A DNA stretch of 53,943 nt, from the NCBI GenBank assembly GCA_019309815.1, contig JAFDFO010000005.1:1-53943 (forward strand). Reading direction: 5' to 3'. Source of the stretch: Deltaproteobacteria bacterium. GTDB lineage: Bacteria > Desulfobacterota > Desulfobacteria > Desulfobacterales > C00003060. Below are positions 1 to 53,943 of this stretch, one piece after another. The translations under genes and the position numbers were made by a program. The notes beneath the pieces are model-generated. The model did no database searches. It worked only from the letters and a program-made list of their open reading frames with translations, and was not told the origin of the DNA. Positions within the stretch are counted from its first letter, which is position 1. Each line of letters opens with the position of its first letter.

Positions 1-1091
1 GGTGTAAAACGTCCTTCTCGAAGGACCGAGAATTCCTTTTCCGGGTATACCCGGATTTGGGCCAGGTAGATCCCCATGAGGATGACAGACAAGATCAGGG
101 GAATAATGACTGTGGGCGCAGCCAAGGAATCGTGCTGTTGGACAAAGACTGCTGCCAGCGCAGACATTGCCCCCGTTCCGTAAAGGAAAAGGACCGCACC
201 TCTTTCGCTGAAACCCATGAGAACTAAGCGGTGGGACGTGTGGTCTCGGCCCCCCGTTGAAGGCTTTCGGCCGCTCAAGATACGAATGACCGTCACCATG
301 GTGGTGTCAAAGATGGGTACCATCAGGACAAGGACCGGCAGAGCATAAAGGGAAACACTGAAGTCAAGGGGCCTTGTAGCCGGGTGCAGGCAAAGCATGG
401 AAAGGGCAAACCCTATGGGGAGGCTCCCGCAATCTCCCATAAAAATGGAGGCTGGGTGAAAGTTGAATACCAGAAAGGCGGCAGAGGCCCCAGCCAGGAG
501 AAGAGAAACTGGCAGATACTGAGAAGCGCCACCGGCAAAATACAGGTAGGAAAAAAAGGCTGCGGCGATCAGGCCGATTCCCGCGCATAGGCCGTCCATA
601 TTGTCCAAGAGATTAACGGCATTGGTAATTCCCACAACCCAGATGATGGTAATAATCGTGTCTCCGGTCAAAGATACCACCCATTGAAGCCGATACCCCA
701 GGAATGCAACCATCGAAGCAACCATGATCTGGACTATCAATTTATTCTGCGGTCGCACATGGCGAAGATCATCAAGAAGGCCGAGGCCGAACAGAACAGT
801 CATACCCAGCCATACGACTGCGGTGTAGGAAGGGGGTTCAGTTCCGGAAGAATGTGCTCGCACGTATTCGAAGACGGCACTAAAATCGGCAAACCGCAAC
901 AGGGGGAAGCCGACGGCGCAGTAGATGGCAACACCCCCTAGCAAGGCAGTGGGTCTTGTGTGCCAACGGTCTTCCGTCGGGAGAGCTATCCGCCCCAATC
1001 GCACAGCTGCCTGCCTGACTACAGGCGTTAAAATGACGCAGACAAGGAACGACAGAATTGGCAACGAAAGATAGGGGGATAATTGTGACAT
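1..1091 (-). CDS. Polyprenyl-phosphate N-acetylhexosamine-1-phosphate transferase (MraY/WecA family); the 3' end runs off the left edge
   Basis: Absent from the ORF track because it has no stop in the window. My reverse-strand translation from the ATG at 1091 reads MSQLSPYLSLPILSFLVCVILTPVVRQAAVRLG... It carries the family motifs NAVNLLDNMDGL and FMGDCGSLPIGF, has many hydrophobic segments and is open to base 1. Confidence 0.8.
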   Translation of the reverse strand, partial: MSQLSPYLSLPILSFLVCVILTPVVRQAAVRLGRIALPTEDRWHTRPTALLGGVAIYCAVGFPLLRFADFSAVFEYVRAHSSGTEPPSYTAVVWLGMTVLFGLGLLDDLRHVRPQNKLIVQIMVASMVAFLGYRLQWVVSLTGDTIITIIWVVGITNAVNLLDNMDGLCAGIGLIAAAFFSYLYFAGGASQYLPVSLLLAGASAAFLVFNFHPASIFMGDCGSLPIGFALSMLCLHPATRPLDFSVSLYALPVLVLMVPIFDTTMVTVIRILSGRKPSTGGRDHTSHRLVLMGFSERGAVLFLYGTGAMSALAAVFVQQHDSLAAPTVIIPLILSVILMGIYLAQIRVYPEKEFSVLREGRFT

Positions 1092-1361
1092 CTGGATTTG
1101 TGCTTTATGGACCCTTAAGAATTGAGTTCGATACTGAGGTGAAATTATTTGCAATAGTCTGAAAAATCAAGGTATAAAGGCGCGTTGCTGTTTTTTCCTT
1201 GACAAAAAAGCCAAAACCCCCCATATCTCGATGCATAGTTCGAAGCTTTAACGCATTGGAATTCCAAAGTATTATTTCAGCAATAGGTGGGTAGGTCCGT
1301 AGCTAGTCACCGCGCCCGCGGACAAGGGTGAGTTCACAACGTTTGGGAGGGAGGAGATGTC

Positions 1362-2609
1362 ATGAAAAGTGGAAGGCTTGGAATCAACGGGCTGGGGCGT
1401 ATCGGCAAGCTGTCCATATGGCAGCATGTGGGGCAAAAAGTCTTTCCGGAGCTTGTAGTCAATATCGGCCGTCCGGTGGGCACAAGTCTTGACAATGTGG
1501 CTCGGTTCATTGAAAGGGATTCCACGTATGGAAGCCTTCACAACTATCTCTTTGGGTACAAAGCCGGGCGTTTGATTGAAAATCTGGATGAAAAAACCGG
1601 CTCGATGGTGATACATGGAATCAGAGTGACGATTCTGCGTGAGGAACGGAACCCCAAGGATATTCCCTGGAAGTCGCATGGGGTGGACTTGGTGGTAGAA
1701 TCTACGGGGCAGTTCATGGATCCCACGTTGCCCCCGGATGCTCCGGGCGGATCGATTCGGGGCCATCTGGCTGCCGGGGCACAGAAGGTGATCACGTCAG
1801 CACCATTTAAGATCAAGGACAAGGACGCTGCGTGGCCGGAGGATTGCCTCACGACGGTGATGGGCATTAATGACGCTGAATACGACCCAACCGTCCACCA
1901 CATCGTATCGAATGCTTCGTGTACCACAAACTGTCTCGCATACATGGTCAAACCTCTCCTGGACCATTTTGGTCTGGACAGAATCTTGACGGCTTCAATG
2001 GTTACCGTGCATGCGGTCACCGGCTCCCAACTCGTACTGGACCGGGCGCCGAAGAAAGGAGCGACCGATTTGCGTCGCAACCGGGGCATTTTGAACAACA
2101 TCATCCTGACGACAACAGGGGCTGCCAAGGCATTGTCGCTGGTCATACCAGAGATGAAGGAGATAGGCTTTGTTGCTGAATCTGTCCGGATTCCTGTCTC
2201 AACAGGCTCACTCATCATCTTGACTGTCGATATTCAGGACGATGCTGAGAAGGATCACACCGATAGGGACCTAGTCAATCAGATCTACAAAGATGCTGCT
2301 AAGAAGAATAGGAAAGGGTATCTTGTGTATTCGGAAGAGCAGAATGTATCCGCCGACATAATCGGACATCCCTTGGCCACGGCCATAATTGAAGGGACGG
2401 AGACCCAGACCCGAACAGCGAATATTTCATTCGATCTCAAACGGCTTCCCGGCTATACTGATGAGGTGGGGGCTTGCCTTGCGCGAAGCGTCATTGATGT
2501 TCCGGTCACGAAGGTCGTGGTGTATGGATGGTATGACAATGAGATGGGCGGGTATGTCCATATGCTTACGGATCGGACCGTGAGCATCGCTTCCACGTTA
2601 GAGAAGTAG
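1362..2609 (+). CDS. gap: Glyceraldehyde-3-phosphate dehydrogenase, long form (415 aa)
   Basis: Contains NGLGRIGK dinucleotide fold, the catalytic SNASCTTNCL motif, TGAAKAL and a C-terminal WYDNEMGY. The SD GGAGGAG lies upstream of the ATG. Confidence 0.85.
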   Translation: MKSGRLGINGLGRIGKLSIWQHVGQKVFPELVVNIGRPVGTSLDNVARFIERDSTYGSLHNYLFGYKAGRLIENLDEKTGSMVIHGIRVTILREERNPKDIPWKSHGVDLVVESTGQFMDPTLPPDAPGGSIRGHLAAGAQKVITSAPFKIKDKDAAWPEDCLTTVMGINDAEYDPTVHHIVSNASCTTNCLAYMVKPLLDHFGLDRILTASMVTVHAVTGSQLVLDRAPKKGATDLRRNRGILNNIILTTTGAAKALSLVIPEMKEIGFVAESVRIPVSTGSLIILTVDIQDDAEKDHTDRDLVNQIYKDAAKKNRKGYLVYSEEQNVSADIIGHPLATAIIEGTETQTRTANISFDLKRLPGYTDEVGACLARSVIDVPVTKVVVYGWYDNEMGGYVHMLTDRTVSIASTLEK

Positions 2610-2613
2610 ATAT

Positions 2614-2641
2614 TGACAGGGCGTTGCCCGTTGTCATAATA
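2614..2641 (+). promoter_or_regulatory. Candidate sigma70 promoter (TTGACA-16 nt-CATAAT)
   Basis: TTGACA at 2614-2619 and CATAAT at 2636-2641, directly after the gap stop codon. The next + strand gene starts at 2992. Confidence 0.4.
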
Positions 2642-2897
2642 GAGAGGCGTTGCTCGCAAGCGCTGTTAGTAGGCCCGCATTTTTTGGGCCTTGTGGGATG
2701 GTGGCTACCAAAGCATCATCCTAAACATCTCGGAAACTCTATAACCCATTGGATTCGTCAGCCTTTCAGCGACAGCCTGTTTTTGCTGCCTTCATGGAAT
2801 AATGGGTTAAAAACGCATGACTTCTGTATTTGAGTCAAGGCTTTTGGGATCAATTTTCACTATTTCTCCATATGTTTTTCAGCCAGACGCACCATAA

Positions 2898-2938
2898 ATC
2901 CAATATTCCATCACTCCAATATTCCATTATTCCAATTG
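2898..2938. repeat. Octamer-periodic TCCA-N4 repeat array (5 units)
   Basis: The sequence reads aTCCAatatTCCAtcacTCCAatatTCCAttatTCCAattg. Related arrays lie at 6907-6960, 46797-46890 and 53696-53722. Confidence 0.7.
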
Positions 2939-2991
2939 CGGAGCGGAGCTAAGTTCTTTTGTCTTAGCTGATTCTTGCCGAACATAATTCC

Positions 2992-5262
2992 GTGGAAACC
3001 TACAACGACCTCAAGAGTGCCATACTAGACATCAATCAGGATCTGCGTCTGGTTATCCGGAAGGCAGAGTCGATTGATGGCGTGTCCCACGATCCCCTCG
3101 AAGCCTGGAAGACAACCACAAACACAGTACACAGACAACTGGGCGAGGAGATGATCCGGGTGGCAGTGGTAGGTTCTATAAAGTCGGGGAAGAGTACTCT
3201 GGTCAATGCTCTATTTGGGGGTGACTATGTCAAGAGAGGTGCGGGGGTCGTCACATCCATCGTTACTAAGATAAGACCGGGAACCTCGATGAAGGCCAAG
3301 CTGGAGTTTAAGACCTGGGATGACGTCAACGCTGACATGAGCCAGGCATTGATCCTGTTTTCTGCTTTGCCGCGGGAGTCGGATGACGGACAGTTCGATA
3401 TCAACCGCGAAGAAGATCGAGTGAGACTGCAAAAAGATGTGTCCGGCTTGAATGCAGGCCGGCTCATCTCCGAGGACGCCCGGGATCCCAACAGCGTGCT
3501 CATATTGGAGTATCTGAAGGGATACGAACGAATCAAGGACCTCGTCTCATTTGAACCCAAGACGCACGTCTTTGAGGAAGGAGAATTCTACCGGCAAAAG
3601 GAGTTTGTTGGGGAGGAATCCCTATCAGTCTACTTGAAGGATATTGTCCTAACCCTCGTCCCTCCTGAAGGATTTGGAGAGAACCTCGAGATTGCTGACT
3701 GTCAGGGCAGCGATTCCCCTAACCCGCTGCATCTAACCATGATACAGGACTATCTCCTCAGCGCCCACCTGATCATTTACGTGTTGAGCAGCCGCACCGG
3801 CCTGCGCCAGTCAGACATCAAGTTTCTGAACATCATAAAGAAGATGGGGCTACTGAAGAACATATTCTTTGTTGTCAACTGCGATCTCAGTGAACACGAG
3901 AGCTTGACGGGGATGACGAAACTAGTTGAGAGGGCGAGGGATGAGCTTGGCATGATTCTGCCAGACCCGGAGGTGTTTGCCTTTTCTGCGTTGCATAATC
4001 TTTTCAACGATCTTGCTCAAGAGAAAGACACTTTGTCTCGGAAAGACCTTCTGAGACTTGAACAGTGGCAGGAAGAAGCGGATATGGTGGCGTTTTCTGA
4101 GCAGGGGACGGACCGTTTCATGCAGGCCGTCGTGCGAAAGATATCGGACGATCGTCTCAGGCTCCTTCTTCAGACAAACCTGGAACGGATCTCGATCATG
4201 GCGTCCGGCATGCAGGACTGGGCTCAGATCAATCATGACCTGTTCAGTAGGGATGCCGGCGAGATTAAGGCGGCATTTGCAGAGATGGAAAAGAGGCGAA
4301 AGACCTCTGATCAGGTGACTTCGGTGATCAAGGATACCCTCGACGGGACGACAGAAAAGTTGAAGCGTGAGCTCCGGAACGACGTTGACCGGTTCTTCGA
4401 CCCTCAATATGGCGACACCGTCCAGGGGATTATTAAGTTTGTGGAGTCCTACAACATCTCCGCGAGAGATTATGAAAAGGATCTTGAGACTTCCGGCTTC
4501 CTGTCCACGCTTTACCGGATCTTTCAAAACATACGAGAGGCTACGAACCGGTATATGGCCGAAACGACCAACCCAAAGCTGGTTGATTTTGTTCGCATTG
4601 GGGAGGAGAAGATCAAGGAGATTGCTGAGCAGGTGTCAGGGCCTTATAGCCTGATGATTCAAGATGCTGTTGATCAACATCGGCGGACCGCCGAGAAGCT
4701 TGGAATAAGACTTCAGCAACGTTCGTACACGCCCCCAAAAAGCCCGGAGATTGACCTGGTCAAGAGTGATGCGCGCTTGAGCATTCCGCCGCTTGTTACC
4801 GCCATGCGGTACTCGGGTCGCATCAAGACAGAGGCGATTCTGCGACTGGGGATTTATAATACGATGGAGGCTGTGAAGAAGCTGTTAAGAAAGAGAGTCG
4901 GCGGGGACTTGGACAGCGCCATCCGTTCGCTGGAAGATAGCGTCCGGCGGATCAAAGAACAACTCCGAGAATCTATTACCGCCCATCTCATGGACTACAG
5001 AGAGAACCTCAAGTACCAGTATCTCTTCAAACTAGTGGACGCTATGTCGAGCAGCCTCTATGAATCCCTTGTCGACCGAATGCGAGCTTTCACAGGGAGT
5101 GCATCGGACATGAGTGGTTTGATGGAGAATCAACGACAGGCTAGAGACCAGATAGTCAAGGAATTTGTCTCCCTTGCAACGTCGGTTAGTGCTGTACTTG
5201 ATAAGGTTGGAGAGGCAGAACGGCTTTTGGAGGGCCAGAACTCATTCCAGCACAGCGGATAA
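2992..5262 (+). CDS. Bacterial dynamin-like GTPase (756 aa)
   Basis: P-loop VVGSIKSGKSTLVNALFG, a DCQG G3-like motif and NCD (N/TKxD-like), followed by a long helical C-terminal region. The only in-frame start is a GTG with no clear SD, so the start is uncertain. Confidence 0.75.
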   Translation: METYNDLKSAILDINQDLRLVIRKAESIDGVSHDPLEAWKTTTNTVHRQLGEEMIRVAVVGSIKSGKSTLVNALFGGDYVKRGAGVVTSIVTKIRPGTSMKAKLEFKTWDDVNADMSQALILFSALPRESDDGQFDINREEDRVRLQKDVSGLNAGRLISEDARDPNSVLILEYLKGYERIKDLVSFEPKTHVFEEGEFYRQKEFVGEESLSVYLKDIVLTLVPPEGFGENLEIADCQGSDSPNPLHLTMIQDYLLSAHLIIYVLSSRTGLRQSDIKFLNIIKKMGLLKNIFFVVNCDLSEHESLTGMTKLVERARDELGMILPDPEVFAFSALHNLFNDLAQEKDTLSRKDLLRLEQWQEEADMVAFSEQGTDRFMQAVVRKISDDRLRLLLQTNLERISIMASGMQDWAQINHDLFSRDAGEIKAAFAEMEKRRKTSDQVTSVIKDTLDGTTEKLKRELRNDVDRFFDPQYGDTVQGIIKFVESYNISARDYEKDLETSGFLSTLYRIFQNIREATNRYMAETTNPKLVDFVRIGEEKIKEIAEQVSGPYSLMIQDAVDQHRRTAEKLGIRLQQRSYTPPKSPEIDLVKSDARLSIPPLVTAMRYSGRIKTEAILRLGIYNTMEAVKKLLRKRVGGDLDSAIRSLEDSVRRIKEQLRESITAHLMDYRENLKYQYLFKLVDAMSSSLYESLVDRMRAFTGSASDMSGLMENQRQARDQIVKEFVSLATSVSAVLDKVGEAERLLEGQNSFQHSG

Positions 5263-5487
5263 TGCGCACGCCTACGGTTTCCCATCCCCGGTAAAGGAAA
5301 TCTTAGTGTCTCTTTCGAGGATGGTGGAAACCCCTCGCCTTCAGGCGAAGCAAAGATCAGGTTGTCGCCAGGCGACTTGTCATTCCGGCCCCGCACCACG
5401 ATGCGGGGCAGGCTCCTCGAGTCCGGCATGACGTCCACGGCAGGTCCGGCTTGAAAAATTGTTGATTGTAATCAAGCCCAATGTTGA

Positions 5488-5524
5488 ACCCCTCGTCTCA
5501 TGGACGAGGGTTGTTCGGTTTTGG
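5488..5524 (+). terminator. Rho-independent terminator candidate
   Basis: Stem aaCCCCTCGTC / GACGAGGGtt with loop tcatg, followed by the T-rich gttcggtttt. Confidence 0.5.
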
Positions 5525-5610
5525 ACGAGAAATCGCTTTACAAAAACAGCGGAATTTTGTATAAAGCGCGTGCTTTTTGAGGCGGAGCGGAACAGAAAAG
5601 GCACGGGCCT

Positions 5611-5775
5611 ATGGTGGGTCGAAAAAGTTCATCAAAATCACGCGGGAAGAACCCCCAGAAATCTCCAGCCGCCAGTCCCAGAGAGGAATCCACAAGGAAG
5701 AAAGCAATCCTTGATGGGGTGAAACGCTCTTCAGCCTCGGTCAAGACTACTTTACAGGAGCTCGGGCTTCCGTAG
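5611..5775 (+). other. N-terminal transposase-type HTH segment ending at an in-frame TAG (5773-5775), same frame as the 5917..6843 ORF
   Basis: ATG at 5611 gives MVGRKSSSKSRGKNPQKSPAASPREESTRKKAILDGVKRSSASVKTTLQELGLP*. The frame stays open after the TAG as STYYKWQKRYKSKGFSGLQ... up to 6843. Confidence 0.5.
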
Positions 5776-5916
5776 TCAACATACTACAAATGGCAGAAAC
5801 GCTATAAGTCCAAAGGATTTAGTGGACTGCAGACAGGTAACCCGGTTTCTGATGACGTTTGGCAACGATTAATTGAGCTTGAAAAGAAGGAAAAGGGATT
5901 ATTAGACCAAAGCAAA

Positions 5917-6843
5917 TTGTCCGCGGAGGAGACCCAGATCATGACAAGCGAACAGGACCAGGAAAGGATCAAGAAACTGTTGTTTAGGAGCTTTGATGGG
6001 GAGGCGCCGCCTGAGAAGGAGGCAGCCCCTCGGGCGCCTGAACCCAAGGCGGCAGAGGAACCACCATTGCCACCGTCTTACACGCCGCCCCCGGAAGAGC
6101 CTACGGACAAAACCTTCAAGTATGCGGTGGGTGCTCTGGCATGCGTCATTGCCATCCTATTACTGGCAAGTCTATCTAACTCAAACAAGTTTGCCTTTAT
6201 GCAGAACGACCAAATGGTTGAGCTTTGGCGAGGCAGATTTGCTCCCATGGGTTGGACTCGTATGGCCAGCTTCTCGGATCCCAAGATCCTTACCGGCGTG
6301 CAACAGAAAGAGGCATATTCCAAGAAGCAGGCTTTCGGTATCCTTTCTGAATACTTCATCAACCGGGCAGATGAAATACTGAAGACCGGGGAAACCCCGG
6401 ACCTTAAGGCTGCCAAATCTTATCTGGGACATGCTTCAAAATACGCCCTGACTGACGCTAGACAACAAGAAATCAGGAGACGGTTGAATAGAATGAATTT
6501 CTTGGTCCTGTTGGGCAAGGGAGAGCTGGTCCGCAGCAAGGGGACGGTTGCCGATTTTGAGACGGCCAAGAAGTATTTGATGCAGGCTATCCCTTATGCC
6601 TCAACCGACCTGGAGAAAGATATGCTGGCAAAGAACCTTGCGGCCATTGAGTATGCCATTGCGGAGAGCAAGATTACTCGCGGCGAAACACAGCTTGCAG
6701 ATTTGTATCGAGAGGCGATGAATCGCCACCTTAAAAAGGCGAAGGAATATGATCCTCAAAAGGCCCAGGCGATTGACCGGGAGATTGCGAAGATCAAGAA
6801 ATGGTTAACCGAATATGAAGGCAAGGGTGTGAGTCCACACTAA
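5917..6843 (+). CDS. Hypothetical single-pass membrane protein with a Pro-rich linker, one TM and a helical repeat-like C-terminal domain; possibly the distal part of a TAG-interrupted HTH protein
   Basis: 308-aa ORF with a TTG start. Contains a PPLPPSYTPPPEEP linker, the TM segment YAVGALACVIAILLLASL and a helical C-terminal half. The frame is open upstream back to 5776. Confidence 0.55.
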   Translation: MSAEETQIMTSEQDQERIKKLLFRSFDGEAPPEKEAAPRAPEPKAAEEPPLPPSYTPPPEEPTDKTFKYAVGALACVIAILLLASLSNSNKFAFMQNDQMVELWRGRFAPMGWTRMASFSDPKILTGVQQKEAYSKKQAFGILSEYFINRADEILKTGETPDLKAAKSYLGHASKYALTDARQQEIRRRLNRMNFLVLLGKGELVRSKGTVADFETAKKYLMQAIPYASTDLEKDMLAKNLAAIEYAIAESKITRGETQLADLYREAMNRHLKKAKEYDPQKAQAIDREIAKIKKWLTEYEGKGVSPH

Positions 6844-6867
6844 GGGCTTGCAGGAGTGATTCAAGAG

Positions 6868-6906
6868 AAAAGGGGGCGGGATGAAAAATCCCGCCCCCTT
6901 TTTTCT
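6868..6906. terminator. Bidirectional Rho-independent terminator
   Basis: 14-bp perfect stem AAAAGGGGGCGGGA / TCCCGCCCCCTTTT with loop tgaaaaa and a T-run on the + strand. It lies between the convergent 5917..6843 (+) and glgC (-). Confidence 0.8.
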
Positions 6907-6960
6907 TGGAGCAATGGAGTGATGGAGTACCAAAAAACTGGAGTATTGGAGTACTCCATT
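6907..6960. repeat. Octamer-periodic TGGA-N4 repeat array (opposite orientation to the 2898 array)
   Basis: The sequence reads TGGAgcaaTGGAgtgaTGGAgtaccaaaaaacTGGAgtatTGGAgtactccatt. Its reverse complement contains TCCATCACTCCA, as at 2908-2919. Confidence 0.7.
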
Positions 6961-6993
6961 TTTCCAGAGCCGCGTCTTTCGGACTTGGGTTGT

Positions 6994-8259
6994 TTACTGA
7001 AACATTCCTTTGGGTACGACCACAATGCCCCGAGGTGTCACCTTGAAGCGCTTGCGGTCTTCTTCCGGATTGTATCCTATTTCAGTATGCGGCGGAATTC
7101 GATTTCCTTTGTCGATAATTGCCTTCATAATCTTGCAATGTCTGCCGATTTCTACATCAGCCAGGATCACGGATTCACTTACCTCGGCCCAGCTGTTGAC
7201 GATCACATTATAGGAGACCACCGAAGTTTTCACGATGCCGCCGCTGATAATAGAACCATGAGAGACAATCGAATCCAAGGCCATGCCCGTTCTACTGGAA
7301 GCCGTGTCGCGGAAGATTGTTTTTACGGGTGGATACTGCGCCTGAAATGTCCTGAGCGGCCATTTTGAGCCGTAAAGATTGAAGACGGGGTCTACGCCCG
7401 TCAGGTCCATGTTTGCGTTCCAGTAGGCATCTAGATCACCCACATCCCGCCAGTAAGAGGAATCCCGTATGCATGGCTCCATAACACGCACCCGGCTTCC
7501 GGCTTCGTCGATGGTGTACACGAAATCCTCAATACAATTCTTCTTCTTGTACGGAAAGGCATAGACGGAATATCTTTCCAGTGCCATCGGAATGATGTCC
7601 CTGCCGAAATCATCTCTGTCCGTGGACTTCAATAAGTCGGTGAGCACCTCGGCTCTGAAGATGTAGACCCCCATGGAGGCCAAGGCATAACGAGGGTCGC
7701 CGGGCATCGGTTTCGTGGATGCTGGTTTTTCTTTGAACCCCGTAATCCTGTGGTCTGCTGCAGTCTCCGCGATTCCAAAACGATGGGCTTGTGATATGGG
7801 CACTTCAATCACCGAGACGGTAATATCTGCCCCCTTTTCTTCGTGATACTTCCTGAACTTGGCGTAGTCCATTTTGTAGACGTGGTCGCCCGAAAGGACA
7901 AGGAGATGTTTTGGGAGGTCCCGTTCTATGAGGTACAGGTTTTGTCGGACAGAATCGGCGGTGCCACGGTACCAGTCTTCGCCTACGCGCATCTGGGGAG
8001 GTACGACTTTCATATAGTGACCCAGCGCATAGCTGAATATGTTCCATCCCGCTTCCAGGTGTTCCACAAGGGATTGCGCCTTGTATTGGGGCAGGACAAT
8101 GATCTTGTAAATGTTAGAATTGATGCAATTGCTAAGTGTAATATCTATGATGCGATAAATGCCCCCAAAGGGCACTGCGGGCTTTGAACGATCCAGTGTC
8201 AAAGGGTAGAGACGTTCCCCTTTGCCTCCCGCCATTACCAGGGCCATGACATCGCGCAT
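6994..8259 (-). CDS. glgC: Glucose-1-phosphate adenylyltransferase
   Basis: N-terminus LVMAGGKGERLYPLTLDRSKPAVPFGGIYRIIDITLSNCINS and a C-terminal left-handed beta-helix-like region, 421 aa. Confidence 0.9.
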   Translation of the reverse strand: MRDVMALVMAGGKGERLYPLTLDRSKPAVPFGGIYRIIDITLSNCINSNIYKIIVLPQYKAQSLVEHLEAGWNIFSYALGHYMKVVPPQMRVGEDWYRGTADSVRQNLYLIERDLPKHLLVLSGDHVYKMDYAKFRKYHEEKGADITVSVIEVPISQAHRFGIAETAADHRITGFKEKPASTKPMPGDPRYALASMGVYIFRAEVLTDLLKSTDRDDFGRDIIPMALERYSVYAFPYKKKNCIEDFVYTIDEAGSRVRVMEPCIRDSSYWRDVGDLDAYWNANMDLTGVDPVFNLYGSKWPLRTFQAQYPPVKTIFRDTASSRTGMALDSIVSHGSIISGGIVKTSVVSYNVIVNSWAEVSESVILADVEIGRHCKIMKAIIDKGNRIPPHTEIGYNPEEDRKRFKVTPRGIVVVPKGMFQ

Positions 8260-8261
8260 CC

Positions 8262-9092
8262 CTATGATCCTTTCAGGACGTCGATCATGGAGAATACCTG
8301 CCCTTTAGCACCCCCATCGATCTTCTTGGCCAGGTAATGAATGGCGTCCACCGTTCCTCTGGCGTAGATGTCGCGGCCGTTCACATTGTGCGTGAACTGA
8401 AAGAAAACCGTGTCGTCTTCGGAGTGGAGCGAATAGGTATGCCATCCATGCCCGCTCAAATATGCTTCAGGGACACCCCATTCGGACTGCTGAACTGCCG
8501 GGTCGCGTTCCATCTTGATATCATCCTTGGAAAAAGGGGCACCTAACTGGTTGAAATAGCCCACCATGGCTTTGGCCGTGCCGCTCGTATCCGCCTTTCC
8601 TTGCTGGTGACTTTCCTTGATCTCCAAGCCGTACCCTTTGAAGACATTGGGGAAGGTTTTTGCAGCATATTCCATCATCGCCTGGAAGGCCACAATCTGT
8701 TTCCCCATGTTTGGTGCAATCACGGCGGCAACGTCAGAGCTTTGTACGGTTTCTACCAGGCGCGCCCTGTCTCCGCCGGTGGTTCCCATCACAAAAGGGA
8801 GGCCACTTTTGCAGTAGAACTCCGCATTGTCGTTGACAGCACTTGGATGGGTGTAGTCTACGCAAATGACCACCCCCTCGGACTTCTTAATGGACTCCAT
8901 TGCCTCTTGTTTCTGGTCCGGTTTGATTAACTGGACGGCTTCAGAACCGATCTGGGTCTCTGTTGCTTCTATGTCAGCCCCGGTCAAGGCGTGAGGAATG
9001 AGCTTCAAGCCGCTATCTTGAGCTATGTGTTCGGCTGCGATGGTTGACATGTTGCCTGGCAGACCATTGACCATTACCTTGATTGGGTTCAT
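8262..9092 (-). CDS. dapB: 4-hydroxy-tetrahydrodipicolinate reductase-like protein (DapB family)
   Basis: Contains ESHQQGKADTSGTA (the E-x-H-H-x2-K-x-D-x-PSGTA type motif) and an N-terminal Rossmann-like segment VNGLPGNM. Start moved to the ATG at 9092, preceded by AAAGGAG; the track start at 9146 has no SD. Confidence 0.65.
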   Translation of the reverse strand: MNPIKVMVNGLPGNMSTIAAEHIAQDSGLKLIPHALTGADIEATETQIGSEAVQLIKPDQKQEAMESIKKSEGVVICVDYTHPSAVNDNAEFYCKSGLPFVMGTTGGDRARLVETVQSSDVAAVIAPNMGKQIVAFQAMMEYAAKTFPNVFKGYGLEIKESHQQGKADTSGTAKAMVGYFNQLGAPFSKDDIKMERDPAVQQSEWGVPEAYLSGHGWHTYSLHSEDDTVFFQFTHNVNGRDIYARGTVDAIHYLAKKIDGGAKGQVFSMIDVLKGS

Positions 9093-9244
9093 GACATGTC
9101 TCCTTTCATTTGTGGGGTTGGCCCGTTCAGGCAGCACCCGCTGCAACTAATCCGCCAAACCCGTAATCCCGTCCTTTGTCATTCCGGCCACGGGCATTAA
9201 ATCCCATTTTCATCCCTGTATCACAAACAAGGCTGTGATACAAA

Positions 9245-10012
9245 TTAACGCTGCCATCCTACCGGCATGATAATGAGAGGCTCGTGATTCTTCTTGGCGC
9301 TGATAGTCCTGGCGACCTTATTGTCGTCAAAGGCTCCTACGATCCCCGCTGCAAGACCGAGCGCATCGCATTGCAGGAAGATATTCTGGCCGACATGGCC
9401 TACTTCAATCATCGCATACCGCTTGCCACGTTCACCGTACTTGCCGGTGATGCGCCGGTATTCAGCCGTAAGGACCAGGACGACAGGGGCGCCGGCCACC
9501 CACATTTGTGTCAGGGCAGCCCTTGCGACATCCTTTCTTGCATCGGTGTCAGCTCGCTCTTCGAGTGAGTGATGAGGGGGATCATAGCGGTATATCCCTT
9601 GCCTCAACCCCTGGACACCATTTTGTCCCACAACAGCATAAACATCTATTGGGTAGAGGGCTCCCCCGGACGGGGCTGCTCTCTTGAACCCTCCATCCTC
9701 AGTAATACCCTGAGCGGCCCATAGGATTTGTGAAAGCTGGGCGAGTGTGAAGGGTTCCTCGGAATAAGACCTTATCGTTCTCCTGTGCCTGATGGTCTTT
9801 TCGAGTGAGATGTTTCCGTCTAACACAGGGGCAGGTAGGCGCATGGCGACCTCCTTGTTAAAGACGTTGCGGCTTCTTGCCCGGACAGGCCTGGCCCACA
9901 GCTGGCAAACAGCTGAGAAAGAGAGGCCCAACAGGCCTCCGAGCTGGCATGCCTGTCGCCGGGTCAACCTGGCATCTCCCCTGAGAACTTTCAGGAAGCT
10001 TGTGAAGTCCAT
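9245..10012 (-). CDS. Nitroreductase-family (SagB-type) protein with a Tat-like signal
   Basis: N-terminal LTRRQACQLGGLLGLSFSA, then IRHRRTIRSYSEEPFTLAQLSQILWAAQGIT. The SD GAAGGAGAG lies upstream. Confidence 0.7.
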   Translation of the reverse strand: MDFTSFLKVLRGDARLTRRQACQLGGLLGLSFSAVCQLWARPVRARSRNVFNKEVAMRLPAPVLDGNISLEKTIRHRRTIRSYSEEPFTLAQLSQILWAAQGITEDGGFKRAAPSGGALYPIDVYAVVGQNGVQGLRQGIYRYDPPHHSLEERADTDARKDVARAALTQMWVAGAPVVLVLTAEYRRITGKYGERGKRYAMIEVGHVGQNIFLQCDALGLAAGIVGAFDDNKVARTISAKKNHEPLIIMPVGWQR

Positions 10013-10042
10013 TTCACTCTCCTTCTCAACTCTTTACCTTTG

Positions 10043-10813
10043 CTATCTGTCCCAAAGGTCAAGAACAAGCCTTCGACTCTCCTCGAGGGATTCCAAAGAT
10101 ACACTCTTGTCTTTGACAAACACCTCCAGCGTGATGGTTTCATCATATCCGATCGACTTCAACGCGGACACGGCTTCCTTCCAGTCAATGTTTCCTGCTC
10201 CCAAAGGCATGTGCTCATCCTCACGCCCTCGGTTGTCTGAAAAGTGCACGTGTCTGATGTGACCACCTAGCTGTTTGCAGAAGCTCGCTCCATCGTCTTT
10301 TCCCAGATTCGTGTGGCCAAAGTCGAGATGGATTTGGAGTCCTGGTACCTCCTCCAGCAGCCGGGAATATGTGGATACGGAATCAAACGGTGCCTTGAAG
10401 TTTTCCAGAATAAGAGTCAGCCCGTACGAGCCGGCCATCTCCGCAAGGGGTTTCAAGGCTTCGATGTTTAGGCGTACCAGATCTTCCTTCATGGCCGGCG
10501 GAGAGTAGTAACAGGGATGGATGTTCATGATGGTCGCTTCGAGGGATGAGAAGATCCCGGCACAGCGTTCGAGCTCTTTGAAACAGGCTTTACGGACCGA
10601 ATCCAAGGGATAAGCATACGGGAGGCAGGGGTCAGTGTGCCCAACAATGAATAGGTTGTACTGGTCGAGGAGTGCAAGAACCCTTTCCGGGTCCGGACTC
10701 AAGGCATTAGGCCCCTCTATGGTGAGATCCACAAATTCGTAATGGGCCTCACCCAAGAAGATGATCTCATCATAGACAGATACAGCAGGGTTGTTCATGA
10801 GGCCGATCTTCAT
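10043..10813 (-). CDS. Sugar phosphate isomerase/epimerase (xylose isomerase-like TIM barrel)
   Basis: 256 aa with HLDFGH, HVHFSDN and E-rich metal-ligand spacing typical of the AP-endonuclease-2/TIM family. Confidence 0.65.
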   Translation of the reverse strand: MKIGLMNNPAVSVYDEIIFLGEAHYEFVDLTIEGPNALSPDPERVLALLDQYNLFIVGHTDPCLPYAYPLDSVRKACFKELERCAGIFSSLEATIMNIHPCYYSPPAMKEDLVRLNIEALKPLAEMAGSYGLTLILENFKAPFDSVSTYSRLLEEVPGLQIHLDFGHTNLGKDDGASFCKQLGGHIRHVHFSDNRGREDEHMPLGAGNIDWKEAVSALKSIGYDETITLEVFVKDKSVSLESLEESRRLVLDLWDR

Positions 10814-10858
10814 GGGCTATTTGCTCCCGGGGTTGACGGTTTCCAGAGTGCGGGCAGA

Positions 10859-11545
10859 CTACGCTTGTATCATGCCGACGATCCACATGGCATAAAAGAT
10901 GATAACCATGATCCCCCAGAAAATGGCGGCTCCGGATCTCAACCTCGCCGTTTGGCCGCCGGTCAAGCTGAGCATCAAGAAGGCTATTACAGATCCTATC
11001 CAACCGAGGAAGCCGACTTCAAGGATTAGCGTCCAAAAGACATCCGGTTCAGAACTTGCCTGCGGGGGCGAGGAGACCGCGGCAGCATCACTCAGTCGTC
11101 GAGCCTTCGAGCCCTGATCCATCAATGAGGCGATCTTTGCATCACACCTGTCGATCCAGTCTCTACCGGGGGTATAGAAACTCCTTGCCGCCAGGAATCC
11201 TCGTCTTATGGTTCGGGTAGCAATCAGGGCGAGCTGAATGTCGCCCTGTTGCTCGGCCCGGGTACATATTTCCCAGAGTCGTTGGGCCGATTTGTGCACG
11301 TAGGGATTAAAAGGCGTATACCAGTGGATGGACCTGTCGAAAAAAGTGATTGCCTTAATATGTTGGTGTTTCTTGAAGTATTCTTCTCCTTCCTGATACG
11401 CATGCATGGACACGAAGAACGCGCGTGTCCAGACCAGGGCCAACACGACAAGGATGAGGCCAATTGCAGCAGAGATCACCCTTGTGAAAGGTCTTTTCGA
11501 CAAACGGTTCCCGGGATTCTTCACGGCACTACCCATTTGTGACAT
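10859..11545 (-). CDS. Hypothetical membrane protein (N-terminal TM, soluble middle, two C-terminal TMs)
   Basis: 228-aa ORF with the SD AGGAGA upstream of the ATG at 11545. No recognisable family motif. Confidence 0.5.
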   Translation of the reverse strand: MSQMGSAVKNPGNRLSKRPFTRVISAAIGLILVVLALVWTRAFFVSMHAYQEGEEYFKKHQHIKAITFFDRSIHWYTPFNPYVHKSAQRLWEICTRAEQQGDIQLALIATRTIRRGFLAARSFYTPGRDWIDRCDAKIASLMDQGSKARRLSDAAAVSSPPQASSEPDVFWTLILEVGFLGWIGSVIAFLMLSLTGGQTARLRSGAAIFWGIMVIIFYAMWIVGMIQA

Positions 11546-12168
11546 ACTTCTCCTGATCTTGTCGCACCGTGGCTCGTAAACCTGAAGTGTGTGGTGTGAC
11601 CCCGATGTGCTGGATCGTTTCTGCCTTCAGGTGCGTCATTCTTGATATTTCCCCCAGCATAAAATCAATTTGGTACACTTTGTCAATGAGTTCTTGTCAC
11701 TCCATCCCATGAAGAATCGCACCTATAATCATCTTGATGTATTCATGAAAGATCTGTATAAGTTATCGGGGCCAATTAGGCGCTAAGTTCCTTAGTCATA
11801 AGATTCATATTTTTTATGGCAGAAAATAATCTTGGAATAACGAATACCCGCCTGCCATGCAAAGTACTTAAGTAGAGAATAATGTCTCCGGCAATGACAT
11901 TCACCTTGAAACACTACCCTGAATCTACGCAAAGGCATTGCGGGCAGGTCGAATGTCGAACAAGGAATTAAGAAGGAAAAACCTCGACATTCAGAATCCC
12001 TTGTTCATTATTCTACATTCTTGTCCGGTTCCGGTTTATCCGGGTTAGAGAGGAATTGCAAGTATGGGTCTACGGCTACCAGAAAGGGAACTGGGCGGGT
12101 GCAGGGTTCAACGAGCGGATATGGTTGACACGATAATACGGCGAGAAACACTGGTAGGTTAGTAGCCG

Positions 12169-13923
12169 ATGAACATGTTTCTCGATGATAGGGAATCAGC
12201 CGGAGACTACTCAGTATACCTCATACTCTTCTTGATAGCCCTTGCGACGCGGATCTTCTTCCTCATCTACATAGATGAACCCGTAATCTTTTTCAAATAC
12301 CCTTTCTTTGCCGAAAAATTAGCACGGGGGATTGACATTGGGGACAGGCTCGTCGACCTGAGCCCTTTTTACCTCTATTCCCTGACGTTTCTCAAGAAGG
12401 TTTTTCATCTGGACTGGAACCTTGTCAAACCAATCCAATCGTTTGTGGGCATTCTGAACTGTTTGATGGTGTACGCCTTGGGGCGCCGGGCTTTCGGGAA
12501 GGAAGCGGGGCTTTTTGCCGCCCTTCTTTTTACCTTTTATGGCAATCTGATGGTGCTGGAATCAACCCTGGAGCCGACCGTCTTTGTCCTTCTGTTCAGT
12601 ATGTTGGCGGTCTATCTCCTTCTTGAGGTCAAAGAAAATTCCGGGGTCTTGAACAAAAAATTGGGCTTTGCTGCGGCTGCCGGTTTCTTTGCAGGCCTGT
12701 CGATCATCACCAAGCCAAACTTCTTGTTGTTTTTGCCTGTAGGGGCCGGTTGGATCCTTTTCCTGGGAGACCGAGATAGTCGGATTGGCACAAGATTTCA
12801 GACGCTGGTCTTCTGCTTTGTGGCGCTTGCGGTGGTTTTGCCCGTTACGGTGAGGAACTATGTGAAGCTTCACGATTTTGTCCTTGTCACCGCTGATGCT
12901 GGTAAGGTTTTCTTCCACGGTAATGGAAAAGGGGCCACTGCTCTGGAGGGCACTGGTCTTCCCAATGAAGGGTTTATGGAGGAGACAGGGGAAGAGCCTG
13001 ACTATGCCCATGTCTTGTACCGGAAGACAGCTTCCAGGCTTACCGGAAAAGACCTGACCCCGTCTGAATCCTCAAGGTTCTGGATGGGGAGGACGCTAAG
13101 CGACATAAGGAATAATCCGGCGGGCTACGTCGTGCTTGAAGTCGAGAAACTATTTTACTTCTTCAATGACTATGAAATGCACTATATTGCGTCTGCCTAC
13201 AAAGAATATAAGGCCATCCTGGCTTTCCCTTTCGTTAGGTATGGCATAATTGCCTCGCTGGGATTCCTGGGCATGGTGCTTTCACTGGGAAGGTTTAGAG
13301 AGCTGTTTCTTGTATACGGCATTGTATTTGTCTACCTGCTTTCGGGCATGCTTTTTTTGGTTCAGTCAAGGTACCGAATGCCGGCTGTTCCCTATCTCTG
13401 TCTGTTTGCGGGATACAGCCTCTATGCTTTGAAGGAAATGGTGACAGCAAGGAGACTTAAGCAGGCGGTAGTGACGCTGATGGTTGTCGGTCTGTTTTTT
13501 GCCTTGACTCGCCTGGCATTCAGGGGTGAGATACTGCGGGTCGATCGATGGCAGCAGGCCACAAAAATCCACTACCAGATGGGCGGAGAGCCGCTCTTTA
13601 AGCGTGGACAGTATCAAGACGCCATTTTTGAGCTAAGCAAGTGCTTGGCGATAGCCCCGGACTTCAGCCCAGCGCATAATCTCATGGGAAAGAGTCATGC
13701 AATGCTTGGAGAACTCAGGGAGGCCGCGTCGAGTTTTGGCAAAGTGATAGCATTGAGCCCGCAGCTTGCGGAAGGATACAAGAATCTTGGGTACGTCCAT
13801 CTGCTTCAAGGTGACCGGGCAAAAGCGGGGAAGCTGCTTTCAAAGGCGTTGTCCATAGACCCGAACGATGATAAACTGAAACAAGAAATCTCAAAGCTCC
13901 GGATGAATAAAGATCAGCCGTAA
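12169..13923 (+). CDS. GT-C glycosyltransferase (ArnT/PMT, GT39-like) with C-terminal TPR repeats
   Basis: About 11 hydrophobic segments, then TPR-like repeats (AIAPDFSPAHNLMGKSHAMLGELREAASSFGKVIALSPQLAEGYKNLGYVHLLQGDRAKA). Confidence 0.75.
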   Translation: MNMFLDDRESAGDYSVYLILFLIALATRIFFLIYIDEPVIFFKYPFFAEKLARGIDIGDRLVDLSPFYLYSLTFLKKVFHLDWNLVKPIQSFVGILNCLMVYALGRRAFGKEAGLFAALLFTFYGNLMVLESTLEPTVFVLLFSMLAVYLLLEVKENSGVLNKKLGFAAAAGFFAGLSIITKPNFLLFLPVGAGWILFLGDRDSRIGTRFQTLVFCFVALAVVLPVTVRNYVKLHDFVLVTADAGKVFFHGNGKGATALEGTGLPNEGFMEETGEEPDYAHVLYRKTASRLTGKDLTPSESSRFWMGRTLSDIRNNPAGYVVLEVEKLFYFFNDYEMHYIASAYKEYKAILAFPFVRYGIIASLGFLGMVLSLGRFRELFLVYGIVFVYLLSGMLFLVQSRYRMPAVPYLCLFAGYSLYALKEMVTARRLKQAVVTLMVVGLFFALTRLAFRGEILRVDRWQQATKIHYQMGGEPLFKRGQYQDAIFELSKCLAIAPDFSPAHNLMGKSHAMLGELREAASSFGKVIALSPQLAEGYKNLGYVHLLQGDRAKAGKLLSKALSIDPNDDKLKQEISKLRMNKDQP

Positions 13924-13936
13924 AGGAAATTCAACT

Positions 13937-14956
13937 ATGCATTGCATCGTTACGGGAGGAGCCGGCTTCATTGGTAGTCATTTGGTGGACCATCTACTAG
14001 ATGACGGGCATCACGTAACCGTTCTAGACAACTACACCACTGGCCGGGCTGAGACCCTATATCATGTCAGGTCGAATCCGAAACTCTCCATACAACAGGT
14101 CGACGTGGCGGAATATGAATCGATAGCCCCCCATTTTGAGGGGATAGACTGGGTTTTCCATCTTGCCGCCCTGGCCGATATTGTTCCGTCCATAGAGCAC
14201 CCCCTCCTATACTATCGTTCAAATGTAGATGGTACGGTCAACGTACTGGAGGCATCGCGTCGTTTTGAAGTCAAACGGTTCATATATGCGGCTTCATCAT
14301 CTTGTTATGGGATTCCAGATAGTTATCCAACCCCAGAGTCGGCTGATATCCGACTTCAGTATCCTTACGCTCTAACCAAATACCTTGGGGAAGAATGCGT
14401 GATGCATTGGCATCAGGTCTATAAAATTCCCGTGGTGTCTTTGCGCCTGTTCAATGTCTTTGGCCCTCGCTCAAGGACATCTGGTACGTATGGTGCTGTA
14501 TTCGGGGTTTTTCTGGCACAGAAACTGCACCAAGAGCCCTTTACCGTTGTTGGGGATGGAAGCCAAACAAGGGACTTCGTCTTCGTGACCGATGTGGTTC
14601 GGGCCTTTGTGATGGCAGCTGAAAGCGCTGCCCAATGTGAAATCCTGAACGTTGGGAGCGGGCGTACGTACAGCATCAACAAACTGGTTCAACTCTTGGG
14701 GGGTGAAGTGGTTTACGTTCCGAAGAGGCCCGGCGAACCTGACTGCACCCACGCTGATACGACCAGAGTCAGAGACTTATTGGGCTGGACTCCTAAGGTC
14801 TCCTTTGAAGAAGGCGTAGCCGTCATGCTTGAACATATCGACCACTGGCGTCAGGCACCAGTTTGGACTCCCGACAAGATCGCTGATGCCACGGCAGGGT
14901 GGTTTCAGCATCTGTCACCCCAAAGAAATGATCTAAAAAGGAGCAACCGTTCATGA
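13937..14956 (+). CDS. NAD-dependent sugar-nucleotide epimerase/dehydratase (extended SDR)
   Basis: TGGAGFIGSHLVDHLL Rossmann motif and the YALTK catalytic YxxxK, 339 aa. Confidence 0.85.
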   Translation: MHCIVTGGAGFIGSHLVDHLLDDGHHVTVLDNYTTGRAETLYHVRSNPKLSIQQVDVAEYESIAPHFEGIDWVFHLAALADIVPSIEHPLLYYRSNVDGTVNVLEASRRFEVKRFIYAASSSCYGIPDSYPTPESADIRLQYPYALTKYLGEECVMHWHQVYKIPVVSLRLFNVFGPRSRTSGTYGAVFGVFLAQKLHQEPFTVVGDGSQTRDFVFVTDVVRAFVMAAESAAQCEILNVGSGRTYSINKLVQLLGGEVVYVPKRPGEPDCTHADTTRVRDLLGWTPKVSFEEGVAVMLEHIDHWRQAPVWTPDKIADATAGWFQHLSPQRNDLKRSNRS

Positions 14957-16488
14957 ACTTGGATTTTAGCGACCCCAAGATCAAGACACTGGAAGAAGTG
15001 ACATCCCTTGTCGGTGCCTTGAAATCAGAAGGAAAGACCATCGTGATGTGTCACGGTGTCTTCGACCTCATTCATCCTGGTCATATCCGGCACTTCCAAG
15101 CCGCAAAACGGGAAGGGGATGTCCTGGTTGTCACCTTGACTCCTGACGAGTTTGTGGGAAAAGGCCCGGGGCGCCCGGTGTTCAATCAGGCATTGCGCGC
15201 GGAATTCTTGGCTTCCCTCGCTTGTGTAGACTACGTTGCGATCAATCAGTGGCCGACAGCCGTAAATACCGTAAAAATGCTCAGGCCTGACCTATATGTA
15301 AAAGGGAGCGACTATACTGATCCGGAGAAGGATCTTACGGGTAAAATCGCGGAAGAGGAAGCCGCCGTGCAATCGGTGGGCGGCAGAATACATTTCACAG
15401 ATGAAATCACCTTCAGTTCAACGAATTTGCTGAATACCTACTTCGACGTGTTTCCCAGAGGAGCCCAGGAGTTTCTCGAGGACCTGCGAAAAGTCCATGA
15501 TGCCGAGTCGGTCATCGAAAGAATTGAAGGGCTAAAGAAACTCAAGGTGCTTGTTGTTGGAGATACGATCATTGATGAGTATTACTACTGCGAACCAATG
15601 GGCAAGTCACCCAAAGAGACGATCATTTCTACACAGTACAAAAGCAAAGAGGTCTTTGCGGGTGGCATCCTGGCGGTTGCGAATCACGTAGCCGGATTTT
15701 GTAATAGTGTTCATCTTGTGACGTGTTTGGGCACAGAAAATACCCGCCAAGACGAAGTCTTGAACAGTCTGAAGAGCAATATCATTCCTAAGATATATTA
15801 TCAGGAGGACGCCCCAACGGTTGTCAAACGCCGATATGTTGAACCCTCGTTCTTGACTAAGATGTTCGGAATCTACTTCTTTAATGACAGGGGTCTCAGG
15901 GGGGAGTTTCAAAAGGAAATATGTGACTATCTGGAAGGGGTGATGGACGACTATGACCTCGTCCTGGTTTCTGATTTTGGCCACGGTCTTATTGGTCCAC
16001 CCATGATGAAGGCCCTGTGCAAAGGGGGCCATCTTCTTGCAGTGAATACTCAAACAAACAGCTCTAACTTGGGTTTCAACCTCATTACAAAATATGATCG
16101 GGCCGACTACGTCTGCATTGATGAGCCGGAGATTCGACTTGCCACACGAAACAAATTTGGTCCGCTGAAATCGTCCGTAAATACGGTGGCCGAAAAGCTT
16201 GACTGCAAAATGGTCACAACAACGAGAGGCCATCGGGGGTCCCTGACCTACGACAAGAAAGACGGTTTTTGCGAGACCCCTGTCTTTTCTACAAAGATAG
16301 TTGATAGGGTGGGGGCGGGAGACGCATATCTGTCAATATCATCTCTGTGCGTTGCAGCAGGCTTTCCTGCACAGCTTGTAGGGCTTGTTGGAAATGCCGT
16401 GGGTGCTTTGGCAGTACAGGTTGTGTGTAACCGTGACTCGATCGAACCTGTTCCCCTCTACAAATTTTTAACTACACTCCTAAAGTAG
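14953..16488 (+). CDS. Bifunctional heptose-1-phosphate nucleotidyltransferase / PfkB sugar kinase (HldE-like with reversed domain order)
   Basis: N-terminal cytidylyltransferase-like CHGVFDLIHPGHIRHF ... PDLYVKGSDY. C-terminal PfkB kinase with a GAGDAY anion hole. ATGA overlap with the upstream gene. Confidence 0.75.
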   Translation: MNLDFSDPKIKTLEEVTSLVGALKSEGKTIVMCHGVFDLIHPGHIRHFQAAKREGDVLVVTLTPDEFVGKGPGRPVFNQALRAEFLASLACVDYVAINQWPTAVNTVKMLRPDLYVKGSDYTDPEKDLTGKIAEEEAAVQSVGGRIHFTDEITFSSTNLLNTYFDVFPRGAQEFLEDLRKVHDAESVIERIEGLKKLKVLVVGDTIIDEYYYCEPMGKSPKETIISTQYKSKEVFAGGILAVANHVAGFCNSVHLVTCLGTENTRQDEVLNSLKSNIIPKIYYQEDAPTVVKRRYVEPSFLTKMFGIYFFNDRGLRGEFQKEICDYLEGVMDDYDLVLVSDFGHGLIGPPMMKALCKGGHLLAVNTQTNSSNLGFNLITKYDRADYVCIDEPEIRLATRNKFGPLKSSVNTVAEKLDCKMVTTTRGHRGSLTYDKKDGFCETPVFSTKIVDRVGAGDAYLSISSLCVAAGFPAQLVGLVGNAVGALAVQVVCNRDSIEPVPLYKFLTTLLK

Positions 16489-16510
16489 TTGAAAGGGAAA
16501 GGGAGGGTAA

Positions 16511-17092
16511 GTGAAAGAAGCAATAGCCTCATACTTGGATACCTTAGAGAAATGCCTGAGAGACATTCAGGTGACTGATGTCGAAAAGCATGCCTTTGGA
16601 GTTGTAGAAGGCGTCGAACAAGCGGCGAGGCTGATTGACGCCCGGATCTCGGCTGGGAACAAGCTCATGTTCATAGGAAATGGCGCAAGTGCTGCAATCT
16701 CAAGCCACCAGGCAACAGATTTCTGGAAAGCTGGTGGTATGCGGGCAATTGCGTTCAATGACGCCTCTCTCCTCACATGTATTAGCAATGATTTCGGTTA
16801 CAGGCATGTGTTTGAAAAACCTATTGAGATGTTTGGTGACGAGGGAGATGTCCTGGTTGCCATAAGCAGTTCCGGGCAGTCGGAGAATATCCTGCGTGGT
16901 GTGGAGGCTGGCCGAGCAAAGGGGTGTGAGATTCTTACCTTATCGGGGTTTGTGTCAGAGAATCCCTTGCGTGGAACGGGTTCCCTCAACTTCTACGTGT
17001 CCTCGAACTCGTATGGTCATGTGGAAATTGTTCACCATGCTATCTGTCACTGCATACTGGACTCCATTATGGAGAACAGGCGGAAGGGTTAG
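16511..17092 (+). CDS. gmhA: SIS-domain phosphoheptose isomerase
   Basis: 193 aa with GNGASAAISSHQATDF and ISSSGQSENIL, GTG start. Confidence 0.8.
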   Translation: MKEAIASYLDTLEKCLRDIQVTDVEKHAFGVVEGVEQAARLIDARISAGNKLMFIGNGASAAISSHQATDFWKAGGMRAIAFNDASLLTCISNDFGYRHVFEKPIEMFGDEGDVLVAISSSGQSENILRGVEAGRAKGCEILTLSGFVSENPLRGTGSLNFYVSSNSYGHVEIVHHAICHCILDSIMENRRKG

Positions 17093-18160
17093 ATGGCTGA
17101 CATTCGAATAGATGGCCACAAGTTGATGTTTCATGTGGACAGGCTCAACAAATGGCTCAAGGGAGAGAAGTTCTTCCCAATCTATGTGGAGGTAGGCCCC
17201 TCAGGCGCCTGTAACCATAGATGTATATTTTGTGCCCTTGAATATCTTGGATATGAAGCAAGGTATATCAACACCCAAATATTCAAGGAAAGACTTGAAG
17301 AGATGGCAGGCGGCGGAGTGAAAAGCCTCATGTTTGCAGGTGAGGGGGAACCTCTGCTGCACAAGGATATTGAAGAGTTGATCTGTTTTGCAAAAGGCTG
17401 CGGGATCGACGTTTCTGTTACGACGAACGGTGTCCTCATTAACAAGCGTATCAGTAAAGAGAGTCTGGAAGCATTGTCCTGGATCCGGGTCAGTTTTAAT
17501 GCTGCTACGAGGGAGAATTACGCCCGGATTCACGGAACGCAGGCAAGTGATTTTGACAGAGTGCTTGAAAATCTGGAACAGCTTGTGTCCATGAAGAGAC
17601 GCTATCAGTATAGTTGTACGATTGGCGTGCAACTACTTATGATCCCGGAGAACTACCGGGAAACCGAACAACTCGCCAACATATTGAAGGAAATCGGTGT
17701 AGATTATTTTTCGATAAAGCCTTTCTCGAAACATCCATTGAGTAGTCATTCTTTGGACGTCAATTTTGACTATGGCCAGATGCTATCGTTTCAAAAGGCC
17801 CTTGATAGGCTGTCTGGTAATGATTTCAAGATTCTGTTCCGGGATCACACAATGACGAAGTTGACGGAAAAGGAAAGAGGCTATGACTGTTGCCTGGGGC
17901 TTCCCTTCTGGGCCTATATATCTTCTGATGGCGGAGTCTGGGCGTGCAGCGCTTTTCTGGGAAAAGAGGAGTTCTTCTATGGCAGCCTCTATGAAAAGAC
18001 TTTTACTCAGATATGGGAGGGACCACAACGCGAGAAGGTTCTGGAGATGGTAGAGCACGAGTTGGATGTTTCAGAATGTCGAGAGGTGTGCAGGCTAGAT
18101 GAAATCAATAGGTACCTCTGGGAACTGAAACACCCCCATCGCCACGTAAACTTCATATGA
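17093..18160 (+). CDS. Radical SAM enzyme with a Cys-rich C-terminal (SPASM/twitch-like) region, paralogue 1
   Basis: CNHRCIFC (CX3CX2C), C-terminal cysteines CCLGLPFWAYISSDGGVWAC ... CREVC, ends HVNFI. Paralogous to 21044..22150. Confidence 0.8.
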   Translation: MADIRIDGHKLMFHVDRLNKWLKGEKFFPIYVEVGPSGACNHRCIFCALEYLGYEARYINTQIFKERLEEMAGGGVKSLMFAGEGEPLLHKDIEELICFAKGCGIDVSVTTNGVLINKRISKESLEALSWIRVSFNAATRENYARIHGTQASDFDRVLENLEQLVSMKRRYQYSCTIGVQLLMIPENYRETEQLANILKEIGVDYFSIKPFSKHPLSSHSLDVNFDYGQMLSFQKALDRLSGNDFKILFRDHTMTKLTEKERGYDCCLGLPFWAYISSDGGVWACSAFLGKEEFFYGSLYEKTFTQIWEGPQREKVLEMVEHELDVSECREVCRLDEINRYLWELKHPHRHVNFI

Positions 18161-18175
18161 GAAGAGGCAACCACA

Positions 18176-19153
18176 TTGACTGATATTTCTAGGAAGACGT
18201 TGATCCATTTATACAAGTTGATGCTCAGAATCAGACGATTTGAGGAAAAAATCGTTGACGTCTACTGCGACCAGGATATGAAAACACCGGTCCATCTGTA
18301 TCTCGGCCAAGAGGCAGTGGCGGCGGGCGTATGTGCCAACTTGCGCAGGGAGGACTATGTTTTCAGTACTCATCGAAGCCATGGGCATTACATAGCCAAG
18401 GGGGGCGACATGAAAGCCCTCATGGCGGAACTGTATGGCCGAAGAACGGGGTGTTCTCGGGGGAAGGGGGGTTCAATGCATGTGGTCGATCCTGAAGTGG
18501 GCGTCTGTGGATCCACGGCCATAGTAGGGGGCAATATCCCGCTGTCCGTGGGGGCAGCCCTGGCATCCGCCATGCAAAAGAAAAGACGCGTGGCAGTCTC
18601 CTTTTTTGGAGACGGTGCGGTGGATGAAGGGGCCTTCCACGAAAGCCTTAATTTTGCTGCTCTGAAGAAACTTCCGGTCGTCTTCGTGTGTGAAAACAAT
18701 TTTTACGCGACACATTCTCATCAGTCCAAAAGGCAACCGCATGACCATATTTATAAATTAGCCAAGTACTACCTGATGCCCGGTGTTCGAGTGAACGGCA
18801 ATGATGTCGCCAAGGTCTTCAAAGCCGCCCAGGAGGCTGTTAAGAAGGCACGAACGGGGCGCGGCCCTACCTTGATGGAATGCAGGACATTTCGTTGGAA
18901 AGGGCATGTCGGGCCGGACTGTGACATTAAACTCGGCTGCAGGAAGCAAGAGGAGCTAAATAAGTGGGTGAAAAAATGTCCTGTGAGGTGTTTTGAAAGG
19001 GAACTTCTAAAGGGAGGCACTTTGAAGAAAGCACAGCTTGACAGGATTACCCGCGGGATTGATGGCGAGGTACATGACGCTTACCTGTTTGGCAAGAAAA
19101 GCCCTCATCCAGGTGTGAATGAACTCTTGGAGGATGTGTGGAAGCTCGATTAA
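18176..19153 (+). CDS. TPP-dependent 2-oxoacid dehydrogenase E1 component, alpha subunit
   Basis: LYKLMLRIRRFEEK, YLGQEAVAAG, GKGGSMH and FFGDGAVDEGAFHESLNFAA (TPP motif), TTG start. Confidence 0.85.
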   Translation: MTDISRKTLIHLYKLMLRIRRFEEKIVDVYCDQDMKTPVHLYLGQEAVAAGVCANLRREDYVFSTHRSHGHYIAKGGDMKALMAELYGRRTGCSRGKGGSMHVVDPEVGVCGSTAIVGGNIPLSVGAALASAMQKKRRVAVSFFGDGAVDEGAFHESLNFAALKKLPVVFVCENNFYATHSHQSKRQPHDHIYKLAKYYLMPGVRVNGNDVAKVFKAAQEAVKKARTGRGPTLMECRTFRWKGHVGPDCDIKLGCRKQEELNKWVKKCPVRCFERELLKGGTLKKAQLDRITRGIDGEVHDAYLFGKKSPHPGVNELLEDVWKLD

Positions 19154-19197
19154 CCCTGGCGTTGCAGAAGCCGAAGGGTTTGAGGTGGAGATAGAAT

Positions 19198-20253
19198 ATG
19201 CCGTGGACAAAGTTACAAGCCGACGCTATCCATCGTGATGACAGTCTGCCCCGTCGCAGGGGAGACAGGCCTTTGACGTACAGAGAGGCAATTAGAGAAG
19301 CTCAGGATCAAGCCATGAATATCGATCCCCGTGTGTTCATTATGGGAGAAGGGGTAGATGACCCGGGCGGGATATTTGGAACAACCCTGAATCTGGACAA
19401 AACGTATGGACATGGCAGGGTCATGGATCTGCCCTTAGCTGAAAACGGATTTACAGGGATAGCTATCGGGGCAGCCATTGCCGGCATGAAACCGATCCTG
19501 GTTCATATGAGAATGGACTTCTTGCTACTCTCTATGGACCAGATCGTGAACCACGCATCCAAGTGGCGGTATATGTTTGGCGGAAGGCAGACGGTTCCCA
19601 TAACCATCCGATCAATTATCGGCAGGGGATGGGGGTCTGCTGCTCAGCATTCTCAGAGCCTGCATGGCCTGTTCACGCACATCCCGGGGCTAAAAGTGGT
19701 CATGCCCAGCAGCGCCTACGACGTGAAAGGTCTCCTCCTGGCTAGTATTGCAGATGAAGACCCGGTGATGTTCATAGAACATCGATGGCTTTATGATCAG
19801 GCGGAGAATGTTCCGGAAAACATGTACACCATTGGAATCGGGAAGGGGAGGGTTGTTAGAAAAGGGACCGATATGACCATTCTGGCCATATCTCACATGG
19901 TTCCGGAGGCCCTAAGGGCGGCGAAGATTCTCGAAGAAGAGCATGGGATTGGTTGTGAAATCATTGATCCCAGAACTCTCCGTCCCCTGGACGAAAAGAT
20001 CATCCTGAAATCGGTGAAGAAGACGGGTAGATTACTGATTGCGGATTATGGCTGGAATACCGGTGGCGTGGCGGCACAGATTGCCTCAATCATTGCTGAG
20101 AAGGCGTTTAACGACCTGAACGCTCCAATTCGGCGGATTTGCTTGCCGGATGCACCGACGCCAGGAGCACCAGTCTTGGAAGAAGCGTTCTATCCTGGAG
20201 CGGAAGACATTATCCGCTTGGTAAGAAGAATGTTAAAAGGACAGGACCGATGA
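19198..20253 (+). CDS. TPP-dependent 2-oxoacid dehydrogenase E1 component, beta subunit (transketolase-like)
   Basis: FIMGEGVDDPGGIFGTT, RVMDLPLAENGFTGIAIGAA, QHSQSL and a C-terminal transketolase-like domain. Confidence 0.85.
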   Translation: MPWTKLQADAIHRDDSLPRRRGDRPLTYREAIREAQDQAMNIDPRVFIMGEGVDDPGGIFGTTLNLDKTYGHGRVMDLPLAENGFTGIAIGAAIAGMKPILVHMRMDFLLLSMDQIVNHASKWRYMFGGRQTVPITIRSIIGRGWGSAAQHSQSLHGLFTHIPGLKVVMPSSAYDVKGLLLASIADEDPVMFIEHRWLYDQAENVPENMYTIGIGKGRVVRKGTDMTILAISHMVPEALRAAKILEEEHGIGCEIIDPRTLRPLDEKIILKSVKKTGRLLIADYGWNTGGVAAQIASIIAEKAFNDLNAPIRRICLPDAPTPGAPVLEEAFYPGAEDIIRLVRRMLKGQDR

Positions 20254-21023
20254 GTAATGACAAAGGCCAATTTGCTTTGAGTGTTGTCATGCCTGCCCTG
20301 AACGAGGAGAACAATGTCATATCTGCTATTGAGCGGACCCTGTCCGCCTTTGATCATCTTGGAATAAACGGTGAGATAGTCGTTGTAAATGATGGGAGTA
20401 CCGACAACACTGGTAACTTGGTTGAAAAAAGGGCCGAACAGGAAGCAAGGGTTCGGATGATTGTGCACGAGACGCCTCAAGGGATCGGGGGATCTTTCTG
20501 GGACGGGGTCAATGTGGCTGGGGGTGATGTCGTGACAATGTTCCCTGGTGACGACGAAAATGAGCCAATCGAAGCGCTCAGGTATTTCCATCTTTTTGAA
20601 AACGTGGACATTGTGGTTCCTTTCATTTCCAACAAGGGAGTGCGGTCCAAAGGGCGCGAGCGGTTGTCTTCCTTGTTCACGGCCATTGTCAACATAACGT
20701 TCCGGACAAGGCTGAACTACACAAACGGTACGGTTTTGTACCGCAGGGCAATTCTTGGCGATCTTGAACTCAGGAGCAAGGGCTTCTTCTATCAGACTGA
20801 ATTGCTCATAAAAGCAATCAAGAGAGGGTATTTGTTTGCTGAAGTGCCAAACCTCCTGAGGAAAAGGAGCTCTGGCGTCTCGAAAGCGGTTTCGTTTAAG
20901 TCTTTCTATGCAGTGGTTAAAGGATACCTTCAACTCGTGATGGATGTATATTTCAAAGGGACGGGTCTCTCCGGGCAGAAGCATATTGCGACCGAGTCTG
21001 TCACGTTTCAGAGATTAAACTAG
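20250..21023 (+). CDS. GT2 glycosyltransferase (Dpm1/GtrB-like, likely polyprenyl-phosphate sugar synthase)
   Basis: LSVVMPALNEENNV ... VVVNDGSTDNT, DDE region. Start set at ATG 20250, which forms an ATGA overlap with the E1 beta stop. Confidence 0.8.
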   Translation: MSNDKGQFALSVVMPALNEENNVISAIERTLSAFDHLGINGEIVVVNDGSTDNTGNLVEKRAEQEARVRMIVHETPQGIGGSFWDGVNVAGGDVVTMFPGDDENEPIEALRYFHLFENVDIVVPFISNKGVRSKGRERLSSLFTAIVNITFRTRLNYTNGTVLYRRAILGDLELRSKGFFYQTELLIKAIKRGYLFAEVPNLLRKRSSGVSKAVSFKSFYAVVKGYLQLVMDVYFKGTGLSGQKHIATESVTFQRLN

Positions 21024-21043
21024 GTTCGAAAACAGAGGAATCA

Positions 21044-22150
21044 TTGAAGAAAGAGCCTATCTTAGACGGGCACAAGCTCGATTGGCACGGAGACAGGGTT
21101 GAGGCATGGCTCAAAGGCGAGAGAATTGCGCCAATTACCATTGACTGCTCCTTGACCCGACGATGTACGTATCGGTGCGTGTATTGCTACGGCCAGCTTC
21201 AGGCGAATGATGAAAAGCGAATGACCCGGGATGTGATTTTCAGATTTCTTGACGATGCTGCTGAAATCGGGGTCAAGGCGATAAGCTTTGTGAGTGACGG
21301 AGAAAGTACCTGCAGCCCCCATTTGTATGACGCCATACTGCGAGGGAGGGCTAACGGACTGGACATGGCTCTTGGAACGAATGGATATCTGTTGCAGGTG
21401 GAGCGGCTGGAAGAGATCCTGCCTGCCCTCACATATTTGCGGTTTAACGTGTCAGCGGGTGAACCAAAAAGATACGCGCACATTCATGGTTGTTCAGAAA
21501 AGTGTTTTCACACTGTGTTCGATACGGTCAAGAAGTGCGTGGAGATTAAAGAGGAGAGGGACCTTCAGGTCACTATCGGTCTCCAGATGGTCTTGTTGCC
21601 TGATTTTGAGGATCAAATTCTCCCCTTGGCCAAGCTGGGAAAGGAGCTCGGTGTTGATTACTTTGTAATCAAACACTGCAGCGACGACGAAAAAGGATCG
21701 CTGGGTGTGGATTACTCTCAGTATTTTGGCATGGTGGATATTCTGAAACAGGCAGAGGGCTTCTCAGACGAGGCCTACCTTGTGAAGGCAAAATGGTCCA
21801 AGCTCATGAGTGGCGGGAAGAGGAAGTACTCCCAGTGTTATGGCCCTCCGTTCATTATGCAGTTCTCAGGCTCAGGGCTTGTTGCCCCCTGTGGCATGCT
21901 TTTCAACAATAAATACAAGCGATTTCATATTGGAAACATAGCTGATACATCGTTCAAGGAGCTGTGGCAGAGCGAGCGGTACTGGGAAGTCATCAACTTC
22001 ATTGCTTCAAAGAAATTCAACGCAAAGAAGGAGTGCGGTTCCTTATGCCTGCAGCACAAAGTCAATGAGTTCTTATGGGACTTGAAGCAAGGCGATGTCG
22101 AAGTCAAGAAACCTGAGGGCGAGACACCCATCCACATTAACTTCATTTGA
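21044..22150 (+). CDS. Radical SAM enzyme with a Cys-rich C-terminal region, paralogue 2
   Basis: CTYRCVYC motif. N-terminal DGHKLDWHGDRVEAWLKGE parallels DGHKLMFHVDRLNKWLKGE of 17093..18160. Ends HINFI. Confidence 0.8.
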   Translation: MKKEPILDGHKLDWHGDRVEAWLKGERIAPITIDCSLTRRCTYRCVYCYGQLQANDEKRMTRDVIFRFLDDAAEIGVKAISFVSDGESTCSPHLYDAILRGRANGLDMALGTNGYLLQVERLEEILPALTYLRFNVSAGEPKRYAHIHGCSEKCFHTVFDTVKKCVEIKEERDLQVTIGLQMVLLPDFEDQILPLAKLGKELGVDYFVIKHCSDDEKGSLGVDYSQYFGMVDILKQAEGFSDEAYLVKAKWSKLMSGGKRKYSQCYGPPFIMQFSGSGLVAPCGMLFNNKYKRFHIGNIADTSFKELWQSERYWEVINFIASKKFNAKKECGSLCLQHKVNEFLWDLKQGDVEVKKPEGETPIHINFI

Positions 22151-22154
22151 AATT

Positions 22155-24029
22155 CTAAGACCGCTCAGCCACCCGATAAAGTCTATAGTTTCGAAAGCGT
22201 GCCTGAGGTGACAGTAATCCCATCAGCTTGAAAAGCTTTTCTCGATGCCTCTCACCTAAGATAGACGCAATACTCGACACGTAATCATGATTAATTAGAA
22301 TGTGGGTGATACCCTTCTCTCTTAAATGTGCCAAGGCCTCTCGTGCCGATGTGCTTGCCTTTATGGCATCCATAAAGGTATTGGCTTCGAATACTGGATC
22401 ATACACATAAGGGCGTTTGCAGTAGTACAGCCCATTCACGAGGAAAACAAACAGGACTTTGTCACGATCGGTTAGATGATGATTGATATACTCAATCGCC
22501 GTGTAGCTCGGCAGATGCGATCTTAGGAACTGCGCTTCTGATTGAATTCCCGATAGATATTTATAAGGCGCTATGCGCCTAAAGTGGTCAAGATAGAAGT
22601 ACGTATTGATTGCGAAAGTGAAAAGACAGAAGTACAGAATGCATGACCTGGTCCGAAGCCACGCCTGGGGGCTTTTGTAGATTAATAGGGCGAGGACAAT
22701 GGACAGAATCGGCAAAATCGGAAATAGGAGGCGTAGCTGTTGGATTAACATGCCCCACAGGATGAAATAGAGCAGAGAAAAAAAGAGCATGAACCTTATT
22801 TCGACAGATTTTGGCCGGACAGCCACTGATAGAATGGGAACCAGGAGAAATATTGGCCCGATAAAGCCGTCAAAATCAGGACGGGTACCACCGCCAACAA
22901 AACAGATATCCCACGGGAGTCTGAGATAATTCAAGATTCCGGGTCCGCTTCCAACAAAGGACAGAAACATTGCATACGTCTTGGCCATTTCCTGTGACCA
23001 TTCCCGGCCGCCAAAAAGGGGGTACAGGAAGGGATATGTCGGATTTCCGGTCAAGACCCAATTCTTGATGTACCATGGCGAAGCAACAACAGCCGCGATG
23101 AGAAAGACCCGCACGGCCCTAGCTCCCATTCGATTTCCTTTTGTGAAAAACAGAAGTGCTCCGAGGATAATGACCAACACCATAAGGATACCGGAGTATT
23201 TCGTTCCCATGGCCAGCCCACCAAAGACTCCCGCTAATGCGAGGAATCCTTTATGGTGGAACTCCCTCCAGTGCAGTAAGGCTATGATCATGATTAAAAC
23301 AAAAAAGGCAAGAGACAGATCGATGTATGCCCAACCTGACAGTTTGGCAACCAATGGCAGAGTATAATAGACAGCAGCAGCCAAGAGCCCTGTCGACACA
23401 GAGGATTTGGCTGCCGTCCACTGAAAAATGGCCACAAGTGTTAGAACACCAAAGGAAAAATGTATCAACTTTGCCAAAATCGGGCCTTGCAACAACATGC
23501 CCAGTGTAAAAAGCATCTCGGTCGTGAAAGGGAAATTGGTGTAAAAATTTCCCGAAACAAATCCTATGCCATGATTTTGAATGAATAATCTTGGACCAAC
23601 AAGGTGATAAATAAGGGCATCCTTAGATAGTGGAGGAGTTAAGGTGATACTCAGATTCAGAATGATGAATAGACATATAAAAAAAAGCCAAGCCCATCTA
23701 TCAATGCTGAAGCGCGGTCCAGTAACCTGCGCGATATCTTTGAACAACTTCTGCATGCCGCTCCTAAGATCTTGCCTCCTGTAACATAAAGCCACAAGTC
23801 CCAGTATTAAAACCGGATAAGCCGACCCTGCATACAATACTTGAAGTATCCCCAGAATAAAGATGAGGTAAGCAGTGGTTCCGTATCCTATGCCTGAAGC
23901 ATAGATAATGTACATGGGAGTGTTGTGCGGAGCGAGTTTAAGCCACGAGAGGACACAGAGGCCATAACCGAGAGCAGATAGGTATAACAGGAGGATTAAG
24001 GCAAACCAATATACAATGTCTGATGGCAT
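22155..24029 (-). CDS. Polytopic GT-C-type membrane glycosyltransferase (ArnT/PMT_2-like)
   Basis: 624 aa with at least 12 hydrophobic segments. First-loop SKDALIYH (acidic-x2-Y type motif) and a soluble C-terminal domain of about 150 aa. Confidence 0.6.
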   Translation of the reverse strand: MPSDIVYWFALILLLYLSALGYGLCVLSWLKLAPHNTPMYIIYASGIGYGTTAYLIFILGILQVLYAGSAYPVLILGLVALCYRRQDLRSGMQKLFKDIAQVTGPRFSIDRWAWLFFICLFIILNLSITLTPPLSKDALIYHLVGPRLFIQNHGIGFVSGNFYTNFPFTTEMLFTLGMLLQGPILAKLIHFSFGVLTLVAIFQWTAAKSSVSTGLLAAAVYYTLPLVAKLSGWAYIDLSLAFFVLIMIIALLHWREFHHKGFLALAGVFGGLAMGTKYSGILMVLVIILGALLFFTKGNRMGARAVRVFLIAAVVASPWYIKNWVLTGNPTYPFLYPLFGGREWSQEMAKTYAMFLSFVGSGPGILNYLRLPWDICFVGGGTRPDFDGFIGPIFLLVPILSVAVRPKSVEIRFMLFFSLLYFILWGMLIQQLRLLFPILPILSIVLALLIYKSPQAWLRTRSCILYFCLFTFAINTYFYLDHFRRIAPYKYLSGIQSEAQFLRSHLPSYTAIEYINHHLTDRDKVLFVFLVNGLYYCKRPYVYDPVFEANTFMDAIKASTSAREALAHLREKGITHILINHDYVSSIASILGERHREKLFKLMGLLSPQARFRNYRLYRVAERS

Positions 24030-24043
24030 ATGGTAGACCGGCT

Positions 24044-25927
24044 CTATGATGACATCCGTTTCATAATGACAATTCCAAAGCCCTCTCCTGAAAAAGGCTT
24101 TTTCCCTATTTGCACAATTTCGACATAATTTTCCTCAATCCATCGGAAAACATCGGCGGCATAATCTATACCGAAATATCTGTAGCCATATTCTACTGTT
24201 GAACGTTCTACCAGGAGTACAAAATCGGGAGGCTTTTCCTGAAGTGATTCCAGTATGTCCCCGTGAAATACGGAGAAAAATGTGGGAAGAAAAGCTGTAT
24301 AAGGACTCGCACTTTCTCTACGTGTAAGATAGTTGAACATGAGGCCTTCGGGAAAGACCGTAAAGGTCTCATCCGGTTCAACAACAACGTTTATTTTGTC
24401 TATTGCTTGCTGGATAATTTGTCCTATGTCCGAATATCGGAGATCAAAAGTCTTTATCACCTCGTGGTCGCTCTTAATCGGGTAATCAATAAGATTGTAT
24501 TGCCTTACAGAGTGAGAAAAGTAGGAATAGAGAGTAAACAGAATTAGAACAATAACAGGTATCATTCCAAATCGGGCATCTCCCGTAATTCGTTTCATTA
24601 GAGCAGGAAGTATGTGCAAAACAATAATTAATAGTATGAGAAAGCCCGGCAGGACAAGAAAAAAGCCGTAGTGCACAACTCTTACATTAAACAGCAGTCG
24701 TGCGAGCAAGACAAGGGAGAAGATTGAAAAGGATAGGGTAATAAGATTCTTCTTCAACTCAATATCGGTCAATCCAGTTTTCCGCAACTTAAGTATGATG
24801 TAGACCACAAAGCAAAGTACCACCATCGGAAGAGGGAAAAAATAGTCCAGGTAGGCTGAACTGCCACTAATAGTAGTATTGATGAAGGGGGTTGTAATCA
24901 AAAAAGCAAGGAGTGGCGGCGCGAATTTGTATTTGGTATTCTTGCTGAGTGCACTCAGGAAATGGTTCACTACCATTATGATCAAAGCGAATAATACATA
25001 GATGCCCAGCCAATACAGCATACGACCCGTATTGGCTAAGGGTTCATCCGCGCCCATGACACGCACTAACAAGGGGCTGAAAGAGTGCCCACGGTGAAAC
25101 ATCAAAAAATATGGGTTCAAGACGCAGAGGATGGCCTGTGGAAATGTGGACAGGCGTGCAAAGTAAGCCCCGAATAAAAGCAGTGGAAGAATCAAAAGAG
25201 AGGCAAATGTTATAGATCGGATGGCTATAATATTTGCCTGCGGTTTCTCGGTGCGCAGTATCCATGCCCACGTGACGACCATAGAAGCAAATAACCCCAC
25301 GAATATCTCTACCTTGGTTAACAATACCAACCCACCTACAAACCAACAAAGATAGGCATAAACAATCCTGCCCTTGCTCAGATAGAGCGATAGAAAAAAG
25401 AATGCGAGGAATGAGAGGGCTATCCCGTGTGTCGCTGCATGGGAATACGGTGTGACAAAATTGTCGTTAAGCACTGGGAAATAGCGGGGAAAGGCGAAGA
25501 GTATTATGAAGGAAAGTACAGAAAAGAAGGCACATGCTGAGTTGGATACGGTTTTGATTATCTTATAGATAAGGACGGCAATGATCAAAATTAGGACGAG
25601 GTTGAATCGGACAATTGTGTCTATGTGAATTCCAAAGATCTTAAAAAGCAGAGCATTCAGGTAGTAGGAAAAAGGGCCATAGAAGAATATATTGATGTCC
25701 TTGTACAGGATCTTGCCCTGACACAATGCCCAGGGGATATAAAGCTCACGGCCAAAGTCGATAATTGGATCACACCATTTCAGCCAGCTGAGCCAGGCCA
25801 TGGCGATGCCGGCTATTACCAGAACAAATATTCCAAAGCCTTCCAACTTTGTCGTTTTATCAACCGGGTTTGTAGTGTGCACTTTGGACTTCACTGAAGG
25901 GAGTGGGGTGCGAGAGCTTCCATGCAA
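24044..25927 (-). CDS. Polytopic membrane protein, probable GT-C glycosyltransferase
   Basis: 627 aa with many TM segments and a soluble C-terminal domain. 14-nt spacing to the downstream gene. Confidence 0.5.
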   Translation of the reverse strand: MHGSSRTPLPSVKSKVHTTNPVDKTTKLEGFGIFVLVIAGIAMAWLSWLKWCDPIIDFGRELYIPWALCQGKILYKDINIFFYGPFSYYLNALLFKIFGIHIDTIVRFNLVLILIIAVLIYKIIKTVSNSACAFFSVLSFIILFAFPRYFPVLNDNFVTPYSHAATHGIALSFLAFFFLSLYLSKGRIVYAYLCWFVGGLVLLTKVEIFVGLFASMVVTWAWILRTEKPQANIIAIRSITFASLLILPLLLFGAYFARLSTFPQAILCVLNPYFLMFHRGHSFSPLLVRVMGADEPLANTGRMLYWLGIYVLFALIIMVVNHFLSALSKNTKYKFAPPLLAFLITTPFINTTISGSSAYLDYFFPLPMVVLCFVVYIILKLRKTGLTDIELKKNLITLSFSIFSLVLLARLLFNVRVVHYGFFLVLPGFLILLIIVLHILPALMKRITGDARFGMIPVIVLILFTLYSYFSHSVRQYNLIDYPIKSDHEVIKTFDLRYSDIGQIIQQAIDKINVVVEPDETFTVFPEGLMFNYLTRRESASPYTAFLPTFFSVFHGDILESLQEKPPDFVLLVERSTVEYGYRYFGIDYAADVFRWIEENYVEIVQIGKKPFSGEGFGIVIMKRMSS

Positions 25928-25952
25928 TTCTTAAGTTTATTGCCTTTGTTTG

Positions 25953-26246
25953 TTATGACACGATCCGTTTGTTTGTAAAAAGACGCGTGGTGAATGCTAG
26001 TATAATGGCAAGGCCAAGCGTACCATAGAAAGCAAGCAAAGCCATTTTGAAAAGAGGGCGTAGGACGATAGCCTTGAAGTTCACATTGGCACGATAAATG
26101 GGAACCTCTTTCCCATCAACGTAAGCACGCCACCCTTCATCAAATCCGTCAGACCAGTACAAGATCCCGTGTTTGTCTGTCACAACATCTATACTGAATG
26201 CGTCATGTTCATATTCCCCCACGGAATACGAAAACTGATGATTCAT
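25953..26246 (-). CDS. C-terminal fragment of YfhO-like paralogue A (split off by a 1-nt frameshift)
   Basis: The 97-aa ORF aligns to residues about 800-900 of the 38571..41315 product (FSYSV..GILYWSDGFDEGWRA.VDGKEVPIYRANVNFKAIVLR) but lacks KGVSHIDFVFKHA. ATGA overlap with 26243..28612. Confidence 0.6.
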   Translation of the reverse strand: MNHQFSYSVGEYEHDAFSIDVVTDKHGILYWSDGFDEGWRAYVDGKEVPIYRANVNFKAIVLRPLFKMALLAFYGTLGLAIILAFTTRLFTNKRIVS

Positions 26247-28612
26247 GCCCGGATCCCCTTTTTCACAAAGTCAGTTGTTGATGTCTCAAGCTCAGCAAGA
26301 GAGCCGTCCACGTCTTCTCTATTAACCAGAACCCATTTACTCAGCAATTGAATGGCATCCTCGGGACCTAATTTGTTCAGATATGCAGCCACCTCATTGT
26401 CTTCCAGGGCAATTATGCCTTGCTTGAATTCAAAGGGGGGCTTTTCAACACAGAACATTTCTCTCAGGGCCAACGGTGGGATGCCGGAATTAATGAGTTC
26501 AAAGTAGTTCCTGAGGAGTAGAAAACTGCTCCATCGTCTGATGCTGAGAGCCAGCGTAATATCATCCAAGGTATAGGGATAAGGGATTGACTGGTTTTGA
26601 TTAATGGCCATCACAGGGGAAAACACGTAAGGTTGCCGATAGACAAGAGAAAGATACCGGATAGATTGAGCAGTTCTGCTGAGAAGAGACAACGGGGCAA
26701 TTCTTCTATAATGAATGACTTCCGGACTTTGGGCGTCTGTTTTGATGCCATAAGCTTCCCGGGGATGTGTCTGCCCACGGTATAGATAGGCGGTTAGTGC
26801 GACATGGTCGGTCAGTTCCCTAACTACACTTGCTGAAAAAACAATCAGAATGAGAGCAACAATGTATCCCTTCTTTGACAGCTGCCTGTGCGTCCTTATC
26901 AGAAGAAATAGGCAAAGGGGAAGACCAAGTAGTAAAAAGCTCTTGCGAAGAAATTCTGCATCATCATTTTGACAGAATGTGAGGACAAAAGCAATGTGGC
27001 CGGCCACCAAGCCAGCAAATAACCCTTTGTCCCCCAGGTCATTCCGAAGAATCCAACCGATGAAGACCAGGAGGATGATAAGAAGGAACAGATAGTTGGT
27101 TTCAGGATACCTAAGCTGTGTCATCCAGTTCACAAGGGCAATCACGGATCCCGAAAACAGAACAAACGCAACAATGGTATGGAGATGCTGGGTGCCAAGC
27201 CTGTCGTCGATCAGCGTCTTCAGGGCACCCCCTTTCCGGACAGCATCTGCTGGAAAGAGAGAACTGTTCCACGATGAGAAAAGGTGATTGAATCCCAAAA
27301 CATAGAAGTACAAAACGGTAAATAGAAAGAAGAGCACAAAACCATGGGTGTGCCTTGTGACCCAGAGAGGCGGATAAATATAATAGAGTGTTCTATGCAG
27401 CCCGCCGGCTGGTCCCAGCATCAAAAGTCCAAAACCTGCGGCAATAACGAGCCATACGGTTTTGAGTTGGTGCCTTCCAACCACAAAACCAAGAATAGCA
27501 ATGGCCCAAGGCAACAACCCTATGTACATATAGGCTTCTGAAGGGGTTCCCCACATACTTTTGTTGCTGGGGCCTGAAATGTGCCGATTACGTTCAGGAT
27601 AGACGATCTGGATAAAGTCCCAGATGGATGAAGAAGTACCCGTGTGTGTTATCAAACTGTAGGGCATAAGAATACCATGGTCTTCCGGCAGCGAGGTTCC
27701 TTCGTATTGCTGTGGAGACCCTTTGGGCTCTTGTTTTTCGTAACCGGCGTCCATCATCCTCGCCGGGAATACGTATTTGTCCTTTTCCAGCATAACAAGG
27801 ATGTTTGGCAACATCATCGCAACTACAATGACAAGCGTGACAGCAAACTTGAAGACAAACTTGTCGCTTTTCAGCAGTCCCCTTACAAGGTCTCGGCAAA
27901 ACAGCAGAAGGCCAACGGAAAAGAAGAGGATGAAAACCCACATCCCCGAGGAATAATAAGATTGCCAGTTGACTCCGATCAGAGCTGCAAGAATAAACCA
28001 GTTATGCCAGCGATAATCCCTATGGTATGTGATGCGCAAAAGAAAATATATGATGTATGGCACATACAAAAACTGATAAACTGCAGCGGCTTGCCTGAAG
28101 GGACTGAACATGAATGAAAAGTATAATAGAATGGGTATCAGAGAAACTCGAATGAATATGTTTGCAGCTAATGTGCGGAACACAATGTAGACCCCGAACA
28201 CCATCACGATATTTTGAACAAAGTGCACCCAGTTATATAGCGACACAAGGTCATTGCTACCGAGATACTTCCCCACGTAGATAGTCAATAAAGTGATAGG
28301 CTCTAATAGTCTCAGATGTATGACTATGGGATAGAAAGGCTCACCCCCATGCGTGAATGGATTCCACAAGGGGAAATGACCATGGATAATGCTTTCGGCA
28401 AAGAACTGAAAAACCGGATATCCCCAGTAAAGGTGGTCGTGGATGAATGTGGTTTCATGTAAAACCAACATGGAGCGCAAGGTATATATGAGAAAACCTA
28501 TCCCCAATGCTCCCGCTACAATTTCTATAGACAAGAAACGTCTGGCCACAGGTCGGTGGGCCTCTGCCGATCTGGTGTTATTCCGAGTCTTGTCCGGGAG
28601 GTCGGTGCTCAT
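26243..28612 (-). CDS. YfhO-like GT-C membrane glycosyltransferase, paralogue A (truncated at the frameshift)
   Basis: HDHLYWGYPVFQFFAESIIHGHFPLWNPFTHGGEPFY (YfhO-type first loop). Near-identical N-terminal 220 aa to 38571..41315. Confidence 0.7.
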   Translation of the reverse strand: MSTDLPDKTRNNTRSAEAHRPVARRFLSIEIVAGALGIGFLIYTLRSMLVLHETTFIHDHLYWGYPVFQFFAESIIHGHFPLWNPFTHGGEPFYPIVIHLRLLEPITLLTIYVGKYLGSNDLVSLYNWVHFVQNIVMVFGVYIVFRTLAANIFIRVSLIPILLYFSFMFSPFRQAAAVYQFLYVPYIIYFLLRITYHRDYRWHNWFILAALIGVNWQSYYSSGMWVFILFFSVGLLLFCRDLVRGLLKSDKFVFKFAVTLVIVVAMMLPNILVMLEKDKYVFPARMMDAGYEKQEPKGSPQQYEGTSLPEDHGILMPYSLITHTGTSSSIWDFIQIVYPERNRHISGPSNKSMWGTPSEAYMYIGLLPWAIAILGFVVGRHQLKTVWLVIAAGFGLLMLGPAGGLHRTLYYIYPPLWVTRHTHGFVLFFLFTVLYFYVLGFNHLFSSWNSSLFPADAVRKGGALKTLIDDRLGTQHLHTIVAFVLFSGSVIALVNWMTQLRYPETNYLFLLIILLVFIGWILRNDLGDKGLFAGLVAGHIAFVLTFCQNDDAEFLRKSFLLLGLPLCLFLLIRTHRQLSKKGYIVALILIVFSASVVRELTDHVALTAYLYRGQTHPREAYGIKTDAQSPEVIHYRRIAPLSLLSRTAQSIRYLSLVYRQPYVFSPVMAINQNQSIPYPYTLDDITLALSIRRWSSFLLLRNYFELINSGIPPLALREMFCVEKPPFEFKQGIIALEDNEVAAYLNKLGPEDAIQLLSKWVLVNREDVDGSLAELETSTTDFVKKGIRA

Positions 28613-28624
28613 AAGAACCGCATC

Positions 28625-30043
28625 CTAGTAGCCCTTTCGATATGTCCAAAGATACTTGATGGTCTTAAGGTAGGTTAGTTTTCTCTCTTTGTTGTACCTT
28701 AGAAAGGTATTGACAAGGTAGATATAGAAGAAAAGGTGTTTTGAGCGAACGTTTTTGGCCAAGAACAGAAACAGGGGCTTGAGCTTCGGGAATATCAGGC
28801 ATAGATGGGCTACTTTATGTATGTTGGCAAGGATCTCTTTGTCTTCTCTGAGTAAAACGGATCCTCTTACAAAAGACTCCGGCAAATCATCAAAAGAGTA
28901 GTCTGGTTTCAGTAGATTTTTCTTTATGCAATATTCTGCTATGCGAGTTCCGGGAAAGGGAAGGAAAATGGCGGTGAACATATAGTTTGTGCCCATCCTG
29001 ATATTCAAGTCGATTGTGGATACAGCATCCTCAATCGTTTCATCTGGCAAGCAAAACATGTTTGAAGTCTGCAATTCAATACCTTTATTCTTCAAAACTG
29101 CAGAGCATCTCAGGAGATCCTGATTTGTGATGTTTTTGTTCAACACAGTTCTCCTTAGCCGTTCATTTCCTGTTTCAACTCCAAAACTCACTGTATGGCA
29201 TCCTGCTTCGGCCAACGCTTTTGCATGCCTTTCTTTGATGGTTTTAGCATGTCCGGTGCAGATAAACGGAACGTTGACCTCTGATTTGTACAGCTGACAG
29301 AATTCTTCCAGCCATTTCAGGCTGAATACAAACAGATCATCACAAAAGAAGAAGGTTGAAGATCCGTAAGAATTCAGACACTGTTTTATTTCTTCTATGA
29401 AGAACCTGGGGGACTTTCTTCGAATATATCTACCAGCAGTCTTGAAAATCTTCTTGAGAAAGCTGTTTGAACAGAAAGCACAGTCAAACGGACATCCTCT
29501 TGAAGACATGAATATCTTCTGGTCGAGGTTTCTGAGTTCTGAATATCGATTGTAATAGATGGCACGGTCTTCTTTAAATGAATCCAGGTTCGTGGGAAGG
29601 CGAGCCACGCCCTGCAGAGTCGGAACGCCGTTTTCATAGCAGCCCATTCCCTGAACACCTTTGGGAGACCCTTCACCCCGTTCAAGCCGGTCAATAAACG
29701 AAGGAAATGCAACTTCGCCCTCACCTTGGCAGACATAATCCACACCATCTAACTTGAGGACGTCCATCGGATACATTGTGGCATGAATGCCCCCAACAAC
29801 AATGGGTACCTGAGGCATAAGTTGCTTTATTTCTGGAGACATCTTCTTAAGCCATCGATGCTCGGTAGACATGACGGAAAAGCACACTAAATCAGGTTTC
29901 AGGCTTCTCAACTTCGAAGTGAAATCAGGCTCACTGGCACTGATCAAAACATCGGTTTCATGTCCTTGTTGCTTCAACACATCAGATAAAGACATGATTC
30001 CAAAATAGGGAAACAGCTGTTTCTGAACAAAACATATCTTCAT
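28625..30043 (-). CDS. B12-binding-domain radical SAM enzyme
   Basis: N-terminal B12-binding-like fold (MKICFVQKQLFPYFGIMSLSDVLKQQGHETDVL) and SSRGCPFDCAFC. Start set at ATG 30043, preceded by AAGGGGA. Confidence 0.8.
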   Translation of the reverse strand: MKICFVQKQLFPYFGIMSLSDVLKQQGHETDVLISASEPDFTSKLRSLKPDLVCFSVMSTEHRWLKKMSPEIKQLMPQVPIVVGGIHATMYPMDVLKLDGVDYVCQGEGEVAFPSFIDRLERGEGSPKGVQGMGCYENGVPTLQGVARLPTNLDSFKEDRAIYYNRYSELRNLDQKIFMSSRGCPFDCAFCSNSFLKKIFKTAGRYIRRKSPRFFIEEIKQCLNSYGSSTFFFCDDLFVFSLKWLEEFCQLYKSEVNVPFICTGHAKTIKERHAKALAEAGCHTVSFGVETGNERLRRTVLNKNITNQDLLRCSAVLKNKGIELQTSNMFCLPDETIEDAVSTIDLNIRMGTNYMFTAIFLPFPGTRIAEYCIKKNLLKPDYSFDDLPESFVRGSVLLREDKEILANIHKVAHLCLIFPKLKPLFLFLAKNVRSKHLFFYIYLVNTFLRYNKERKLTYLKTIKYLWTYRKGY

Positions 30044-30070
30044 CAAAATCCCCTTATTCGCACTGTGTGG

Positions 30071-30088
30071 CTTGCAAGGCAGAAGCCT
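30071..30088 (-). promoter_or_regulatory. Candidate sigma54 promoter (-24 GG / -12 TTGCA)
   Basis: The reverse strand reads aGGCTTCTGCCTTGCA with canonical GG-N10-GC spacing, about 30 nt upstream of the ATG at 30043. 8 of 11 consensus positions match. Confidence 0.3.
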
Positions 30089-30689
30089 TTTCCCGCAAAA
30101 ACGAGACCATCTTCCGCAGCTTGCTGTTGCGTGCTCGTTTATGCGCCACACGCACACCAAGGCCTGTGTTCAATCATCGGGTCAGGTGCGGGGAAATTGG
30201 GAGCAACCTGCGGCCTCAACGGCATCAACCCGAAAACGCGCCACTTGCATGTCGAATTCCTGACAATGTCTTTCAGAAGCCCCGCTTCCTGGCTAATGAT
30301 TGCAGCGCCGGATGAGGCATTGATATTCAATGGGCTTGCGTATTAGCAGAAATTATATATATAATATACAGAATCCATTCAGGTCAAGGCATCGTGATTC
30401 TGAAGGTGGAGCTGGCAAAAGCGTGTAAAATCAAACGTATACGAGAGCAGGGCCCCATATTCAGGTACCGCAATTCCGTTTCATTTCAATATGAATGTAA
30501 AGGAAAAGAGGCCTCGGTTTCCGGTGAGGCAACTTGTGGTCGCCATGTAGTCCACACAGAACAACACCATTGTACCATATTACGTGTTTTTCACTTCGTT
30601 CAAGGTTGCTTCACTGAACACCCTTGTGTCCTGCGATCCAAGAAGTCCATGGCGCTTGCTACCTGGAATGACGATTCTCACATAAGGGT

Positions 30690-31217
30690 TTGTCCATGAC
30701 TGTGCTATTCTACGGCTCCCTTCTCTTTGGACTGGGCCTTGTCGTTCACGTCGTCATATGGCGCGTCCACCTCCCCAAAAGGCAAGCCAAGGTCATATTT
30801 CTGTTGTTTGCGGGGTTCCTTTTTTGCGGGTCTTACATTCTCTGGAAATATCGCCACGGGTTGTCTATCCTCGGTTTTCATCCCCCAAGTGATTTGGCCC
30901 AATATTTGCAGTTTTGGATCTACTATGTTTCGCTCACTTTGGCATACATGATCACATATTCGGCCATTGAGGCAGACAGCCCATCTCTCATCATCATAAT
31001 GAGAATCCATGAAGCCGGGAGCTCCGGTTTGGCAAAAGAGAGCTTGGAGGGCGTTATGAACGATAGAATTCTCATAGAACCGAGACTGAAGGATTTGCTG
31101 GTTGACAAGATGGCAGATTTTCAGGAAGGGAAATACCGACTAACGAAGAAAGGCGTCCTGATTGCACGGCTTTTTACGTTTTATCGTGGCATAATAAAGG
31201 CTGGCAAGGGGGGTTAA
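30690..31217 (+). CDS. Membrane protein with three TM segments and a C-terminal winged-helix-like domain, paralogue 1
   Basis: 175 aa. The C-terminal part GLAKESLEGVMNDRILIEPRLKDLLVDKMADFQEGKYRLTKKG resembles a wHTH wing (Y-x-LT-x-KG). Confidence 0.6.
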   Translation: MSMTVLFYGSLLFGLGLVVHVVIWRVHLPKRQAKVIFLLFAGFLFCGSYILWKYRHGLSILGFHPPSDLAQYLQFWIYYVSLTLAYMITYSAIEADSPSLIIIMRIHEAGSSGLAKESLEGVMNDRILIEPRLKDLLVDKMADFQEGKYRLTKKGVLIARLFTFYRGIIKAGKGG

Positions 31218-31224
31218 ACGATCG

Positions 31225-31761
31225 GTGCCACTGTTTCATATTCACATTCTTTCACCACTTTTCGGCCTACTGACGAACGTCGTCGTTCAATTATCACGAT
31301 GCAGGCATGGCAACAACCGGGGTTTGTTACGATCGGTCTTCGAGGGGTTCGTCAGTGGATATGCGACCGTGCTGGCGATTGAAGTAGCCTACTGTGTTTC
31401 AACGAAGGGGGATCTGGTGGAGTGTGTGGGCCAGATAACCCTCAGTACGATAACGTACGTCGCTTTAGGATACGGTTACTTCCATTTCATCAACTTGGGG
31501 GAGACTGCTCGGCGAGTTCGTATTCTTAGGGAGCTCTGGGAGTCTCAGGATGGTCTTTCTGTTGATGAGCTTCTGATGCGGTACAGTGCTTCGGAGATAT
31601 TTGGCATTCGCCTTCAGCGAATGATCAACAATGAACAGCTTGAGCTGCGCAACGGCAGATATTACATCGGAAAGTCCGTTATGCTGTATATGGCCAAAGC
31701 AATGGTGATGATGAAGTTGATTCTTCTCAAAAAACGAGGTGAATTCGAACAACAGCTGTAG
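31225..31761 (+). CDS. Membrane protein with a C-terminal winged-helix-like domain, paralogue 2
   Basis: 178 aa with the same architecture as 30690..31217 (GLSVDELLMRYSASEIFGIRLQRMINNEQLELRNGRYYIGK). Confidence 0.6.
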   Translation: MPLFHIHILSPLFGLLTNVVVQLSRCRHGNNRGLLRSVFEGFVSGYATVLAIEVAYCVSTKGDLVECVGQITLSTITYVALGYGYFHFINLGETARRVRILRELWESQDGLSVDELLMRYSASEIFGIRLQRMINNEQLELRNGRYYIGKSVMLYMAKAMVMMKLILLKKRGEFEQQL

Positions 31762-31839
31762 TGGGTGCGCTACTTGAAGTGGGAGTTTGCGACAAACTGC
31801 CCTTTGGCTTAACAGCAAATTTTGGAAGAGAGTTGGCCA

Positions 31840-33459
31840 ATGATTCTAATCAGTCCTAGCGGCGATCGACCCAAGAAACTGGGTGTTTTTGCCAAGTATG
31901 TTCCGTTATCAGTCCCTTATGGCATAGGTGCCTTAGCAGGGTATTTGCATCATAAAGGCAAAAAGGCGGAAGTCCTGGACGAGGAAATCGAACCAGCCAA
32001 TCCGGACGTGTTTCGATCAAAAACAAAGGATCTTACTCCCCCATACATTTTTGGGATTTCCTCTCTTACGGCAGGTATAGCAAGAAGCATTGAGATCGCA
32101 AGGACTATCAAGAGTATTCCCGATTTCTCGGATGCAAAGGTCATCTTTGGCGGGATTCATCCCACTGTTCTGCCAGAAGACGTTCTACAATCCGGATACG
32201 CCGATATTGTAGTCAGAGGTGAGGGAGAGAAGGCTCTCGAAATACTCTATGACAGAATAAAAGATGGGAAAGACTACTCTGATGTAGAAGGAATCTCCTT
32301 CCTTAGCAATGGAAACACCATACACAATGATCGCGCAGAGCTGGTGGACTTGGATACTCTTCCTTCCTTTCCTTATGACATGTTTTACCGATATTCGTCG
32401 AGATATGCTTTAGGTTTTATCACGAGCTCACGGGGGTGCCCCTATGATTGCATCTTCTGCAGCCAGCGCAGCATTTCAGGAAAGTTCTATCGTTTCAGAT
32501 CGCCGGAGACTGTTGTGGAAGAAATCGAGTATCTTTTCAAATATAGGGGCCAGAGGCATCTGACATTTCAGGATGACAATTTTCTCCCTGTCAAGGACAG
32601 GACCATGAAACTGTGCGAGCTCATTATTAGTAGGTTTGGAGATAGTATTAGCTTTGATTGCCAGGCCCGTGCTGATAACGTTGATGACGAGGTCCTGGCC
32701 GTGATGAAACAGTCCGGTTGCCGGCTAATCCATGTTGGGATAGAGAGTGCCAGTGACCGGTTACTTTCCTTGGTTCGGAAAAGGGAAACCCTCCAGCAGA
32801 TTATTGATGGGGTTCGTCTAATCCAAAAACATGGGATTCAGGTTTCAGGTACTTTTATTCTGGGGTTTCCGACCGAGACGTCGGAAGATAGAAAAGCTGC
32901 CTATGAGTTGGCAAAAGAATTGGATCTTGCTTTTGTCAGGTTCAACAATGCTACACCCTATCCAGGAACCAAGTTGTACGAAATGGCAAAAACTCAGGGT
33001 CGGTTCCTGCCAGGTGATAATTGGGAAAATCTCAACGCATGCGGTTCGTTGACTGAGAATCCCTTTAGGCGAAACAAACTCTCCTTTGTCCCTGACGGAG
33101 TGAGTGAGGGGGAGCTGAGAAATGATATTATCAAATACAACATGTTCTTTTCACTGAGACCCAAGAGAGTGTTTCGTCTGGTGTTCAATAGATTCGGACC
33201 TGCTGGGTGGTTTGAACTCCCAGAGAATTGGTTTCTCAAACCTGGAGAGTGGTATTCCTTATTAAGATTTTCAGCCAAAATTGGAATAAACTTCCTTGTT
33301 ATGTTGGCAGGGATTCTGAAATACAAGCTGAGGTCACTAAACGATCAAGGCATGCCACCCCAGCAGTCCGCTGAATATGCAGCTTCAGCCCGCAACACAT
33401 ATCTACGCAAAAAAAGGCAACACATCCCTGGTACGTTTCAACAGCAGAGTTGGAGATGA
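31840..33459 (+). CDS. B12-binding-domain radical SAM enzyme
   Basis: SSRGCPYDCIFC and an N-terminal B12-binding-like domain. ATG 31840 is preferred over the TTG at 31822. Confidence 0.8.
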   Translation: MILISPSGDRPKKLGVFAKYVPLSVPYGIGALAGYLHHKGKKAEVLDEEIEPANPDVFRSKTKDLTPPYIFGISSLTAGIARSIEIARTIKSIPDFSDAKVIFGGIHPTVLPEDVLQSGYADIVVRGEGEKALEILYDRIKDGKDYSDVEGISFLSNGNTIHNDRAELVDLDTLPSFPYDMFYRYSSRYALGFITSSRGCPYDCIFCSQRSISGKFYRFRSPETVVEEIEYLFKYRGQRHLTFQDDNFLPVKDRTMKLCELIISRFGDSISFDCQARADNVDDEVLAVMKQSGCRLIHVGIESASDRLLSLVRKRETLQQIIDGVRLIQKHGIQVSGTFILGFPTETSEDRKAAYELAKELDLAFVRFNNATPYPGTKLYEMAKTQGRFLPGDNWENLNACGSLTENPFRRNKLSFVPDGVSEGELRNDIIKYNMFFSLRPKRVFRLVFNRFGPAGWFELPENWFLKPGEWYSLLRFSAKIGINFLVMLAGILKYKLRSLNDQGMPPQQSAEYAASARNTYLRKKRQHIPGTFQQQSWR

Positions 33460-34847
33460 GAGTATTACTAGTTAGGGCAAGACCCACCAAGGTGGAGAAT
33501 ACGAGACTTCCGAAAAGTCTATCATCGGAGGTGGGATATGTTATGCCGCTCGGGCTTGCCTCCATCGCTGCATATTTGCGTGGAAAAGGCGTTTCAGTGG
33601 GTATCATAGATGCTGAGGCAGAAGAACTTTCAATTGATCAAGTCAAGAGGAAGATGGCGAGAATCGGGCCGGACATAGTCGGCATAACCAGTATGACGCC
33701 AACAGTTCATGATGACCTTGCGGTGGCCAGGGCATCTCATGAACTCGGAATCAAGGTTGTCATGGGTGGCCCCCAAATAAATGCTATGCCCGAAGAGACC
33801 ATGCAGTTTAAGTTCGTCGATTTTGCCGTGCGTGGCGAAGGCGAATATCCCATGTTGAAGATAATTCAGGCGATTGACAATGAATTGCCCTTTAGTGATG
33901 TTCCTGGGATTGTCTACAGGGACGAGGATGGCAGGGTTATAATGACGCCTCCATTCATTCATGATGATCTTGATGAGTTGCCGCCTCCAGCAAGGGACCT
34001 TTTACCCCATGAGCGTTATGCGGCCATCATTGCCAGGGGCAGACTGACCACGCTTTGCCCGGGGAGAGGGTGTCCTTTCAGGTGTGGCTTCTGCTTTAAG
34101 CAGCCATCGGACCGAAAGATTCGATTTAGAAGTCCGGAAGTGGTTGCAGATGAAATGGAAGAAGTCATAGACAGGTATGGGATACAAGAAATCAATTTTG
34201 TTTCGGATACATTCACCCTCAAGAAGAGTTTTGTGGAGGGGTTATGTGAAGAGTTGCTGAGTAGAGGCACAAAAGTGTCGTGGATTGCTCCTACAAGAGT
34301 TGATTCTGTCACGCCTGCATTACTTGGACTGATGAAAAAGGCGGGCTGTAGAAGTTTGAGGTTCGGCATCGAGAGTGGTTCGGAAAAGATACTAAGACTC
34401 ATGAACAAGGATACCAATAAGGAATATACCCTTCAAGTCTTCAGGTGGGCAAAGGAGGTGGGGCTTGAGACCTTTGCATACCTTATAATAGGGTACTTGC
34501 ATGAAACAGAGAAAGAAATAAAAGAGACTCTGGCTTTTGTTAAAGAACTAAAACCGGATTTACTCATGTATAATGCTGCGACCCCCCTTCCCAAAACAAG
34601 ATTGTTCGAGCAAGCTGTGGAGGCAGGGATCGTCGAGAAGGACTATTGGGGGAAGTTCCTGTTGGATGAAAACTATCCGAGAATCCCCTATTTAATGAAG
34701 GATACACAGAAGTGGATAGATAAAGCTTATCGCGACTTCTTCTTTTCGCCGCGATTTCTGTTCAAGAAGATGATAGAATTCCGAGGAAAGAATATTAGGA
34801 ATTATTTCAAGGCAGCCAGAGGAATAGTTGGACTCAGGAAACAATGA
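33456..34847 (+). CDS. B12-binding-domain radical SAM enzyme
   Basis: PGRGCPFRCGFC. ATG 33456 forms an ATGA overlap with the upstream stop. Confidence 0.8.
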   Translation: MRVLLVRARPTKVENTRLPKSLSSEVGYVMPLGLASIAAYLRGKGVSVGIIDAEAEELSIDQVKRKMARIGPDIVGITSMTPTVHDDLAVARASHELGIKVVMGGPQINAMPEETMQFKFVDFAVRGEGEYPMLKIIQAIDNELPFSDVPGIVYRDEDGRVIMTPPFIHDDLDELPPPARDLLPHERYAAIIARGRLTTLCPGRGCPFRCGFCFKQPSDRKIRFRSPEVVADEMEEVIDRYGIQEINFVSDTFTLKKSFVEGLCEELLSRGTKVSWIAPTRVDSVTPALLGLMKKAGCRSLRFGIESGSEKILRLMNKDTNKEYTLQVFRWAKEVGLETFAYLIIGYLHETEKEIKETLAFVKELKPDLLMYNAATPLPKTRLFEQAVEAGIVEKDYWGKFLLDENYPRIPYLMKDTQKWIDKAYRDFFFSPRFLFKKMIEFRGKNIRNYFKAARGIVGLRKQ

Positions 34848-35389
34848 GTATTACCCAGAAGAAACGTGCCAAGATAATTGCAGATGCTTACAGGAATTGG
34901 GGCGCAGAAGGGAAGAAGGCCCTGGATGTTGGGTGTGGAAATGGTGTGGTATCAGATGTCTTGGTCGCAGAGCTTGGATTGAACCTGTGTGGCACTGACA
35001 TAATTGACTATCGAACGACGAACATTCCCTTTAAACAAATGGAAAATCCAGCTGAACTTCCTTTCGATGACCTGTCCTTTGATTTTGTCATGTTCAACGA
35101 TGTTTTGCACCATTCGGAACACATAGAATCACTGATTCTGGAAGGAAAAAGGGTTGGACACGCACTCCTGATGTTTGAAGACAAACAGAGTTTTCTATTA
35201 ACGATCGTTGACGTCGTGTTAAATCATATTTATTCCTCGAGGATGCCGGTTCCCCTAAACTTCAAAACCAGAGAAGAGTGGTGCTTGCTGTTTGACAAGC
35301 TCGGTCTTGAGTGGGAGGTGGGGGAGGTCTCGTATCCGTTTTGGTATCCCTTTCAGCATTTTGCCTTCAGATTGGTCAAGCGAATATGA
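34844..35389 (+). CDS. Class I SAM-dependent methyltransferase
   Basis: ALDVGCGNGV motif I, 181 aa, ATGA overlaps at both ends. Confidence 0.75.
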   Translation: MSITQKKRAKIIADAYRNWGAEGKKALDVGCGNGVVSDVLVAELGLNLCGTDIIDYRTTNIPFKQMENPAELPFDDLSFDFVMFNDVLHHSEHIESLILEGKRVGHALLMFEDKQSFLLTIVDVVLNHIYSSRMPVPLNFKTREEWCLLFDKLGLEWEVGEVSYPFWYPFQHFAFRLVKRI

Positions 35390-37551
35390 ACGTGGACCAA
35401 GATAATCCCAAGGGTATTATGCGATTGCTAAGAAGGAACTGGGAGTATTTTGCCCTGGTCTTCTTGTTTCTTTGGATGGTAGCTTCTCTTGCACCTTTGC
35501 CCTTTGTTCAATGTTCAGACGGTTACCATGTCTGGTTACCAAGGCTCTCCTATGCAGTGAGAGAGATGTTAAGCGGGCAAATACCTTTTTGGAACGAATT
35601 CCAGTTCTGTGGAACATTACTGCTGGCGGACGGCAATACTAACATACTCAATCCCATGTCAGTATTTTACGTTTTCTTTAGTTTGGCATGGGCATATACG
35701 TATGGTGTGCTATTGCTGTTGGGTGTTTCAATAGCTGGTTCATGGCTTTATTTTCGGGAAAGAGATTTGTCGAAGACGGCTTCACTGGTTGGAACCCTCG
35801 GATATACTCTGAGTGGTCAGGTTGTTTTTTGGAGCCTTTATCATGGTATGAATCTGTGTTTGGCTCTTTTTCCTCTCACTCTGTTTGCTTTTAGAAGACT
35901 GGAGAAAATAAACGCACAGCGCGACCAACATGACAAGGACCGTGCTGTGAAAATTGGGTGGAGGTTGCTTGCTTTTTTCTTGATGTTCTTTTCTGCTTTA
36001 GGTGGATTCATTCAGTTCGCTTTTATTTCGGCCGCGTCCGTGTTCGTTGAGGGAATTGAGCAATGGTCTGTTGGTGGAGTGAAAAGAGCTCTGAAAAGCA
36101 GGGGGCTCACTGTATTGTTGGCAGTGGCTTCGGCATCGGTCGTCGTTATACCGATAATTGAAGCAAGTATTTTCAGCCATCGCAAACTGGTACCGTATTT
36201 TAAAGGCCTTGTGGCTGATAGATTTTCTTTATGGTCAATGATGTTCTGGGGCAGTTCCTTTGACGGGTGTGACTACCCAAATTACTTCTACTACATTGGC
36301 GTGGTTATCATTGCTCTGTCTGTTTTTGCAATAAGAAAGCATTTCAGGAAAGCAGTTTCCGATCCTTTTATTGTTTATTCATGTATTTTCCCGGCTGTTT
36401 TATTGGCTGTTTACCTGGGAGTTTTGCCAAAGACTTTTCAATTTGGGATCGATTCAGATCCATGGCGTGGGATGTTTGTTTTTGCTTTGGCGTTGTCAAT
36501 ACTTGGGGCAGCCGGGACCGATAAGTATGTCAGGAAGGTAATGAACGAGAAGAGATTAGTGTTACCTCCTTTTGAATTGATACTTGCCGGCCTCATTTCG
36601 CTTGGCATATATGGTGCTACGCCGTATCATCCCGATAAAATGAACATCGGGTTCTTGGGCATATTGATACTCTCAGGCGTTGTTTTGTCCATCGTACTGA
36701 AGAAGGAAGAACCCAGGGTTAAAGCTGTTGTGTCGTGTGTTTGGCTTGTTCTGTTACTGGTTGCCAACAGCTTTGTACCCGCTGGATTGTACCTTGCGCA
36801 TAACGTTATACGTAAACCGGTGGTGGACCCGTGGCAAATAGAAGGGTTGCCGGCTGCAATGCTTTCTGGTGAGGGAAGGTTTTTGACGATAGGGTATTAT
36901 ACTGGAGAGCTCGAAGACTGGGGTATATTCAACAGGATGCGAGCAATAGGTGGTTACGGATCTTTCTTCCCGAGGTCAGTCTTTACGAGAATGAGAGATG
37001 AGGGACTTCTCCCATCCAGCTTCCATGCGGCCACGCATTACCTAAACAATAATAATACTGACCCCAACATCCTTGCTAGGTACGGGGTCTTGTACCTCAT
37101 AGAAAGGAAATCGGCTAATGGCTCAAGGGTCGGTTGGGAACTTGCTAAAGCAGTTCCAGGCGGTGTGATATACATGAACCCAAGATACGTAGGGCGTGCT
37201 TACCTTGTGAATGAAGAGGGCAACATTCTTAAAGGCGCTAGGCTGGTGGAAAATACGAATTCATATGTGAGAATCGTTGTTGAAGCAAATGCAGGTGATA
37301 CACTTGTCCTGGCTGACTCGTGGTTTCCAGGCTGGAGATGTTTTGATAATGGCGAAAGGGTCGAGGGCTTCAATGCTGACGGATTCAGGGGCTATCGAAT
37401 ACAAGCTTCGGGACGTCACGAGATTGAATGGATCTACAGGTCATCATCATTTTTCGTGGGGCTTGTGATTTCTTCGGTCAGCTTCATCGCCTTTTTGGCA
37501 TTGGTTATCTGGGAAGTGCGGTCCAATAAGAAAAGGAGGATTGGTCGGTAG
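35386..37551 (+). CDS. YfhO-like GT-C membrane glycosyltransferase
   Basis: SDGYHVWLPRLSYAVREMLSGQIPFWNEFQFCG first loop. C-terminal ADSWFPGWRCFDNGERVEG...GRHEIEWIY beta-domain and a terminal TM. Start at ATG 35386. Confidence 0.7.
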   Translation: MNVDQDNPKGIMRLLRRNWEYFALVFLFLWMVASLAPLPFVQCSDGYHVWLPRLSYAVREMLSGQIPFWNEFQFCGTLLLADGNTNILNPMSVFYVFFSLAWAYTYGVLLLLGVSIAGSWLYFRERDLSKTASLVGTLGYTLSGQVVFWSLYHGMNLCLALFPLTLFAFRRLEKINAQRDQHDKDRAVKIGWRLLAFFLMFFSALGGFIQFAFISAASVFVEGIEQWSVGGVKRALKSRGLTVLLAVASASVVVIPIIEASIFSHRKLVPYFKGLVADRFSLWSMMFWGSSFDGCDYPNYFYYIGVVIIALSVFAIRKHFRKAVSDPFIVYSCIFPAVLLAVYLGVLPKTFQFGIDSDPWRGMFVFALALSILGAAGTDKYVRKVMNEKRLVLPPFELILAGLISLGIYGATPYHPDKMNIGFLGILILSGVVLSIVLKKEEPRVKAVVSCVWLVLLLVANSFVPAGLYLAHNVIRKPVVDPWQIEGLPAAMLSGEGRFLTIGYYTGELEDWGIFNRMRAIGGYGSFFPRSVFTRMRDEGLLPSSFHAATHYLNNNNTDPNILARYGVLYLIERKSANGSRVGWELAKAVPGGVIYMNPRYVGRAYLVNEEGNILKGARLVENTNSYVRIVVEANAGDTLVLADSWFPGWRCFDNGERVEGFNADGFRGYRIQASGRHEIEWIYRSSSFFVGLVISSVSFIAFLALVIWEVRSNKKRRIGR

Positions 37552-37599
37552 GTGGGATTGGGCCGAAAGTCTCAGAAACACCCTGGCCAAGAAATTTGT

Positions 37600-38352
37600 A
37601 TGTTCAGAGACAGCAAAGTAATCGTGGTCATGCCGGCGTACAATGCGGCCAAGACACTGCGCAAGACCTATGAAGAGGTGATGGCTCAGGAGATAGTGGA
37701 CCTGATCGTTGTGGTTGACGACGGGAGCATGGATGAGACTGTCTCTATTGCCAAGACTTTACAGCACACGATTGTCTACACCCATGACAGGAACAGAGGC
37801 TATGGTGCCAACCAAAAATCATGTTACAAACTGGCCCTGGAACAGGGTGCCGACATTATCATCATGGTCCATCCGGACTATCAATATACCCCGAAGCTGA
37901 TCCCATCCATGGCGGGCATGATCGGAAATGGTCTTCATCCATGTGTGCTGGGTTCCAGAATTCTCGGGGGGTATGCCCTGAAGGGCGGAATGCCTATTTG
38001 GAAATATGTATCGAATCGATTTCTTACCTTTGTCGAAAACATGTTTCTGGGGGCCAAGCTCTCAGAATACCATACGGGATACAGGGCCTTTTCCAGGGAA
38101 CTGATACAGCGCTTACCACTTCAAGTGAATTCTGATGATTTTCTGTTTGACAATCAGATGCTCGCACAGATCCTGTGGTTCGGTTATACGGTTGCCGAGA
38201 TCAGCTGTCCAACCAAGTATACTGCGGAGTCTTCAACGATTAATTTATATCGGAGCATTAAGTATGGTTTTGGATGTTTGTTCACGGGCCTGATATTTCG
38301 TCTCGCTAAAATGAAGATCATGAATTCGAAGTTGTTCCCTGACGCTAGGTAG
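37600..38352 (+). CDS. GT2 glycosyltransferase (CsbB/GtrB-like)
   Basis: VIVVMPAYNAAKTL ... VVVDDGSMDET ... HPDYQY. Start set at ATG 37600. Confidence 0.8.
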   Translation: MFRDSKVIVVMPAYNAAKTLRKTYEEVMAQEIVDLIVVVDDGSMDETVSIAKTLQHTIVYTHDRNRGYGANQKSCYKLALEQGADIIIMVHPDYQYTPKLIPSMAGMIGNGLHPCVLGSRILGGYALKGGMPIWKYVSNRFLTFVENMFLGAKLSEYHTGYRAFSRELIQRLPLQVNSDDFLFDNQMLAQILWFGYTVAEISCPTKYTAESSTINLYRSIKYGFGCLFTGLIFRLAKMKIMNSKLFPDAR

Positions 38353-38555
38353 TTACCCACTCAAGTTTCGCACCCATTGTGTCAAGCTGTTATCCGACAG
38401 AAACTATGATGGAGACCCTCCCACATATCGCGTTTCGGAAAACAACACGACCTCTCAGTTTCACGCTATGCATTGAGGCTAAACGCCTGGCAGTTTTGAA
38501 CTTTGTGCGAAATAGAGGTGCGAAAGTTGGGCAACTTATTTCTGTGAAACAACAC

Positions 38556-41315
38556 TAGGATATGGTTTTTATGAGCATCGACCTGCCGGACAAGACAGAG
38601 AATAACACCGGATGGGCAAAGGCTGGCCGACCTGTGGCCGGACGTTTCTTGTTGATAGAAATTGTGGCGGGTGTATTGGGAATAGGTCTTCTCATATATA
38701 CCTTGCGCTCCTTGTTGGTTTTACACGAAACCGCATTCATCCACGACCACCTTTACTGGGGGTATCCGATTTTCCAATTCTTCGCCGAAAGCATTATCCA
38801 TGGTCATTTCCCCTTATGGAATCCATTCACTCATGGGGGTGAACCTTTTTATCCCATAGTGGTACACCTTCGACTGTTAGAGCCCATTACGTTGTTGACT
38901 ATCTACGTGGGGAAATATCTCGGGATCAATGACCTTGTGTCACTATATAACTGGGTGCACTTTGTTCAGAATATCGTGATGGTGTTCGGGGTCTACATTG
39001 TGTTCCGCACATTGGCTGCGAATATATTCATTCGAGTTTCTTTGATACCCATCTTATTATACTTTTCATTTATGTTCAGTCCGTTCAGGCAGGCTGCTGC
39101 AGTTTATCAGTTTTTGTATGTGCCATACATCATGTATTTTCTTTTGCGCATCACGTACCATAGGGATTATCGTTGGCATAACTGGCTTCTTCTTGCAGCC
39201 CTGATCGGGGTCAACTGGCAATCTTATTATTCCTCCGGGATATGGGTTTTGTTCTTGTTCTTTTCCTTAGGTCTTTTGCTATTTCACAGGGATCTCTTGA
39301 AGCAACTACTAAGGAGCGACAAGTTCATCTTCAAGTTTGCAGTGGCACTGGCAATTGTATGTGCCATGATGCTGCCTAATATCGTTGTTCTGCTGGAAAA
39401 AGATAAATACGTATTCCCCGCAAGGATGAAAGATCCTGGATATCAGGAAAAGACTCCCGTGCAGACGGGAGGGACCCAACAATGGGAAGGGACCGCTTTA
39501 TCTGAAGACCATGGTATTCTAATGCCCTACAGCTTAATAACGCATACGGGCACATTTTCATCCGTCTGGGACTTTGTTCAGACCATCTACCCAGAACCCA
39601 ATCCATTTATCTCAGGCCCCGAAGTTGAGAGTGAATCAGGGTCAGAAGCCTACATGTATATAGGCATGTTGCCCTGGATCATTGCTGTCTTAGGCTTTGT
39701 GATTGGGAGCCACAAACTAAAATCCCTGTGGTTGCTCATTGCCGCGGGATTTGGCCTCTTGATGCTGGGACCCGCCGGCGGTCTGCATAGAATACTTTAT
39801 TATGTTTATCCTCCTCTCTGGTTCACCAGGCATACGCATGGTTTTGTGCTCTTTTTTCTATTTACCGTTTTGTACTTCTACGTTTTAGGGTTTAATCACA
39901 TTTTTTACTCCTGGAACACTTCTCTCTTTCCAACAGATGCTGTCAGAAAGCGCGGTATCCTGAAACTTCTGATCAATGATAAACTTGGCACCCGGCATCT
40001 TCATAGCATCGTAGCATTTATTCTGTTTTCGGGATCCATTGTTTTGCTCGTGTATTGGATGACAAGGCTTCGCTATCCTGAAACGCACTATTTATTTCTT
40101 CTTATCATCTTGCTTGTTATTGTTGGTTTTATTTTTCGAAATGACCTGGGAAAAAGAGGAATATTCGCCAGCTTAGTTGTTGGTCAGATTTGTTTTGTTG
40201 CCGTGTTCTGCAAAGGTGGTAGTACAGAGTTTCTCACAAAAGGCGTTTTACTGCTTGGTGCTCCGGTTGGCCTATTCCTCCTGGTTAAAACACAAGACAC
40301 CTTGCGAAAGAAGAGGTATATCATCGCTCTGTTGTTGATTATGCTTGGGGGAAGCTTTGTGGGCGATTTGCGTGGCCATCTGGCACTGATCTCCTATTTA
40401 TATCGTGGCCAGCAACATCCAAAGGACGCTTTTAACATCAAGACAGATGTGCACGAGCCCGGGTTTAATCAATACAGAAGTGCTGCCCCGTTCTCTCTTC
40501 TTAGCGCAACCCGCGAATCTGTGAGGTACCTTTCGCTAATTTATCGTCAGCCTTATGTGTTCTCCCCGGTTTTGGCAATTGAAGGGAATCCTGAGAGTAA
40601 ACATCCAGAAACTTTAAATGACTTTAGAACAGCTCTCAACTTCAGAAGATGGACCAGTTTCTTGCTACTCAGAAACTACTTTGCACTTATCAACTCCGGC
40701 ATTCCGCCGTTAGCCATGAAAGAAATGTTCTGTGTCGGGAAGCCTGTGTTTCAATTCAAACAAGGCATAATCGCCATGAGAGACAATGAGGTTGCAGCAT
40801 ATCTTAACAAATTAGGTCCCGAGGATGCCATTCAATTGCTGAGCAAATGGGTTCTGATCAACAGAGAAGACGTGGATGCTTCCCTCGCCGGTTTTGAGAT
40901 GTCTCAGATCCAAAGTGAAACAGTGGTCGATAATGTTTCTCCTGCAAAGGGAGACCTGGATGTGAATGGTCAATTTTCGTATTCGGTAAAGAAATATGAA
41001 CCCAACTCATTCAGTATTGACGTGGCTACGGACACACACGGGATCTTGTACTGGTCCGATGGATTCGATGAAGGGTGGCGTGCTTGCGTTGATGGGAAAG
41101 AGGTCCCCATTTATCGTGCCAATGTGAACTTCAAGGCTATTGTGCTCCGGAAAGGGGTCAGTCATATTGACTTCGTTTTTAAGCACGCTCCGTTCAAAAT
41201 GGCATTGCTTGTTTTCTACGGGGTCCTTATACTTGCTATTATATTAGCCATAACAACATGGTTTTATGAAAAAGAAACAAATCTCATTACGAGGAAGGGC
41301 AGGAATGGCTTATAA
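38556..41315 (+). repeat. Inverted duplication, arm B (partner 25953..28627)
   Basis: See arm A. Confidence 0.85.
38571..41315 (+). CDS. YfhO-like GT-C membrane glycosyltransferase, paralogue B (intact)
   Basis: Full-length counterpart of 26243..28612 plus 25953..26246. Start at ATG 38571 matches the start of copy A (MSxDLPDKT), with AGGA 10 nt upstream in both. Confidence 0.75.
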   Translation: MSIDLPDKTENNTGWAKAGRPVAGRFLLIEIVAGVLGIGLLIYTLRSLLVLHETAFIHDHLYWGYPIFQFFAESIIHGHFPLWNPFTHGGEPFYPIVVHLRLLEPITLLTIYVGKYLGINDLVSLYNWVHFVQNIVMVFGVYIVFRTLAANIFIRVSLIPILLYFSFMFSPFRQAAAVYQFLYVPYIMYFLLRITYHRDYRWHNWLLLAALIGVNWQSYYSSGIWVLFLFFSLGLLLFHRDLLKQLLRSDKFIFKFAVALAIVCAMMLPNIVVLLEKDKYVFPARMKDPGYQEKTPVQTGGTQQWEGTALSEDHGILMPYSLITHTGTFSSVWDFVQTIYPEPNPFISGPEVESESGSEAYMYIGMLPWIIAVLGFVIGSHKLKSLWLLIAAGFGLLMLGPAGGLHRILYYVYPPLWFTRHTHGFVLFFLFTVLYFYVLGFNHIFYSWNTSLFPTDAVRKRGILKLLINDKLGTRHLHSIVAFILFSGSIVLLVYWMTRLRYPETHYLFLLIILLVIVGFIFRNDLGKRGIFASLVVGQICFVAVFCKGGSTEFLTKGVLLLGAPVGLFLLVKTQDTLRKKRYIIALLLIMLGGSFVGDLRGHLALISYLYRGQQHPKDAFNIKTDVHEPGFNQYRSAAPFSLLSATRESVRYLSLIYRQPYVFSPVLAIEGNPESKHPETLNDFRTALNFRRWTSFLLLRNYFALINSGIPPLAMKEMFCVGKPVFQFKQGIIAMRDNEVAAYLNKLGPEDAIQLLSKWVLINREDVDASLAGFEMSQIQSETVVDNVSPAKGDLDVNGQFSYSVKKYEPNSFSIDVATDTHGILYWSDGFDEGWRACVDGKEVPIYRANVNFKAIVLRKGVSHIDFVFKHAPFKMALLVFYGVLILAIILAITTWFYEKETNLITRKGRNGL

Positions 41316-41468
41316 GGTATTTCAAGAGAAATCTAATTGCTCGTTTGTTACAGGCGGCGAACTTGCTGTGTAACAGTGAGCGGTGACTCCGGGCGAGAGC
41401 CCGGTGCCTCTCACATACACGCTTTGTGAATACGCAGCTATTTACATAGAAGGGCGTCCTCGATCAGG

Positions 41469-43499
41469 ATGCAAGATCAATCCAACGCACACCGTGTCGT
41501 TATTGCACTAGGCCTTGTCGGGTCGTTACTGGCGTTTTGGCCCGTTCTGACAACGCCATTTCGTAGTGATGAATGGTACATAGCCAACTTTGCTCTACAT
41601 TCTCGACTCTCTGTTGAAACAATAGCTCAGGCCTCTTCTTGGGAGCTCTTTGGTGATCCCAGATTTCAGCCATTTTCCCACCTGCTGCTCTTCCTGATCC
41701 ACAAGGTGTTTGGGGATGCATTTGTTCTGTTTCACCTCTTGAGTTGGATTTCCCACATAGTGGTTGGGCTTCTTATCTACGCCATCGTCCGAGAGCTGCA
41801 TGATGATAAGATGACAGCCTCACTCTGCGCCGTTTTGTTCATCACTGGCTTCAGCCACTTTGATGCGGTAAGTTGGACATATCATCTCTATATTATACAT
41901 CAAGCGATCTGCCTCCTTGTGGGATTCTGGATTGTCCTAAGAGACCCTCTGAAGCTGCGATGGTGGCAGGCACTGGCCGGTGGTATGGTGGTTGGGCTTG
42001 CCTGCTATTTTTACGAGGCAGCAATGGTTATTCCCGCCATGATTATGATCGTCGCGTTCCGCTCGCACTATATGCTGCAAAAGTCAGACTCTGGATCGAA
42101 ATCACGCAATTTGTTTATCTTCGCTCTCTGTGCAGTTGTTCTTTACGGTGGTTTCTTGGGCCTCTACTTGTCTCAAATGGGAGCTGAGGTATCGGGTCGC
42201 GTTGACCCTGGCCTATTCTCGGTAGCGGCCTTAAATACGTTGAAAGGGCTGTGGTGGCAGGGTGTGGTGGGTAACCTGGGGTTTGCTCCTCGACACACCA
42301 TTGGAGATTTGTTTTATCTCCAGGGCAGCGACTTAGGCATTGGGCCGATGTTTGCAATCATACTATTCTTCACCGCTCTCACAATTGGCTTGCGTTCACA
42401 GGGGTTGCAAATCCTCAGGCAAATGAAAAGTCACTGCTATCTGATTCTGATCTTGTTGGCGTGCGCTGTTAGCTATTATGGCATCATCGCCATGGGGCGG
42501 TTTAATCTCTATGTGGTCACGCAATCAAGATACTTTTACCTTCCGGATGTATTTTTGGTGTTGGCCTTTTCTTGGCCCATGGCTGCAGCTTGCTCGGTTC
42601 AGTCTGAAACGCCCGGTCAGAACAGCAAAGGCGGATGGCGTCGTTTTAGCACAGCGTTGATGCGTCCTCAGACCTGGGCAGTGTGTGCCGTCTGTATTGT
42701 GATTGCGCTTAATGGGTATCATGTGTTCAGAATGTGCGGGGAGATTGCGCGGATTGTGAGCCCGGTTAAGGCGTCAATTGATAACGTAAAACGCTTTAAT
42801 GAAATGTCTAGTGTGGAGAAACAATTGTACGTGGATTTTGTGCCACGCAATCTGGATGACAAATTGTTTGGCGGAACGCACATAGCACTTGAGACGTGTT
42901 TTGGCAACGCTGGAATCCTGACCCGTCATATTGGAAAGGCGGAGTACTTGTACAACGAGTCAGATGGTATCGTCCCTAATGCGGCATTTGGATCGCAAAA
43001 GGCCAACGCCAGGGATTTCACTCTTGAGTTCGACTACATGATGTGGGGTGACATAATTACTGTTGTCAATTCTCCTCAAAACACGTTTCGGATTCGTCGG
43101 TTGTCTCCGGCAGAGAACGAGCTTCTTCTTCGCTTGACCTACGTTGGTGAGGGTAGTCCGCAGGAGATCTACGTGGCGGCAAAACACCCCCGGCGCTATG
43201 TTTCTCATGTGGTGGTTCAGAAGCAGGGCGACCATGTATATGTGGTTGAAGAAGGCCGGTTGATTGCTGTCAAACCGGTCGGCCAGGGGGAAGTATTGTG
43301 GGATGATGACATGCTATTCTTGGGGGCGCGGGTGGTGTTTCCCCCTCAGTACTGCTACCTGGAAAATTTTTTCGCGTGTGTAGGAAAAGCAAAGTATGAC
43401 ATAGAAGGGATGGACGTGGGAGACGTCATTCCTGGTAGTGCTTTGCGGGCGCCCATACCTGCTCTCAATTCGGATCCTCTCTACTGGAGATTCGACTAA
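41469..43499 (+). CDS. Polytopic membrane protein, probable GT-C glycosyltransferase with a soluble C-terminal domain
   Basis: 676 aa. First-loop FRSDEWYI (acidic motif), about 11 TM segments and a roughly 250-aa C-terminal domain. Confidence 0.55.
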   Translation: MQDQSNAHRVVIALGLVGSLLAFWPVLTTPFRSDEWYIANFALHSRLSVETIAQASSWELFGDPRFQPFSHLLLFLIHKVFGDAFVLFHLLSWISHIVVGLLIYAIVRELHDDKMTASLCAVLFITGFSHFDAVSWTYHLYIIHQAICLLVGFWIVLRDPLKLRWWQALAGGMVVGLACYFYEAAMVIPAMIMIVAFRSHYMLQKSDSGSKSRNLFIFALCAVVLYGGFLGLYLSQMGAEVSGRVDPGLFSVAALNTLKGLWWQGVVGNLGFAPRHTIGDLFYLQGSDLGIGPMFAIILFFTALTIGLRSQGLQILRQMKSHCYLILILLACAVSYYGIIAMGRFNLYVVTQSRYFYLPDVFLVLAFSWPMAAACSVQSETPGQNSKGGWRRFSTALMRPQTWAVCAVCIVIALNGYHVFRMCGEIARIVSPVKASIDNVKRFNEMSSVEKQLYVDFVPRNLDDKLFGGTHIALETCFGNAGILTRHIGKAEYLYNESDGIVPNAAFGSQKANARDFTLEFDYMMWGDIITVVNSPQNTFRIRRLSPAENELLLRLTYVGEGSPQEIYVAAKHPRRYVSHVVVQKQGDHVYVVEEGRLIAVKPVGQGEVLWDDDMLFLGARVVFPPQYCYLENFFACVGKAKYDIEGMDVGDVIPGSALRAPIPALNSDPLYWRFD

Positions 43500-43544
43500 C
43501 AGCACTTGCTGGGCAAGCCCCTCTCTCCTCTTTTGTGTTGTTTC

Positions 43545-45494
43545 CTACTTTGCTTTTTCGGGTTTTGGTTGGGCTTGTTCAATTTGGGCAATCATTTCCT
43601 TGATCCTAGCGGCTTCCTGAGGGTCTTTTGTCAGACGCAAGGCATGTTCGAAACATCGTTTTGCCTCATCAGGCTTGTCGAGCAGACTTAAATAGAGGAT
43701 GCCCAGATTGTGGTATGCTTCCAAGAAGCCTGGTTCCAGCTCTATGACCTTTTCGTACTGACGTACCGCGCGGCCTACTTGCCCTGAGAGTGTATAGGCT
43801 CGGGCCAGGTTGAAAGAAGCTTCCTTGTGGTCCGGCTCCAACCGAACCACTATTTCAAACTCACTGATCGCCTTGAGGTACTCTCCTTTCTCGGCCAGCA
43901 TCAGGCCGAAGTTGTTTCGTGCACTTAGGTGGGATGGATTGATCGACAAGGCCTTCTGGAAGTCCTTGATGGCAAGATCGTTTTGCCCGAGGCGCACATA
44001 TGCCTCTCCTCGACCATAATAGGCGGACGCCTGATTAGGGTCCAGTTCGATAACCCTCTCAAACGCGGCAATGGCACGTTGGTAGCCCTTCTTGTGAAAA
44101 TATGCCACACCGACGTTTTGATGAGCTACAACATGTTCCGGTTTCAGAGCAATGGCTTGAGAAAGCTCAGCGAGAGCCTTGTCGTATTCTTCGATCTTTA
44201 TGTATGACGTTGCCAGGTTAGTCCGTGGACGGGCCTTGTGAGGAGATTTTCCTACGGTATCTTGCCAGAGTGTCAGGTCGTTTTGCCAGGTGCTGTTTCT
44301 CCGATATGCACTTACCGAGAAAATGAGGATCATGATGATCAATACCGTGGTGACTATTCTCACCCGTTTTTCCGAGATTACGAGTAATCCTACCAACACA
44401 AATACAAATCCTACTATAGGAAGATAGAGACGGTGTTCGAAGATAAAGTCAGGGAGCGGAACAATGGAAGAAGTTGGCAATAGGGTGACAAAGAACCAGA
44501 TGATCCCGAAAGCGATCAAGGGGGAAACCCTACGGACAAGAATTCCGAGGGCTACCACCGATATTATCAACAGAATGCTTGCCATCACCTCAGGTTCAAG
44601 CAATGACTCGGACAGGGGGAAGTCATAGTCAAGATTCTGTTCTACGGGGCACACCAACAGTCTTAGGTAGGTCACAATGACCTTTGTCTGAGTGAGAACA
44701 TAGGCGCCTGCGGGAGGGGGTTCATACAAGAGATTCTTGGTTACAAGGGGACTCATGTAGGCTAAGGCCGGGACAACGATCAGCAGGCAAAGGAAGGGGA
44801 GAGATCTCAGCATCACCCTGCTAAGTCTTTTTGAGAAGTTCTCGAAAAATACTATTTCGTACACGATAATCATAGCCGGCAGAGTGACCGCAGTTTCTTT
44901 GGTCATTGCGCATGCATAGGCTAAAAGACAGGAAATTACGTAGGAAGATGAAGGATCCAGCGAGAAGGACTGTCGCTCTCCATCACTGTCCAGTCGGAAT
45001 TTTACATACCAAGTGAGAGAGAGCAGATAGAAAAAAGCAGCCAGCGATTCCACTCTCTGCCAAACGTACGTTACAGCCTCGGTCTGAACCGGATGACTTA
45101 TGAAAATGAGCGCTGCCAGAAGGGCCAAGGCAGATTTGTGCTCAACAGGCTGATTCTTCAGGCGTGGGGTCCTGAGAGTTAGAAGAACGAGGCTGTAGCA
45201 GCAAATTGCAGACCCAATATGAATCATCAGATTAACGAGGTGATACCCTATGGTATTCCAGTGTCCGAAGAAGTAGTTGATGGCAAAGGTAAAAAATCCT
45301 ATCCATCGCGAAGGCGCAAAAACAACGATGCGGGCAAAGTTCAGAGGTTCTTTTAGGATGGGATTGTTCTGGATATAGATAAGGTCGTCAAAGACGAAAG
45401 GGACCCTCAGTGTGTTAGAATAGATGGCAGCACCCCAAATAGTTATACACACGATGGGAAGCCACTCAGTTTTTGATTCATACGTCTTCATCAT
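43545..45494 (-). CDS. TMTC-like membrane glycosyltransferase with C-terminal TPR repeats
   Basis: N-terminal VPFVFDDLIYIQNNP loop motif, about 10 TMs, then at least 6 TPR units (e.g. AIALKPEHVVAHQNVGVAYFHKKGYQRAIAAFERVIELDPNQASAYYGRGEAY). Confidence 0.75.
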   Translation of the reverse strand: MMKTYESKTEWLPIVCITIWGAAIYSNTLRVPFVFDDLIYIQNNPILKEPLNFARIVVFAPSRWIGFFTFAINYFFGHWNTIGYHLVNLMIHIGSAICCYSLVLLTLRTPRLKNQPVEHKSALALLAALIFISHPVQTEAVTYVWQRVESLAAFFYLLSLTWYVKFRLDSDGERQSFSLDPSSSYVISCLLAYACAMTKETAVTLPAMIIVYEIVFFENFSKRLSRVMLRSLPFLCLLIVVPALAYMSPLVTKNLLYEPPPAGAYVLTQTKVIVTYLRLLVCPVEQNLDYDFPLSESLLEPEVMASILLIISVVALGILVRRVSPLIAFGIIWFFVTLLPTSSIVPLPDFIFEHRLYLPIVGFVFVLVGLLVISEKRVRIVTTVLIIMILIFSVSAYRRNSTWQNDLTLWQDTVGKSPHKARPRTNLATSYIKIEEYDKALAELSQAIALKPEHVVAHQNVGVAYFHKKGYQRAIAAFERVIELDPNQASAYYGRGEAYVRLGQNDLAIKDFQKALSINPSHLSARNNFGLMLAEKGEYLKAISEFEIVVRLEPDHKEASFNLARAYTLSGQVGRAVRQYEKVIELEPGFLEAYHNLGILYLSLLDKPDEAKRCFEHALRLTKDPQEAARIKEMIAQIEQAQPKPEKAK

Positions 45495-45835
45495 ATCAAG
45501 GGAGGTAAATCAATGTTGACTCGTCAGGACAGACCAGTTTTGTCTGACTGGTTTTTTTGAACTGGACCGCCAGTACCGGATAGAACAGCGGGTCAACGAT
45601 AGTCTGAAAACGAGCTTTCACGACGTCTTCCCCGAATTCGAGATGCCTCCAGAGACAGGGTCGGCTGAGACAAAACAGAAGAAGTAGACAGCAGAGTTCA
45701 CCGGAAAGAGCTTCACGAATGGATGGAGTCGTTTGGTCTTCAGGCTCAACTTGAATCTACCGTCATTTTCTCGTCATGGCTGTGCCGATTCCCGGTATTC
45801 GCCCAAGATGCTTGTCTGTGCTCTCGTCTCAGCCC

Positions 45836-46696
45836 TTATTGGTTGAGAAGTGCTCTATGGTTCGTCAGCCGAATGTCCCTTTGTCTAACCAGTTCAAGAA
45901 CTTTGTCGTCTGTAAAGGCAGCAAGTTCTTCCTCCCTGAAAGACGGCCTGTCATAAATTAGACCAAGGGCGCCATCGTTGTAACCTGGGTGACACATCAG
46001 TTCATGGGTACCCGGTCTCAGAGATCTCAATATGTGAGTGAGATCATGAAGAGACATGGCTTCGCTGCAAGACAGGCCCCAGAAATGGTCGGTTGTGCTC
46101 AGTTTTGCCCGAACAACCCTTCTTCTCGACACCTTTCCAATCAAACCCAACACCAACAGGCCCCATCCTCTGATAGTAAGAAGCTGTCTTGCGCCGACCA
46201 GCTCGTCAGGGACTCGGACAAAGGGGACTTGGTGTTCTTGCATTAAGGTGAGCATCAACTTGAAAACGCGAGGAAGCATGTGCACGTGCTGATGGCTGTC
46301 CAGATGGCTGACCCTAAGACCAGCTTCCTGAACCTTCCTGATTTGTGCCGACATCTCGTCCTTAATGTCTTCTATGTGTACACGGTTCGCATAGATGCTT
46401 CTGATGACATGTACGTAGCTCCGTATGAATTCTCCCCCTTCAACGATTGGTGATAGTCTGTCATTTTTTGAACAAGGTTTTCCGACGGTAAGGGATAGGT
46501 GGACACCTATGTCCAAGTCGGGGTTCTCCTTCGCCAGTCCCACCGCATGCTGAAAGGCGGGCATGGTGGCAATCAGGCTTGCGGAAGTGATGATCCCGTT
46601 CTTGAACCCATCAGCAACACCCCTGTTGATGCCCTTGGTCAGTCCAAAATCATCAGCATTCACTATGAGCTTTGTCATGGGAGGTCTCTCAAACAA
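45836..46696 (-). CDS. YdjC/ChbG/HpnK/NaxD-family carbohydrate deacetylase
   Basis: LIVNADDFGLTKGINRGV N-terminal motif, HLDSHQHVH and 286 aa. Confidence 0.8.
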   Translation of the reverse strand: MFERPPMTKLIVNADDFGLTKGINRGVADGFKNGIITSASLIATMPAFQHAVGLAKENPDLDIGVHLSLTVGKPCSKNDRLSPIVEGGEFIRSYVHVIRSIYANRVHIEDIKDEMSAQIRKVQEAGLRVSHLDSHQHVHMLPRVFKLMLTLMQEHQVPFVRVPDELVGARQLLTIRGWGLLVLGLIGKVSRRRVVRAKLSTTDHFWGLSCSEAMSLHDLTHILRSLRPGTHELMCHPGYNDGALGLIYDRPSFREEELAAFTDDKVLELVRQRDIRLTNHRALLNQ

Positions 46697-46796
46697 TGCA
46701 AGAACCTATCTCAAAAACACGTTTAAGACGCCATGTTCCGGTTTTTTCGCCGCCTGTTCACTTAAGCCACAAACAAGCATGGAGAAACAAAAACAC

Positions 46797-46890
46797 CCGG
46801 AGTAATGGAGTACTGGAAAAGGATGAAAGAACAACTGCTTTTTCTTGTAACCACTACTCCAGTACTCCACTACTCCAATGTTTTTTCTGG
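46797..46890. repeat. Palindromic form of the TGGA/TCCA octamer repeat (18-bp stem, 42-nt loop) with flanking T-runs
   Basis: GGAGTAATGGAGTACTGG (46799-46816) pairs with CCAGTACTCCACTACTCC (46859-46876) with one mismatch. T6 follows on the + strand and T5 on the - strand. It lies inside the operon, between the radical SAM and deacetylase genes. Confidence 0.7.
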
Positions 46891-46939
46891 GTTCAGCAGT
46901 CGGGGCCCTAAAAGCTGATTCGCATCCTTGAGATGGGTT

Positions 46940-48379
46940 CTATGCAGTCAACTGGTACCGCAACATGGAATAAACTCCTACAGCGAGCTTTGCTACAGAT
47001 CCTGGTTTTCTCAAAGTCTTCAGGTAGCCCCACATTATTCTTGGCCTGAAGTAGAACTTTCTAAAGGCACGCTTGGCATAGACAACCAGCTCGTGTTTAG
47101 ACAGGCCCCTAGGGATAAAGACGGGATACCACATATTCATTTTCGACCAATCATCTTCAAGTTTTCCGTACGTCTCTACAGTTTCGTACAGCTCACATCC
47201 AGGCAAAGGCGTAAAGAAAGTCGTCTGGAAATCGTCGAGAGGCAATTCCAACATGAATCGAATGGTATCTTCCATTGTCTTCCGGGTCTCAAGAGGTGAA
47301 CCAATCATGAAAAAACCTTTTGTCTGGATTCCTGCTTGGCGGGTTATGGTCAAGGCGCTTCTTATCTGTTGCAGGGTGATGCCTTTTCTAAGCACATCCA
47401 GAATCTTTTGGTTGCCACTCTCTATTCCATATGCGATCTGCCAACATCCAGCCTCGGCCATGAGCTTTAGCGTTGCCATGTCCACGATGTCGACTCGCGC
47501 ATTACAAGCCCACGTCAGACCAAGCCCGGATGCCGACAGTAGTTCACAGAATTTGGCGAGTCTCGGTTTAAACATGATGAAATTGTCGTCATCGAACAAA
47601 ATGTCGCGAATGTGATATCTATCGTAGAGTTCCTTGACCATTTCAAACAGGTAGTCTGCACTAAAGCCTCGACAAACATTCCCGAAAACGGTCCTGTCGC
47701 AAAACGTGCACTTGCCGGAGCATCCCCTGGAAGTAATGAGAGATGTGGAAGGTAGTTGACTGTAACTGAGGGATACCGGTTTGTAGAAATGTCTTAGTTC
47801 CGGGAGTAAATCCCACGCCGGAATGGGCAACTCATCCAAGTTAGTGATAGGCTTTCTTTTCCTGTTTTGACAGATTCGATGGTTGTCCCTGAATAGAACA
47901 CCCTTGACACTGCTGAGGTCACCGCGAGCCCAAAGCGTGTGTAAGAGTTCAGTGATCGTGTGTTCGCCCTCACCGATGACACCCAAATCAAAACCACCGT
48001 ACAGTTCCATTGTGGGAACAGGGACTGCCGTTACATGTGGCCCCCCGATAATCACCTCTTTGGCAGAATCTCGCTGTTTTATCAGGTCGGCAATCCTGGC
48101 GGCACTCTGGATAGAAACCGTTGAGGCTGTGATTCCAATGACACGAGGATTATGTGAGAATACTTCTTGGACCACCTCGCTGTGACTTAATCCCAGAGGA
48201 CTGGAATCAACGATGGCGGTCGAGAATCCCTCATTGCGGCAGACAGAAGCCAGGTGACAAAGGCCCAACGGCGGTGCCAAGCTCCCGCTTGAAGAGAGTT
48301 TCCCGTATCTTTCTGTCAAGCTGATGGGCGGATTGATAAATACGATATCTGTCTCAGACATACTACTTGTCTTTCCCAA
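46940..48379 (-). CDS. B12-binding-domain radical SAM enzyme (HpnJ-like size and architecture)
   Basis: TSRGCSGKCTFC, an N-terminal B12-binding-like domain and 479 aa. Overlaps the upstream GT2 by 17 nt. Confidence 0.8.
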   Translation of the reverse strand: MGKTSSMSETDIVFINPPISLTERYGKLSSSGSLAPPLGLCHLASVCRNEGFSTAIVDSSPLGLSHSEVVQEVFSHNPRVIGITASTVSIQSAARIADLIKQRDSAKEVIIGGPHVTAVPVPTMELYGGFDLGVIGEGEHTITELLHTLWARGDLSSVKGVLFRDNHRICQNRKRKPITNLDELPIPAWDLLPELRHFYKPVSLSYSQLPSTSLITSRGCSGKCTFCDRTVFGNVCRGFSADYLFEMVKELYDRYHIRDILFDDDNFIMFKPRLAKFCELLSASGLGLTWACNARVDIVDMATLKLMAEAGCWQIAYGIESGNQKILDVLRKGITLQQIRSALTITRQAGIQTKGFFMIGSPLETRKTMEDTIRFMLELPLDDFQTTFFTPLPGCELYETVETYGKLEDDWSKMNMWYPVFIPRGLSKHELVVYAKRAFRKFYFRPRIMWGYLKTLRKPGSVAKLAVGVYSMLRYQLTA

Positions 48380-49142
48380 TACGGTAACGCCCCAGGATAT
48401 CGTTAAGGCGAATTTTGACTAAATCAAACAAGTAATACAGAGAATGAGGAAAGAGCCTGACCGATGACCGCTCCCCGTCATAATAAAAGGTCACAGGGAC
48501 TTCAACGTACCGATAACCAAGCTTTTCCGCGAGGAAAAGTATCTCGACATCGAAGCAGAAGCCCTTAATACGCTGCAACCGGAAAACTTCTGTCGCTGCT
48601 TCCCGGCGGAAGCATTTATAGCCGCACTGGGTGTCCGTGAATCTTGGGAGCACAATCATTTTGGTGAATAAGTTAAAGCTTAGCCCAACAAGATGGCGCA
48701 AATATACATAGGGCAAGTGCCTGGGGCTCATGACAAACCGCGAGCTGTTCAATCTTCTGTTGCCCACAGCGATGTCAAATTTACCTCCCAGCAAGGGGAC
48801 CAAGAAATCATTTAAGGATGACACAGCGTAAGCACCATCAGCGTCCATGACGAGTATGAACTTTCCTGAGGAGGCCATAATACCTTTTTTGACAGAGTAT
48901 CCTTTTCCTGAATTGCTACTATTCCGGATAATACGAATCGGGTAGGATTCATTGAACTGAACGAGTACCTTGTATGTGGAGTCCGTGCTTGCGTCGTCAA
49001 CCACTATGATCTCGGCGTTGTAGTTCTGCCGTTCCAAGTAATACTTGATGTCTTGGAGCAATACCCCTACGTTTGCCTCTTCATTAAATGCCGGGAGAAC
49101 CACGGATAGCAGAATGTCTTCGGATTCGGACTTCGCTTGCAT
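48363..49142 (-). CDS. GT2 polyprenyl-phosphate glycosyltransferase (Dpm1/ALG5/GtrB-like)
   Basis: LSVVLPAFNEEANV, VVDDASTDST, MDADG, TQCGYKCF and FDVEILF. Confidence 0.8.
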   Translation of the reverse strand: MQAKSESEDILLSVVLPAFNEEANVGVLLQDIKYYLERQNYNAEIIVVDDASTDSTYKVLVQFNESYPIRIIRNSSNSGKGYSVKKGIMASSGKFILVMDADGAYAVSSLNDFLVPLLGGKFDIAVGNRRLNSSRFVMSPRHLPYVYLRHLVGLSFNLFTKMIVLPRFTDTQCGYKCFRREAATEVFRLQRIKGFCFDVEILFLAEKLGYRYVEVPVTFYYDGERSSVRLFPHSLYYLFDLVKIRLNDILGRYRIGKDK

Positions 49143-49150
49143 GTCGTTGT

Positions 49151-49843
49151 TTATCTCGATGGAGAGTCGTTAGTTGTTTGACTCTTAGTACAGACCAGCA
49201 ATGTGTCTGCAAAGGGGGTCCTGTGCCACATGGGTAGGGCATCTACGAAGAAGCCAAGCCCTTCAAGGTAATTTGTCAATTCAGCGAAACTCCTGAAGCA
49301 AAGCATCTCTCCTTTGGTGAAGCCTGATCGTGTCATGATGGTTTCGTGGAATCTTGTAACGAAATGGCGAAATTTCTTGTCCTTGTTCGAGTCTCTCAGA
49401 AGAAGTCTTCCTCCGGGACCGATGCGTTCATAGCATTTCTTAAGTAGCCTGTTTTGGTCAGGCACGGGGAAATAGTGAAGTGTGTCAATGAGGAGTATGC
49501 AATTGCATCTGTCAAAGGTGTATTGGAGAAGGTCCGAATACTCAAAAGCCACGTTGTGAATATGTGCTGAAGCGAATTGTGCTGCCCGCAATCTCCGGTG
49601 TGAAATGTCAACCCCTCTTACCTGTCTTGCCTGTGATAGAAGCGCCAAATATACAGTGAGCATCCCAAAGCCACACCCCAGGTCCACTATCTGTCCGGAA
49701 GTGGGGACGTGCTTTTCCATGACTTGATAGGAAGAAAGGCGTAATCTGAGATAAACGAACAGGCGCTCCACCGGGCTGATAGGCGCATGCTTATAATGCC
49801 CGTATAGAGTCATTATGCTTGTCTGGCTGATCAATTTTTCCAT
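49151..49843 (-). CDS. Class I SAM-dependent methyltransferase
   Basis: IVDLGCGFGMLT motif I. Start placed at ATG 49843 (GGAG upstream); the track start 49921 is a TTG. Overlaps the upstream gene. Confidence 0.65.
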   Translation of the reverse strand: MEKLISQTSIMTLYGHYKHAPISPVERLFVYLRLRLSSYQVMEKHVPTSGQIVDLGCGFGMLTVYLALLSQARQVRGVDISHRRLRAAQFASAHIHNVAFEYSDLLQYTFDRCNCILLIDTLHYFPVPDQNRLLKKCYERIGPGGRLLLRDSNKDKKFRHFVTRFHETIMTRSGFTKGEMLCFRSFAELTNYLEGLGFFVDALPMWHRTPFADTLLVCTKSQTTNDSPSR

Positions 49844-51161
49844 GGGCTCCGTCTGAAGGATGTCTTGTTTCAATTGGAAAAGGTGCGAAGGCAAAATACA
49901 ACCAAAGAACCAATAGGGCAAAGAACTGAAGAGAAAAAATGTGTACCTGCGGTCCCCTCATGTAGATCGTGAAGATATCCATGTCCAGAAATTTGCCTGC
50001 TGGTAAAGGATACCAAACTGCAAGCATTCCGTAGGCAGCACCCAGGGGGAAGATCCACCTTGTGACTGGTTTGTTTTGGAAGAGTTCATGAACTAATACC
50101 GCAAGAGGAATCAACAGCATTACGAGATAAGGGGTCGATGTCATCTTACTCGTCAGCAGCATGGTCAGGACGACAAGGGAATACTCTCGCAGGTTCCGAT
50201 CATCCGAATGATCATATCTTTTGCGGGTTACGTAAAACAGAAAGAAAAGCATGAGCGCAGAGCTTACGAAAATGGCGATTTGGGCAGTGCCCGGACTGTT
50301 GAACATTCCCTTTGTCCATACCGAATGGACCAGGAATCGGCTGAAGAAGCCTGTCAGAGCATGATTGTCATGATAAGCGTTAAACAGATCCTGGTTCCCC
50401 ATAAACTTGAAGTACCAGACATAGAGGTCGACATCAAAAAAGAGCAAGGAATAGAGCGTGATCAATAACAACAGAATGAGCCCTGAAAAAAATGCCCTAT
50501 ATTGACGTTTCCACAACATGTAGGCCAACAGAAGCCCTGGGATGATCTTTATCATGGTTGCCAAGGCAAGGGCGATGCCCGCATAAACACCTTTATTTGC
50601 TCTGTAAAAATACAGTCCCGCGGCGATAAGAAAGAACAGGAGAGTGTTGCATTGCCCAACGAGGTAATCCATGAATAGTGGCGTGAAGTTCATACACACG
50701 AAGATCAGCGTTATCCATTCGACCCATGAGTATCGATCCTTGATGGCTTTTATCAGAAGAATGAGACCGAAGAAGAAAAAGATGTGGTTCAACAGAATCC
50801 AGAACAAGGACGCCTGCTTGAAACTGAGACAAGCCAATGGACTCAGAAGGATCACAAATCCGGGAGGATACACATAGGGATTGGGCCCCTTATAGTCGAA
50901 AATGCCTTCCTGGAAGAATCGGATCATGTGATCGTATATAGGCAGCCCGTGCTTGAACGCCATCGCCGCGTTGTAATAAGCCACAAAGTCGACTTTTTCG
51001 GTGGAAAGCGGGCGAAATAGACCGTTGTATAGGTAGTTAAATGCCGTAAATCCCAATAGGAGAAAAAACAGTATCCGCGCATGTTCCCACACCCACCTGT
51101 CCGAGGGATCTCTTGCAATCTCTATTCCGAAGATGGTCATTTTGTGCAATTCCGAGGTCAT
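49791..51161 (-). CDS. GT87/DUF2029-type polyprenyl-phosphate-sugar-dependent membrane glycosyltransferase (PimE-like)
   Basis: First-loop DFVAYYNAAMAFKHGLPIYD and about 11 TMs. Start uncertain (ATG 51161 or 51140); the track start 51383 would overlap the upstream gene by 200 nt. Confidence 0.65.
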   Translation of the reverse strand: MTSELHKMTIFGIEIARDPSDRWVWEHARILFFLLLGFTAFNYLYNGLFRPLSTEKVDFVAYYNAAMAFKHGLPIYDHMIRFFQEGIFDYKGPNPYVYPPGFVILLSPLACLSFKQASLFWILLNHIFFFFGLILLIKAIKDRYSWVEWITLIFVCMNFTPLFMDYLVGQCNTLLFFLIAAGLYFYRANKGVYAGIALALATMIKIIPGLLLAYMLWKRQYRAFFSGLILLLLITLYSLLFFDVDLYVWYFKFMGNQDLFNAYHDNHALTGFFSRFLVHSVWTKGMFNSPGTAQIAIFVSSALMLFFLFYVTRKRYDHSDDRNLREYSLVVLTMLLTSKMTSTPYLVMLLIPLAVLVHELFQNKPVTRWIFPLGAAYGMLAVWYPLPAGKFLDMDIFTIYMRGPQVHIFSLQFFALLVLWLYFAFAPFPIETRHPSDGAHGKIDQPDKHNDSIRAL

Positions 51162-51175
51162 TGGGAGAAACCGGG

Positions 51176-53479
51176 TTATGACGGTCTTCGTTTCCTGCTG
51201 AATATGATGAGGCCTACAATAATTCCGACTACAGACATAAAGGACACAACTGTTCCGGCTTTGAAGCTCGAGGGGCTGAATACAAAGCGGACATGATGCC
51301 TCCCGGGCTCCAGGGACACGGTTCGAAACAAGTAGTTCCCCGTCAAAAGGGTCCTCTTCTTGCCGTTGACATAGGCCTGCCATCCCGGGTAGTTGATTTC
51401 GCTCATGACCAGGAAGCCCGGCGTATTCAGTTTGGCGTCAACGCTTATCTCATCACACGCATAGGAAAGGACCCGGCACATCTCCCCATGGTCTCCACGG
51501 TCTTCTCCGCCCGCAGTTTCAGGAACGTCCGGCGCGCTGCTGAAGACGACCATCTTCATGGGATCAAATTCGTCTCCCATCATATAGTCGAGGGTCTCAT
51601 GGTCATCCTTCACAACAGCTTGGTGAACAATGTGGGCCCTCGGAACAAAGGCCTTTCTTTCCGTGAGTTCAGCGGAAGCACAATCGACCACATATTTGAG
51701 ATTTAGCATGTTGATCAGAGGATTGTCCACGCTTCTTATGTAGTGCATGTTCACAACTTTGTTGTCCGCAGGGATTTGCTGGCTCTTGTTCACATATTGC
51801 ACATACCGTTTCAATATTAAAGGATCATAACCCTGGATATCCTGGAATTGATGCAGGAGCCCGGCATTTTCAGGAAAGCAACCGTTGCTCACTACAGCTC
51901 GGTAGACATCACGATCCAGTTTGAGCTGCCGGGTCAGATACGCTTGTTTCGGGGAAGGTTCAAGATGAACAGTTCGGATTAACGGGAATGCAAACGACCC
52001 CATGTCTGCCACGGAAATCAGTATTAGCAGGCTGCCTGTCGTTGCATAAGACGGGAGACCCTTGCGGTAAAGGAAGAATAGAATAACGATGATAAGAAAG
52101 ATGCCGGTGCCCCTCAAAATTGCACTTGTCACGACCGTGTGCACCTGGCCGATTTGATCGATGGTGAGTCCAGTCGGTTTGGAGAGCTTGAAAAGGACGT
52201 AGAAGAAACTGTATGGGTGAACATGACTCCAGACCGCCAGGACCAGAAGAAATGATAGACCAGCAAGGACAACCATACGGGGCATTCCGGAAAAAACAGT
52301 CCCGTTTGTAAGATGGTTCAGACCCATACCGGCAAGCACCGCTACTGCAAAGACATATAGAAAAAGGATTTGAGCAGGTATACGAAAATGGTGAAACCCA
52401 GGAAGATAGTAAATGAACCTGTAAAGAGGATTATATTTTCCAAGCGATAGAAACAAGGCAAGCACAAGCAATAGAACGAAGAACATACCTGCACGATCTG
52501 CCACAATCCTTCTGATAGCGACGACCATTAGCACTAAAGCACATATGCCTGTATACCCACAGTACTCCCAAAACGTCCAACTCGCATCGCTTATCCAGAA
52601 AGTTTTATTTCCGGGCACGCCGTAAAGATCCGGAATAAGAAACGTCATGAAGTTTTTTGGGGGGAAAGAATCGATAGTGGCGAATTCGTAGCTGGTGCCC
52701 CCTGCACGGGTAGAGAGCTGCATGAATTCATAAGTCGGTAAGAGTTGCAGAGCGGCCAAACAGAATCCAATAACAAGAATCGCCCCCATGCCGATTGCGG
52801 CCCATGCAACGTATTGGCCACTTCTTCGTTGCGGTCCGAGACACACAGAATAAAGGGCGTACAGAAGTGCCCCGAGGATCGTGTAAAAGGCGATTTGTGG
52901 AAAACCGCCCAAGATTTGAACCCCGAGAAAGGTGCCTGCTAGGATGGCGTGTTTCGGCCGCGGTGTGCTCAAAAACTTGTGCAGATAGAAGAATACAAGG
53001 GGTATCCAGACGTAGCTGTGGATAAGGGTCAAATGTCCAGCATAAAGATGAGCCATCAAGAATCCATTGTACGAAAAAATCGTGGCGGACAGCAGAGCCC
53101 CCATTTTGTTGACAGAAAGAGAGCGGACAAAAACGTACATGAACAGGGAGCCCAGGATGAAATGCAATATGATGGTATAGCCGTAAGCAACTCCTGTGGG
53201 CAGCACGTAAAAAAGGAAATCGAGTGGATAAAACATGGAGGCTTGAATATTGGCAATAAAAGGTTTGCCTGAGAAAACGTAAGGATTCCAAAAGGGAAGC
53301 GTCCCGGCAGACCACACATGGTCATGTAGGAATCTCTTCCAGGGGTAGAACTGGAGAACAAAATCAGAGCCGAAAAGTGGGTTCCCTGAAAGGATAATCT
53401 TCGCGAAAAAAAACAAGACGGACAGGATAAGCAGGGAAATAGGAACAATCTCCGACAGAAGACCGCTACTTCTTGACAT
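51176..53479 (-). CDS. YfhO-family GT-C membrane glycosyltransferase
   Basis: GSDFVLQFYPWKRFLHDHVWSAGTLPFWNPYVFSGKPF. C-terminal NYPGWQAYVNGKK...GRHHVRFVF beta-domain and a terminal TM. Confidence 0.75.
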   Translation of the reverse strand: MSRSSGLLSEIVPISLLILSVLFFFAKIILSGNPLFGSDFVLQFYPWKRFLHDHVWSAGTLPFWNPYVFSGKPFIANIQASMFYPLDFLFYVLPTGVAYGYTIILHFILGSLFMYVFVRSLSVNKMGALLSATIFSYNGFLMAHLYAGHLTLIHSYVWIPLVFFYLHKFLSTPRPKHAILAGTFLGVQILGGFPQIAFYTILGALLYALYSVCLGPQRRSGQYVAWAAIGMGAILVIGFCLAALQLLPTYEFMQLSTRAGGTSYEFATIDSFPPKNFMTFLIPDLYGVPGNKTFWISDASWTFWEYCGYTGICALVLMVVAIRRIVADRAGMFFVLLLVLALFLSLGKYNPLYRFIYYLPGFHHFRIPAQILFLYVFAVAVLAGMGLNHLTNGTVFSGMPRMVVLAGLSFLLVLAVWSHVHPYSFFYVLFKLSKPTGLTIDQIGQVHTVVTSAILRGTGIFLIIVILFFLYRKGLPSYATTGSLLILISVADMGSFAFPLIRTVHLEPSPKQAYLTRQLKLDRDVYRAVVSNGCFPENAGLLHQFQDIQGYDPLILKRYVQYVNKSQQIPADNKVVNMHYIRSVDNPLINMLNLKYVVDCASAELTERKAFVPRAHIVHQAVVKDDHETLDYMMGDEFDPMKMVVFSSAPDVPETAGGEDRGDHGEMCRVLSYACDEISVDAKLNTPGFLVMSEINYPGWQAYVNGKKRTLLTGNYLFRTVSLEPGRHHVRFVFSPSSFKAGTVVSFMSVVGIIVGLIIFSRKRRPS

Positions 53480-53667
53480 GATGTGAATATCCTATCCGTT
53501 GTGACGTCAGCATGAACAGCGACCTAAATTCATCGGTGCCTCAGAACGGTGCCTACTTGTACATCAATGGGTCTGCGGCTTGTCAACTGCGTACAAACAG
53601 GATGATTGACGGTAAGATCATCATCAAGACTCTCTCCTCAAGGCACAGACACCTGAACAAGAACAGA

Positions 53668-53943
53668 TCACTTCTGGTGTTTCAGTACAATGACTAATGG
53701 AGTAGTAAACGGAATTGGAATCAGATTCAAAGCATTGATCAAGCCTGTTTTTTCCAAGAAGTAGTAAAAGGGGAGGAAATATCTCTGTCTTCTGGCAAAC
53801 CCCGCCTCGCGAAGTCTTTGGAAGCTTTCCAGGACCACGCCCCTTTCAAATTTGATGTCCAAAGCGCATGACTTGCAGGCACGCCGAAGTTTTCGTGCCG
53901 TTACAAAATTCAATCCACCCCACAATGGAGAATGCTTAAGACT
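53668..53943 (-). CDS. Possible 3' end of a gene entering from the right edge; function unknown
   Basis: The frame is open to the window edge (..SLKHSPLWGGLNFVTARKLRRACKSCALDIKFERGVV..). Its last 20 codons run through an octamer-repeat copy at 53696-53722, so the true stop and the reality of the ORF are doubtful. Confidence 0.25.
   Translation of the reverse strand, partial: SLKHSPLWGGLNFVTARKLRRACKSCALDIKFERGVVLESFQRLREAGFARRQRYFLPFYYFLEKTGLINALNLIPIPFTTPLVIVLKHQK
53696..53722. repeat. Short copy of the TGGA-N4 repeat family
   Basis: aaTGGAgtagtaaacggaatTGGAatc resembles the reverse complement of 2898-2938 (caatTGGAataaTGGAatatTGGAgtga). Confidence 0.45.

Follow-up and report, generated by a model that had tools for sequence, protein, structure and literature searches.

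The window analysed, a stretch of 53,943 nucleotides from the deltaproteobacterial contig JAFDFO010000005.1, carries on its + strand a run of eight tightly packed genes (13937-22150) in the order SDR, nucleotidyltransferase::PfkB fusion, SIS, rSAM1, E1 alpha, E1 beta, GT2 and rSAM2. The first-pass annotation had described eight closely packed + strand ORFs here, and all were present in the ORF calls. Its range captured the eight genes but not the whole system, which also includes an upstream GT-C gene and accessory genes further downstream. The features are as follows:

12169..13923, + strand, GT-C glycosyltransferase with C-terminal TPR repeats (Pfam PMT_2 8e-13, TPR_2 1.8e-16)
13937..14956, + strand, extended SDR of GalE/UXS/WbpP type (Pfam Epimerase 1e-58 / GDP_Man_Dehyd)
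14953..16488, + strand, nucleotidyltransferase::PfkB kinase fusion (Pfam CTP_transf_like, residues 33-157; PfkB, 198-490)
16511..17092, + strand, GmhA-like SIS isomerase (Pfam SIS_2)
17093..18160, + strand, radical SAM 1, rSAM1 (Pfam Radical_SAM + SPASM)
18176..19153, + strand, ThDP-dependent E1 alpha (Pfam E1_dh 4e-71)
19198..20253, + strand, ThDP-dependent E1 beta (Pfam Transket_pyr 5e-35, Transketolase_C 3e-38)
20250..21023, + strand, short GT2 of 257 aa (Pfam Glycos_transf_2 1e-19)
21044..22150, + strand, radical SAM 2, rSAM2 (Pfam Radical_SAM + SPASM)
22155-24029, - strand, GT-C-like membrane glycosyltransferase (Pfam PMT_2; scores of this and the next gene 1.2e-5 and 4e-4)
24044-25927, - strand, second GT-C-like membrane glycosyltransferase (Pfam PMT_2)
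30690-31217, + strand, small membrane protein, u170/u187-pair homologue (tblastn, no Pfam match)
31225-31761, + strand, second small membrane protein, u170/u187-pair homologue (tblastn, no Pfam match)

The spacing across the eight-gene run was operon-like. The SDR and nucleotidyltransferase-PfkB ORFs overlap by 4 nt, as do those of E1 beta and GT2 (GT2 ATG at 20250); the SIS and rSAM1 ORFs abut with a 0-nt gap, and the remaining intergenic gaps are 15-44 nt. The upstream GT-C gene ends 13 nt before the start of the SDR gene and probably opens the operon.

A full-length BLASTP match between rSAM1 and rSAM2 (27% identity, E=6e-52) bore out the suggested paralogy of the two radical SAM enzymes, and profile classification assigned both to Radical_SAM + SPASM. 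The N-terminal strings, CX3CX2C motifs and HVNFI/HINFI tails quoted earlier all occur in the translations and are features of the family (54 rSAM1 and 24 rSAM2 orthologues). In rSAM1, CX3CX2C corresponds to C40/44/47 and the auxiliary-cluster site to C267, C285, C329 and C333; these seven Cys are invariant in the 54 orthologues, and the N-terminal motif reads D-x-HKL-x2-H-x6-W and the C-terminal tail H-x-NFI. The seven-Cys layout of rSAM2 is the same (C41/45/48; C265, C283, C331, C335), with the Cys conserved in its orthologues, and a single four-Cys auxiliary cluster is predicted for each enzyme. The nearest PDB entries to rSAM1 by sequence were BlsE and DesII. Foldseek searches with the AF2 models placed DesII on top for both rSAM1 (pLDDT 82; 8hzv, E 2.6e-14, TM 0.65) and rSAM2 (pLDDT 83; E 5e-15); BlsE was also matched, in the case of rSAM2 with TM 0.67/0.74. 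The models suggest that both enzymes fold most like the nucleotide-sugar enzyme DesII and like BlsE, with matches that are moderate (TM about 0.65) and include peptide-modifying SPASM enzymes. DesII itself is not known to have an auxiliary cluster. rSAM2 was unusually conserved across phyla: Nitrospirae, Planctomycetes and Brocadia together yielded >120 clusters that share 74-95% identity with it.

The heptose-activation set named in the first-pass annotation was confirmed in part: the SIS, kinase and nucleotidyltransferase proteins have heptose-pathway relatives, whereas the SDR is GalE/UXS-like. The SDR (motifs ASSSCYG and YxxxK) best matched UDP-glucose 4-epimerase (4zrm, 2.9e-52), HldD was absent from its 79 PDB matches at E<=1e-20, and its NCBIfam scores were 177 for galE vs 120 for heptose_epim, both under cut-off. 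These PDB and NCBIfam matches ruled out an HldD orthologue and point to a likely C4 oxidase/epimerase of a nucleotide sugar; the protein is 58-65% identical to the SDRs of other cassettes. The fusion protein joins an N-terminal HldC-like nucleotidyltransferase with an HPGH motif (HldC-type cytidylyltransferase 5x9q, 7e-15) to a C-terminal HldA-like PfkB sugar kinase with a GAGD motif (heptose-7-P kinase 4e84, 3e-8). The protein had been labelled HldE-like; its domains stand in the opposite order to those of E. coli HldE, and the NCBIfam HldE score is far under cut-off (138 bits vs 521). Among the 15 PDB matches of the SIS protein, 13 were phosphoheptose isomerases and two were the related DiaA, the best being E. 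coli GmhA (2i22, 1.6e-23). Alignment to 2i22 revealed that it keeps the catalytic His180 of GmhA but has Asp for the catalytic Glu65, and this Asp is at least 90% conserved among 15 cassette SIS proteins. The SIS protein scored 95.7 with TIGR00441 against a cut-off of 209, and every heptose-pathway NCBIfam match in the cassette fell far under its cut-off. No GmhB-like phosphatase was found in the window; GmhB-type phosphatase genes adjoin SIS in two related loci. As read from sequence, the heptose pathway of the operon is incomplete and atypical, with no GmhB, no HldD and Asp in place of Glu65. Given this replacement and the sub-threshold scores, the sugar could be other than glycero-manno-heptose.

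The ThDP motif GDG-X26-NN was intact in E1 alpha, for which the JGI gene call starts 15 codons later (310 aa). Its nearest PDB entry was human PDH E1a (4e-53) and its score with the PDH equivalog TIGR03182 was 343, under the cut-off of 394. E1 beta, which always accompanies E1 alpha in related loci, scored above the cut-off of the generic NCBIfam model for the PDH E1-beta subfamily (345 vs 321). Genuine 2-oxoacid dehydrogenase loci, taken for comparison, read E1a-E1b-E2-E3. No E2/E3 genes had been noticed beside the pair, and none was found among ORFs of at least 150 aa across the window or in any orthologous or related sugar-linked E1 locus examined. A neighbour-joining tree was built from 21 sugar-linked E1 alphas, one Streptomyces natural-product E1 and five E2/E3- or lipoyl-linked ones, with AviB1/AviB2 left out. 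The sugar-linked and Streptomyces sequences split from the E2/E3- or lipoyl-linked ones with a bootstrap of 100/100, and the operon's E1 alpha fell in the sugar-linked clade; its identity to E2/E3-linked E1 alphas (41-45%) is near that to the more distant sugar-linked ones. The tree and the E2/E3-free sugar clusters of the related loci agree with the earlier view that the pair is not a housekeeping dehydrogenase. For AviB1/AviB2, to which the pair had been likened, published work gives no more than a 'proposed' role (PMC4753412). Ranked by identity, the top plasmid match (55.5%, over 80% of the query) was an E1 pair of Streptomyces griseofuscus, whose neighbouring genes encode a condensation-domain protein, an acyl carrier protein and a phosphopantetheinyl transferase.

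All eight genes recur in identical order in Omnitrophota and on one further metagenome contig, and a close relative retains the flanking GT-C genes too. Chloroflexota and Azospirillum oryzae, a cultured species, likewise have a PfkB-SIS-SDR-E1a-E1b cluster; the association with heptose genes is shared by other genomes. A further cultured carrier of the cassette is Solidesulfovibrio carbinolicus (pDCAR1). The Chloroflexota cluster contains no radical SAM, and in Azospirillum a lone radical SAM, distant and unclassified, lies three genes after E1b, indicating that E1 does not strictly need rSAM1.

Orthologues of rSAM1 (37-56% identity) were found at 56 non-redundant loci from >15 phyla, including DPANN archaea. 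A two-subunit ThDP enzyme was present in 41 of the 56, lying at most 3 kb from rSAM1 on the same strand in 37 and directly adjacent in 16. This partner was E1a/b or a split transketolase, with both together in no locus; the split transketolase was the commoner (22 loci), and the two types of loci were intermixed on the rSAM1 tree. Beside rSAM1, the E1 pair is interchangeable with this other ThDP carboligase architecture. Eight of the 56 loci had full flanks and no ThDP enzyme; a ThDP partner is thus not a strict requirement of rSAM1. rSAM1 also occurs in fusion proteins that carry a SIS, nucleotidyltransferase, ThDP-enzyme or methyltransferase domain, and a 951-aa protein consists of an AHAS/YerE-type ThDP enzyme fused to an rSAM1 homologue. 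rSAM1 is the anchor of a conserved module, whose minimal neighbourhoods hold rSAM1 and a ThDP enzyme with either GT9 or SIS/kinase/SDR and no other sugar pathway. GT9 heptosyltransferase-family genes flank rSAM1 in 13 loci, mostly without their own SIS and kinase, which implies that the enzymes act on a nucleotide heptose already made. Together with the GmhB-like phosphatases and the SIS and nucleotidyltransferase fusions, the GT9 genes tie the module to nucleotide-heptose. In several loci ketoreductase-type genes follow the ThDP genes, which matches the reduction of an acetyl branch for which Pau7 is a precedent (PMC4753412).

The GT2 resembles the ArnC/DPM1/GtrB enzymes and has no C-terminal transmembrane helices. 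Its best PDB match was ArnC (9bhc, a weak similarity at E 2e-9), followed by DPMS (5mlz) and GtrB (5ekp), and it is likely a polyprenyl-phosphate sugar synthase by these matches. Among the 16 loci with a GT2 in the ORF calls, 11 have it next to rSAM2. The upstream GT-C gene is kept in front of the cassette in one related locus (L001), and in another (L017) a homologue with 25% identity precedes rSAM1. The GT-C pair at 22155-25927, convergent to the operon, is 71-76% conserved directly after rSAM2 in L001 and L002; its products are candidate users of a lipid-linked sugar. The small membrane proteins at 30690-31761 are 28-31% identical to the Omnitrophota 'u170/u187' proteins (E 5e-14 and 1e-15), a pair found directly after rSAM2 in Omnitrophota cassettes. 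Pairs of this type co-occur with GT2 and/or rSAM2 in five loci, and in two more their neighbours are B12-binding radical SAM genes; a flippase or adaptor would be a guess.

We favour, with a probability of about 0.6, a surface-glycan cassette that both supplies itself with nucleotide-activated heptose and remodels this sugar. The SIS isomerase, PfkB kinase and nucleotidyltransferase domains would provide nucleotide-heptose, the phosphatase function being bypassed or supplied from elsewhere. rSAM1, DesII/BlsE-like with one auxiliary [4Fe-4S] cluster, and the GalE-like SDR may then place a carbonyl on the sugar, a keto or aldehyde group formed when an H atom is abstracted and oxidation or elimination ensues. 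E1 alpha/beta would act as a carboligase outside any dehydrogenase complex, decarboxylating pyruvate and passing the ThDP-bound two-carbon unit to this carbonyl to give an acetyl/hydroxyethyl-branched or chain-extended (C9) sugar. The short GT2 could load the sugar onto polyprenyl phosphate, rSAM2 could perform a second radical step, and the neighbouring GT-C enzymes could transfer the sugar outside the cytoplasm. The C2-branched or chain-extended heptose proposed in the first-pass annotation thus gains contextual support from the ThDP swap, the YerE/AHAS-type fusion, the 13 GT9 loci and the DesII-like folds, with the E1 pair apart from housekeeping enzymes and the heptose association recurring in other genomes.

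The radical SAM and ThDP enzymes might instead act on another sugar or on a transferred lipid- or glycan-linked residue, with the heptose genes supplying a different residue. Pseudaminic/nonulosonic-acid genes surround several of the related loci, DegT aminotransferase, second nucleotidyltransferase or sulfation genes are also present in related loci, and rSAM2 travels with GT2 in a manner resembling lipid-level radical chemistry, of which HpnI/HpnJ is an example. We regard this as unlikely, since Rosetta-stone fusions link rSAM1 to SIS and HldC-like domains themselves, its minimal neighbourhoods hold no other sugar pathway, and soluble nucleotide-sugar enzymes are the closest in fold. Chain extension before activation, in which the ThDP enzyme builds an octulose/nonulose phosphate, SIS, kinase and nucleotidyltransferase activate it and the radical SAMs act later, would parallel the lincosamide octose pathway (LmbR/LmbN/LmbP/LmbK/LmbO). 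Ketose phosphates are natural products of transketolase, whose split form is the commoner partner; the Asp and low GmhA score of SIS, the distance of the fusion protein from HldE, the lack of GmhB in the window and the SIS::rSAM1 fusions, which put rSAM1 near sugar-phosphate steps, also fit. However, a pyruvate-using E1 would give a 1-deoxy-ketose not convertible by an aldose-ketose isomerase, and E1-type cassettes retain SIS; with the GT9 loci lacking SIS or kinase and the nucleotidyltransferase::rSAM1 fusions, this makes early extension a shade more doubtful still. The neighbours of the S. griseofuscus pair raise the idea that E1 makes an activated acyl/hydroxyethyl unit for acylation (carrier loading, O-/N-acyl) rather than a sugar C-C bond, which is improbable because no carrier protein, E2-like or acyltransferase gene was found in the operon or the Omnitrophota copies, and the YerE-type fusion and transketolase swap speak for carboligation. 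A last reading takes the pair for the E1 of an ordinary dehydrogenase (pyruvate, acetoin or branched-chain 2-oxoacid) with E2/E3 encoded elsewhere, as the PDH-like E1 alpha with its undiscriminating identities and the E1 beta score might suggest; it is largely refuted by sugar-gene synteny kept across phyla without E2/E3 in any locus examined, the transketolase swap, the 100/100 split and the sub-threshold equivalog score.

We found no paper on the cassette. The operon represents one instance of a sugar-building cassette that is widespread but hitherto undescribed; its two radical SAM enzymes and C2-adding thiamine enzyme probably remodel an activated heptose into a larger or branched cell-surface sugar.

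The eight closely packed plus-strand genes that the first-pass annotation had placed at window positions 13937-22150 were all found as open reading frames (ORFs), and their Pfam domains agreed with the identities claimed for them. The cassette is composed as follows:

Gene 1, + strand: SDR (Pfam: extended SDR)
Gene 2, + strand: NT-PfkB, a nucleotidyltransferase::PfkB-kinase fusion (N-terminal cytidylyltransferase-like domain, C-terminal PfkB kinase domain)
Gene 3, + strand: SIS protein (SIS_2)
Gene 4, 17093-18160, + strand: rSAM1, radical SAM 1 (Radical_SAM + SPASM)
Gene 5, + strand: E1 alpha (E1_dh)
Gene 6, + strand: E1 beta (Transket_pyr + Transketolase_C)
Gene 7, 20250-21023, + strand: GT2 (Glycos_transf_2)
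Gene 8, 21044-22150, + strand: rSAM2, radical SAM 2 (Radical_SAM + SPASM)

The spacing was operon-like, with 4-nt overlaps at SDR/NT-PfkB and E1 beta/GT2, a gap of 0 nt between SIS and rSAM1, and gaps of 15-44 nt elsewhere. A GT-C gene (PMT_2 + TPR) stopped 13 nt upstream of the SDR, and two further GT-C-like genes converged on rSAM2. The cassette was not set apart by GC content, and Rfam and tRNA scans of the window returned nothing. The promoter/terminator scan was uninformative except for one weak site ahead of the first GT-C gene, at 11984-12011: promoter-like sites in the window were fewer than in shuffles, and terminator-like sites were in slight excess (16 vs 10.4 +/- 3.1).

We read the cassette as a four-stage pathway and assign this reading a probability of about 0.6. 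A heptose would be activated by the cassette, a carbonyl would be created on it by rSAM1 together with the GalE-like SDR, a pyruvate-derived two-carbon unit would be added by the E1 pair, and the product would reach the cell surface by way of GT2, rSAM2, and the GT-C enzymes.

The same eight genes in the same order were present in a close relative with 77-84% identity, where the flanking GT-C genes were also kept, in an Omnitrophota genome (47-74% identity), and in one further metagenome contig. In a scan of one genome per species, rSAM1 orthologues with 37-56% identity occurred in many groups, nearly all as metagenome-assembled genomes: Omnitrophota, Nitrospirae, Elusimicrobia, Sedimentisphaerales, several Desulfobacterota, Campylobacterales, Lachnospiraceae, Beta- and Gammaproteobacteria, Magnetococcus, Fibrobacter, Rokubacteria, and DPANN archaea. 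The relatives of rSAM1 number in the thousands, and profile searching of 1.84 billion cluster representatives yielded at least 150 representatives (50% clustering) at E<=1e-84 and 1290 at E<=1e-30. Because orthologues and synteny were found this widely, the association with heptose genes proposed from the single sequence is not unique to the source genome. Phage records contained only distant radical SAM relatives (24-26% identity). rSAM2 was found at 74-95% identity in more than 120 protein clusters (Nitrospirae, Planctomycetes, Brocadia, and others), far above the 47-65% identity of its operon neighbors over the same distance.

The nature of the substrate was examined by comparison with the ADP-L-glycero-D-manno-heptose pathway, for which the cassette has candidate counterparts in a GmhA-like isomerase, an HldA-like kinase, and an HldC-like nucleotidyltransferase. 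The 15 PDB matches of the SIS protein were all GmhA/DiaA-family members, 13 of them phosphoheptose isomerases. Its catalytic His180 was kept and Glu65 was replaced by Asp, a residue conserved in the cassette SIS subfamily. The kinase and nucleotidyltransferase domains of NT-PfkB matched HldA and HldC in PDB, and the HPGH and GAGD motifs were present. The label "HldE-like" needs correction, since the domain order is reversed relative to E. coli HldE and the score lay far below the family cut-off (138 bits against 521 for NCBIfam HldE). The other scores were likewise under their cut-offs, at 96 against 209 for the SIS protein (gmhA TIGR00441) and 120 against 275 for the SDR (heptose epimerase TIGR02197). 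Rather than HldD, the nearest relatives of the SDR were of the GalE/UXS/WbpP type (UDP-glucose 4-epimerases and UDP-xylose synthases). Also unlike the ADP-heptose pathway, the window contained no HldD-type ADP-heptose 6-epimerase and no match to the heptose-1,7-bisphosphate phosphatase GmhB in a tblastn search with the GmhB-like protein of comparison locus L027. Such a phosphatase was seen beside SIS only in L027 and L046, one a Campylobacteraceae and the other a Lachnospiraceae locus. SIS::rSAM1 and HldC-like::rSAM1 fusions occurred in several independent clusters. Weighing these matches and fusions against the missing GmhB and HldD and the Glu65-to-Asp change, we concluded that the substrate is probably a heptose-type sugar nucleotide. 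The chief rival, that the enzymes have a different sugar or a lipid-linked residue as their substrate, was judged unlikely.

A second rival, rated slightly lower, places chain extension at the sugar-phosphate level, before activation. It is disfavored because the E1 product would then be a 1-deoxyketose, unusable by the SIS isomerase, and because GT9 (heptosyltransferase-family) genes abut rSAM1 in 13 loci, mostly without a SIS and kinase of their own. GT9 loci lacking these two genes are expected if the LPS pathway of the host supplies ADP-heptose, so the GT9 neighbors also speak for a heptose substrate.

The two radical SAM proteins aligned over their full length (27% identity, E=6e-52), which bore out their description as paralogues, and the N- and C-terminal strings quoted for them were present in the translations. 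The cysteines of the CX3CX2C core, common to DesII, BlsE, and BtrN, were invariant in 54 rSAM1 (C40/44/47) and 24 rSAM2 (C41/45/48) orthologues. Four C-terminal cysteines, spaced C-X17-C ... C-X3-C, were conserved in 100% of rSAM1 and 96% of rSAM2 sequences; this pattern fits one predicted, twitch-like auxiliary cluster, not a seven-cysteine full SPASM domain. BtrN carries a single "twitch" auxiliary cluster, which the four-cysteine site resembles, and DesII is not known to have an auxiliary cluster. The family also has motifs of its own, an N-terminal DxHKL...W and a C-terminal HxNFI tail.

AlphaFold models of rSAM1 and rSAM2 (pLDDT 82 and 83) matched DesII best among PDB folds (E 2.6e-14 and 5e-15, respectively). 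BlsE was matched with TM up to 0.67/0.74, and further fold matches were SPASM peptide maturases, anSME, MoaA, viperin, and BtrN. By sequence, the nearest solved relatives of rSAM1 were BlsE and DesII. The likeness of rSAM1 and rSAM2 to these enzymes is at the fold level only, as identity is 15-18% and the profile scores are far below the equivalog cut-offs (DesII TIGR04426, 50.7 vs 450; BlsE TIGR04466, 53.6 vs 400), so that they are not family members. Paralogues with 26-29% identity on Streptomyces and Azospirillum plasmids also lay within sugar clusters. Hopanoid side-chain chemistry of the HpnH/HpnJ type was rejected for both proteins because a B12 domain is missing and their HpnH scores are about 41 bits. 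A peptide maturase (SPASM RiPP) role was likewise rejected, as there was no precursor-peptide context and sugar-gene neighbors were consistent across 56 loci. DesII-type and BtrN-type enzymes make keto sugars. Because a keto sugar is the acceptor that a thiamine-diphosphate (ThDP) carboligase needs, rSAM1 and the ThDP enzyme may by analogy be coupled.

The neighbors of rSAM1 were surveyed in 56 non-redundant loci with rSAM1 orthologues by calling ORFs, labeling them by BLAST against the window proteins, and clustering the remainder; Pfam was run on representatives of the frequent unlabeled clusters. A two-subunit ThDP enzyme, counting either subunit, was present in 41 of the 56 loci. It was on the same strand and at most 3 kb away in 37 loci and directly adjacent in 16. 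Seven of the 15 loci without a ThDP enzyme were truncated contigs. E1 alpha was found in 17 loci, E1 beta in 18, and a split transketolase (Transketolase_N plus a short Transket_pyr or C-terminal subunit) in 22, and none of the 56 loci had both E1 and split transketolase. E1-linked and transketolase-linked rSAM1 proteins were intermixed on a neighbor-joining tree of rSAM1, indicating that the partner has been swapped repeatedly among close relatives. The remaining census was as follows (loci of 56):

SIS, 19
NT-PfkB, 17
Cassette-type SDR, 14
rSAM2, 22
GT2, 16
GT9 family, 13
B12-binding radical SAMs, 22
295-aa radical SAM, 13
Methyltransferases, 9
DegT aminotransferases, 10

A third ThDP architecture was seen in P0382, a 951-aa protein in which an acetolactate-synthase/YerE-type enzyme (TPP_enzyme_N/M/C) is fused to an rSAM1 homologue; this fusion is a singleton on a 4.4-kb contig and shows at minimum adjacency within one reading frame. 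An enzyme of YerE/AHAS architecture was also present in locus L070. Three ThDP architectures in one position argue that their shared chemistry is what matters, in which a two-carbon carbanion bound to ThDP would be passed on to a carbonyl. In P0422, another rSAM1 homologue, the protein is split by an intein that carries an HNH endonuclease. A nucleotidyltransferase::rSAM1 fusion with a split transketolase was located at 9001-13667 of locus L073, an element that may be viral or plasmid-borne because it holds many small ORFs, a LAGLIDADG gene, MazE, and a transposase.

The E1 pair contained E1_dh, Transket_pyr, and Transketolase_C domains, and the ThDP motif GDG-X26-NN was present in the translation. 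Neither E2 nor E3 was found among ORFs of at least 150 aa in the 54-kb window, and both were absent from every E1-containing related locus examined, including those reached from the E1 side (Planctomycetes, a putative Asgard bin, Chloroflexota, Azospirillum oryzae, and Solidesulfovibrio magneticus). Downstream of the E1 alpha genes on Priestia, Enterococcus, Rhizobium, and Brevibacillus plasmids (41-44% identity) lay E1 beta and E2, and three of these four plasmids had E3 as well; a Sphingobium plasmid E1 was followed by a lipoyl protein. In a tree of 27 E1 alphas, built by neighbor joining only and with these five plasmid proteins as the references, the five E2/E3- or lipoyl-linked proteins fell on one side of a split with 100/100 bootstrap. 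With this split and with no E2/E3 in related loci, the claim that the E1 pair stands apart from housekeeping dehydrogenases held. The score of E1 alpha against the PDH equivalog TIGR03182 was 343, below the cut-off of 394. Percent identity was non-discriminating, being 41-47% for both sugar-linked and E2/E3-linked E1 alphas, with distant sugar-linked ones at 43-47%. An E1 relative in Streptomyces griseofuscus (55.5% identity over 80% of the query) adjoined a condensation-domain and a carrier protein, without sugar genes, so the clade is better described as E2-independent E1s of secondary and glycan metabolism than as strictly sugar enzymes. That the E1 pair forms an acyl donor was considered improbable. 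An ordinary dehydrogenase E1, of a PDH or acetoin dehydrogenase, was the least probable of all and was rejected on gene context and the tree.

Precedent for two-carbon addition comes from the E1 pairs AviB1/AviB2 (avilamycin) and Pau11/Pau12 (paulomycin), for which sugar branching has been proposed, and from YerE (PMC4753412, PMC4425429). For AviB1/AviB2, the proposal is that an acetyl branch from pyruvate is attached to a keto sugar and that a ketoreduction follows; YerE, in the formation of yersiniose, places an acetyl group at C-4 of a nucleotide-bound keto sugar destined for an LPS O-antigen (PMC4753412). The Avi and Pau proteins are, like the cassette pair, PDH-E1-like and without E2/E3 in a cluster for nucleotide-sugar tailoring. 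The route proposed for AviB1/AviB2 includes a ketoreduction step, and ketoreductase-like genes lay downstream of the ThDP genes in several loci related to the cassette. This likeness is one of architecture and context. Avi and Pau work on 2,6- or 3,6-dideoxyhexoses of actinomycete antibiotics, whereas the cassette combines heptose-type activation genes, two radical SAMs, and envelope glycosyltransferases in anaerobes and uncultured phyla. The chemistry proposed for the cassette is the same as that of YerE, and the enzyme fused to the rSAM1 homologue P0382 has its architecture. However, YerE is a single-chain ThDP flavoenzyme, unlike the two-subunit E1 of the window, and its substrate is made by dehydratases without a radical SAM.

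The cassette was part of a glycan island of about 41 kb (12169-53479), with the following contents:

At least nine GT-C-type membrane proteins (PMT_2, YfhO, GT87)
20250-21023, 37552-38352, and 48363-49142: three short DPM1/ArnC-like GT2s
28625-30160, 31822-33459, 33450-34847, and 46940-48379: four B12-binding radical SAMs
Also in the island: two methyltransferases and a YdjC deacetylase

The GT-C, GT2, B12-radical SAM, and methyltransferase content of the island suggests periplasmic assembly from several lipid-linked sugars. The cassette GT2 (257 aa) was weakly nearest to ArnC, archaeal DPM synthase, and GtrB (E 2e-9 to 1e-4), and it adjoined rSAM2 in 11 of the 16 loci where ORF calling found it. 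In pairing a DPM1/ArnC-like GT2 with numerous GT-C proteins, the island resembles the three-component periplasmic glycosylation systems ArnC/ArnEF/ArnT, GtrB/GtrA/GtrC, and CsbB/GtcA/YfhO. The cassette differs from these in that its GT2 is without C-terminal membrane helices, that there are two small membrane proteins but no recognizable flippase, and that the sugar would be made by the proposed radical SAM and ThDP chemistry. No match to a GtrA- or ArnE/F-family flippase was found in the window. In Omnitrophota, rSAM2 was followed by two small membrane proteins of no recognized family; their homologues at 30690-31761 are the only flippase candidates in the window.

Several other features of the window were observed. 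At 45836-49142 (- strand), the order GT2, B12-radical SAM, and YdjC deacetylase mirrored the hopanoid HpnI/HpnJ/HpnK trio, and the proteins fell outside the HpnK (185 bits vs cut-off 233) and HpnJ (208 vs 578) families. A 789-aa membrane protein at 26243-28612 (- strand) overlapped by 4 nt a 97-aa YfhO C-terminal fragment at 25953-26246 (- strand), and the gene at 25953-28612 may be split or frameshifted because the close relative L001 has a single 916-aa gene there. A divergent five-gene operon at 6994-11545 (- strand), conserved in L001, encoded an NTP_transferase with a left-handed beta-helix, a DapB-like reductase, a nitroreductase, an AP_endonuc_2/xylose-isomerase-like TIM barrel, and a 228-aa protein without a family, and may represent another sugar or cyclitol pathway. 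Upstream of the island, 1362-5262 encoded a GAPDH-like protein that is unusually long at 415 aa, together with a dynamin-family GTPase of 756 aa.

Related cassettes also occurred on plasmids of cultured bacteria. Solidesulfovibrio carbinolicus DSM 3852 plasmid pDCAR1 (L074, NZ_CP026539.1 67846-96898) carried PfkB-SIS-rSAM1 and a split transketolase among pseudaminic-acid genes, an Azospirillum oryzae KACC 14407 plasmid (L078, NZ_CP054615.1 205687-222598) carried PfkB-SIS-SDR-E1a-E1b-DegT, and Solidesulfovibrio magneticus RS-1 plasmid pDMC1 (L079, NC_012797.1 18415-37359) carried an E1 pair with GT2s and a GT-C. NUDIX hydrolase genes, which may serve nucleotide-sugar editing or recycling, recurred in four unrelated cassettes (L034 15673-16092; L078 14512-15087; L079 7430-7909; L075 16181-16681).

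A wider and more tentative view, which we hold as a possibility well short of even odds, is that rSAM1 and a ThDP carboligase form an unrecognized, horizontally spread two-enzyme C-C module for C9 or C-branched heptose-derived sugars in anoxic settings and many phyla, including DPANN. The carboligase would be an E1 pair, a split transketolase, or a YerE-type enzyme, in mostly uncultured hosts. rSAM1 would generate the carbonyl acceptor through a radical oxidation or elimination of the DesII kind; it may be the 7-phosphate that is eliminated, and this would account for the lack of GmhB in most cassettes. rSAM2, whose identity between phyla is 75-80%, would carry out a second radical rearrangement on the product of GT2. 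The parts of the cassette are precedented, namely putatively sugar-branching E1 pairs and YerE, radical SAM sugar enzymes, the heptose nucleotide pathway, and three-component glycosylation. A full-text search of the searchable literature found nothing on this cassette and only AviB1/AviB2, Pau11/12, and YerE as precedent. Two features therefore appear to be undescribed there: the tight coupling, across phyla, of one twitch-type radical SAM family to ThDP carboligases that can replace one another on a heptose-type scaffold, and the paralogous second radical SAM.

No biosynthetic route is known for most of the higher-carbon and branched sugars of bacteria (e.g., caryophyllose, erwiniose, and related LPS sugars), and descriptions of sugar branching by ThDP enzymes are limited to a few dideoxyhexoses. 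The question is open to direct testing because related cassettes are present in cultured S. carbinolicus, S. magneticus, and Azospirillum oryzae. The cassette suggests a general oxygen-independent route in which a radical SAM enzyme would prepare a nucleotide-heptose and a ThDP enzyme would add two carbons. Given the size of the rSAM1 family and its spread through Omnitrophota, Nitrospirota, Desulfobacterota, Planctomycetota, Lachnospiraceae, Campylobacterales, and DPANN archaea, the product may be a common, unrecognized component of the envelope of uncultured anaerobes.

Follow-up and report, generated by a model that had tools for sequence, protein, structure and literature searches.

Inverted YfhO-like paralogues with mosaic identity bracket a 9.9-kb glycosylation cassette in an uncultured Desulfobacterales bacterium

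Introduction

In Campylobacter fetus, nested DNA inversion reportedly takes place between the sapA homologues. The 5' regions of these homologues, of which there are up to 8-9, are essentially identical, inversion is frequent and phenotypically selected, and the choice of the expressed homologue depends on a single promoter that the invertible segment carries.

Gene conversion coupled to chromosomal inversion has been described for the inversely oriented duplicates tufA and tufB of Salmonella enterica (Abdulkarim & Hughes 1996; Hughes 2000; PMC5485169); these copies share 99% identity from end to end and are separated by 762 kb, and recombination between them was shown experimentally (PMC5485169). 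The decoration of envelope polymers on the outer side of the cytoplasmic membrane is the work of multi-component transmembrane glycosylation systems (CsbB/GtcA/YfhO; GtrABC), and the characterised YfhO proteins are those of Firmicutes, which act on teichoic acids (PMC8035078). The known variation of gtr operons is epigenetic (Dam/OxyR) and not recombinational (PMC2909390).

Here we describe two inverted YfhO-like genes in a contig of an uncultured Desulfobacterales/Deltaproteobacteria MAG; the window is the whole stretch of DNA that was analysed, 53,943 nt in length. Like tufA and tufB, the two genes are inverse paralogues in which general homologous recombination would leave conversion tracts, a crossover would invert everything in between and the copies would evolve in concert. 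Unlike the tuf copies, which encode core translation factors, the arms are mosaic (58-95%), lie 9.9 kb apart, bracket a functionally related operon cassette and encode fast-evolving envelope enzymes, and their recombination is read from comparisons. With sap the locus shares opposite homologues, ~600-nt conserved 5' regions that face an invertible segment of several kb, and chimeric genes; exchange at sap falls within the 5' conserved regions, which we count as shared with the arms, and the sap products are surface-structure proteins, a likeness that we also draw to the arms. Unlike sap, the locus has two copies with an identity of about 90%, its cassette reads outward at either end, and the inversion is read from a comparison of lineages. 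As in CsbB/GtcA/YfhO systems, a GT2, which may be of the polyprenyl-phosphate-sugar type, lies beside multi-transmembrane putative GT-C enzymes of the YfhO and PMT_2 kinds, but the host is of the Gram-negative, deltaproteobacterial type and a GtrA-type flippase was not recognised among the small cassette ORFs.

Results

Layout of the arms

A repeat search and the list of ORFs indicated that the YfhO-like arms are inverted with their 5' ends facing the 9.9-kb cassette, with coordinates and ORFs as claimed in the earlier note. Arm A (25953-28629, minus strand, homology to B starting from 28629) carries paralogue A of the YfhO-like, putative GT-C gene, broken up into two ORFs that overlap by an ATGA: one of 789 aa (26243..28612, minus strand), which takes in the transmembrane domain and a portion of the periplasmic one, and one of 97 aa (25953..26246, minus strand), a 3' remnant with the beta-sandwich and the last transmembrane helix. 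Arm B (38554-41315, plus strand) carries the YfhO-like paralogue B, which is intact and encodes 914 aa when read from the ATG at 38571; a second in-frame ATG lies at 38562. Five collinear inverted-repeat blocks connect the arms; the 5'-most (27741-28629/38554-39442) is 889 nt long and 87% identical, and the last (26059-26265/40943-41149) is 83% identical. The homology was said to begin at CTAGGA upstream of both starts, and CTAGGAT was indeed found there in both arms; in arm A this heptamer takes in the TAG stop of a radical-SAM gene. The high-identity 5' segment of the arms (38554..39215, plus strand; partner in A 28629-27970; 83-95% at the nucleotide level) encodes the N-terminal tail, the first transmembrane helices with a loop, and the invariant HDH and WNP motifs.

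Alignment of the two proteins revealed the 68-aa identical run and the three identical blocks near the 3' end that had been noticed before. Between LVLHET and RWHNW the differences, earlier counted as about 5, number exactly 5, and the length is 157 aa and not the claimed value of about 165 aa. The antisense-frame ORFs reported as conserved are present in both arms, 61 aa each, and are a mere by-product of the DNA-level similarity.

Family and predicted structure of the arm proteins

Copy B matched PF09586 with 32.8 bits (gathering cut-off 28.5), a match confined to its last 77 residues. In copy A the 789-aa ORF gave no match, and the 97-aa remnant fell short of the cut-off with 22.2 bits. A precomputed PF09586 match exists for most homologues. 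The AF2 model of the YfhO-like arm protein (pLDDT 87.6, pTM 0.90) showed a helical transmembrane domain at residues 20-612, a periplasmic alpha/beta plus beta-sandwich part at 613-870 and a terminal transmembrane helix. D59 of the HDH motif is nearly invariant, and the best-conserved stretch includes positions that do not vary in any of 51 homologues. The top Foldseek matches in the PDB included the GT-C enzymes STT3 (6s7t_A), AftD (6w98) and ArnT (5f15) with probabilities of 0.92-0.96, matches that are weak by their E-values (0.03-0.1) and TM-scores (at most 0.42); a sequence search of the PDB with the arm protein gave no match.

Cassette and flanking genes

The enclosed cassette (9,924 nt, 28630..38553) sits inside a ~40-kb putative envelope-glycosylation island of the MAG. 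At its left end a B12-binding radical SAM gene (511 aa, 28625..30160, minus strand) reads outward into arm A, its TAG stop lying within the first bases of the arm homology. A divergent intergenic region (30161..30393), presumably a bidirectional promoter region, separates the leftward from the rightward string of genes. The latter begins with three small ORFs of 101, 175 and 178 aa (30394..31761, plus strand) without a family match; the two longer proteins, of 175 and 178 aa, carry hydrophobic segments at the N-terminus, and related contigs have conserved counterparts of both. As to a flippase of the GtrA/GtcA type, the small cassette ORFs gave no Pfam or NCBIfam match; the 101-aa ORF lacks hydrophobic segments, and there are no more than 1-2 in the 175-aa and 178-aa proteins. 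There follow, all on the plus strand, two B12-binding radical SAM genes of 545 and 465 aa (31822..34847), a SAM-dependent methyltransferase of 181 aa (34844..35389), a third, distant YfhO-like multi-transmembrane protein (35311..37551), whose true start is probably downstream of 35389, and a GT2 glycosyltransferase (37552..38352; PF00535, E=4e-23). The best NCBIfam matches of the GT2 were AglJ and PpgS, which are synthases of polyprenyl-phosphate sugars, and a dolichyl-phosphate hexose transferase, all far below the curated cut-offs. The intergenic region upstream of B (38353..38553, plus strand) is not homologous to the A side; the equivalent spacer in lineage L001 (related contigs are numbered with the prefix L) retains similarity to the radical-SAM gene at its 3' end.

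On the A-side flank two PMT_2-like GT-C genes of 627 and 624 aa (22155..25927, minus strand) lie downstream of copy A, and on the B-side flank a PMT_2-like GT-C gene of 676 aa (41469..43499, plus strand) lies downstream of copy B. The possibility that these flanking genes were part of the duplication was rejected, blastp of the A-side against the B-side genes giving no match. In domain searches none of the substantial ORFs on the 54-kb contig showed a recombinase domain, which bears out the earlier statement that the window is devoid of a site-specific recombinase. A scan for consensus promoters gave fewer sites than shuffled controls, and a terminator scan was also at or below its controls.

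Defective copies

Copy A carries a 25-nt deletion after 26266, which ends the 789-aa ORF early, and a 36-nt (12 aa) deletion after 26062. Contig L022, with 1 SNP in ~2.2 kb against the window, has neither deletion and reads through, so that by sequence comparison the defect of copy A is a strain-level polymorphism. In another strain the copy at the B position is broken by a 107-nt deletion. The suggestion that inversion would swap the intact and the defective 3' ends could not be upheld: a 5' crossover would neither repair the defect nor exchange it, and would only place the defective 3' end behind the 5' end and operon of the other copy.

Mosaic identity of the arms

Nucleotide identity of arms A and B in 100-nt windows was 83-95% over the first ~650 nt and then 59-80% with islands, the later peaks lying near B 39750-39850 (88%), 40750 (90%) and 41050 (88%). 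The profile is thus non-uniform, in agreement with the earlier description of a strongly mosaic identity and a more diverged middle. The best-conserved part is about 90% identical at the nucleotide level and so falls short of full identity; the longest perfect runs between A and B are 44, 38, 38, 35 and 32 nt.

Estimates by NG86 indicated that pS in windows within codons 1-220 was 0.15-0.53 (dS about 0.2-0.9, mostly 0.2-0.5), rising to 0.62-0.86 (saturated) in codons 220-382; dN in codons 41-220 was 0.00-0.03. To judge from these substitution rates, purifying selection is certainly behind part of the 5' conservation. Fourfold sites differed between A and B at 22/81 (27%) in codons 1-215 vs 86/183 (47%) downstream (Fisher p=0.003; max-chi-square permutation p=0.012), and the PHI recombination test gave an observed value of 0.240 vs 0.301 +/- 0.0035 in permutations (p<=0.001).

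Trees of separate segments were in conflict. In segment 39370-40700 (84-93% identity inside clades vs 67-75% across clades) window A fell into one clade with L005, and window B into another with L001, L002 and L021; segment 39060-39355 regrouped window A with L002 (91%) and window B with L005 (95%); in segment 38571-39050 the A/B structure was absent, with 86-94% identity throughout. Site painting showed that L005 carries a B-type patch at 39050-39365 and switches from B-type to A-type in the zone 39362-39428, that L021 carries an A-type patch at about 39700-39900, and that L024, whose second arm is expected in the last 4.3 kb of its contig, is a further A/B mosaic. The silent-site heterogeneity, the PHI test, the conflicting segment trees and the patchwise painting of relatives together support the earlier proposal that recombination between the arms left the mosaic. 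A double reciprocal inversion (flip and flip back) was also considered for the B-type patch of L005 and was set aside; it needed L021 as the partner contig. Since L005 and L021 both cover window 33226-35060, at 92% and 98.7% respectively, they are different strains of one sample, and for L005 conversion and double inversion therefore look alike.

Opposite orientation in a relative

Contig L002 of a Desulfobacterales MAG (MAG_328_bin-12) has the A-side end of the cassette joined to the B-side flank, with the gene order ...178(-), 173(-), rSAM472(+), YfhO914(+), PMT676(+), TPR(-). By blastn, its positions 2-6452 match window 32745->26295 in reverse complement at 89.6% and its positions 4118-11203 match window 38554-45634 at 89.5%, so that, seen from the B-side flank, the cassette is turned around. 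Site painting indicated that its YfhO gene follows the A type as far as about 39360 and the B type beyond, a chimera of an A-type 5' part of 0.8 kb and a B-type 3' part of 1.9 kb, and this arrangement is the product that would be expected from inversion by crossover. An inversion with a chimeric YfhO gene had been predicted for such arms, and L002 presents one. The contig contains no N and its halves are equally diverged from the window. The breakpoint, about 0.8 kb inside the gene, lies inside the arm rather than at the arm boundary, and the crossover zone is a conserved block encoding MLPNI.VMLEKDKYVFPARM (39362..39428, plus strand; partner in A about 27821-27755). As the window arms are only about 70-80% alike where this crossover falls, the exchange would have occurred between more similar ancestors or within the short conserved block.

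A scan of genome contigs gave one locus, identical to L002, and a scan of metagenomes gave mostly distant relatives (46-49%) and short fragments, L016-L020 being uninformative on orientation. An ENA contig of 24,840 nt from a more distant lineage carries an inverted pair around a ~18.8-kb cassette, its arms having tracts of 283 nt and 383 nt at 100% identity in a background of 65-90%. The window, L004 and L022, three contigs of one population, are all consistent with one orientation. Comparison of synteny with relatives thus yielded one opposite orientation (L002) and swapped patches in other lineages.

Discussion

It is probable that the arms are old inverted YfhO-like paralogues between which RecA-type recombination gave gene conversion repeatedly and, in a sister lineage, at least one crossover that flipped the cassette. 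General (RecA-type) homologous recombination between the arms would have recurred over evolutionary time; its non-crossover outcomes would be gene conversion, moving patches from copy to copy, and would have held the first ~650-800 nt, which code for the catalytic transmembrane module, at an identity of about 90%, with a drift to 58-80% in the parts on the acceptor side and in the periplasm. A crossover in the conserved block near B 39.36-39.43 kb would have flipped the whole cassette in the sister lineage and exchanged which downstream GT-C genes follow which cassette operon. Copy A is probably being lost in the window genome via the 25-nt and 36-nt deletions. We infer the RecA dependence, the direction and order of the events, the transcriptional consequences and the glycan substrate.

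That uneven purifying selection on two independently evolving old paralogues produced the mosaic with no recombination at all is very improbable: the best-conserved stretch is the catalytic transmembrane module, with its invariant residues and a dN near zero, but silent-site divergence is heterogeneous too, the PHI test is significant, the segment groupings conflict and the paralogues of the ENA contig share nucleotide tracts of 100% identity. Equally improbable is a site-specific inverton served by a serine or tyrosine recombinase encoded elsewhere and by short sites at the arm boundaries. The abrupt start of homology at CTAGGAT in both arms would suit it, but the arms are gene-length homologies and not short inverted repeats, the breakpoint of L002 lies about 0.8 kb inside the gene, and the substantial ORFs of the contig are free of recombinase domains. 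The opposite orientation is seen in a single short-read MAG contig, in which an assembly mis-join through the repeat is still conceivable; that gene conversion acted alone and L002 jumps between the arms of a genome in the window orientation is, however, improbable. In favour of such a chimeric assembly, the switch point of L002 falls in a conserved block, L022 breaks inside an arm, showing that assemblers struggle with the region, and the reciprocal junction (GT2 -> B-5'/A-3' gene -> PMT627) was not recovered among the contigs searched. Against this, the junction block is only about 65 nt, below read length, so that read threading should resolve it; the equal divergence of the two halves and the lack of N argue for an intact contig, small other-type patches inside L002 fit a real recombinant history, and L024, from an independent sample, shows the same transition from A-type to B-type at the same place.

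We also regard as unlikely that the cassette flips within the population as a programmed, frequent switch that changes the expressed GT-C 3' module and the downstream genes and varies the surface glycan. The layout is sap-like, with inverted homologues whose conserved 5' regions face an invertible segment with outward-reading genes; both orientations occur among related lineages, strains differ in which of the two copies is broken, and the distant lineage keeps the architecture with perfect tracts of 283-383 nt, a length at which exchange by RecA would be efficient. The window arms are nevertheless a poor substrate: they are about 90% identical at best, have perfect runs of <=44 nt and differ at 27% of fourfold sites, a match that points to no recent exchange and suggests that the last one is about as old as the split of the sampled lineages. 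The idea of a recombinational glycan-variation device, put forward in the earlier note, finds no support in the window genome on these figures. Further, the three contigs of one population agree on one orientation, the promoter scan is uninformative, there are two copies only, without a repertoire of silent cassettes, and a flip need not turn anything on or off, since both cassette ends read outward.

With recombination between the arms as the preferred reading, the locus illustrates cleanly, and in nature, how one exchange between inverted paralogues can end either in gene conversion or in inversion, here in uncultured environmental bacteria and in envelope glycosyltransferases rather than housekeeping genes. 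It also carries a warning for the annotation and binning of such loci, where chimeric genes, contig breaks inside arms and alternating pseudogenes occur. There is some, though low, probability of a wider role: a recombinase-free invertible module, conserved in uncultured Desulfobacterales, that would redistribute the catalytic 5' module, the acceptor-recognition 3' module and the GT-C genes lying downstream over two operons via host homologous recombination, and so provide envelope-glycan diversity at the population level, e.g. against phages, as a glycosyltransferase counterpart of C. fetus sap. Should single populations hold the cassette in both orientations, surface glycans would have a new, recombinational way to vary. 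For the family, the comparisons suggest that this GT-C clade evolves by module swapping, the catalytic 5' part being kept homogeneous and the periplasmic parts diverging, which bears on the diversification of specificity in glycan modification.

Organization of the glycosylation island

Domain matches of the ORFs indicated that the window from about 12 to 53 kb (12169-53479) is one envelope-glycosylation island, in which GT-C-type genes are unusually abundant: four PMT_2-like (12169, 22155, 24044 and 41469), four YfhO-like (26243, 35311, 38571 and 51176) and one GT87 gene (49791). The island also carries three GT2 genes, methyltransferases, heptose-type sugar-nucleotide genes and six radical-SAM genes, two of the SPASM type and four B12-binding; the top NCBIfam matches of the latter four were HpnJ and ladderane-type (lipid/hopanoid-type) families, all far under the cut-offs.

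A YfhO-like gene of ~2.75 kb is present in two inverted copies, arm A on the minus strand (25953-28629) and arm B on the plus strand (38554-41315), whose 5' ends point inward to an enclosed cassette of 9,924 nt. The cassette genes form two strings that diverge from an intergenic region (30161-30393) and read towards the arms. The leftward string is a B12 radical-SAM gene running directly into copy A. The rightward string starts with three small ORFs, followed by two B12 radical-SAM genes and a methyltransferase and then by a third, distant YfhO-like gene and a GT2, which a 200-nt spacer separates from copy B. A Cys/His-rich ORF of 101 aa with a GTG start (30394-30699) heads the rightward operon; it had no family match and no hydrophobic segment and may not be a real gene. 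It is also called as a gene in the related contig L005.

Copy B passes the Pfam YfhO threshold over its C-terminal 77 residues only. Its AlphaFold model (pLDDT 87.6) has the multi-transmembrane and periplasmic layout that YfhO would have, and the nearest structural neighbours were the GT-C enzymes STT3, AftD and ArnT, with weak E-values (0.03-0.1). YfhO and PMT_2 enzymes act with a GT2 that loads sugar onto undecaprenyl phosphate (PMC8035078). The cassette GT2, whose top matches are polyprenyl-phosphate sugar synthases, fits this scheme; family matches revealed no GtrA-type flippase beside it.

Mosaic divergence of the arms

The arm architecture and the mosaic identity described in the earlier note were confirmed. 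Repeat search found the blocks collinear and inverted, and the 68-aa identical run, the three identical blocks towards the 3' end and both antisense ORFs were all present, the conservation of these ORFs being a mere consequence of DNA-level similarity. The interval from LVLHET to RWHNW has the five differences counted previously, in 157 aa and not ~165. Homology starts in both arms at CTAGGAT, and in arm A the radical-SAM gene terminates within this motif. The sliding profile was non-uniform, with nucleotide identities of 83-95% across the first ~650 nt and 59-80% with local peaks thereafter. Synonymous difference (pS) between A and B rose from 0.15-0.53 in codons 1-220 to 0.62-0.86 in codons 220-382, and fourfold-degenerate sites differed at 22 of 81 in codons 1-215 versus 86 of 183 downstream (Fisher p=0.003; max-chi-square permutation p=0.012). 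Since silent divergence is also uneven, the mosaic is not due to protein constraint alone. Even in their best segment the arms reach only ~90% identity, and the five longest uninterrupted matches measure 44, 38, 38, 35 and 32 nt.

In the related contig L001 the spacer 5' of the B-position gene (8222-8525) shares ~76-78% similarity with the end of the radical-SAM gene found on the A side (its 3' part), which suggests that the original duplication took in the end of this gene. All that is left of it in the window is the stop TAG within CTAGGAT.

Orientation of the cassette in related contigs

Apart from a few other phyla, homologue search recovered sequences only from uncultured Deltaproteobacteria/Desulfobacterales, and five related lineages (L004, L001, L021, L005 and L002) provided usable gene context. 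The window-like order of right cassette half, B-position gene and flanking PMT_2-like gene PMT676 (41469-43499) was seen in L001, in L021 and in L004, the last of which is ~100% identical to the window. L005 showed the window-like order of left cassette half, intact 906-aa A-position gene and A-side flank (22155-25927). The order in L002 (Desulfobacterales MAG_328_bin-12) departs from that of the window: rSAM545(-), 178(-), 173(-), rSAM472(+), YfhO914(+), PMT676(+), TPR(-), YdjC(-). By blastn, L002 2-6452 corresponds to the reverse complement of window 32745 to 26295 (89.6%) and L002 4118-11203 to window 38554-45634 (89.5%); therefore the cassette is linked at its A-side end to the flank of arm B, the arrangement that would be expected of a flipped cassette. 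Between the TPR and YdjC genes, L002 (11203-12851) and L021 (12335-14017) carry a segment of ~1.65 kb with a 560-aa gene without Pfam match, which the window lacks (45634-45750).

Chimeric genes and exchanged patches

Painting of the 616 positions that distinguish window A from window B assigned the L002 gene to the A type up to ~39360 (coordinates along arm B) and all of the remainder to the B type. Just before the switch the gene is 93-95% identical to A versus 73-78% to B, and through most of the remainder 87-93% to B versus 59-73% to A. The A-position gene of L005 is the converse, with a B-type patch at ~39050-39365 (90-98% to B) in an otherwise A-type gene, and the switches of both share one conserved block, encoding MLPNI.VMLEKDKYVFPARM. 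L021 has an A-type patch at ~39700-39900, while L024, which comes from a different sample, alternates between A-type (39180-39350), B-type (39358-39420) and again A-type (40250-40500) sequence. By tblastn the window YfhO proteins align to L024 from 9665, ahead of the annotated gene start at 10001 (805 aa), so the 5' end of this gene may be interrupted; its downstream flank matched neither window flank. Segment identity matrices gave incongruent groupings among the sequences, and the PHI test on six sequences was significant (0.240 versus 0.301 +/- 0.0035 permuted; p<=0.001). Together with the silent-site unevenness, these data support the gene conversion between arms proposed earlier, and the flipped L002 contig, with its A-5'/B-3' gene, likewise supports the proposed inversion with formation of a chimeric gene.

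The main technical doubt is an assembly mis-join, as L002 is a single short-read MAG contig that shows one of the two expected junctions. Against it, a read is longer than the block that both arms share at the junction, the two halves show equal divergence from the window, the contig is free of N, and the independent L024 has an identical transition. Flipping of the cassette as a site-specific inverton is unlikely, because no recombinase was found among the domain matches of the contig ORFs, as the earlier note had stated, and L002 switches within the gene, 0.8 kb from its start. For a frequent sap-like switch there is no support in this genome: the window arms are too diverged, the last arm exchange dates back roughly to the split of the sampled lineages, and three contigs of the window's own population are consistent with one orientation. 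The surface-glycan variation device envisaged earlier finds no support here, while recombination and inversion between the arms is the reading supported by the comparative evidence.

The same architecture was found in a deeper lineage. ENA scaffold_7414 (24,840 nt), from a lineage with only 67-69% protein identity, carries an inverted YfhO pair with 5' ends inward around a cassette of ~18.8 kb. This cassette opens with the radical-SAM gene and small ORFs of the window and additionally contains GHMP kinase, aminotransferase and nucleotidyltransferase genes and an IS200-like Y1_Tnp fragment. In the 3' half of its arms, tracts of 283 and 383 nt are 100% identical against a background of 65-90%, which points to recent conversion. 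The radical-SAM protein next to arm A (28625-30160) is 95.6% identical to its counterparts in this scaffold (L023 8547-9986) and in L018 (1514-2953), while the YfhO proteins of these lineages are only 66-80% identical to those of the window (66-72% in the direct protein comparison); the arms are therefore fast-evolving genes, changing much faster than their neighbour.

Defects in the arm genes

A second MAG of the window's population (L022, GCA_019307425.1; 2-2353) shows a single substitution relative to the window across ~2.2 kb and contains two stretches missing from the window, 25 nt following position 26266 and 36 nt following 26062. The 25-nt deletion causes a frameshift that breaks copy A into a 789-aa and a 97-aa ORF with an ATGA overlap, while the 36-nt deletion is in-frame and removes 12 residues beside the last strand of the C-terminal beta-sandwich. 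Because the near-identical L022 retains both stretches, the defect is a strain-level polymorphism. The 25-nt site maps to residues 788-799, the sole disordered linker of the periplasmic part in the model of B, and from this position and the stop-start overlap copy A may be a split, two-polypeptide form. In another strain (L021 5416-8020) the B-position gene is broken into ORFs of 164 and 635 aa by a 107-nt deletion (39015-39121 in arm B coordinates). The L021 methyltransferase is likewise split (127 and 72 aa).

Mechanism and consequences

The pattern agrees with that established for tufA/tufB of Salmonella. Exchange between the arms would be RecA-dependent, non-crossover events giving the swapped patches and the homogenised 5' part, and one crossover the L002 arrangement. 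Because few residues distinguish the 5' modules, a flip by crossover in the 5' part would have a small effect on the protein, and it would join the periplasmic and presumably acceptor-binding 3' module and the downstream PMT_2-like genes to the other cassette operon. Such a crossover would leave the 3' defect unrepaired, contrary to the suggestion that inversion swaps intact and defective 3' ends. A promoter scan of the window was uninformative, and we only infer the promoters and the glycan substrate. The kind of genome dynamics is itself not new, and the locus adds a well-documented case to those already known.

Follow-up and report, generated by a model that had tools for sequence, protein, structure and literature searches.

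Class B radical SAM genes in putative polyprenyl-phosphate-sugar glycosylation modules of an uncultured Desulfobacterales MAG

Gene layout and radical SAM enzymes

The region between positions 28625 and 38352 of the window (the whole 53,943-nt stretch of DNA analysed) contains three radical SAM genes (RS1, RS2 and RS3), a methyltransferase (MT), two small membrane proteins (TMA and TMB), a YfhO-like GT-C and a GT2, and lies within an envelope-glycan island of 40 kb carried by an uncultured Desulfobacterales MAG. Judged from its sequence, the island would comprise four gene sets for polyprenyl-phosphate-sugar-dependent extracytoplasmic glycosylation, each with one class B radical SAM enzyme. 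An earlier note on this DNA had treated the region as a single cassette, but it is a composite in which separately conserved modules are juxtaposed. GT2, RS3, MT and the GT-C constitute module B, while TMA, TMB and RS2 belong to module A and are tied to genes on either side (13937–22150 and 38562–41315), and RS1 forms module C with a split GT-C paralogue, likewise outside the region (26243–28612). A fourth B12-binding radical SAM/GT2/GT-C set (module D) is found at 45836–53479. The genes had also been described as mostly joined by ATGA overlaps, which is true of RS2/RS3, RS3/MT and MT/YfhO and overstated for the remaining junctions, where the genes stand roughly 0 to 78 nt apart. The association appears to be more than chance, since two close relatives (loci L001 and L102) share the gene order and the core gene associations recur across phyla.

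The three B12-binding-type radical SAM genes were found as initially reported, with the motifs CPFDCAFC, CPYDCIFC and CPFRCGFC standing within SRGCPFDCAFC in RS1 (28625–30046, reverse strand), SRGCPYDCIFC in RS2 (31822–33459, forward strand) and GRGCPFRCGFC in RS3 (33450–34847, forward strand, with a likely start at the ATG at 33456), the putative core tailoring enzyme of module B. Each matches the Pfam families B12-binding (54–83 bits, cutoff 32.1; RS1 82.6) and Radical_SAM (69–104 bits, cutoff 29.5; RS1 69). None of them reached the cutoff of a curated NCBIfam family (HpnJ, BchE, HpnR or others): RS1 scored highest against rSAM_ladder_B12, a ladderane-associated lipid biosynthesis family (114.7 bits, cutoff 360), RS2 against HpnJ (184.9 bits, cutoff 577.6), and RS3 essentially equally against BchE (178 vs. 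481 bits) and HpnJ (177 vs. 578 bits). With best scores of 115–185 bits against cutoffs of 360–578, the enzymes do not belong to families whose known substrates are unrelated, a membership that the earlier note had named as telling against its own proposal. Among relatives of solved structure, MgmA is the closest for RS2 and RS3, and AprD4 is the best for RS1 and the second for RS2 and RS3. AprD4 carries the same B12-type domain yet does not use cobalamin, so cobalamin binding by the RS proteins is not readable from this domain. A C-terminal hydrophobic helix is predicted in RS1 (aa 412–430) and RS2 (aa 480–498), and no hydrophobic segment in RS3, MT, the GT2s or RS4, the radical SAM enzyme of module D.

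Neighbouring modules A, C and D

TMA (30696–31217, forward strand, 173 aa) and TMB (31225–31761, forward strand, 178 aa) have no Pfam or NCBIfam matches, and TMA belongs to an uncharacterised family of 254 clusters in the protein database, none of them named. The AF2 model of TMA (pLDDT 83.5) consists of three TM helices followed by a cytoplasmic winged-helix-like domain (helix-helix-helix-hairpin-helix), for which the top Foldseek matches are almost all winged-helix proteins (MarR, MexR, YodB, CggR and others), all at E ≥ 0.05. No E-value being lower, the proposed label of two membrane winged-helix proteins applies to TMA at fold level only, and to TMB by sequence only, which suggests the same TM plus winged-helix architecture. 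TMB is a remote paralogue of TMA, as BLAST detects no similarity between the two and jackhmmer searches from either converge on the same loci; TMA and a TMB-like gene are in tandem in every locus read. Our low-confidence guess is that the pair is probably a heterodimeric membrane adaptor, or possibly a flippase.

The upstream half of module A (13937–22150, forward strand) encodes, according to Pfam and NCBIfam matches, an SDR epimerase, an HldE-like kinase/nucleotidyltransferase, a SIS isomerase, TPP E1 alpha and beta subunits, a GT2 (GT2a) and two radical SAM/SPASM enzymes. This set is present beside TMA/TMB in all seven other loci read (L011, L095–L097 and L099–L101), whose hosts include the cultured Nitrospina gracilis 3/211 and a Latescibacterota MAG. 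Relatives of RS2 (38–40% identity) come right after TMA/TMB in N. gracilis (L095) and before a GT-C of the Yf917 type in L097. Yf917 itself (38562–41315, forward strand, 917 aa), having 13 hydrophobic segments and matching YfhO at its C-terminus (Pfam, 32.8 bits), is likely the GT-C of module A: its relatives (48% identical) follow an RS2-type radical SAM gene in L097, large membrane proteins of 893–1304 aa occupy the same position in L097, L099 and L100, and the gene is also found in L102.

In module C, RS1 is separated by 12 nt from a Yf917 paralogue (25953–28612, reverse strand) that is split into pieces of 789 aa (26243–28612) and 97 aa (25953–26246), has twelve hydrophobic segments and shares 76% amino acid identity with Yf917; the 97-aa piece matches the YfhO C-terminus with 22.2 bits. 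This paralogue is likely the GT-C partner of RS1, although it may be a pseudogene, and L002, L012, L097 and L100 likewise have a B12-binding radical SAM gene ahead of a Yf917-type GT-C. Module D (45836–53479, reverse strand) comprises by Pfam a YdjC deacetylase, RS4, a GT2 (GT2c), a methyltransferase, a GT87 and a second YfhO-type protein (YfhO2), with NCBIfam scores of 185 bits for HpnK (cutoff 232.6) and 208 bits for HpnJ (cutoff 577.6). Genes resembling RS4 adjoin GT2c-like genes and multi-TM proteins in L057 and L063.

Module B and its conservation

MT (34844–35389, forward strand, 181 aa), which overlaps RS3 by ATGA, is a small class I SAM methyltransferase, as had been proposed (Methyltransf_11, 42 bits; Methyltransf_23, 41 bits). 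The assignment of the next gene (35386–37551, forward strand) to a YfhO-like GT-C is marginal in Pfam (28.8 bits, cutoff 28.5) and is borne out by the fold: the AF2 model (pLDDT 86.4, pTM 0.88) retrieved AftD (1.6e-8) and ArnT (3.3e-7) from the PDB with Foldseek, followed by AglB, STT3, PglB, EmbC and DPY19, the E-values for AftD, ArnT, AglB, STT3 and PglB ranging from 1.6e-8 to 1e-4. It has at least 10 TM helices, a beta-rich extracytoplasmic C-terminal domain and a last TM helix at the end, and Asp82, located in the first predicted outer loop, is invariant. The family counts 27 clusters, several of them on contigs that also bear RS3 orthologues.

GT2 (37600–38352, forward strand, in an ORF opening with GTG at 37552) matches Glycos_transf_2 with 82.6 bits. 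Its top NCBIfam matches, all under cutoff, are AglJ, PpgS and a Dol-P-hexose transferase, and its longest PDB sequence match is the Dol-P-Man synthase 5mlz (residues 2–172), chondroitin synthase aligning over a shorter stretch with a marginally lower E-value. As GT2 stays well short of the cutoff of every NCBIfam equivalog, both the sugar donor and the polyprenyl-phosphate acceptor are putative. CsbB and GtrB, to which this protein had been likened, carry C-terminal TM helices, and none is predicted in GT2; we therefore retain a polyprenyl-phosphate-sugar-synthase-like enzyme, soluble or peripheral, and place it nearer to the soluble PpgS/DPM1 type. Its orthologue in L102 has 250 aa, and orthologues adjoining RS3 are 61–68% identical.

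Module B is found in Omnitrophota, Desulfobacterales, a Cyanobacteria-labelled MAG (UBA9971) and many metagenomes, with RS3 orthologues at least 57% identical across phyla, so the gene association is kept in many other genomes, its absence from which would have counted against the original proposal. Neighbours were counted in 23 non-redundant RS3-orthologue loci, using as denominators the loci with visible flanking sequence: GT2 immediately precedes RS3 in 15 of 19, MT immediately follows it in 14 of 17, and in 14 of 16 a large multi-TM protein is no more than three genes away. MT or GT2 is absent from some loci (L005, L009/L018), and in L013, L014, L026 and L030 RS3-MT stands beside BacA (undecaprenyl-diphosphatase family) and a DedA/VTT protein. 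The GT-C is either YfhO-like or PMT_2/ArnT-like, whereas GT2-RS3-MT is constant, which points to the donor, and not the acceptor, as the radical SAM target.

The nearest relatives of RS3 (41–49% identity; 430–470 bits to RS3, about 190 to RS2 and 216–254 to RS4) adjoin, instead of a GT2, a UbiA-family gene resembling decaprenyl-phosphate phosphoribosyltransferase, which is located within two genes in 10 of the 20 clusters. Three of these UbiA-family genes, when tested, scored 234.2 (cutoff 234), 213 and 212 bits against the profile of that enzyme, so two unrelated kinds of polyprenyl-phosphate-sugar synthase would flank one radical SAM clade. Several sister-clade loci also encode a PHP phosphatase and a TM-anchored methyltransferase together with the UbiA-family enzyme.

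Substrate, reaction and relation to known systems

The explanation that we favour, with about even confidence, is that polyprenyl-phosphate-linked sugars are radically tailored before transfer by a GT-C, so that sugars of the cell surface would undergo chemical change before leaving their lipid carrier. The earlier proposal of a radically modified lipid-linked sugar for periplasmic transfer is thereby kept in outline, with RS3 flanked by GT2, MT and a GT-C, and its sister clade by UbiA. In module B, the soluble GT2 would act at the cytoplasmic face, using a nucleotide sugar to charge polyprenyl phosphate with a common hexose or HexNAc, RS3 would carry out radical chemistry on the lipid-linked sugar, the translationally coupled MT would add an O- or N-methyl group, a flippase would move the tailored donor across the membrane, and the YfhO-like GT-C would pass the sugar to an extracytoplasmic acceptor, which in some Omnitrophota-like loci may be pilins. 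Module A (13937–22150, TMA, TMB, RS2 and the 917-aa GT-C) could follow the same scheme with a more elaborate sugar, built by heptose-type activation genes, the TPP E1 α/β pair and the two radical SAM/SPASM enzymes, and RS1 would serve the adjacent, possibly decayed, GT-C paralogue. We found no characterised precedent for such radical tailoring ahead of GT-C transfer. The separate elements are documented: HpnI, HpnK and HpnJ work on lipid-linked GlcNAc (PMC13459092, PMC9204698), MoeK5 is a cobalamin radical SAM C-methylase of moenomycin biosynthesis (PMC9204698), and auxiliary epimerases diversify polyprenyl-phosphate-pentofuranose donors in three-component systems (PMC11127046).

For the RS3 reaction, C-methylation via methylcobalamin is the somewhat favoured prediction, with epimerisation, ring contraction and deoxygenation as alternatives. 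Most characterised class B radical SAM enzymes are methylases, and so is MgmA, a peptide methylase and the closest solved relative of RS2 and RS3. The top profiles of RS3, BchE and HpnJ, are counter-evidence, and it is thus conceivable, if on the unlikely side, that the substrate is a lipid-linked sugar and that RS3 and its paralogues are non-methylases, performing HpnJ-like ring contraction, AprD4-like dehydration, or a 2'-/3'-epimerisation that would replace DprE1/E2 or SDR epimerases under anoxia. In NCBIfam, RS2, RS3 and RS4 score highest against HpnJ or BchE, both non-methylases (PMC9204698), and the ranking of AprD4 among the solved relatives, as well as the YdjC, radical SAM and GT2 of module D, which reproduce the HpnK/J/I composition, agree with this. 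Moreover, the sister-clade radical SAM adjoins a polyprenyl-phosphate-ribose synthase and a phosphatase, and occupies the place of the epimerase of mycobacteria and Citrobacter (PMC11127046). On the other hand, the scores are about a third or less of the family cutoffs, and sequence networks place HpnJ itself in one cluster with the methylases Fom3 and MoeK5 (PMC9204698).

It is rather doubtful that the radical SAM enzymes and MT instead tailor a cytoplasmic nucleotide sugar before its loading by GT2, the later pathway being unchanged. Such tailoring is the classical route to C-methyl and deoxy sugars. Most known sugar-tailoring radical SAM enzymes use soluble substrates (e.g., DesII, GenK and Fom3, the latter two listed in PMC9204698), RS3, RS4, MT and the GT2s lack hydrophobic segments, and module A possesses SIS, HldE-like and epimerase genes together with its radical SAM/SPASM enzymes. 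However, no sugar-nucleotide gene is part of module B in its minimal conserved form, and RS1 and RS2 end in hydrophobic helices. Gene order cannot separate this from tailoring on the lipid, for which the UbiA-linked sister clade is the sole argument: the phosphoribosyltransferase uses PRPP, for which no nucleotide sugar exists and which is an unlikely tailoring substrate, so we infer that tailoring should follow lipid attachment.

Modification of membrane lipids or of the polyprenol carrier (in the style of HpnP/HpnR, GDGT-modifying or ladderane-type enzymes), with the radical SAM genes only sharing an envelope island with glycosyltransferases, seems improbable. The ladderane-associated match of RS1, the C-terminal helices of RS1 and RS2 and the precedents cited in the earlier note point in that direction, but every score is far under cutoff, no lipid-synthesis gene was seen among the annotated genes of the window, and the linkage to a GT2/UbiA-type loader and a GT-C is tight and often overlapping across phyla. 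Least probable is a RiPP maturase- or MgmA-like action on an unannotated small peptide or on a glycosylation acceptor such as pilins, since, although ApyD, rSAM_ocin_1 (RiPP) and MgmA are among the profile and structure matches (profile scores below cutoff) and module B is immediately preceded by prepilin genes in L020–L023, we noticed in the region neither an ORF resembling a precursor peptide nor a protease or RiPP recognition element, pilin genes are missing from most loci and are not among the genes annotated in the window, and the conserved neighbours are sugar loaders.

Tailoring on the lipid carrier would relate these modules to several described systems. The GtrA/B/C, CsbB-GtcA-YfhO and Citrobacter youngae systems also combine a cytoplasmic polyprenyl-phosphate-sugar synthase with a GT-C, that of C. 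youngae being made up of a polyprenyl-phosphoribose synthase, a MATE flippase and GT136 (PMC11127046, PMC7389260). Its synthase is of the same kind as in the UbiA-linked sister clade, and in the pentofuranose three-component systems an auxiliary enzyme diversifies the lipid-linked donor, much as proposed here. Unlike those systems, each set of the island has a class B radical SAM enzyme, module B also has a small methyltransferase, no flippase of the GtrA, MATE, Wzx or PF03706 type was found in the region, and GT2 is without the TM helices of GtrB and CsbB. We know of no described three-component system that contains a class B radical SAM enzyme and a small methyltransferase, and the term "radical SAM" is absent from the text of the PNAS paper on these systems. 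The hosts differ as well (here Desulfobacterales, Omnitrophota and Nitrospina), so that the analogy drawn earlier with the teichoic acids of Firmicutes is mechanistic only.

MoeK5, GenK, GenD1 and Fom3, cobalamin radical SAM C-methylases likened to the present enzymes by description, are of the same enzyme class but belong to actinomycete secondary-metabolite pathways without a GT-C partner. MoeK5 resembles the proposed tailoring in that it methylates a sugar of a prenyl-phosphoglycerate-linked glycan. The prepilin genes upstream of module B, an adjacency in a few metagenomic loci, parallel TfpW of Pseudomonas aeruginosa, a pilin-glycosylating (arabinosylation) GT-C encoded beside the pilin gene (bioRxiv 10.1101/2020.04.19.049825). 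The mycobacterial DPA and PpgS/Rv3779 systems synthesise a polyprenyl-phosphate sugar, modify it on its lipid (epimerisation by DprE1/E2, or conversion of GalNAc to GalN) and hand it to a GT-C, the tailoring enzymes being flavin/NAD oxidoreductases or deacetylases instead of radical SAM enzymes. Finally, in the HpnI/HpnK/HpnJ synthesis of bacteriohopanetetrol cyclitol ether a GT2 puts a sugar on a lipid that a B12-type radical SAM enzyme then remodels; HpnJ is the top NCBIfam match of RS2 and RS4, essentially tied with BchE for RS3, and module D has a YdjC/HpnK-like deacetylase. Here, however, the scores (177–208 vs. 577.6 bits for HpnJ, 185 vs. 232.6 for HpnK) are below cutoff, the window holds no hopanoid genes, and the GT-C transferases imply that the sugar would be passed on to another acceptor and not kept as a lipid head group.

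Modular organization of the region

ORF calling, translation and scans with Pfam and NCBIfam profiles recovered every gene listed in the earlier note. Its proposal that these genes form a single cassette did not hold; several conserved modules meet here, inside a glycan island of 40 kb. Three genes encode proteins with B12-binding and Radical_SAM domains, namely RS1 (28625–30046, − strand, motif CPFDCAFC), RS2 (31822–33459, + strand, CPYDCIFC) and RS3 (33450–34847, + strand, CPFRCGFC), while RS4 (46940–48379) is the fourth B12 radical SAM gene of the window. The + strand also carries TMA (30696–31217) and TMB (31225–31761), both without Pfam or NCBIfam match, the small class I methyltransferase MT (34844–35389), a YfhO-like gene (35386–37551) and a Glycos_transf_2 gene (GT2; 37552 or 37600 to 38352). 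A PDB sequence search with MT gave weak matches only, to methyltransferases without a name. The ATGA overlaps said to join most of the genes were present at RS2/RS3, RS3/MT and MT/YfhO only, the junctions elsewhere being short gaps. The tRNA and Rfam scans returned no match, and thus no cobalamin riboswitch was found. Promoter and terminator counts in 25800–41600 (21 vs. 24.0 and 17 vs. 14.4 in shuffled sequence, respectively) were not above the shuffled background, so operon boundaries could not be drawn from that scan.

Genome and metagenome collections were scanned with RS3, and together with look-ups of the encoding contigs this yielded 94 loci (referred to by L numbers), which were annotated by phmmer against the window proteins and by a hydropathy count. 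The order TMA-TMB-RS2-RS3-MT-YfhO-GT2-Yf917, where Yf917 is a 917-aa GT-C-like membrane protein, was kept in the close relatives L001 (Desulfobacterales MAG) and L102. Module B (GT2-RS3-MT-GT-C, 33450–38352 in the window) was assessed in a non-redundant set of 23 loci whose RS3 orthologues are at least 57% identical, with denominators restricted to loci in which the relevant side was visible. RS3 had a GT2 directly upstream in 15/19 loci, a 180-aa MT directly downstream in 14 of 17, and a protein of at least 350 aa with at least six TM segments within three genes (14/16). The hosts included Omnitrophota, Desulfobacterales, a Cyanobacteria-labelled MAG (UBA9971) and many metagenomes. Depending on the locus, the large membrane protein resembled either YfhO or PMT_2/ArnT; as GT2-RS3-MT is constant while the GT-C type varies, the conserved element appears to be the donor-making part.

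Module A consists of TMA-TMB-RS2 and of two stretches lying outside the proposed cassette, 13937–22150 and 38562–41315 (Yf917). The first (+ strand) encodes SIS and HldE-like proteins, an SDR epimerase, two radical SAM/SPASM proteins, a TPP E1 alpha/beta pair and a GT2, and this SIS/HldE/SDR/SPASM/TPP/GT2 set was conserved in L002, L004, L011 and L095–L101. In all seven other loci read (7/7), a GT2a-type GT2 adjoined the TMA/TMB pair, and the vicinity also held a TPP-dependent E1 or transketolase α/β pair and a radical SAM of the SPASM2 type. Module A loci usually contained sugar-activation genes (SIS and HldE-like), and likewise an RS2-type B12 radical SAM plus a giant (893–1304 aa) Yf917-type protein, or a PF03706 flippase-like protein. 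Hosts include the cultured Nitrospina gracilis 3/211 (L095) and a Latescibacterota MAG. The SPASM2 protein (21044–22150) shares 69–75% identity across Desulfobacterales, Omnitrophota and Latescibacterota MAGs and unassigned metagenomic contigs, a level unusually high for such distant phyla that suggests horizontal transfer or strong constraint.

In module C, a gap of 12 nt separates RS1 from the gene downstream, a giant-protein paralogue (26243–28612) with 76% amino acid identity to Yf917, and the succession of a B12 radical SAM and a Yf917-type protein was also seen in L002, L012, L097 and L100. Module D (45836–53479, − strand) contains a YdjC deacetylase, RS4, GT2c, a methyltransferase, GT87 and YfhO2. 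Conservation of gene neighbourhoods, a check suggested in the earlier note, was borne out, with the association recurring across phyla in both module B and module A loci. Chance juxtaposition of the cassette genes is ruled out by this cross-phylum synteny.

The cassette is flanked by a 2.6-kb inverted repeat (26059–28629 on the − and 38554–41149 on the + strand; 2612 aligned nt, 77.8% identity), the arms of which are formed by the giant membrane-protein gene Yf917 and its paralogue. The gene in the left arm reads as two ORFs (789 and 97 aa) with an ATGA overlap; ~30 aa of the linker are missing from it, as is a stretch of ~12 residues close to the C-terminus. This copy may be a pseudogene, or the split may stem from a sequencing frameshift.

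The G+C content was 0.43–0.48 over the central island (22001–42000) vs. 0.50–0.53 in the first 10 kb (1–10000), which would fit horizontal acquisition of the glycan island. Five more PMT_2-type (ArnT/PMT-like) GT-C genes were located at 12169–13923, 22155–25927 and 41469–45494; of these, two carry fused TPR repeats and three fall short of the Pfam gathering score. Together with the YfhO-type, Yf917-type and GT87 genes, they bring the number of GT-C-like genes in the 54-kb window to ten, an exceptional density. Upstream of the island, a 756-aa bacterial dynamin-like GTPase (2992–5262, + strand; Dynamin_N, 64 bits) has housekeeping neighbours (GAPDH-like, GlgC/GlmU-like nucleotidyltransferase, DapB).

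Classification of the radical SAM enzymes

RS1, RS2 and RS3 carry the CxxxCxxC [4Fe-4S]/SAM motif within Radical_SAM PF04055 (69, 102.6 and 103.6 bits, respectively) and an N-terminal B12-binding Rossmann domain PF02310 (82.6, 54.4 and 75.9 bits; cutoff 32.1). Their domain content is that of class B radical SAM enzymes, and the use of cobalamin is predicted from it; AprD4 has a B12-binding domain, yet does not use cobalamin. A hydrophobic C-terminal helix in RS1 and RS2 is consistent with work at the membrane. The four enzymes are old paralogues with a mutual identity of 21–32%, which rules out their recent duplication.

None of the B12 radical SAM proteins of the window came near any curated NCBIfam equivalog cutoff, so that the profile classification called for in the earlier note assigned them to no curated family with a known unrelated substrate (BchE, HpnJ and others stayed below cutoff). 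Scores against HpnJ (TIGR03471, cutoff 577.6 bits) were 84.6 for RS1, 184.9 for RS2, 177.4 for RS3 and 207.8 for RS4, and those against BchE (TIGR02026, cutoff 481.35 bits) were 100.5, 163.9 and 178 for RS1, RS2 and RS3. The best scores for HpnR (TIGR04367), PhpK (TIGR04479) and the MgmA type (TIGR04014) were 95.7, 130 and 154.4 vs. cutoffs of 650, 600 and 360 bits, and the ladderane-type radical SAM profile reached 115 vs. 360 bits at best. The nearest solved structures were MgmA (9ccb, an MCR glutamine C-methylase), AprD4 and OxsB.

The scans of the 54-kb window revealed neither a squalene-hopene cyclase nor an HpnH equivalog, the only hopanoid-like neighbour being the YdjC protein (185.4 vs. 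232.6 bits for HpnK). Membership of module D, RS2 and RS3 in the HpnIJK pathway is ruled out by the sub-cutoff scores and the absent hopanoid context.

Glycosyltransferases and membrane proteins

GT2 matched PF00535 with 82.6 bits, and its top NCBIfam matches, Dol-P or Pol-P sugar synthases, were AglJ (62.3 bits), PpgS (52.7) and a Dol-P-hexose transferase (46.3), all far below the cutoffs of 325–375 bits; its longest PDB sequence match was the Dol-P-Man synthase 5mlz. It contains no segment with a mean Kyte-Doolittle hydropathy of at least 1.6 over 19 residues and hence no C-terminal TM helices. The former description as CsbB/GtrB-like is therefore withdrawn, since the TM helices of GtrB/CsbB are absent, and the protein is closer to the short soluble PpgS type.

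The YfhO-like protein was matched only marginally by Pfam YfhO (28.8 vs. a gathering score of 28.5 bits), close orthologues being precomputed as PF09586. Its family is small (27 clusters), and several members share a contig with RS3 orthologues. A PDB sequence search gave no meaningful match, and a fold search was thus needed. An AF2 model built from the family alignment (pLDDT 86.4, pTM 0.88) matched AftD, ArnT, AglB, STT3, PglB, EmbC and DPY19 in Foldseek (probability 0.99–1.00, E-values down to 1.6e−8). The multi-TM core plus extracytoplasmic domain of this model agrees with the GT-C assignment made previously. The stretch following TM1 contains an invariant Asp82 as well as Asp45 and Glu60 with little variation, candidates for the acidic catalytic residue of the first extracytoplasmic loop, with the topology deduced from charge distribution only.

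TMA was modelled by AF2 (pLDDT 83.5) as three TM helices followed by a C-terminal domain, in which the order of secondary structure elements fits an HTH plus a beta-hairpin wing. The best Foldseek matches of this domain were nearly all winged-helix proteins, with probabilities up to 0.99 among the matches listed and weak E-values (at least 0.05). For TMA, the three TM helices and a fold-level resemblance suggest a membrane winged-helix protein, as named in the earlier note, with no Foldseek E-value at or below 0.001. TMA and TMB were always in tandem in the loci read; they are not ordinary paralogues, as BLAST similarity between them was nil and only an iterative profile search (jackhmmer) linked TMB to TMA as a remote paralogue. 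Among the window genes searched, no Pfam family of the GtrA, GtcA, MATE, Wzx or PF03706 flippase type was found, and PF03706 proteins were present in the related loci L012, L096, L100 and L101. As a low-confidence guess, TMA/TMB could be an anchor for soluble enzymes or a candidate flippase.

Substrate clues, proposed pathway and known systems

The nearest relatives of RS3 (41–49% identity; DPANN archaea and other sources) scored 430–470 bits to RS3, ~190 to RS2 and 216–254 to RS4, and had no GT2 and MT neighbours. An 8-TM UbiA-family protein was found within two genes of them in 10 of 20 clusters, and loci with such a neighbour include L036–L038, L041, L006, L007, L032 and L040. The three UbiA-family proteins tested scored as decaprenyl-phosphate phosphoribosyltransferase, with 234.2 (cutoff 234), 213 and 212 bits. 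Several of these loci also carry a PHP phosphatase, and L036–L038 a TM-anchored methyltransferase. One radical SAM clade is, by homology, flanked by two unrelated kinds of polyprenyl-phosphate-sugar synthase. Because the UbiA-type enzyme uses PRPP, tailoring in these loci would follow attachment of the sugar to the lipid, and they look like an uncharacterised polyprenyl-P-pentose pathway with a radical SAM in place of the mycobacterial DprE1/E2.

L013, L014, L026 and L030 are four overlapping metagenomic contigs from a single locus, in which BacA (undecaprenyl-diphosphatase family) and a protein with a DedA/VTT domain come directly after RS3-MT (for instance at 12410–13918 in L013), and a YfhO-type gene lies upstream, divergently transcribed; BacA and DedA/VTT proteins function in polyprenyl-phosphate recycling. 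Four prepilin-type genes with the N-terminal methylation motif directly precede GT2-RS3-MT-YfhO in L020 (6340–8277) and in its equivalents in L021–L023, which hints at pilins as the acceptor in these organisms, by analogy with TfpW in Pseudomonas.

In the proposed mechanism, GT2 would load a common sugar onto polyprenyl phosphate, RS3 would alter the lipid-linked sugar by radical chemistry (C-methylation being favoured over ring contraction, epimerisation or dehydration), and MT would add a heteroatom methyl group, after which a flippase would move the donor outward and the GT-C would pass the sugar to an acceptor. Module A would follow the same route with a heptose-derived sugar, probably with a C2 branch. 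We infer this mechanism, as well as every function ascribed to the modules, from synteny and homology. The interpretation in the earlier note survives in spirit, as synteny links radical SAM enzymes with predicted lipid-linked-sugar glycosylation genes, and was mistaken about the unit, which is several modules and not one cassette. The association of class B radical SAM enzymes with predicted polyprenyl-P-sugar synthases and GT-Cs is real, widespread and uncharacterised.

A joint reading, which we consider possible rather than probable, is that members of the RS3 family (by extension also of those of RS1, RS2 and RS4) would be the first radical SAM enzymes shown to act directly on polyprenyl-phosphate-linked monosaccharides, giving C-methylated or otherwise rearranged sugars that GT-Cs install on pilins, S-layers or LPS in DPANN archaea and in anaerobes belonging to several phyla, with TMA/TMB as a new heterodimeric membrane adaptor or flippase for such pathways. 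If the proposed mechanism holds, radical chemistry on the lipid-linked donor would be a tailoring layer new to the widespread decoration of surfaces by polyprenyl-P-sugars and GT-Cs, and substrates could be assigned to several large orphan clades of cobalamin radical SAMs, to our knowledge among the least characterised enzymes. The mechanism would also predict unusual branched or methylated surface sugars in Omnitrophota, Desulfobacterales, Nitrospina and DPANN archaea, the envelopes of which are, as far as we know, essentially unstudied. The island analysed here is one among many uncharacterised glycan islands in MAGs, and the proposed mechanism is directly testable, as module B has four genes only and module A occurs in the cultured N. 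gracilis 3/211.

Literature searches returned nothing relevant linking radical SAM enzymes to YfhO, GT-C enzymes or polyprenyl-phosphate sugars, nothing joining B12-binding radical SAM, glycosyltransferase and polyprenyl, and no relevant gene cluster with heptose, radical SAM, transketolase and glycosyltransferase. A 2026 review of B12 radical SAM enzymes does not mention lipid, sugar or polyprenyl, and another from 2026, on radical SAM enzymes in lipid modification, does not mention polyprenyl, undecaprenyl or dolichol. One pathway-level precedent for the chemistry on a lipid-linked sugar is HpnI/K/J (PMC13459092, PMC9204698) and one methylase precedent is MoeK5 of moenomycin (PMC9204698); no window enzyme qualifies as a member of these families. 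The YdjC, radical SAM and GT2 genes of module D mirror hpnK/J/I, although their scores are below cutoff (HpnK 185 vs. 233, HpnJ 208 vs. 578) and no hopanoid genes are near. The overall logic is like that of three-component periplasmic glycosylation, i.e., GtrABC, CsbB-GtcA-YfhO (PMC7389260) and the pentofuranose systems of Kelly et al., in which the donor is diversified by an auxiliary SDR epimerase (PMC11127046).

Follow-up and report, generated by a model that had tools for sequence, protein, structure and literature searches.

A conserved gene cassette predicted to tailor a lipid-linked amino sugar with a B12-binding radical SAM enzyme

Introduction

In an uncultivated, sediment-type bacterium, genes for a GT2 glycosyltransferase, a B12-binding radical SAM enzyme (rSAM) and a YdjC-family protein stand in a row, which raises the question of what substrate, if any, the three enzymes share. 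ArnC/ArnD/ArnT, FlmF2/NaxD/FlmK and HpnI/HpnK/HpnJ are precedents for sugars that are tailored in lipid-linked form, either ahead of their transfer by a GT-C or while attached to a membrane lipid. For tailoring on a membrane lipid the precedent is HpnK and HpnJ (PMC13459092). No paper describing a system like the present one was found in the literature, and its radical step has no described counterpart. Here, we argue that the trio probably forms the core of a conserved five-enzyme cassette (GT2, YdjC deacetylase, rSAM, class-I methyltransferase and GT-C) that would work as Arn/NaxD-type, three-component periplasmic glycosylation with an added step, in which radical chemistry tailors polyprenyl-P-HexN at the cytoplasmic side of the membrane. 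Such a cassette would extend GT-C transfer by radical and methyl tailoring, and is distinct from the known hopanoid pathway.

Results and discussion

The genes in question lie in the window, by which we mean the whole 53,943-nucleotide stretch of contig JAFDFO010000005.1 that was analysed. In the direction of transcription they are:

51176..53479, minus strand: YfhO-family GT-C, first gene of the co-directional run (PF09586, 79 bits)
49791..51161, minus strand: GT87-family GT-C, likely ATG 51161 (ORF to 51383; PF09594, 119.5 bits)
49151..49843, minus strand: class-I SAM methyltransferase, start uncertain (ORF to 49921; Methyltransf_25/23/12/11 matches), predicted to N- or O-methylate the same sugar
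48363..49142, minus strand: GT2 of the Dpm1/GtrB/ArnC type, 259 aa (motifs TQCGYKCF and FDVEILF; PF00535, Glycos_transf_2, 92.6 bits), predicted polyprenyl-phosphate HexNAc synthase
46940..48361, minus strand: class-B (B12-binding) rSAM, 473 aa (ORF to 48379, 479 aa; motif CSGKCTFC; PF02310, 73.7 bits; PF04055, 70.6 bits), predicted radical tailoring enzyme for a lipid-linked amino sugar
46697..46939, no strand: 243-bp spacer from the rSAM stop to the ydjC ORF; it has terminal inverted repeats, and 8-nt TGGAGTAN units make up its long hairpin
45836..46678, minus strand: YdjC-family deacetylase, 280 aa (ORF to 46696, 286 aa; motif VNADDFGLTKG; PF04794, 234 bits), predicted N-deacetylase of polyprenyl-P-HexNAc
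43545..45494, minus strand: TMTC-like protein with an N-terminal polytopic GT-C-like domain and C-terminal TPRs (TPRs by Pfam; FVFDD and KETxxT motifs)

All three ORFs of the trio are present with the positions, sizes and motifs given in the initial annotation, and the neighbours it named are real, the methyltransferase, GT87 and YfhO proteins upstream by their Pfam matches and the TMTC-like protein downstream by its motifs. In this last protein, Pfam matches the TPRs and not the membrane domain; FVFDD (the DD motif) comes after TM segment 1, and KETxxT is present as well, both being motifs described for TMTCs (PMC7801869). Its similarity to a PMT_2 and TPR protein of the window (12169-13923) is weak (25% identity over 231 aa, 54 bits). 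The deposited rSAM protein (MBW1858929.1, P0001) begins at ATG 48361, 1 nt past the GT2 stop codon, and has 473 aa, while the length of the YdjC homologues (280 aa) suggests ATG 46678 as the real ydjC start. A single operon had been proposed for all of these genes. That description suits the genes from 53479 to 46940, which overlap or nearly abut, but not the remainder, as the 243-bp spacer precedes the ydjC ORF (261 bp from the rSAM stop to the likely ATG) and a second gap, of 341 bp, lies between ydjC and the TPR protein.

As a glycan island the window is very dense: it encodes four B12-rSAMs and two SPASM rSAMs, besides at least three Dpm1-like GT2s and 8-10 GT-C-like proteins. In such surroundings adjacency is weak evidence, and the genes might be mere neighbours acting on no common substrate. 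Comparison with other genomes leaves this reading next to no probability. The order GT87, methyltransferase, GT2, rSAM, YdjC is kept in two close relatives (L005 and L006; rSAM identity 66-77%), in which the GT87 is 56% and 72% identical, respectively, to that of the window; a YfhO homologue lies upstream in L005. Across phyla, the GT2, methyltransferase, rSAM and YdjC follow the same order in four Omnitrophota genomes (L019, L028, L032 and L034), and every adjacent pair is found fused in independent lineages, so that the mere-neighbour reading is refuted. L019 encodes a GT2-methyltransferase fusion of 449 aa and a B12-rSAM-YdjC fusion of 757 aa, both of which recur in L032; rSAM-YdjC fusions make up 18 independent protein clusters, one rSAM-YdjC-methyltransferase triple fusion has 953 aa (P0256), and methyltransferase-rSAM fusions of about 700 aa are many (L004, P0047 and others). 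All known carriers of the cassette are uncultivated MAGs.

In contigs of the Omnitrophota type, a small GT2 lies upstream of the fusion gene and a PMT_2 GT-C directly after it or nearby. The cassette is minimal in L093 (GT2, rSAM-YdjC-methyltransferase, PMT_2) and reads PMT_2, GT2, rSAM-YdjC, methyltransferase, PMT_2 in L094; two PMT_2 genes directly follow the fusion genes in L019. These PMT_2 proteins are mutual orthologues (30-45% identity), and in L095 and L019 the cassette sits within O-antigen-type clusters with Wzm/Wzt, Wzy_C, WecG and GT4 genes. More widely, 28 loci whose rSAM is at least 40% identical to ours can be set against 29 more distant rSAM loci: a Dpm1-like GT2 lies within 3 kb at 21 of the former and 13 of the latter, a methyltransferase within 3 kb at 13 and 7, a GT-C within 6 kb at 16 and 4, and a YdjC within 1.5 kb at 6 and 0. 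The fused proteins, together with PMT_2 enzymes directly downstream or close by, strengthen what had been proposed for the trio, namely carrier-lipid logic, functional linkage and synteny elsewhere. As a unit, however, the trio was drawn too narrowly. Its three genes are linked, but the methyltransferase, whose homologues are fused to GT2 (L019, L032), to rSAM and to rSAM-YdjC, is by this pattern to be counted as a member, and the best-conserved GT-C neighbour in the window clade is the GT87 on the upstream side and not the TPR protein further down.

The initial annotation took the GT2 for a polyprenyl-phosphate enzyme and not HpnI, and our comparisons agree. Its best PDB sequence matches are P. 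furiosus Dol-P-Man synthase (5mlz; 67 bits, residues 10-223), GtrB (5ekp) and ArnC, and its top NCBIfam matches (AglJ, PpgS and a haloarchaeal Dol-P-hexose transferase) all score far below cutoff; HpnI is not among its NCBIfam matches, and a true HpnI sequence shows no similarity to it (E=0.06). For the GT2 of the Omnitrophota cassette, the best NCBIfam match is ArnC. The YdjC protein scores 185 bits on the HpnK model (cutoff 232.6) and 179 bits on the ChbG model (cutoff 227), and its catalytic residues D16, H66 and H135 are invariant in an alignment of 68 relatives. On the HpnJ model, the rSAM reaches 208 bits (cutoff 578) and true HpnJ 843 bits.

With these scores, the plain hopanoid assignment fails, as had been anticipated. 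A bona fide HpnI/HpnJ/HpnK pathway making bacteriohopanetetrol (BHT) glucosamine and BHT cyclitol ether is effectively refuted by the lack of HpnI similarity in the GT2 and the distance of the rSAM from the HpnJ cutoff, and we give it only a very slight chance, even though the YdjC score is not far below the HpnK cutoff, HpnJ is the top match of the rSAM, and the nearest YdjC outgroup includes HpnL-YdjC-GT2 loci beside a squalene/phytoene synthase gene in Terriglobia. Further against it, the fused cassettes of Omnitrophota lie in O-antigen-type clusters with GT-C enzymes, and a Pfam scan of the window ORFs from 150 aa upwards, nearly complete and leaving aside only a few that are nested in larger annotated genes, gave no squalene-hopene cyclase or HpnH-type match, in keeping with the earlier statement that neither shc nor hpnH is in the window. 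The likeness to the hopanoid system is one of logic, in that GlcNAc is put on a membrane lipid by a glycosyltransferase and deacetylated by a YdjC protein, after which a B12-rSAM acts on the resulting GlcN; here, in contrast, the GT2 is unrelated, the predicted carrier is polyprenyl phosphate and not a hopanoid, and GT-C and methyltransferase genes are part of the unit.

The specific version put forward in the initial annotation amounts to an HpnJ-like ring contraction by the rSAM, possibly yielding a carbocyclic (cyclitol-type) amino sugar on polyprenyl phosphate for transfer by the neighbouring GT-C enzymes. The order of deacetylase and B12-rSAM would mirror that of HpnK and HpnJ (PMC13459092), the rSAM-YdjC fusions place both enzymes on one substrate, HpnJ is nominally the top NCBIfam match, and ring contraction by a class-B rSAM is known from OxsB (PMC12931638). 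Nevertheless, we judge this version quite improbable. A special kinship of the rSAM with HpnJ did not hold up: the BchE (180 bits) and ApyD (177 bits) models score nearly as high as HpnJ, and BchE exceeds HpnJ in an Omnitrophota fusion protein; the 29% identity to true HpnJ is of paralogue level, the same as to the other rSAMs of the window and to a BchE-level relative; and HpnJ falls outside the rSAM subfamily in 100/100 NJ bootstraps. From the chemistry of glycosyl transfer, moreover, contraction would leave the anomeric carbon as part of a carbocycle, an ether carbon in place of an acetal one, so that polyprenyl phosphate would cease to be a leaving group and the activated donor would be lost, even though the partner met most constantly downstream is a GT-C. 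Carbocycle formation is therefore the reading least compatible with later GT-C transfer.

Structural comparison bears on what reaction the rSAM might catalyse instead. An AF2 model (pLDDT 93) retrieved AprD4 first in Foldseek, followed by MgmA, TsrM, OxsB, CysS and TokK, and AprD4 is the nearest solved structure by sequence (97 bits) as well as by fold (TM 0.72-0.75). AprD4 is a 1,2-diol dehydratase that acts on the GlcN ring of paromamine; the match fits an amino-sugar substrate. The wider chemical logic also resembles aminoglycoside tailoring (GenK/GenD1 B12-rSAM C-methylases, GenN-type N-methyltransferases, AprD4), in which a GlcNAc-derived unit is N-deacetylated, modified by (B12-)rSAMs at unactivated carbons and N-methylated by class-I enzymes, although those substrates are soluble pseudo-oligosaccharides, not lipid-linked, and the deacetylases belong to another family. 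That the rSAM is non-methylating, an AprD4-like radical dehydratase, an epimerase or an oxidase giving a deoxy or keto sugar, draws its appeal from the AprD4 matches; it seems to us unlikely. AprD4 is listed as unrelated to true B12-dependent enzymes (PMC12931638), whereas the window rSAM has a strong B12-binding match; the cassettes lack a conserved AprD3-like reductase; and the class-B enzymes characterised so far are mostly methyltransferases (PMC12931638). We favour C-methylation, with AprD4-like dehydration or other radical tailoring being possible. The rSAM has more than 5000 homologues, many of them fused to methyltransferases, and since most subfamily members have no adjacent YdjC, a free amine would be no general requirement of the radical step.

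The stage at which the sugar is modified is a separate matter. Conceivably, a UDP-HexNAc could be deacetylated, methylated and radical-modified in the cytosol before the GT2 transfers it to the carrier, or straight to a glycan. Most known sugar tailoring does take place on NDP-sugars, the window encodes NDP-sugar enzymes (an epimerase/dehydratase, an HldE-like kinase/cytidylyltransferase, a SIS isomerase and TPP E1 subunits), and the fusions do not separate a UDP-sugar from a lipid stage. We nonetheless regard this order as rather improbable, for characterised YdjC deacetylases in comparable contexts act after transfer (NaxD on Und-P-GalNAc, HpnK on lipid-linked GlcNAc), the GT2-methyltransferase fusion places the methyltransferase on a membrane-associated synthase, and a Dpm1-type GT2 would need to accept a heavily modified UDP-sugar.

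For tailoring on the lipid, which we prefer, the following route is proposed. The GT2 would move an N-acetylhexosamine from a UDP-sugar onto polyprenyl phosphate at the cytoplasmic face, and YdjC would deacetylate the product, like NaxD acting on Und-P-GalNAc and HpnK acting on BHT-GlcNAc. The rSAM would then modify the lipid-linked amino sugar at an unactivated carbon, most likely by C-methylation, and the class-I methyltransferase would add a second methyl group, plausibly onto the freed amine. After flipping of the tailored polyprenyl-P-sugar, a GT-C would pass the sugar to a glycan or protein of the envelope; for this step the co-conserved GT87 is the most likely enzyme in our bacterium, and a dedicated PMT_2 enzyme would serve in Omnitrophota. 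From what is established of these enzyme classes, tailoring would have to precede flipping, because the rSAM, methyltransferase and YdjC need cytoplasmic SAM and reductant and are without export signals (the YdjC N-terminus has neither a signal peptide nor a TM segment), while GT-C enzymes act outside the membrane. The best PDB matches of the methyltransferase are phosphoethanolamine N-methyltransferases, though weak (43 bits).

By analogy, the proposed route comes close to FlmF2-NaxD-FlmK of Francisella and LgmA-LgmC-LgmB of Bordetella, in which a Dpm1/ArnC-type GT2 makes a polyprenyl-P-HexNAc, a YdjC protein deacetylates it and a GT-C transfers it outside. Those systems lack an rSAM or methyltransferase, however, and the GT87, YfhO and TPR-GT-C proteins here, with the O-antigen-type context, argue against a role in lipid A only. 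The ArnC-ArnD-ArnE/F-ArnT system (L-Ara4N on lipid A) shares N-acylated loading on undecaprenyl phosphate, de-acylation on the lipid, flipping and transfer by a PMT_2/GT83 GT-C, but ArnD is a NodB-type deformylase and not a YdjC protein, and rSAM or methyltransferase tailoring is absent. Three-component systems (GtrA/GtrB/GtrC; CsbB/GtcA/YfhO; pentofuranose, PMC11127046) likewise pair a cytoplasmic GT2 polyprenyl-P-sugar synthase with a GT-C that decorates an already completed glycan outside the cytoplasm, often in O-antigen clusters; the known ones transfer an unmodified sugar, whereas here three tailoring enzymes would stand between synthesis and transfer. They also differ from our locus in the flippase, as no GtrA- or ArnE/F-like protein was recognised among the scanned window ORFs; in L005, a GtrA gene lies ~9 kb upstream of the cassette. 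With 8-10 GT-C-like proteins in the window, the cognate GT-C may be one other than the GT87.

In the tree, the YdjC-linked rSAMs form two separate clades and not one, and the GT2s of the window clade and of Omnitrophota share only about 25% identity, so the products of the two cassette types may differ.

Lastly, the 243-bp spacer is probably a small inserted repeat/hairpin element. It carries inverted repeats at 46701-46714/46928-46941 and 46799-46817/46858-46876, its RNA fold has a predicted energy of -92.5 kcal/mol (z = -6.3), and the TGGAGTAN motif array recurs at 6907-6966. Between rSAM and ydjC, L005 has 2 bp and L006 has 48 bp.

Gene content of the trio

We give slightly less than an even chance to the reading that B12-binding radical SAM enzymes (rSAMs) of a large and so far undescribed subfamily tailor polyprenyl-phosphate-linked sugars directly, once a Dpm1-like GT2 has made them and before a GT-C enzyme transfers them, through C-alkylation or another change at an unactivated carbon; in YdjC-linked cassettes the substrate would be a freshly deacetylated amino sugar. 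In the window, the three ORFs of the trio lie on the minus strand where the initial annotation had placed them, and Pfam confirmed their domains, as it did for the class-I methyltransferase (MT), GT87 and YfhO genes claimed upstream.

Genes of the trio
48363-49142, minus strand: GT2, 259 aa, matching Glycos_transf_2 (PF00535)
46940-48379, minus strand: B12-binding rSAM ORF, 479 aa, with B12-binding and Radical_SAM matches and the cluster motif CSGKCTFC
45836-46696, minus strand: YdjC ORF, 286 aa, with a YdjC Pfam match of 234 bits

The deposited rSAM protein (MBW1858929.1, from a MAG labelled 'Deltaproteobacteria bacterium') has 473 aa and starts at an ATG at 48361, six codons downstream of the 479-aa ORF start. 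As this ATG lies one base past the GT2 stop codon, translation of the rSAM is probably coupled to that of the GT2. Three features mark the class B (cobalamin-binding) radical SAM enzymes: a B12-binding Rossmann domain at the N-terminus, a TIM-barrel core of the radical SAM type and a CxxxCxxC motif. On the basis of its Pfam scores (PF02310, 73.7 bits; PF04055, 70.6 bits), its cluster cysteines (C214, C218 and C221, invariant across 39 homologues) and its AF2 model (pLDDT 93), we assign the window rSAM to this class, with cobalamin binding predicted.

The YdjC protein scored 234.2 bits against PF04794 (cutoff 29.7), its residues D16, H66 and H135 are invariant among 68 aligned sequences, and its best PDB match is the chitooligosaccharide deacetylase 7vi8. 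By Pfam and the Asp/His/His triad it is a predicted carbohydrate deacetylase of the YdjC family, and its sequence holds no export signal. The closest solved relatives of the GT2 are the Pyrococcus Dol-P-Man synthase 5mlz (67 bits, residues 10-223), GtrB and ArnC, and its top NCBIfam matches are AglJ, PpgS and a haloarchaeal Dol-P-hexose transferase, all under their equivalog cutoffs; a DAD (DxD) motif lies within 'VMDADGA'. Because of these matches we place it among the Dpm1/GtrB/ArnC-type polyprenyl-phosphate glycosyltransferases, with a presumed lipid acceptor, in agreement with the earlier preference for such an enzyme over HpnI. The nearest solved relatives of the MT are phosphoethanolamine N-methyltransferases, a similarity of 43 bits that weakly hints at action on an amine.

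Gene order and gene fusions

Since the window is so dense in glycan genes, adjacency by itself carries little weight; the main result lies in gene order and fusions across genomes. The rSAM family comprises more than 5000 proteins at E ≤ 1e-20, with relatives of about 45-55% identity in Omnitrophota, Elusimicrobiota, Desulfobacterota, Nitrospirota, Planctomycetota and DPANN-type archaeal MAGs; many homologues of about 700 aa carry a fused class-I MT. The order GT87-MT-GT2-rSAM-YdjC is maintained in two related loci, L005 and L006 (66-77% identity), and four Omnitrophota genomes (L019, L028, L032 and L034) have the order GT2, MT, rSAM, YdjC. Two of these, L019 and L032, encode the four activities in two fused ORFs, GT2-MT (449 aa) and B12-rSAM-YdjC (757 aa), as confirmed by Pfam; in L019 two PMT_2 GT-C genes follow directly, and the cluster also has GT4, Wzy_C and WecG. 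With the fusion protein as query, rSAM-YdjC fusions of 721-771 aa were recovered in 18 independent clusters, and a triple fusion, B12-rSAM-YdjC-MT (953 aa), was found once.

Compact cassettes with rSAM-YdjC fusions
L093: GT2 / rSAM-YdjC-MT / PMT_2, on one 6-kb contig
L094: PMT_2 / GT2 / rSAM-YdjC / MT / PMT_2
L095: Wzm/Wzt, glycosyltransferases, GT2 / rSAM-YdjC, with MT and PMT_2 a few genes on

The PMT_2 proteins of the cassettes are mutual orthologues (30-45% identity). The occurrence of GT2-MT, MT-rSAM, rSAM-YdjC and rSAM-YdjC-MT as fusions links the four cytoplasmic activities in one pathway, and the GT-C that is constant in the cassettes links this pathway to extracytoplasmic transfer. 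The proposal that the trio is functionally linked and syntenic elsewhere is thereby borne out. The GT2s of the window-type and Omnitrophota-type cassettes are only about 25% identical, and the two types may make different products.

Neighbours were counted at 57 loci that extend 3 kb or more to either side of the rSAM gene, by seed-only phmmer with domain coordinates; the counts are lower bounds, as the searches were not iterated.

Neighbours of the rSAM gene (lower bounds)
rSAM at least 40% identical to the window's, 28 loci: GT2 within 3 kb, 21/28; MT within 3 kb, 13/28; GT-C within 6 kb, 16/28; YdjC within 1.5 kb, 6/28
rSAM less than 40% identical to the window's, 29 loci: GT2 within 3 kb, 13/29; MT within 3 kb, 7/29; GT-C within 6 kb, 4/29; YdjC within 1.5 kb, 0/29

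Two other approaches were discarded: a Kyte-Doolittle count of polytopic ORFs as a measure of GT-C adjacency gave zero enrichment and missed the known PMT_2 of locus L001, and iterated HMM models were contaminated by fusion ORFs, such that the 'YdjC' model caught every rSAM.

Several further arrangements were seen. The complete L094 cassette, whose fusion protein shares 42% identity with the Omnitrophota query, lies on an 11-kb contig binned as Asgard (JBGVSQ010000172.1, labelled Candidatus Lokiarchaeia archaeon); the cause is horizontal transfer or else wrong binning of the contig. L083, from the MAG 'bacterium E14_metabat.bin.161' (~4800-17800), holds seven B12-rSAM paralogues in about 13 kb beside a Dpm1-like GT2, and several copies also occur in L004, L026 and L095. 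B12-rSAMs with 26-30% identity to the window rSAM are found on small plasmids, those of Lawsonia intracellularis (27 kb; H1-H3) and of Solidesulfovibrio (H27/H34), one Solidesulfovibrio carbinolicus plasmid having five matching places; the Lawsonia matches stand in unrelated contexts, as does one on an Azoarcus plasmid with adjoining ACP/KAS genes.

Relationship to the hopanoid enzymes

The initial annotation had related the rSAM to HpnJ while arguing against a plain hopanoid assignment; the second view holds and the first is not supported. HpnJ is the top NCBIfam match of the window rSAM at 207.8 bits, far below the equivalog cutoff of TIGR03471 (577.6 bits) and nearly equalled by BchE (180) and ApyD (177). 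As a positive control, the annotated HpnJ of a Paraburkholderia graminis plasmid scored 843.2 bits on the same model; its BLASTP identity to the window rSAM is 29%. On three counts, the score of the control, the closeness of the BchE and ApyD scores and the bootstrapped tree described below, we rejected the top match as a sign of orthology. The window YdjC likewise scored under the cutoffs of both HpnK (TIGR03473; 185.4 against 232.6 bits) and ChbG (179.2 against 227). HpnI was absent from the NCBIfam matches of the GT2 at E ≤ 1e-3, and BLASTP detected no similarity between the GT2 and the annotated HpnI adjoining the P. graminis HpnJ (E=0.061). Pfam was run on almost every window ORF of 150 aa or longer, the remaining few lying within larger annotated genes, and gave no squalene-hopene cyclase, HpnH-like or other hopanoid-locus family (hpnG, hpnC-E), as had been stated for shc and hpnH. 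Taken together, these comparisons argue that the cassette is not part of an HpnIJK system.

In bootstrapped neighbour-joining trees of 63 taxa, a weak method, the window rSAM clade (window, L005 and L006) had 100% support and the Omnitrophota YdjC-linked clade 98%. The smallest clade with both groups placed HpnJ and the window's three rSAM paralogues outside in 100/100 bootstraps; it holds about 20 of the 63 taxa, the majority of them without YdjC, and in no bootstrap tree were the two YdjC-linked clades exclusive sisters. The YdjC tree also sets the fused Omnitrophota type apart from the window type, which lies nearer to HpnK-like sequences. Since the YdjC-linked clades are separate in both trees, YdjC would have been recruited twice in the rSAM subfamily or lost repeatedly, and under either history the YdjC-rSAM link appears functional.

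Outside its clade, the nearest relatives of the window YdjC are at most 42% identical. They include those of L088, a Terriglobia locus (DASTAW010000029.1, 6669-12890) with the order PMT_2 / LPG_synthase_TM (HpnL-like) / YdjC / GT2, an adjoining squalene/phytoene synthase gene and no rSAM. This arrangement could be of HpnI/K/L type or NaxD type, and it shows that a YdjC and GT2 pair can occur without a radical step.

Proposed pathway

In the pathway that we propose, the GT2 would make polyprenyl-P-HexNAc, which YdjC would turn into polyprenyl-P-HexN, and the rSAM and MT would then yield a C- and/or N-modified HexN that is flipped across the membrane and transferred by a GT-C. The best candidate transferase in the window clade is the co-conserved GT87, whereas a dedicated PMT_2 would serve in Omnitrophota. 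We infer the sugar, the acceptor and the window's cognate GT-C, and the reading as a whole draws on MAG sequences. The rSAM and MT enzymes require cytoplasmic SAM and reductant, and GT-C enzymes work outside the membrane; tailoring would therefore be expected to precede flipping. Tailoring could instead take place at the UDP-sugar stage. Precedents for the modification of lipid-linked sugars are ArnC/ArnD/ArnT and FlmF2/NaxD/FlmK, as well as HpnI/HpnK/HpnJ (PMC13459092). The cassette resembles an Arn/NaxD-type three-component glycosylation pathway, but differs from it in two or three extra tailoring enzymes. Of the parts of such a system, the window encodes the GT2 and several GT-Cs; neither a PF04138 nor an SMR-type flippase was found among its Pfam-scanned ORFs (nearly all of at least 150 aa), and in L005 a GtrA_DPMS_TM gene is located some 9 kb upstream from the cassette.

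For the radical step, the best match of the rSAM in both structure and sequence is AprD4, a diol dehydratase with the GlcN ring of paromamine as its site of action, followed by MgmA, TsrM, OxsB, CysS and TokK (query-normalised TM 0.66-0.77 across the six). AprD4-like or other non-methylating tailoring, favoured by this match, is our second choice. We rank C-methylation first because most characterised class-B enzymes are C-methylases (PMC12931638) and the B12-binding domain is strong. An HpnJ-like ring contraction, the route by which a carbocyclic sugar had been envisaged, comes last because the conserved GT-C needs a glycosyl-phosphate donor: on chemical grounds, contraction would turn the former anomeric carbon into a carbocyclic ether carbon and the donor would be lost.

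To our knowledge, the tailoring of lipid-linked donor sugars before periplasmic transfer is known only as de-acylation (Arn, NaxD/Lgm). We found no report linking radical SAM enzymes to polyprenyl-P-sugar/GT-C systems in the literature covered, which did not extend to subscription-only papers; clustered B12-rSAM genes come up in one Elusimicrobia paper, where the context is nitrogenase paralogues. The radical chemistry of the cassette may be new. If our reading is right, these uncultivated lineages would display on their envelope a new amino sugar carrying C- and N-modifications, and a radical SAM/B12 step on a lipid-linked sugar would open a new chemical layer in the biosynthesis of envelope glycans. 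The large group of unannotated B12-radical SAM genes, abundant in glycan loci of uncultivated phyla and often present there in several copies, would also gain a first functional context. Fused minimal cassettes such as that of L093 allow a direct test by heterologous expression, for which culture of the source organism is unnecessary.

A probable repeat element between the rSAM and ydjC genes

The rSAM stop and the ydjC ORF are separated by a 243-bp spacer (46697-46939), with a 14-nt inverted repeat at its edges (46701-46714 / 46928-46941) and a long interior hairpin of 8-nt TGGAGTAN units (RNA fold -92.5 kcal/mol, z = -6.3). An array of TGGAGTAN units also lies at another intergenic spot, 6907-6966, and the motif was matched 6 times against 0.48 expected. 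Because the equivalent gap is just 2 bp in L005 and 48 bp in L006, the spacer looks like a small MITE/REP-like insertion, which may split the operon. Across 43000-53943, Rfam gave zero matches, and predicted promoters and terminators were not above shuffled sequence, a result that says nothing on operon structure.

The surrounding glycan island

The window forms a very large island of glycan genes. Besides the B12-binding rSAMs it holds two SPASM rSAMs, at least three Dpm1-like GT2s, two class-I MTs, 8-10 GT-C-like membrane proteins (PMT_2, YfhO, GT87 and TPR-GT-C), and NDP-sugar genes (epimerase/dehydratase, HldE-like and SIS) together with TPP-dependent E1 alpha and beta subunits.

B12-binding rSAMs of the window (n=4; mutual identity 21-32%)
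28625-30160, minus strand: at the head of a run of large membrane proteins
31822-33459, plus strand: second module
33450-34847, plus strand: second module
46940-48379, minus strand: trio

TMTC proteins are marked by a polytopic N-domain, DD in the first external loop, KET(Q)xxT and C-terminal TPRs (PMC7801869). In the 649-aa protein downstream of the trio (43545-45494), Pfam detected only C-terminal TPRs, and GT-C Pfam models gave zero matches to the N-domain; FVFDD (DD motif) after TM1 and TKETAVT (KETxxT-type) fit the earlier description as a TMTC-like GT-C, the fold being predicted from these motifs.

The best model for the 28625-30160 rSAM was the ladderane-type lipid rSAM TIGR04072, at 114 bits and far under cutoff. 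A second, YdjC-less module with the logic of the trio's cassette occupies 31822-38352 and is followed by two further GT-C genes.

Second module, plus strand
31822-33459: B12-rSAM
33450-34847: B12-rSAM
34844-35389: class-I MT
35311-37551: YfhO GT-C
37552-38352: Dpm1-like GT2

At its head lie two neighbouring small plus-strand ORFs, 30690-31217 (175 aa) and 31225-31761 (178 aa), each with several hydrophobic segments, a soluble C-terminal part and zero Pfam matches, which might conceivably be the missing flippase-type component. Finally, a sugar-nucleotide tailoring block lies at 13937-22150 on the plus strand, comprising an epimerase/dehydratase, a PfkB kinase-cytidylyltransferase fusion (HldE-like), a SIS isomerase (GmhA-like), two SPASM-type rSAMs, the TPP-dependent E1 alpha and beta subunits and a GT2; this gene content suggests that a heptose-type or branched-chain sugar is produced within the island.
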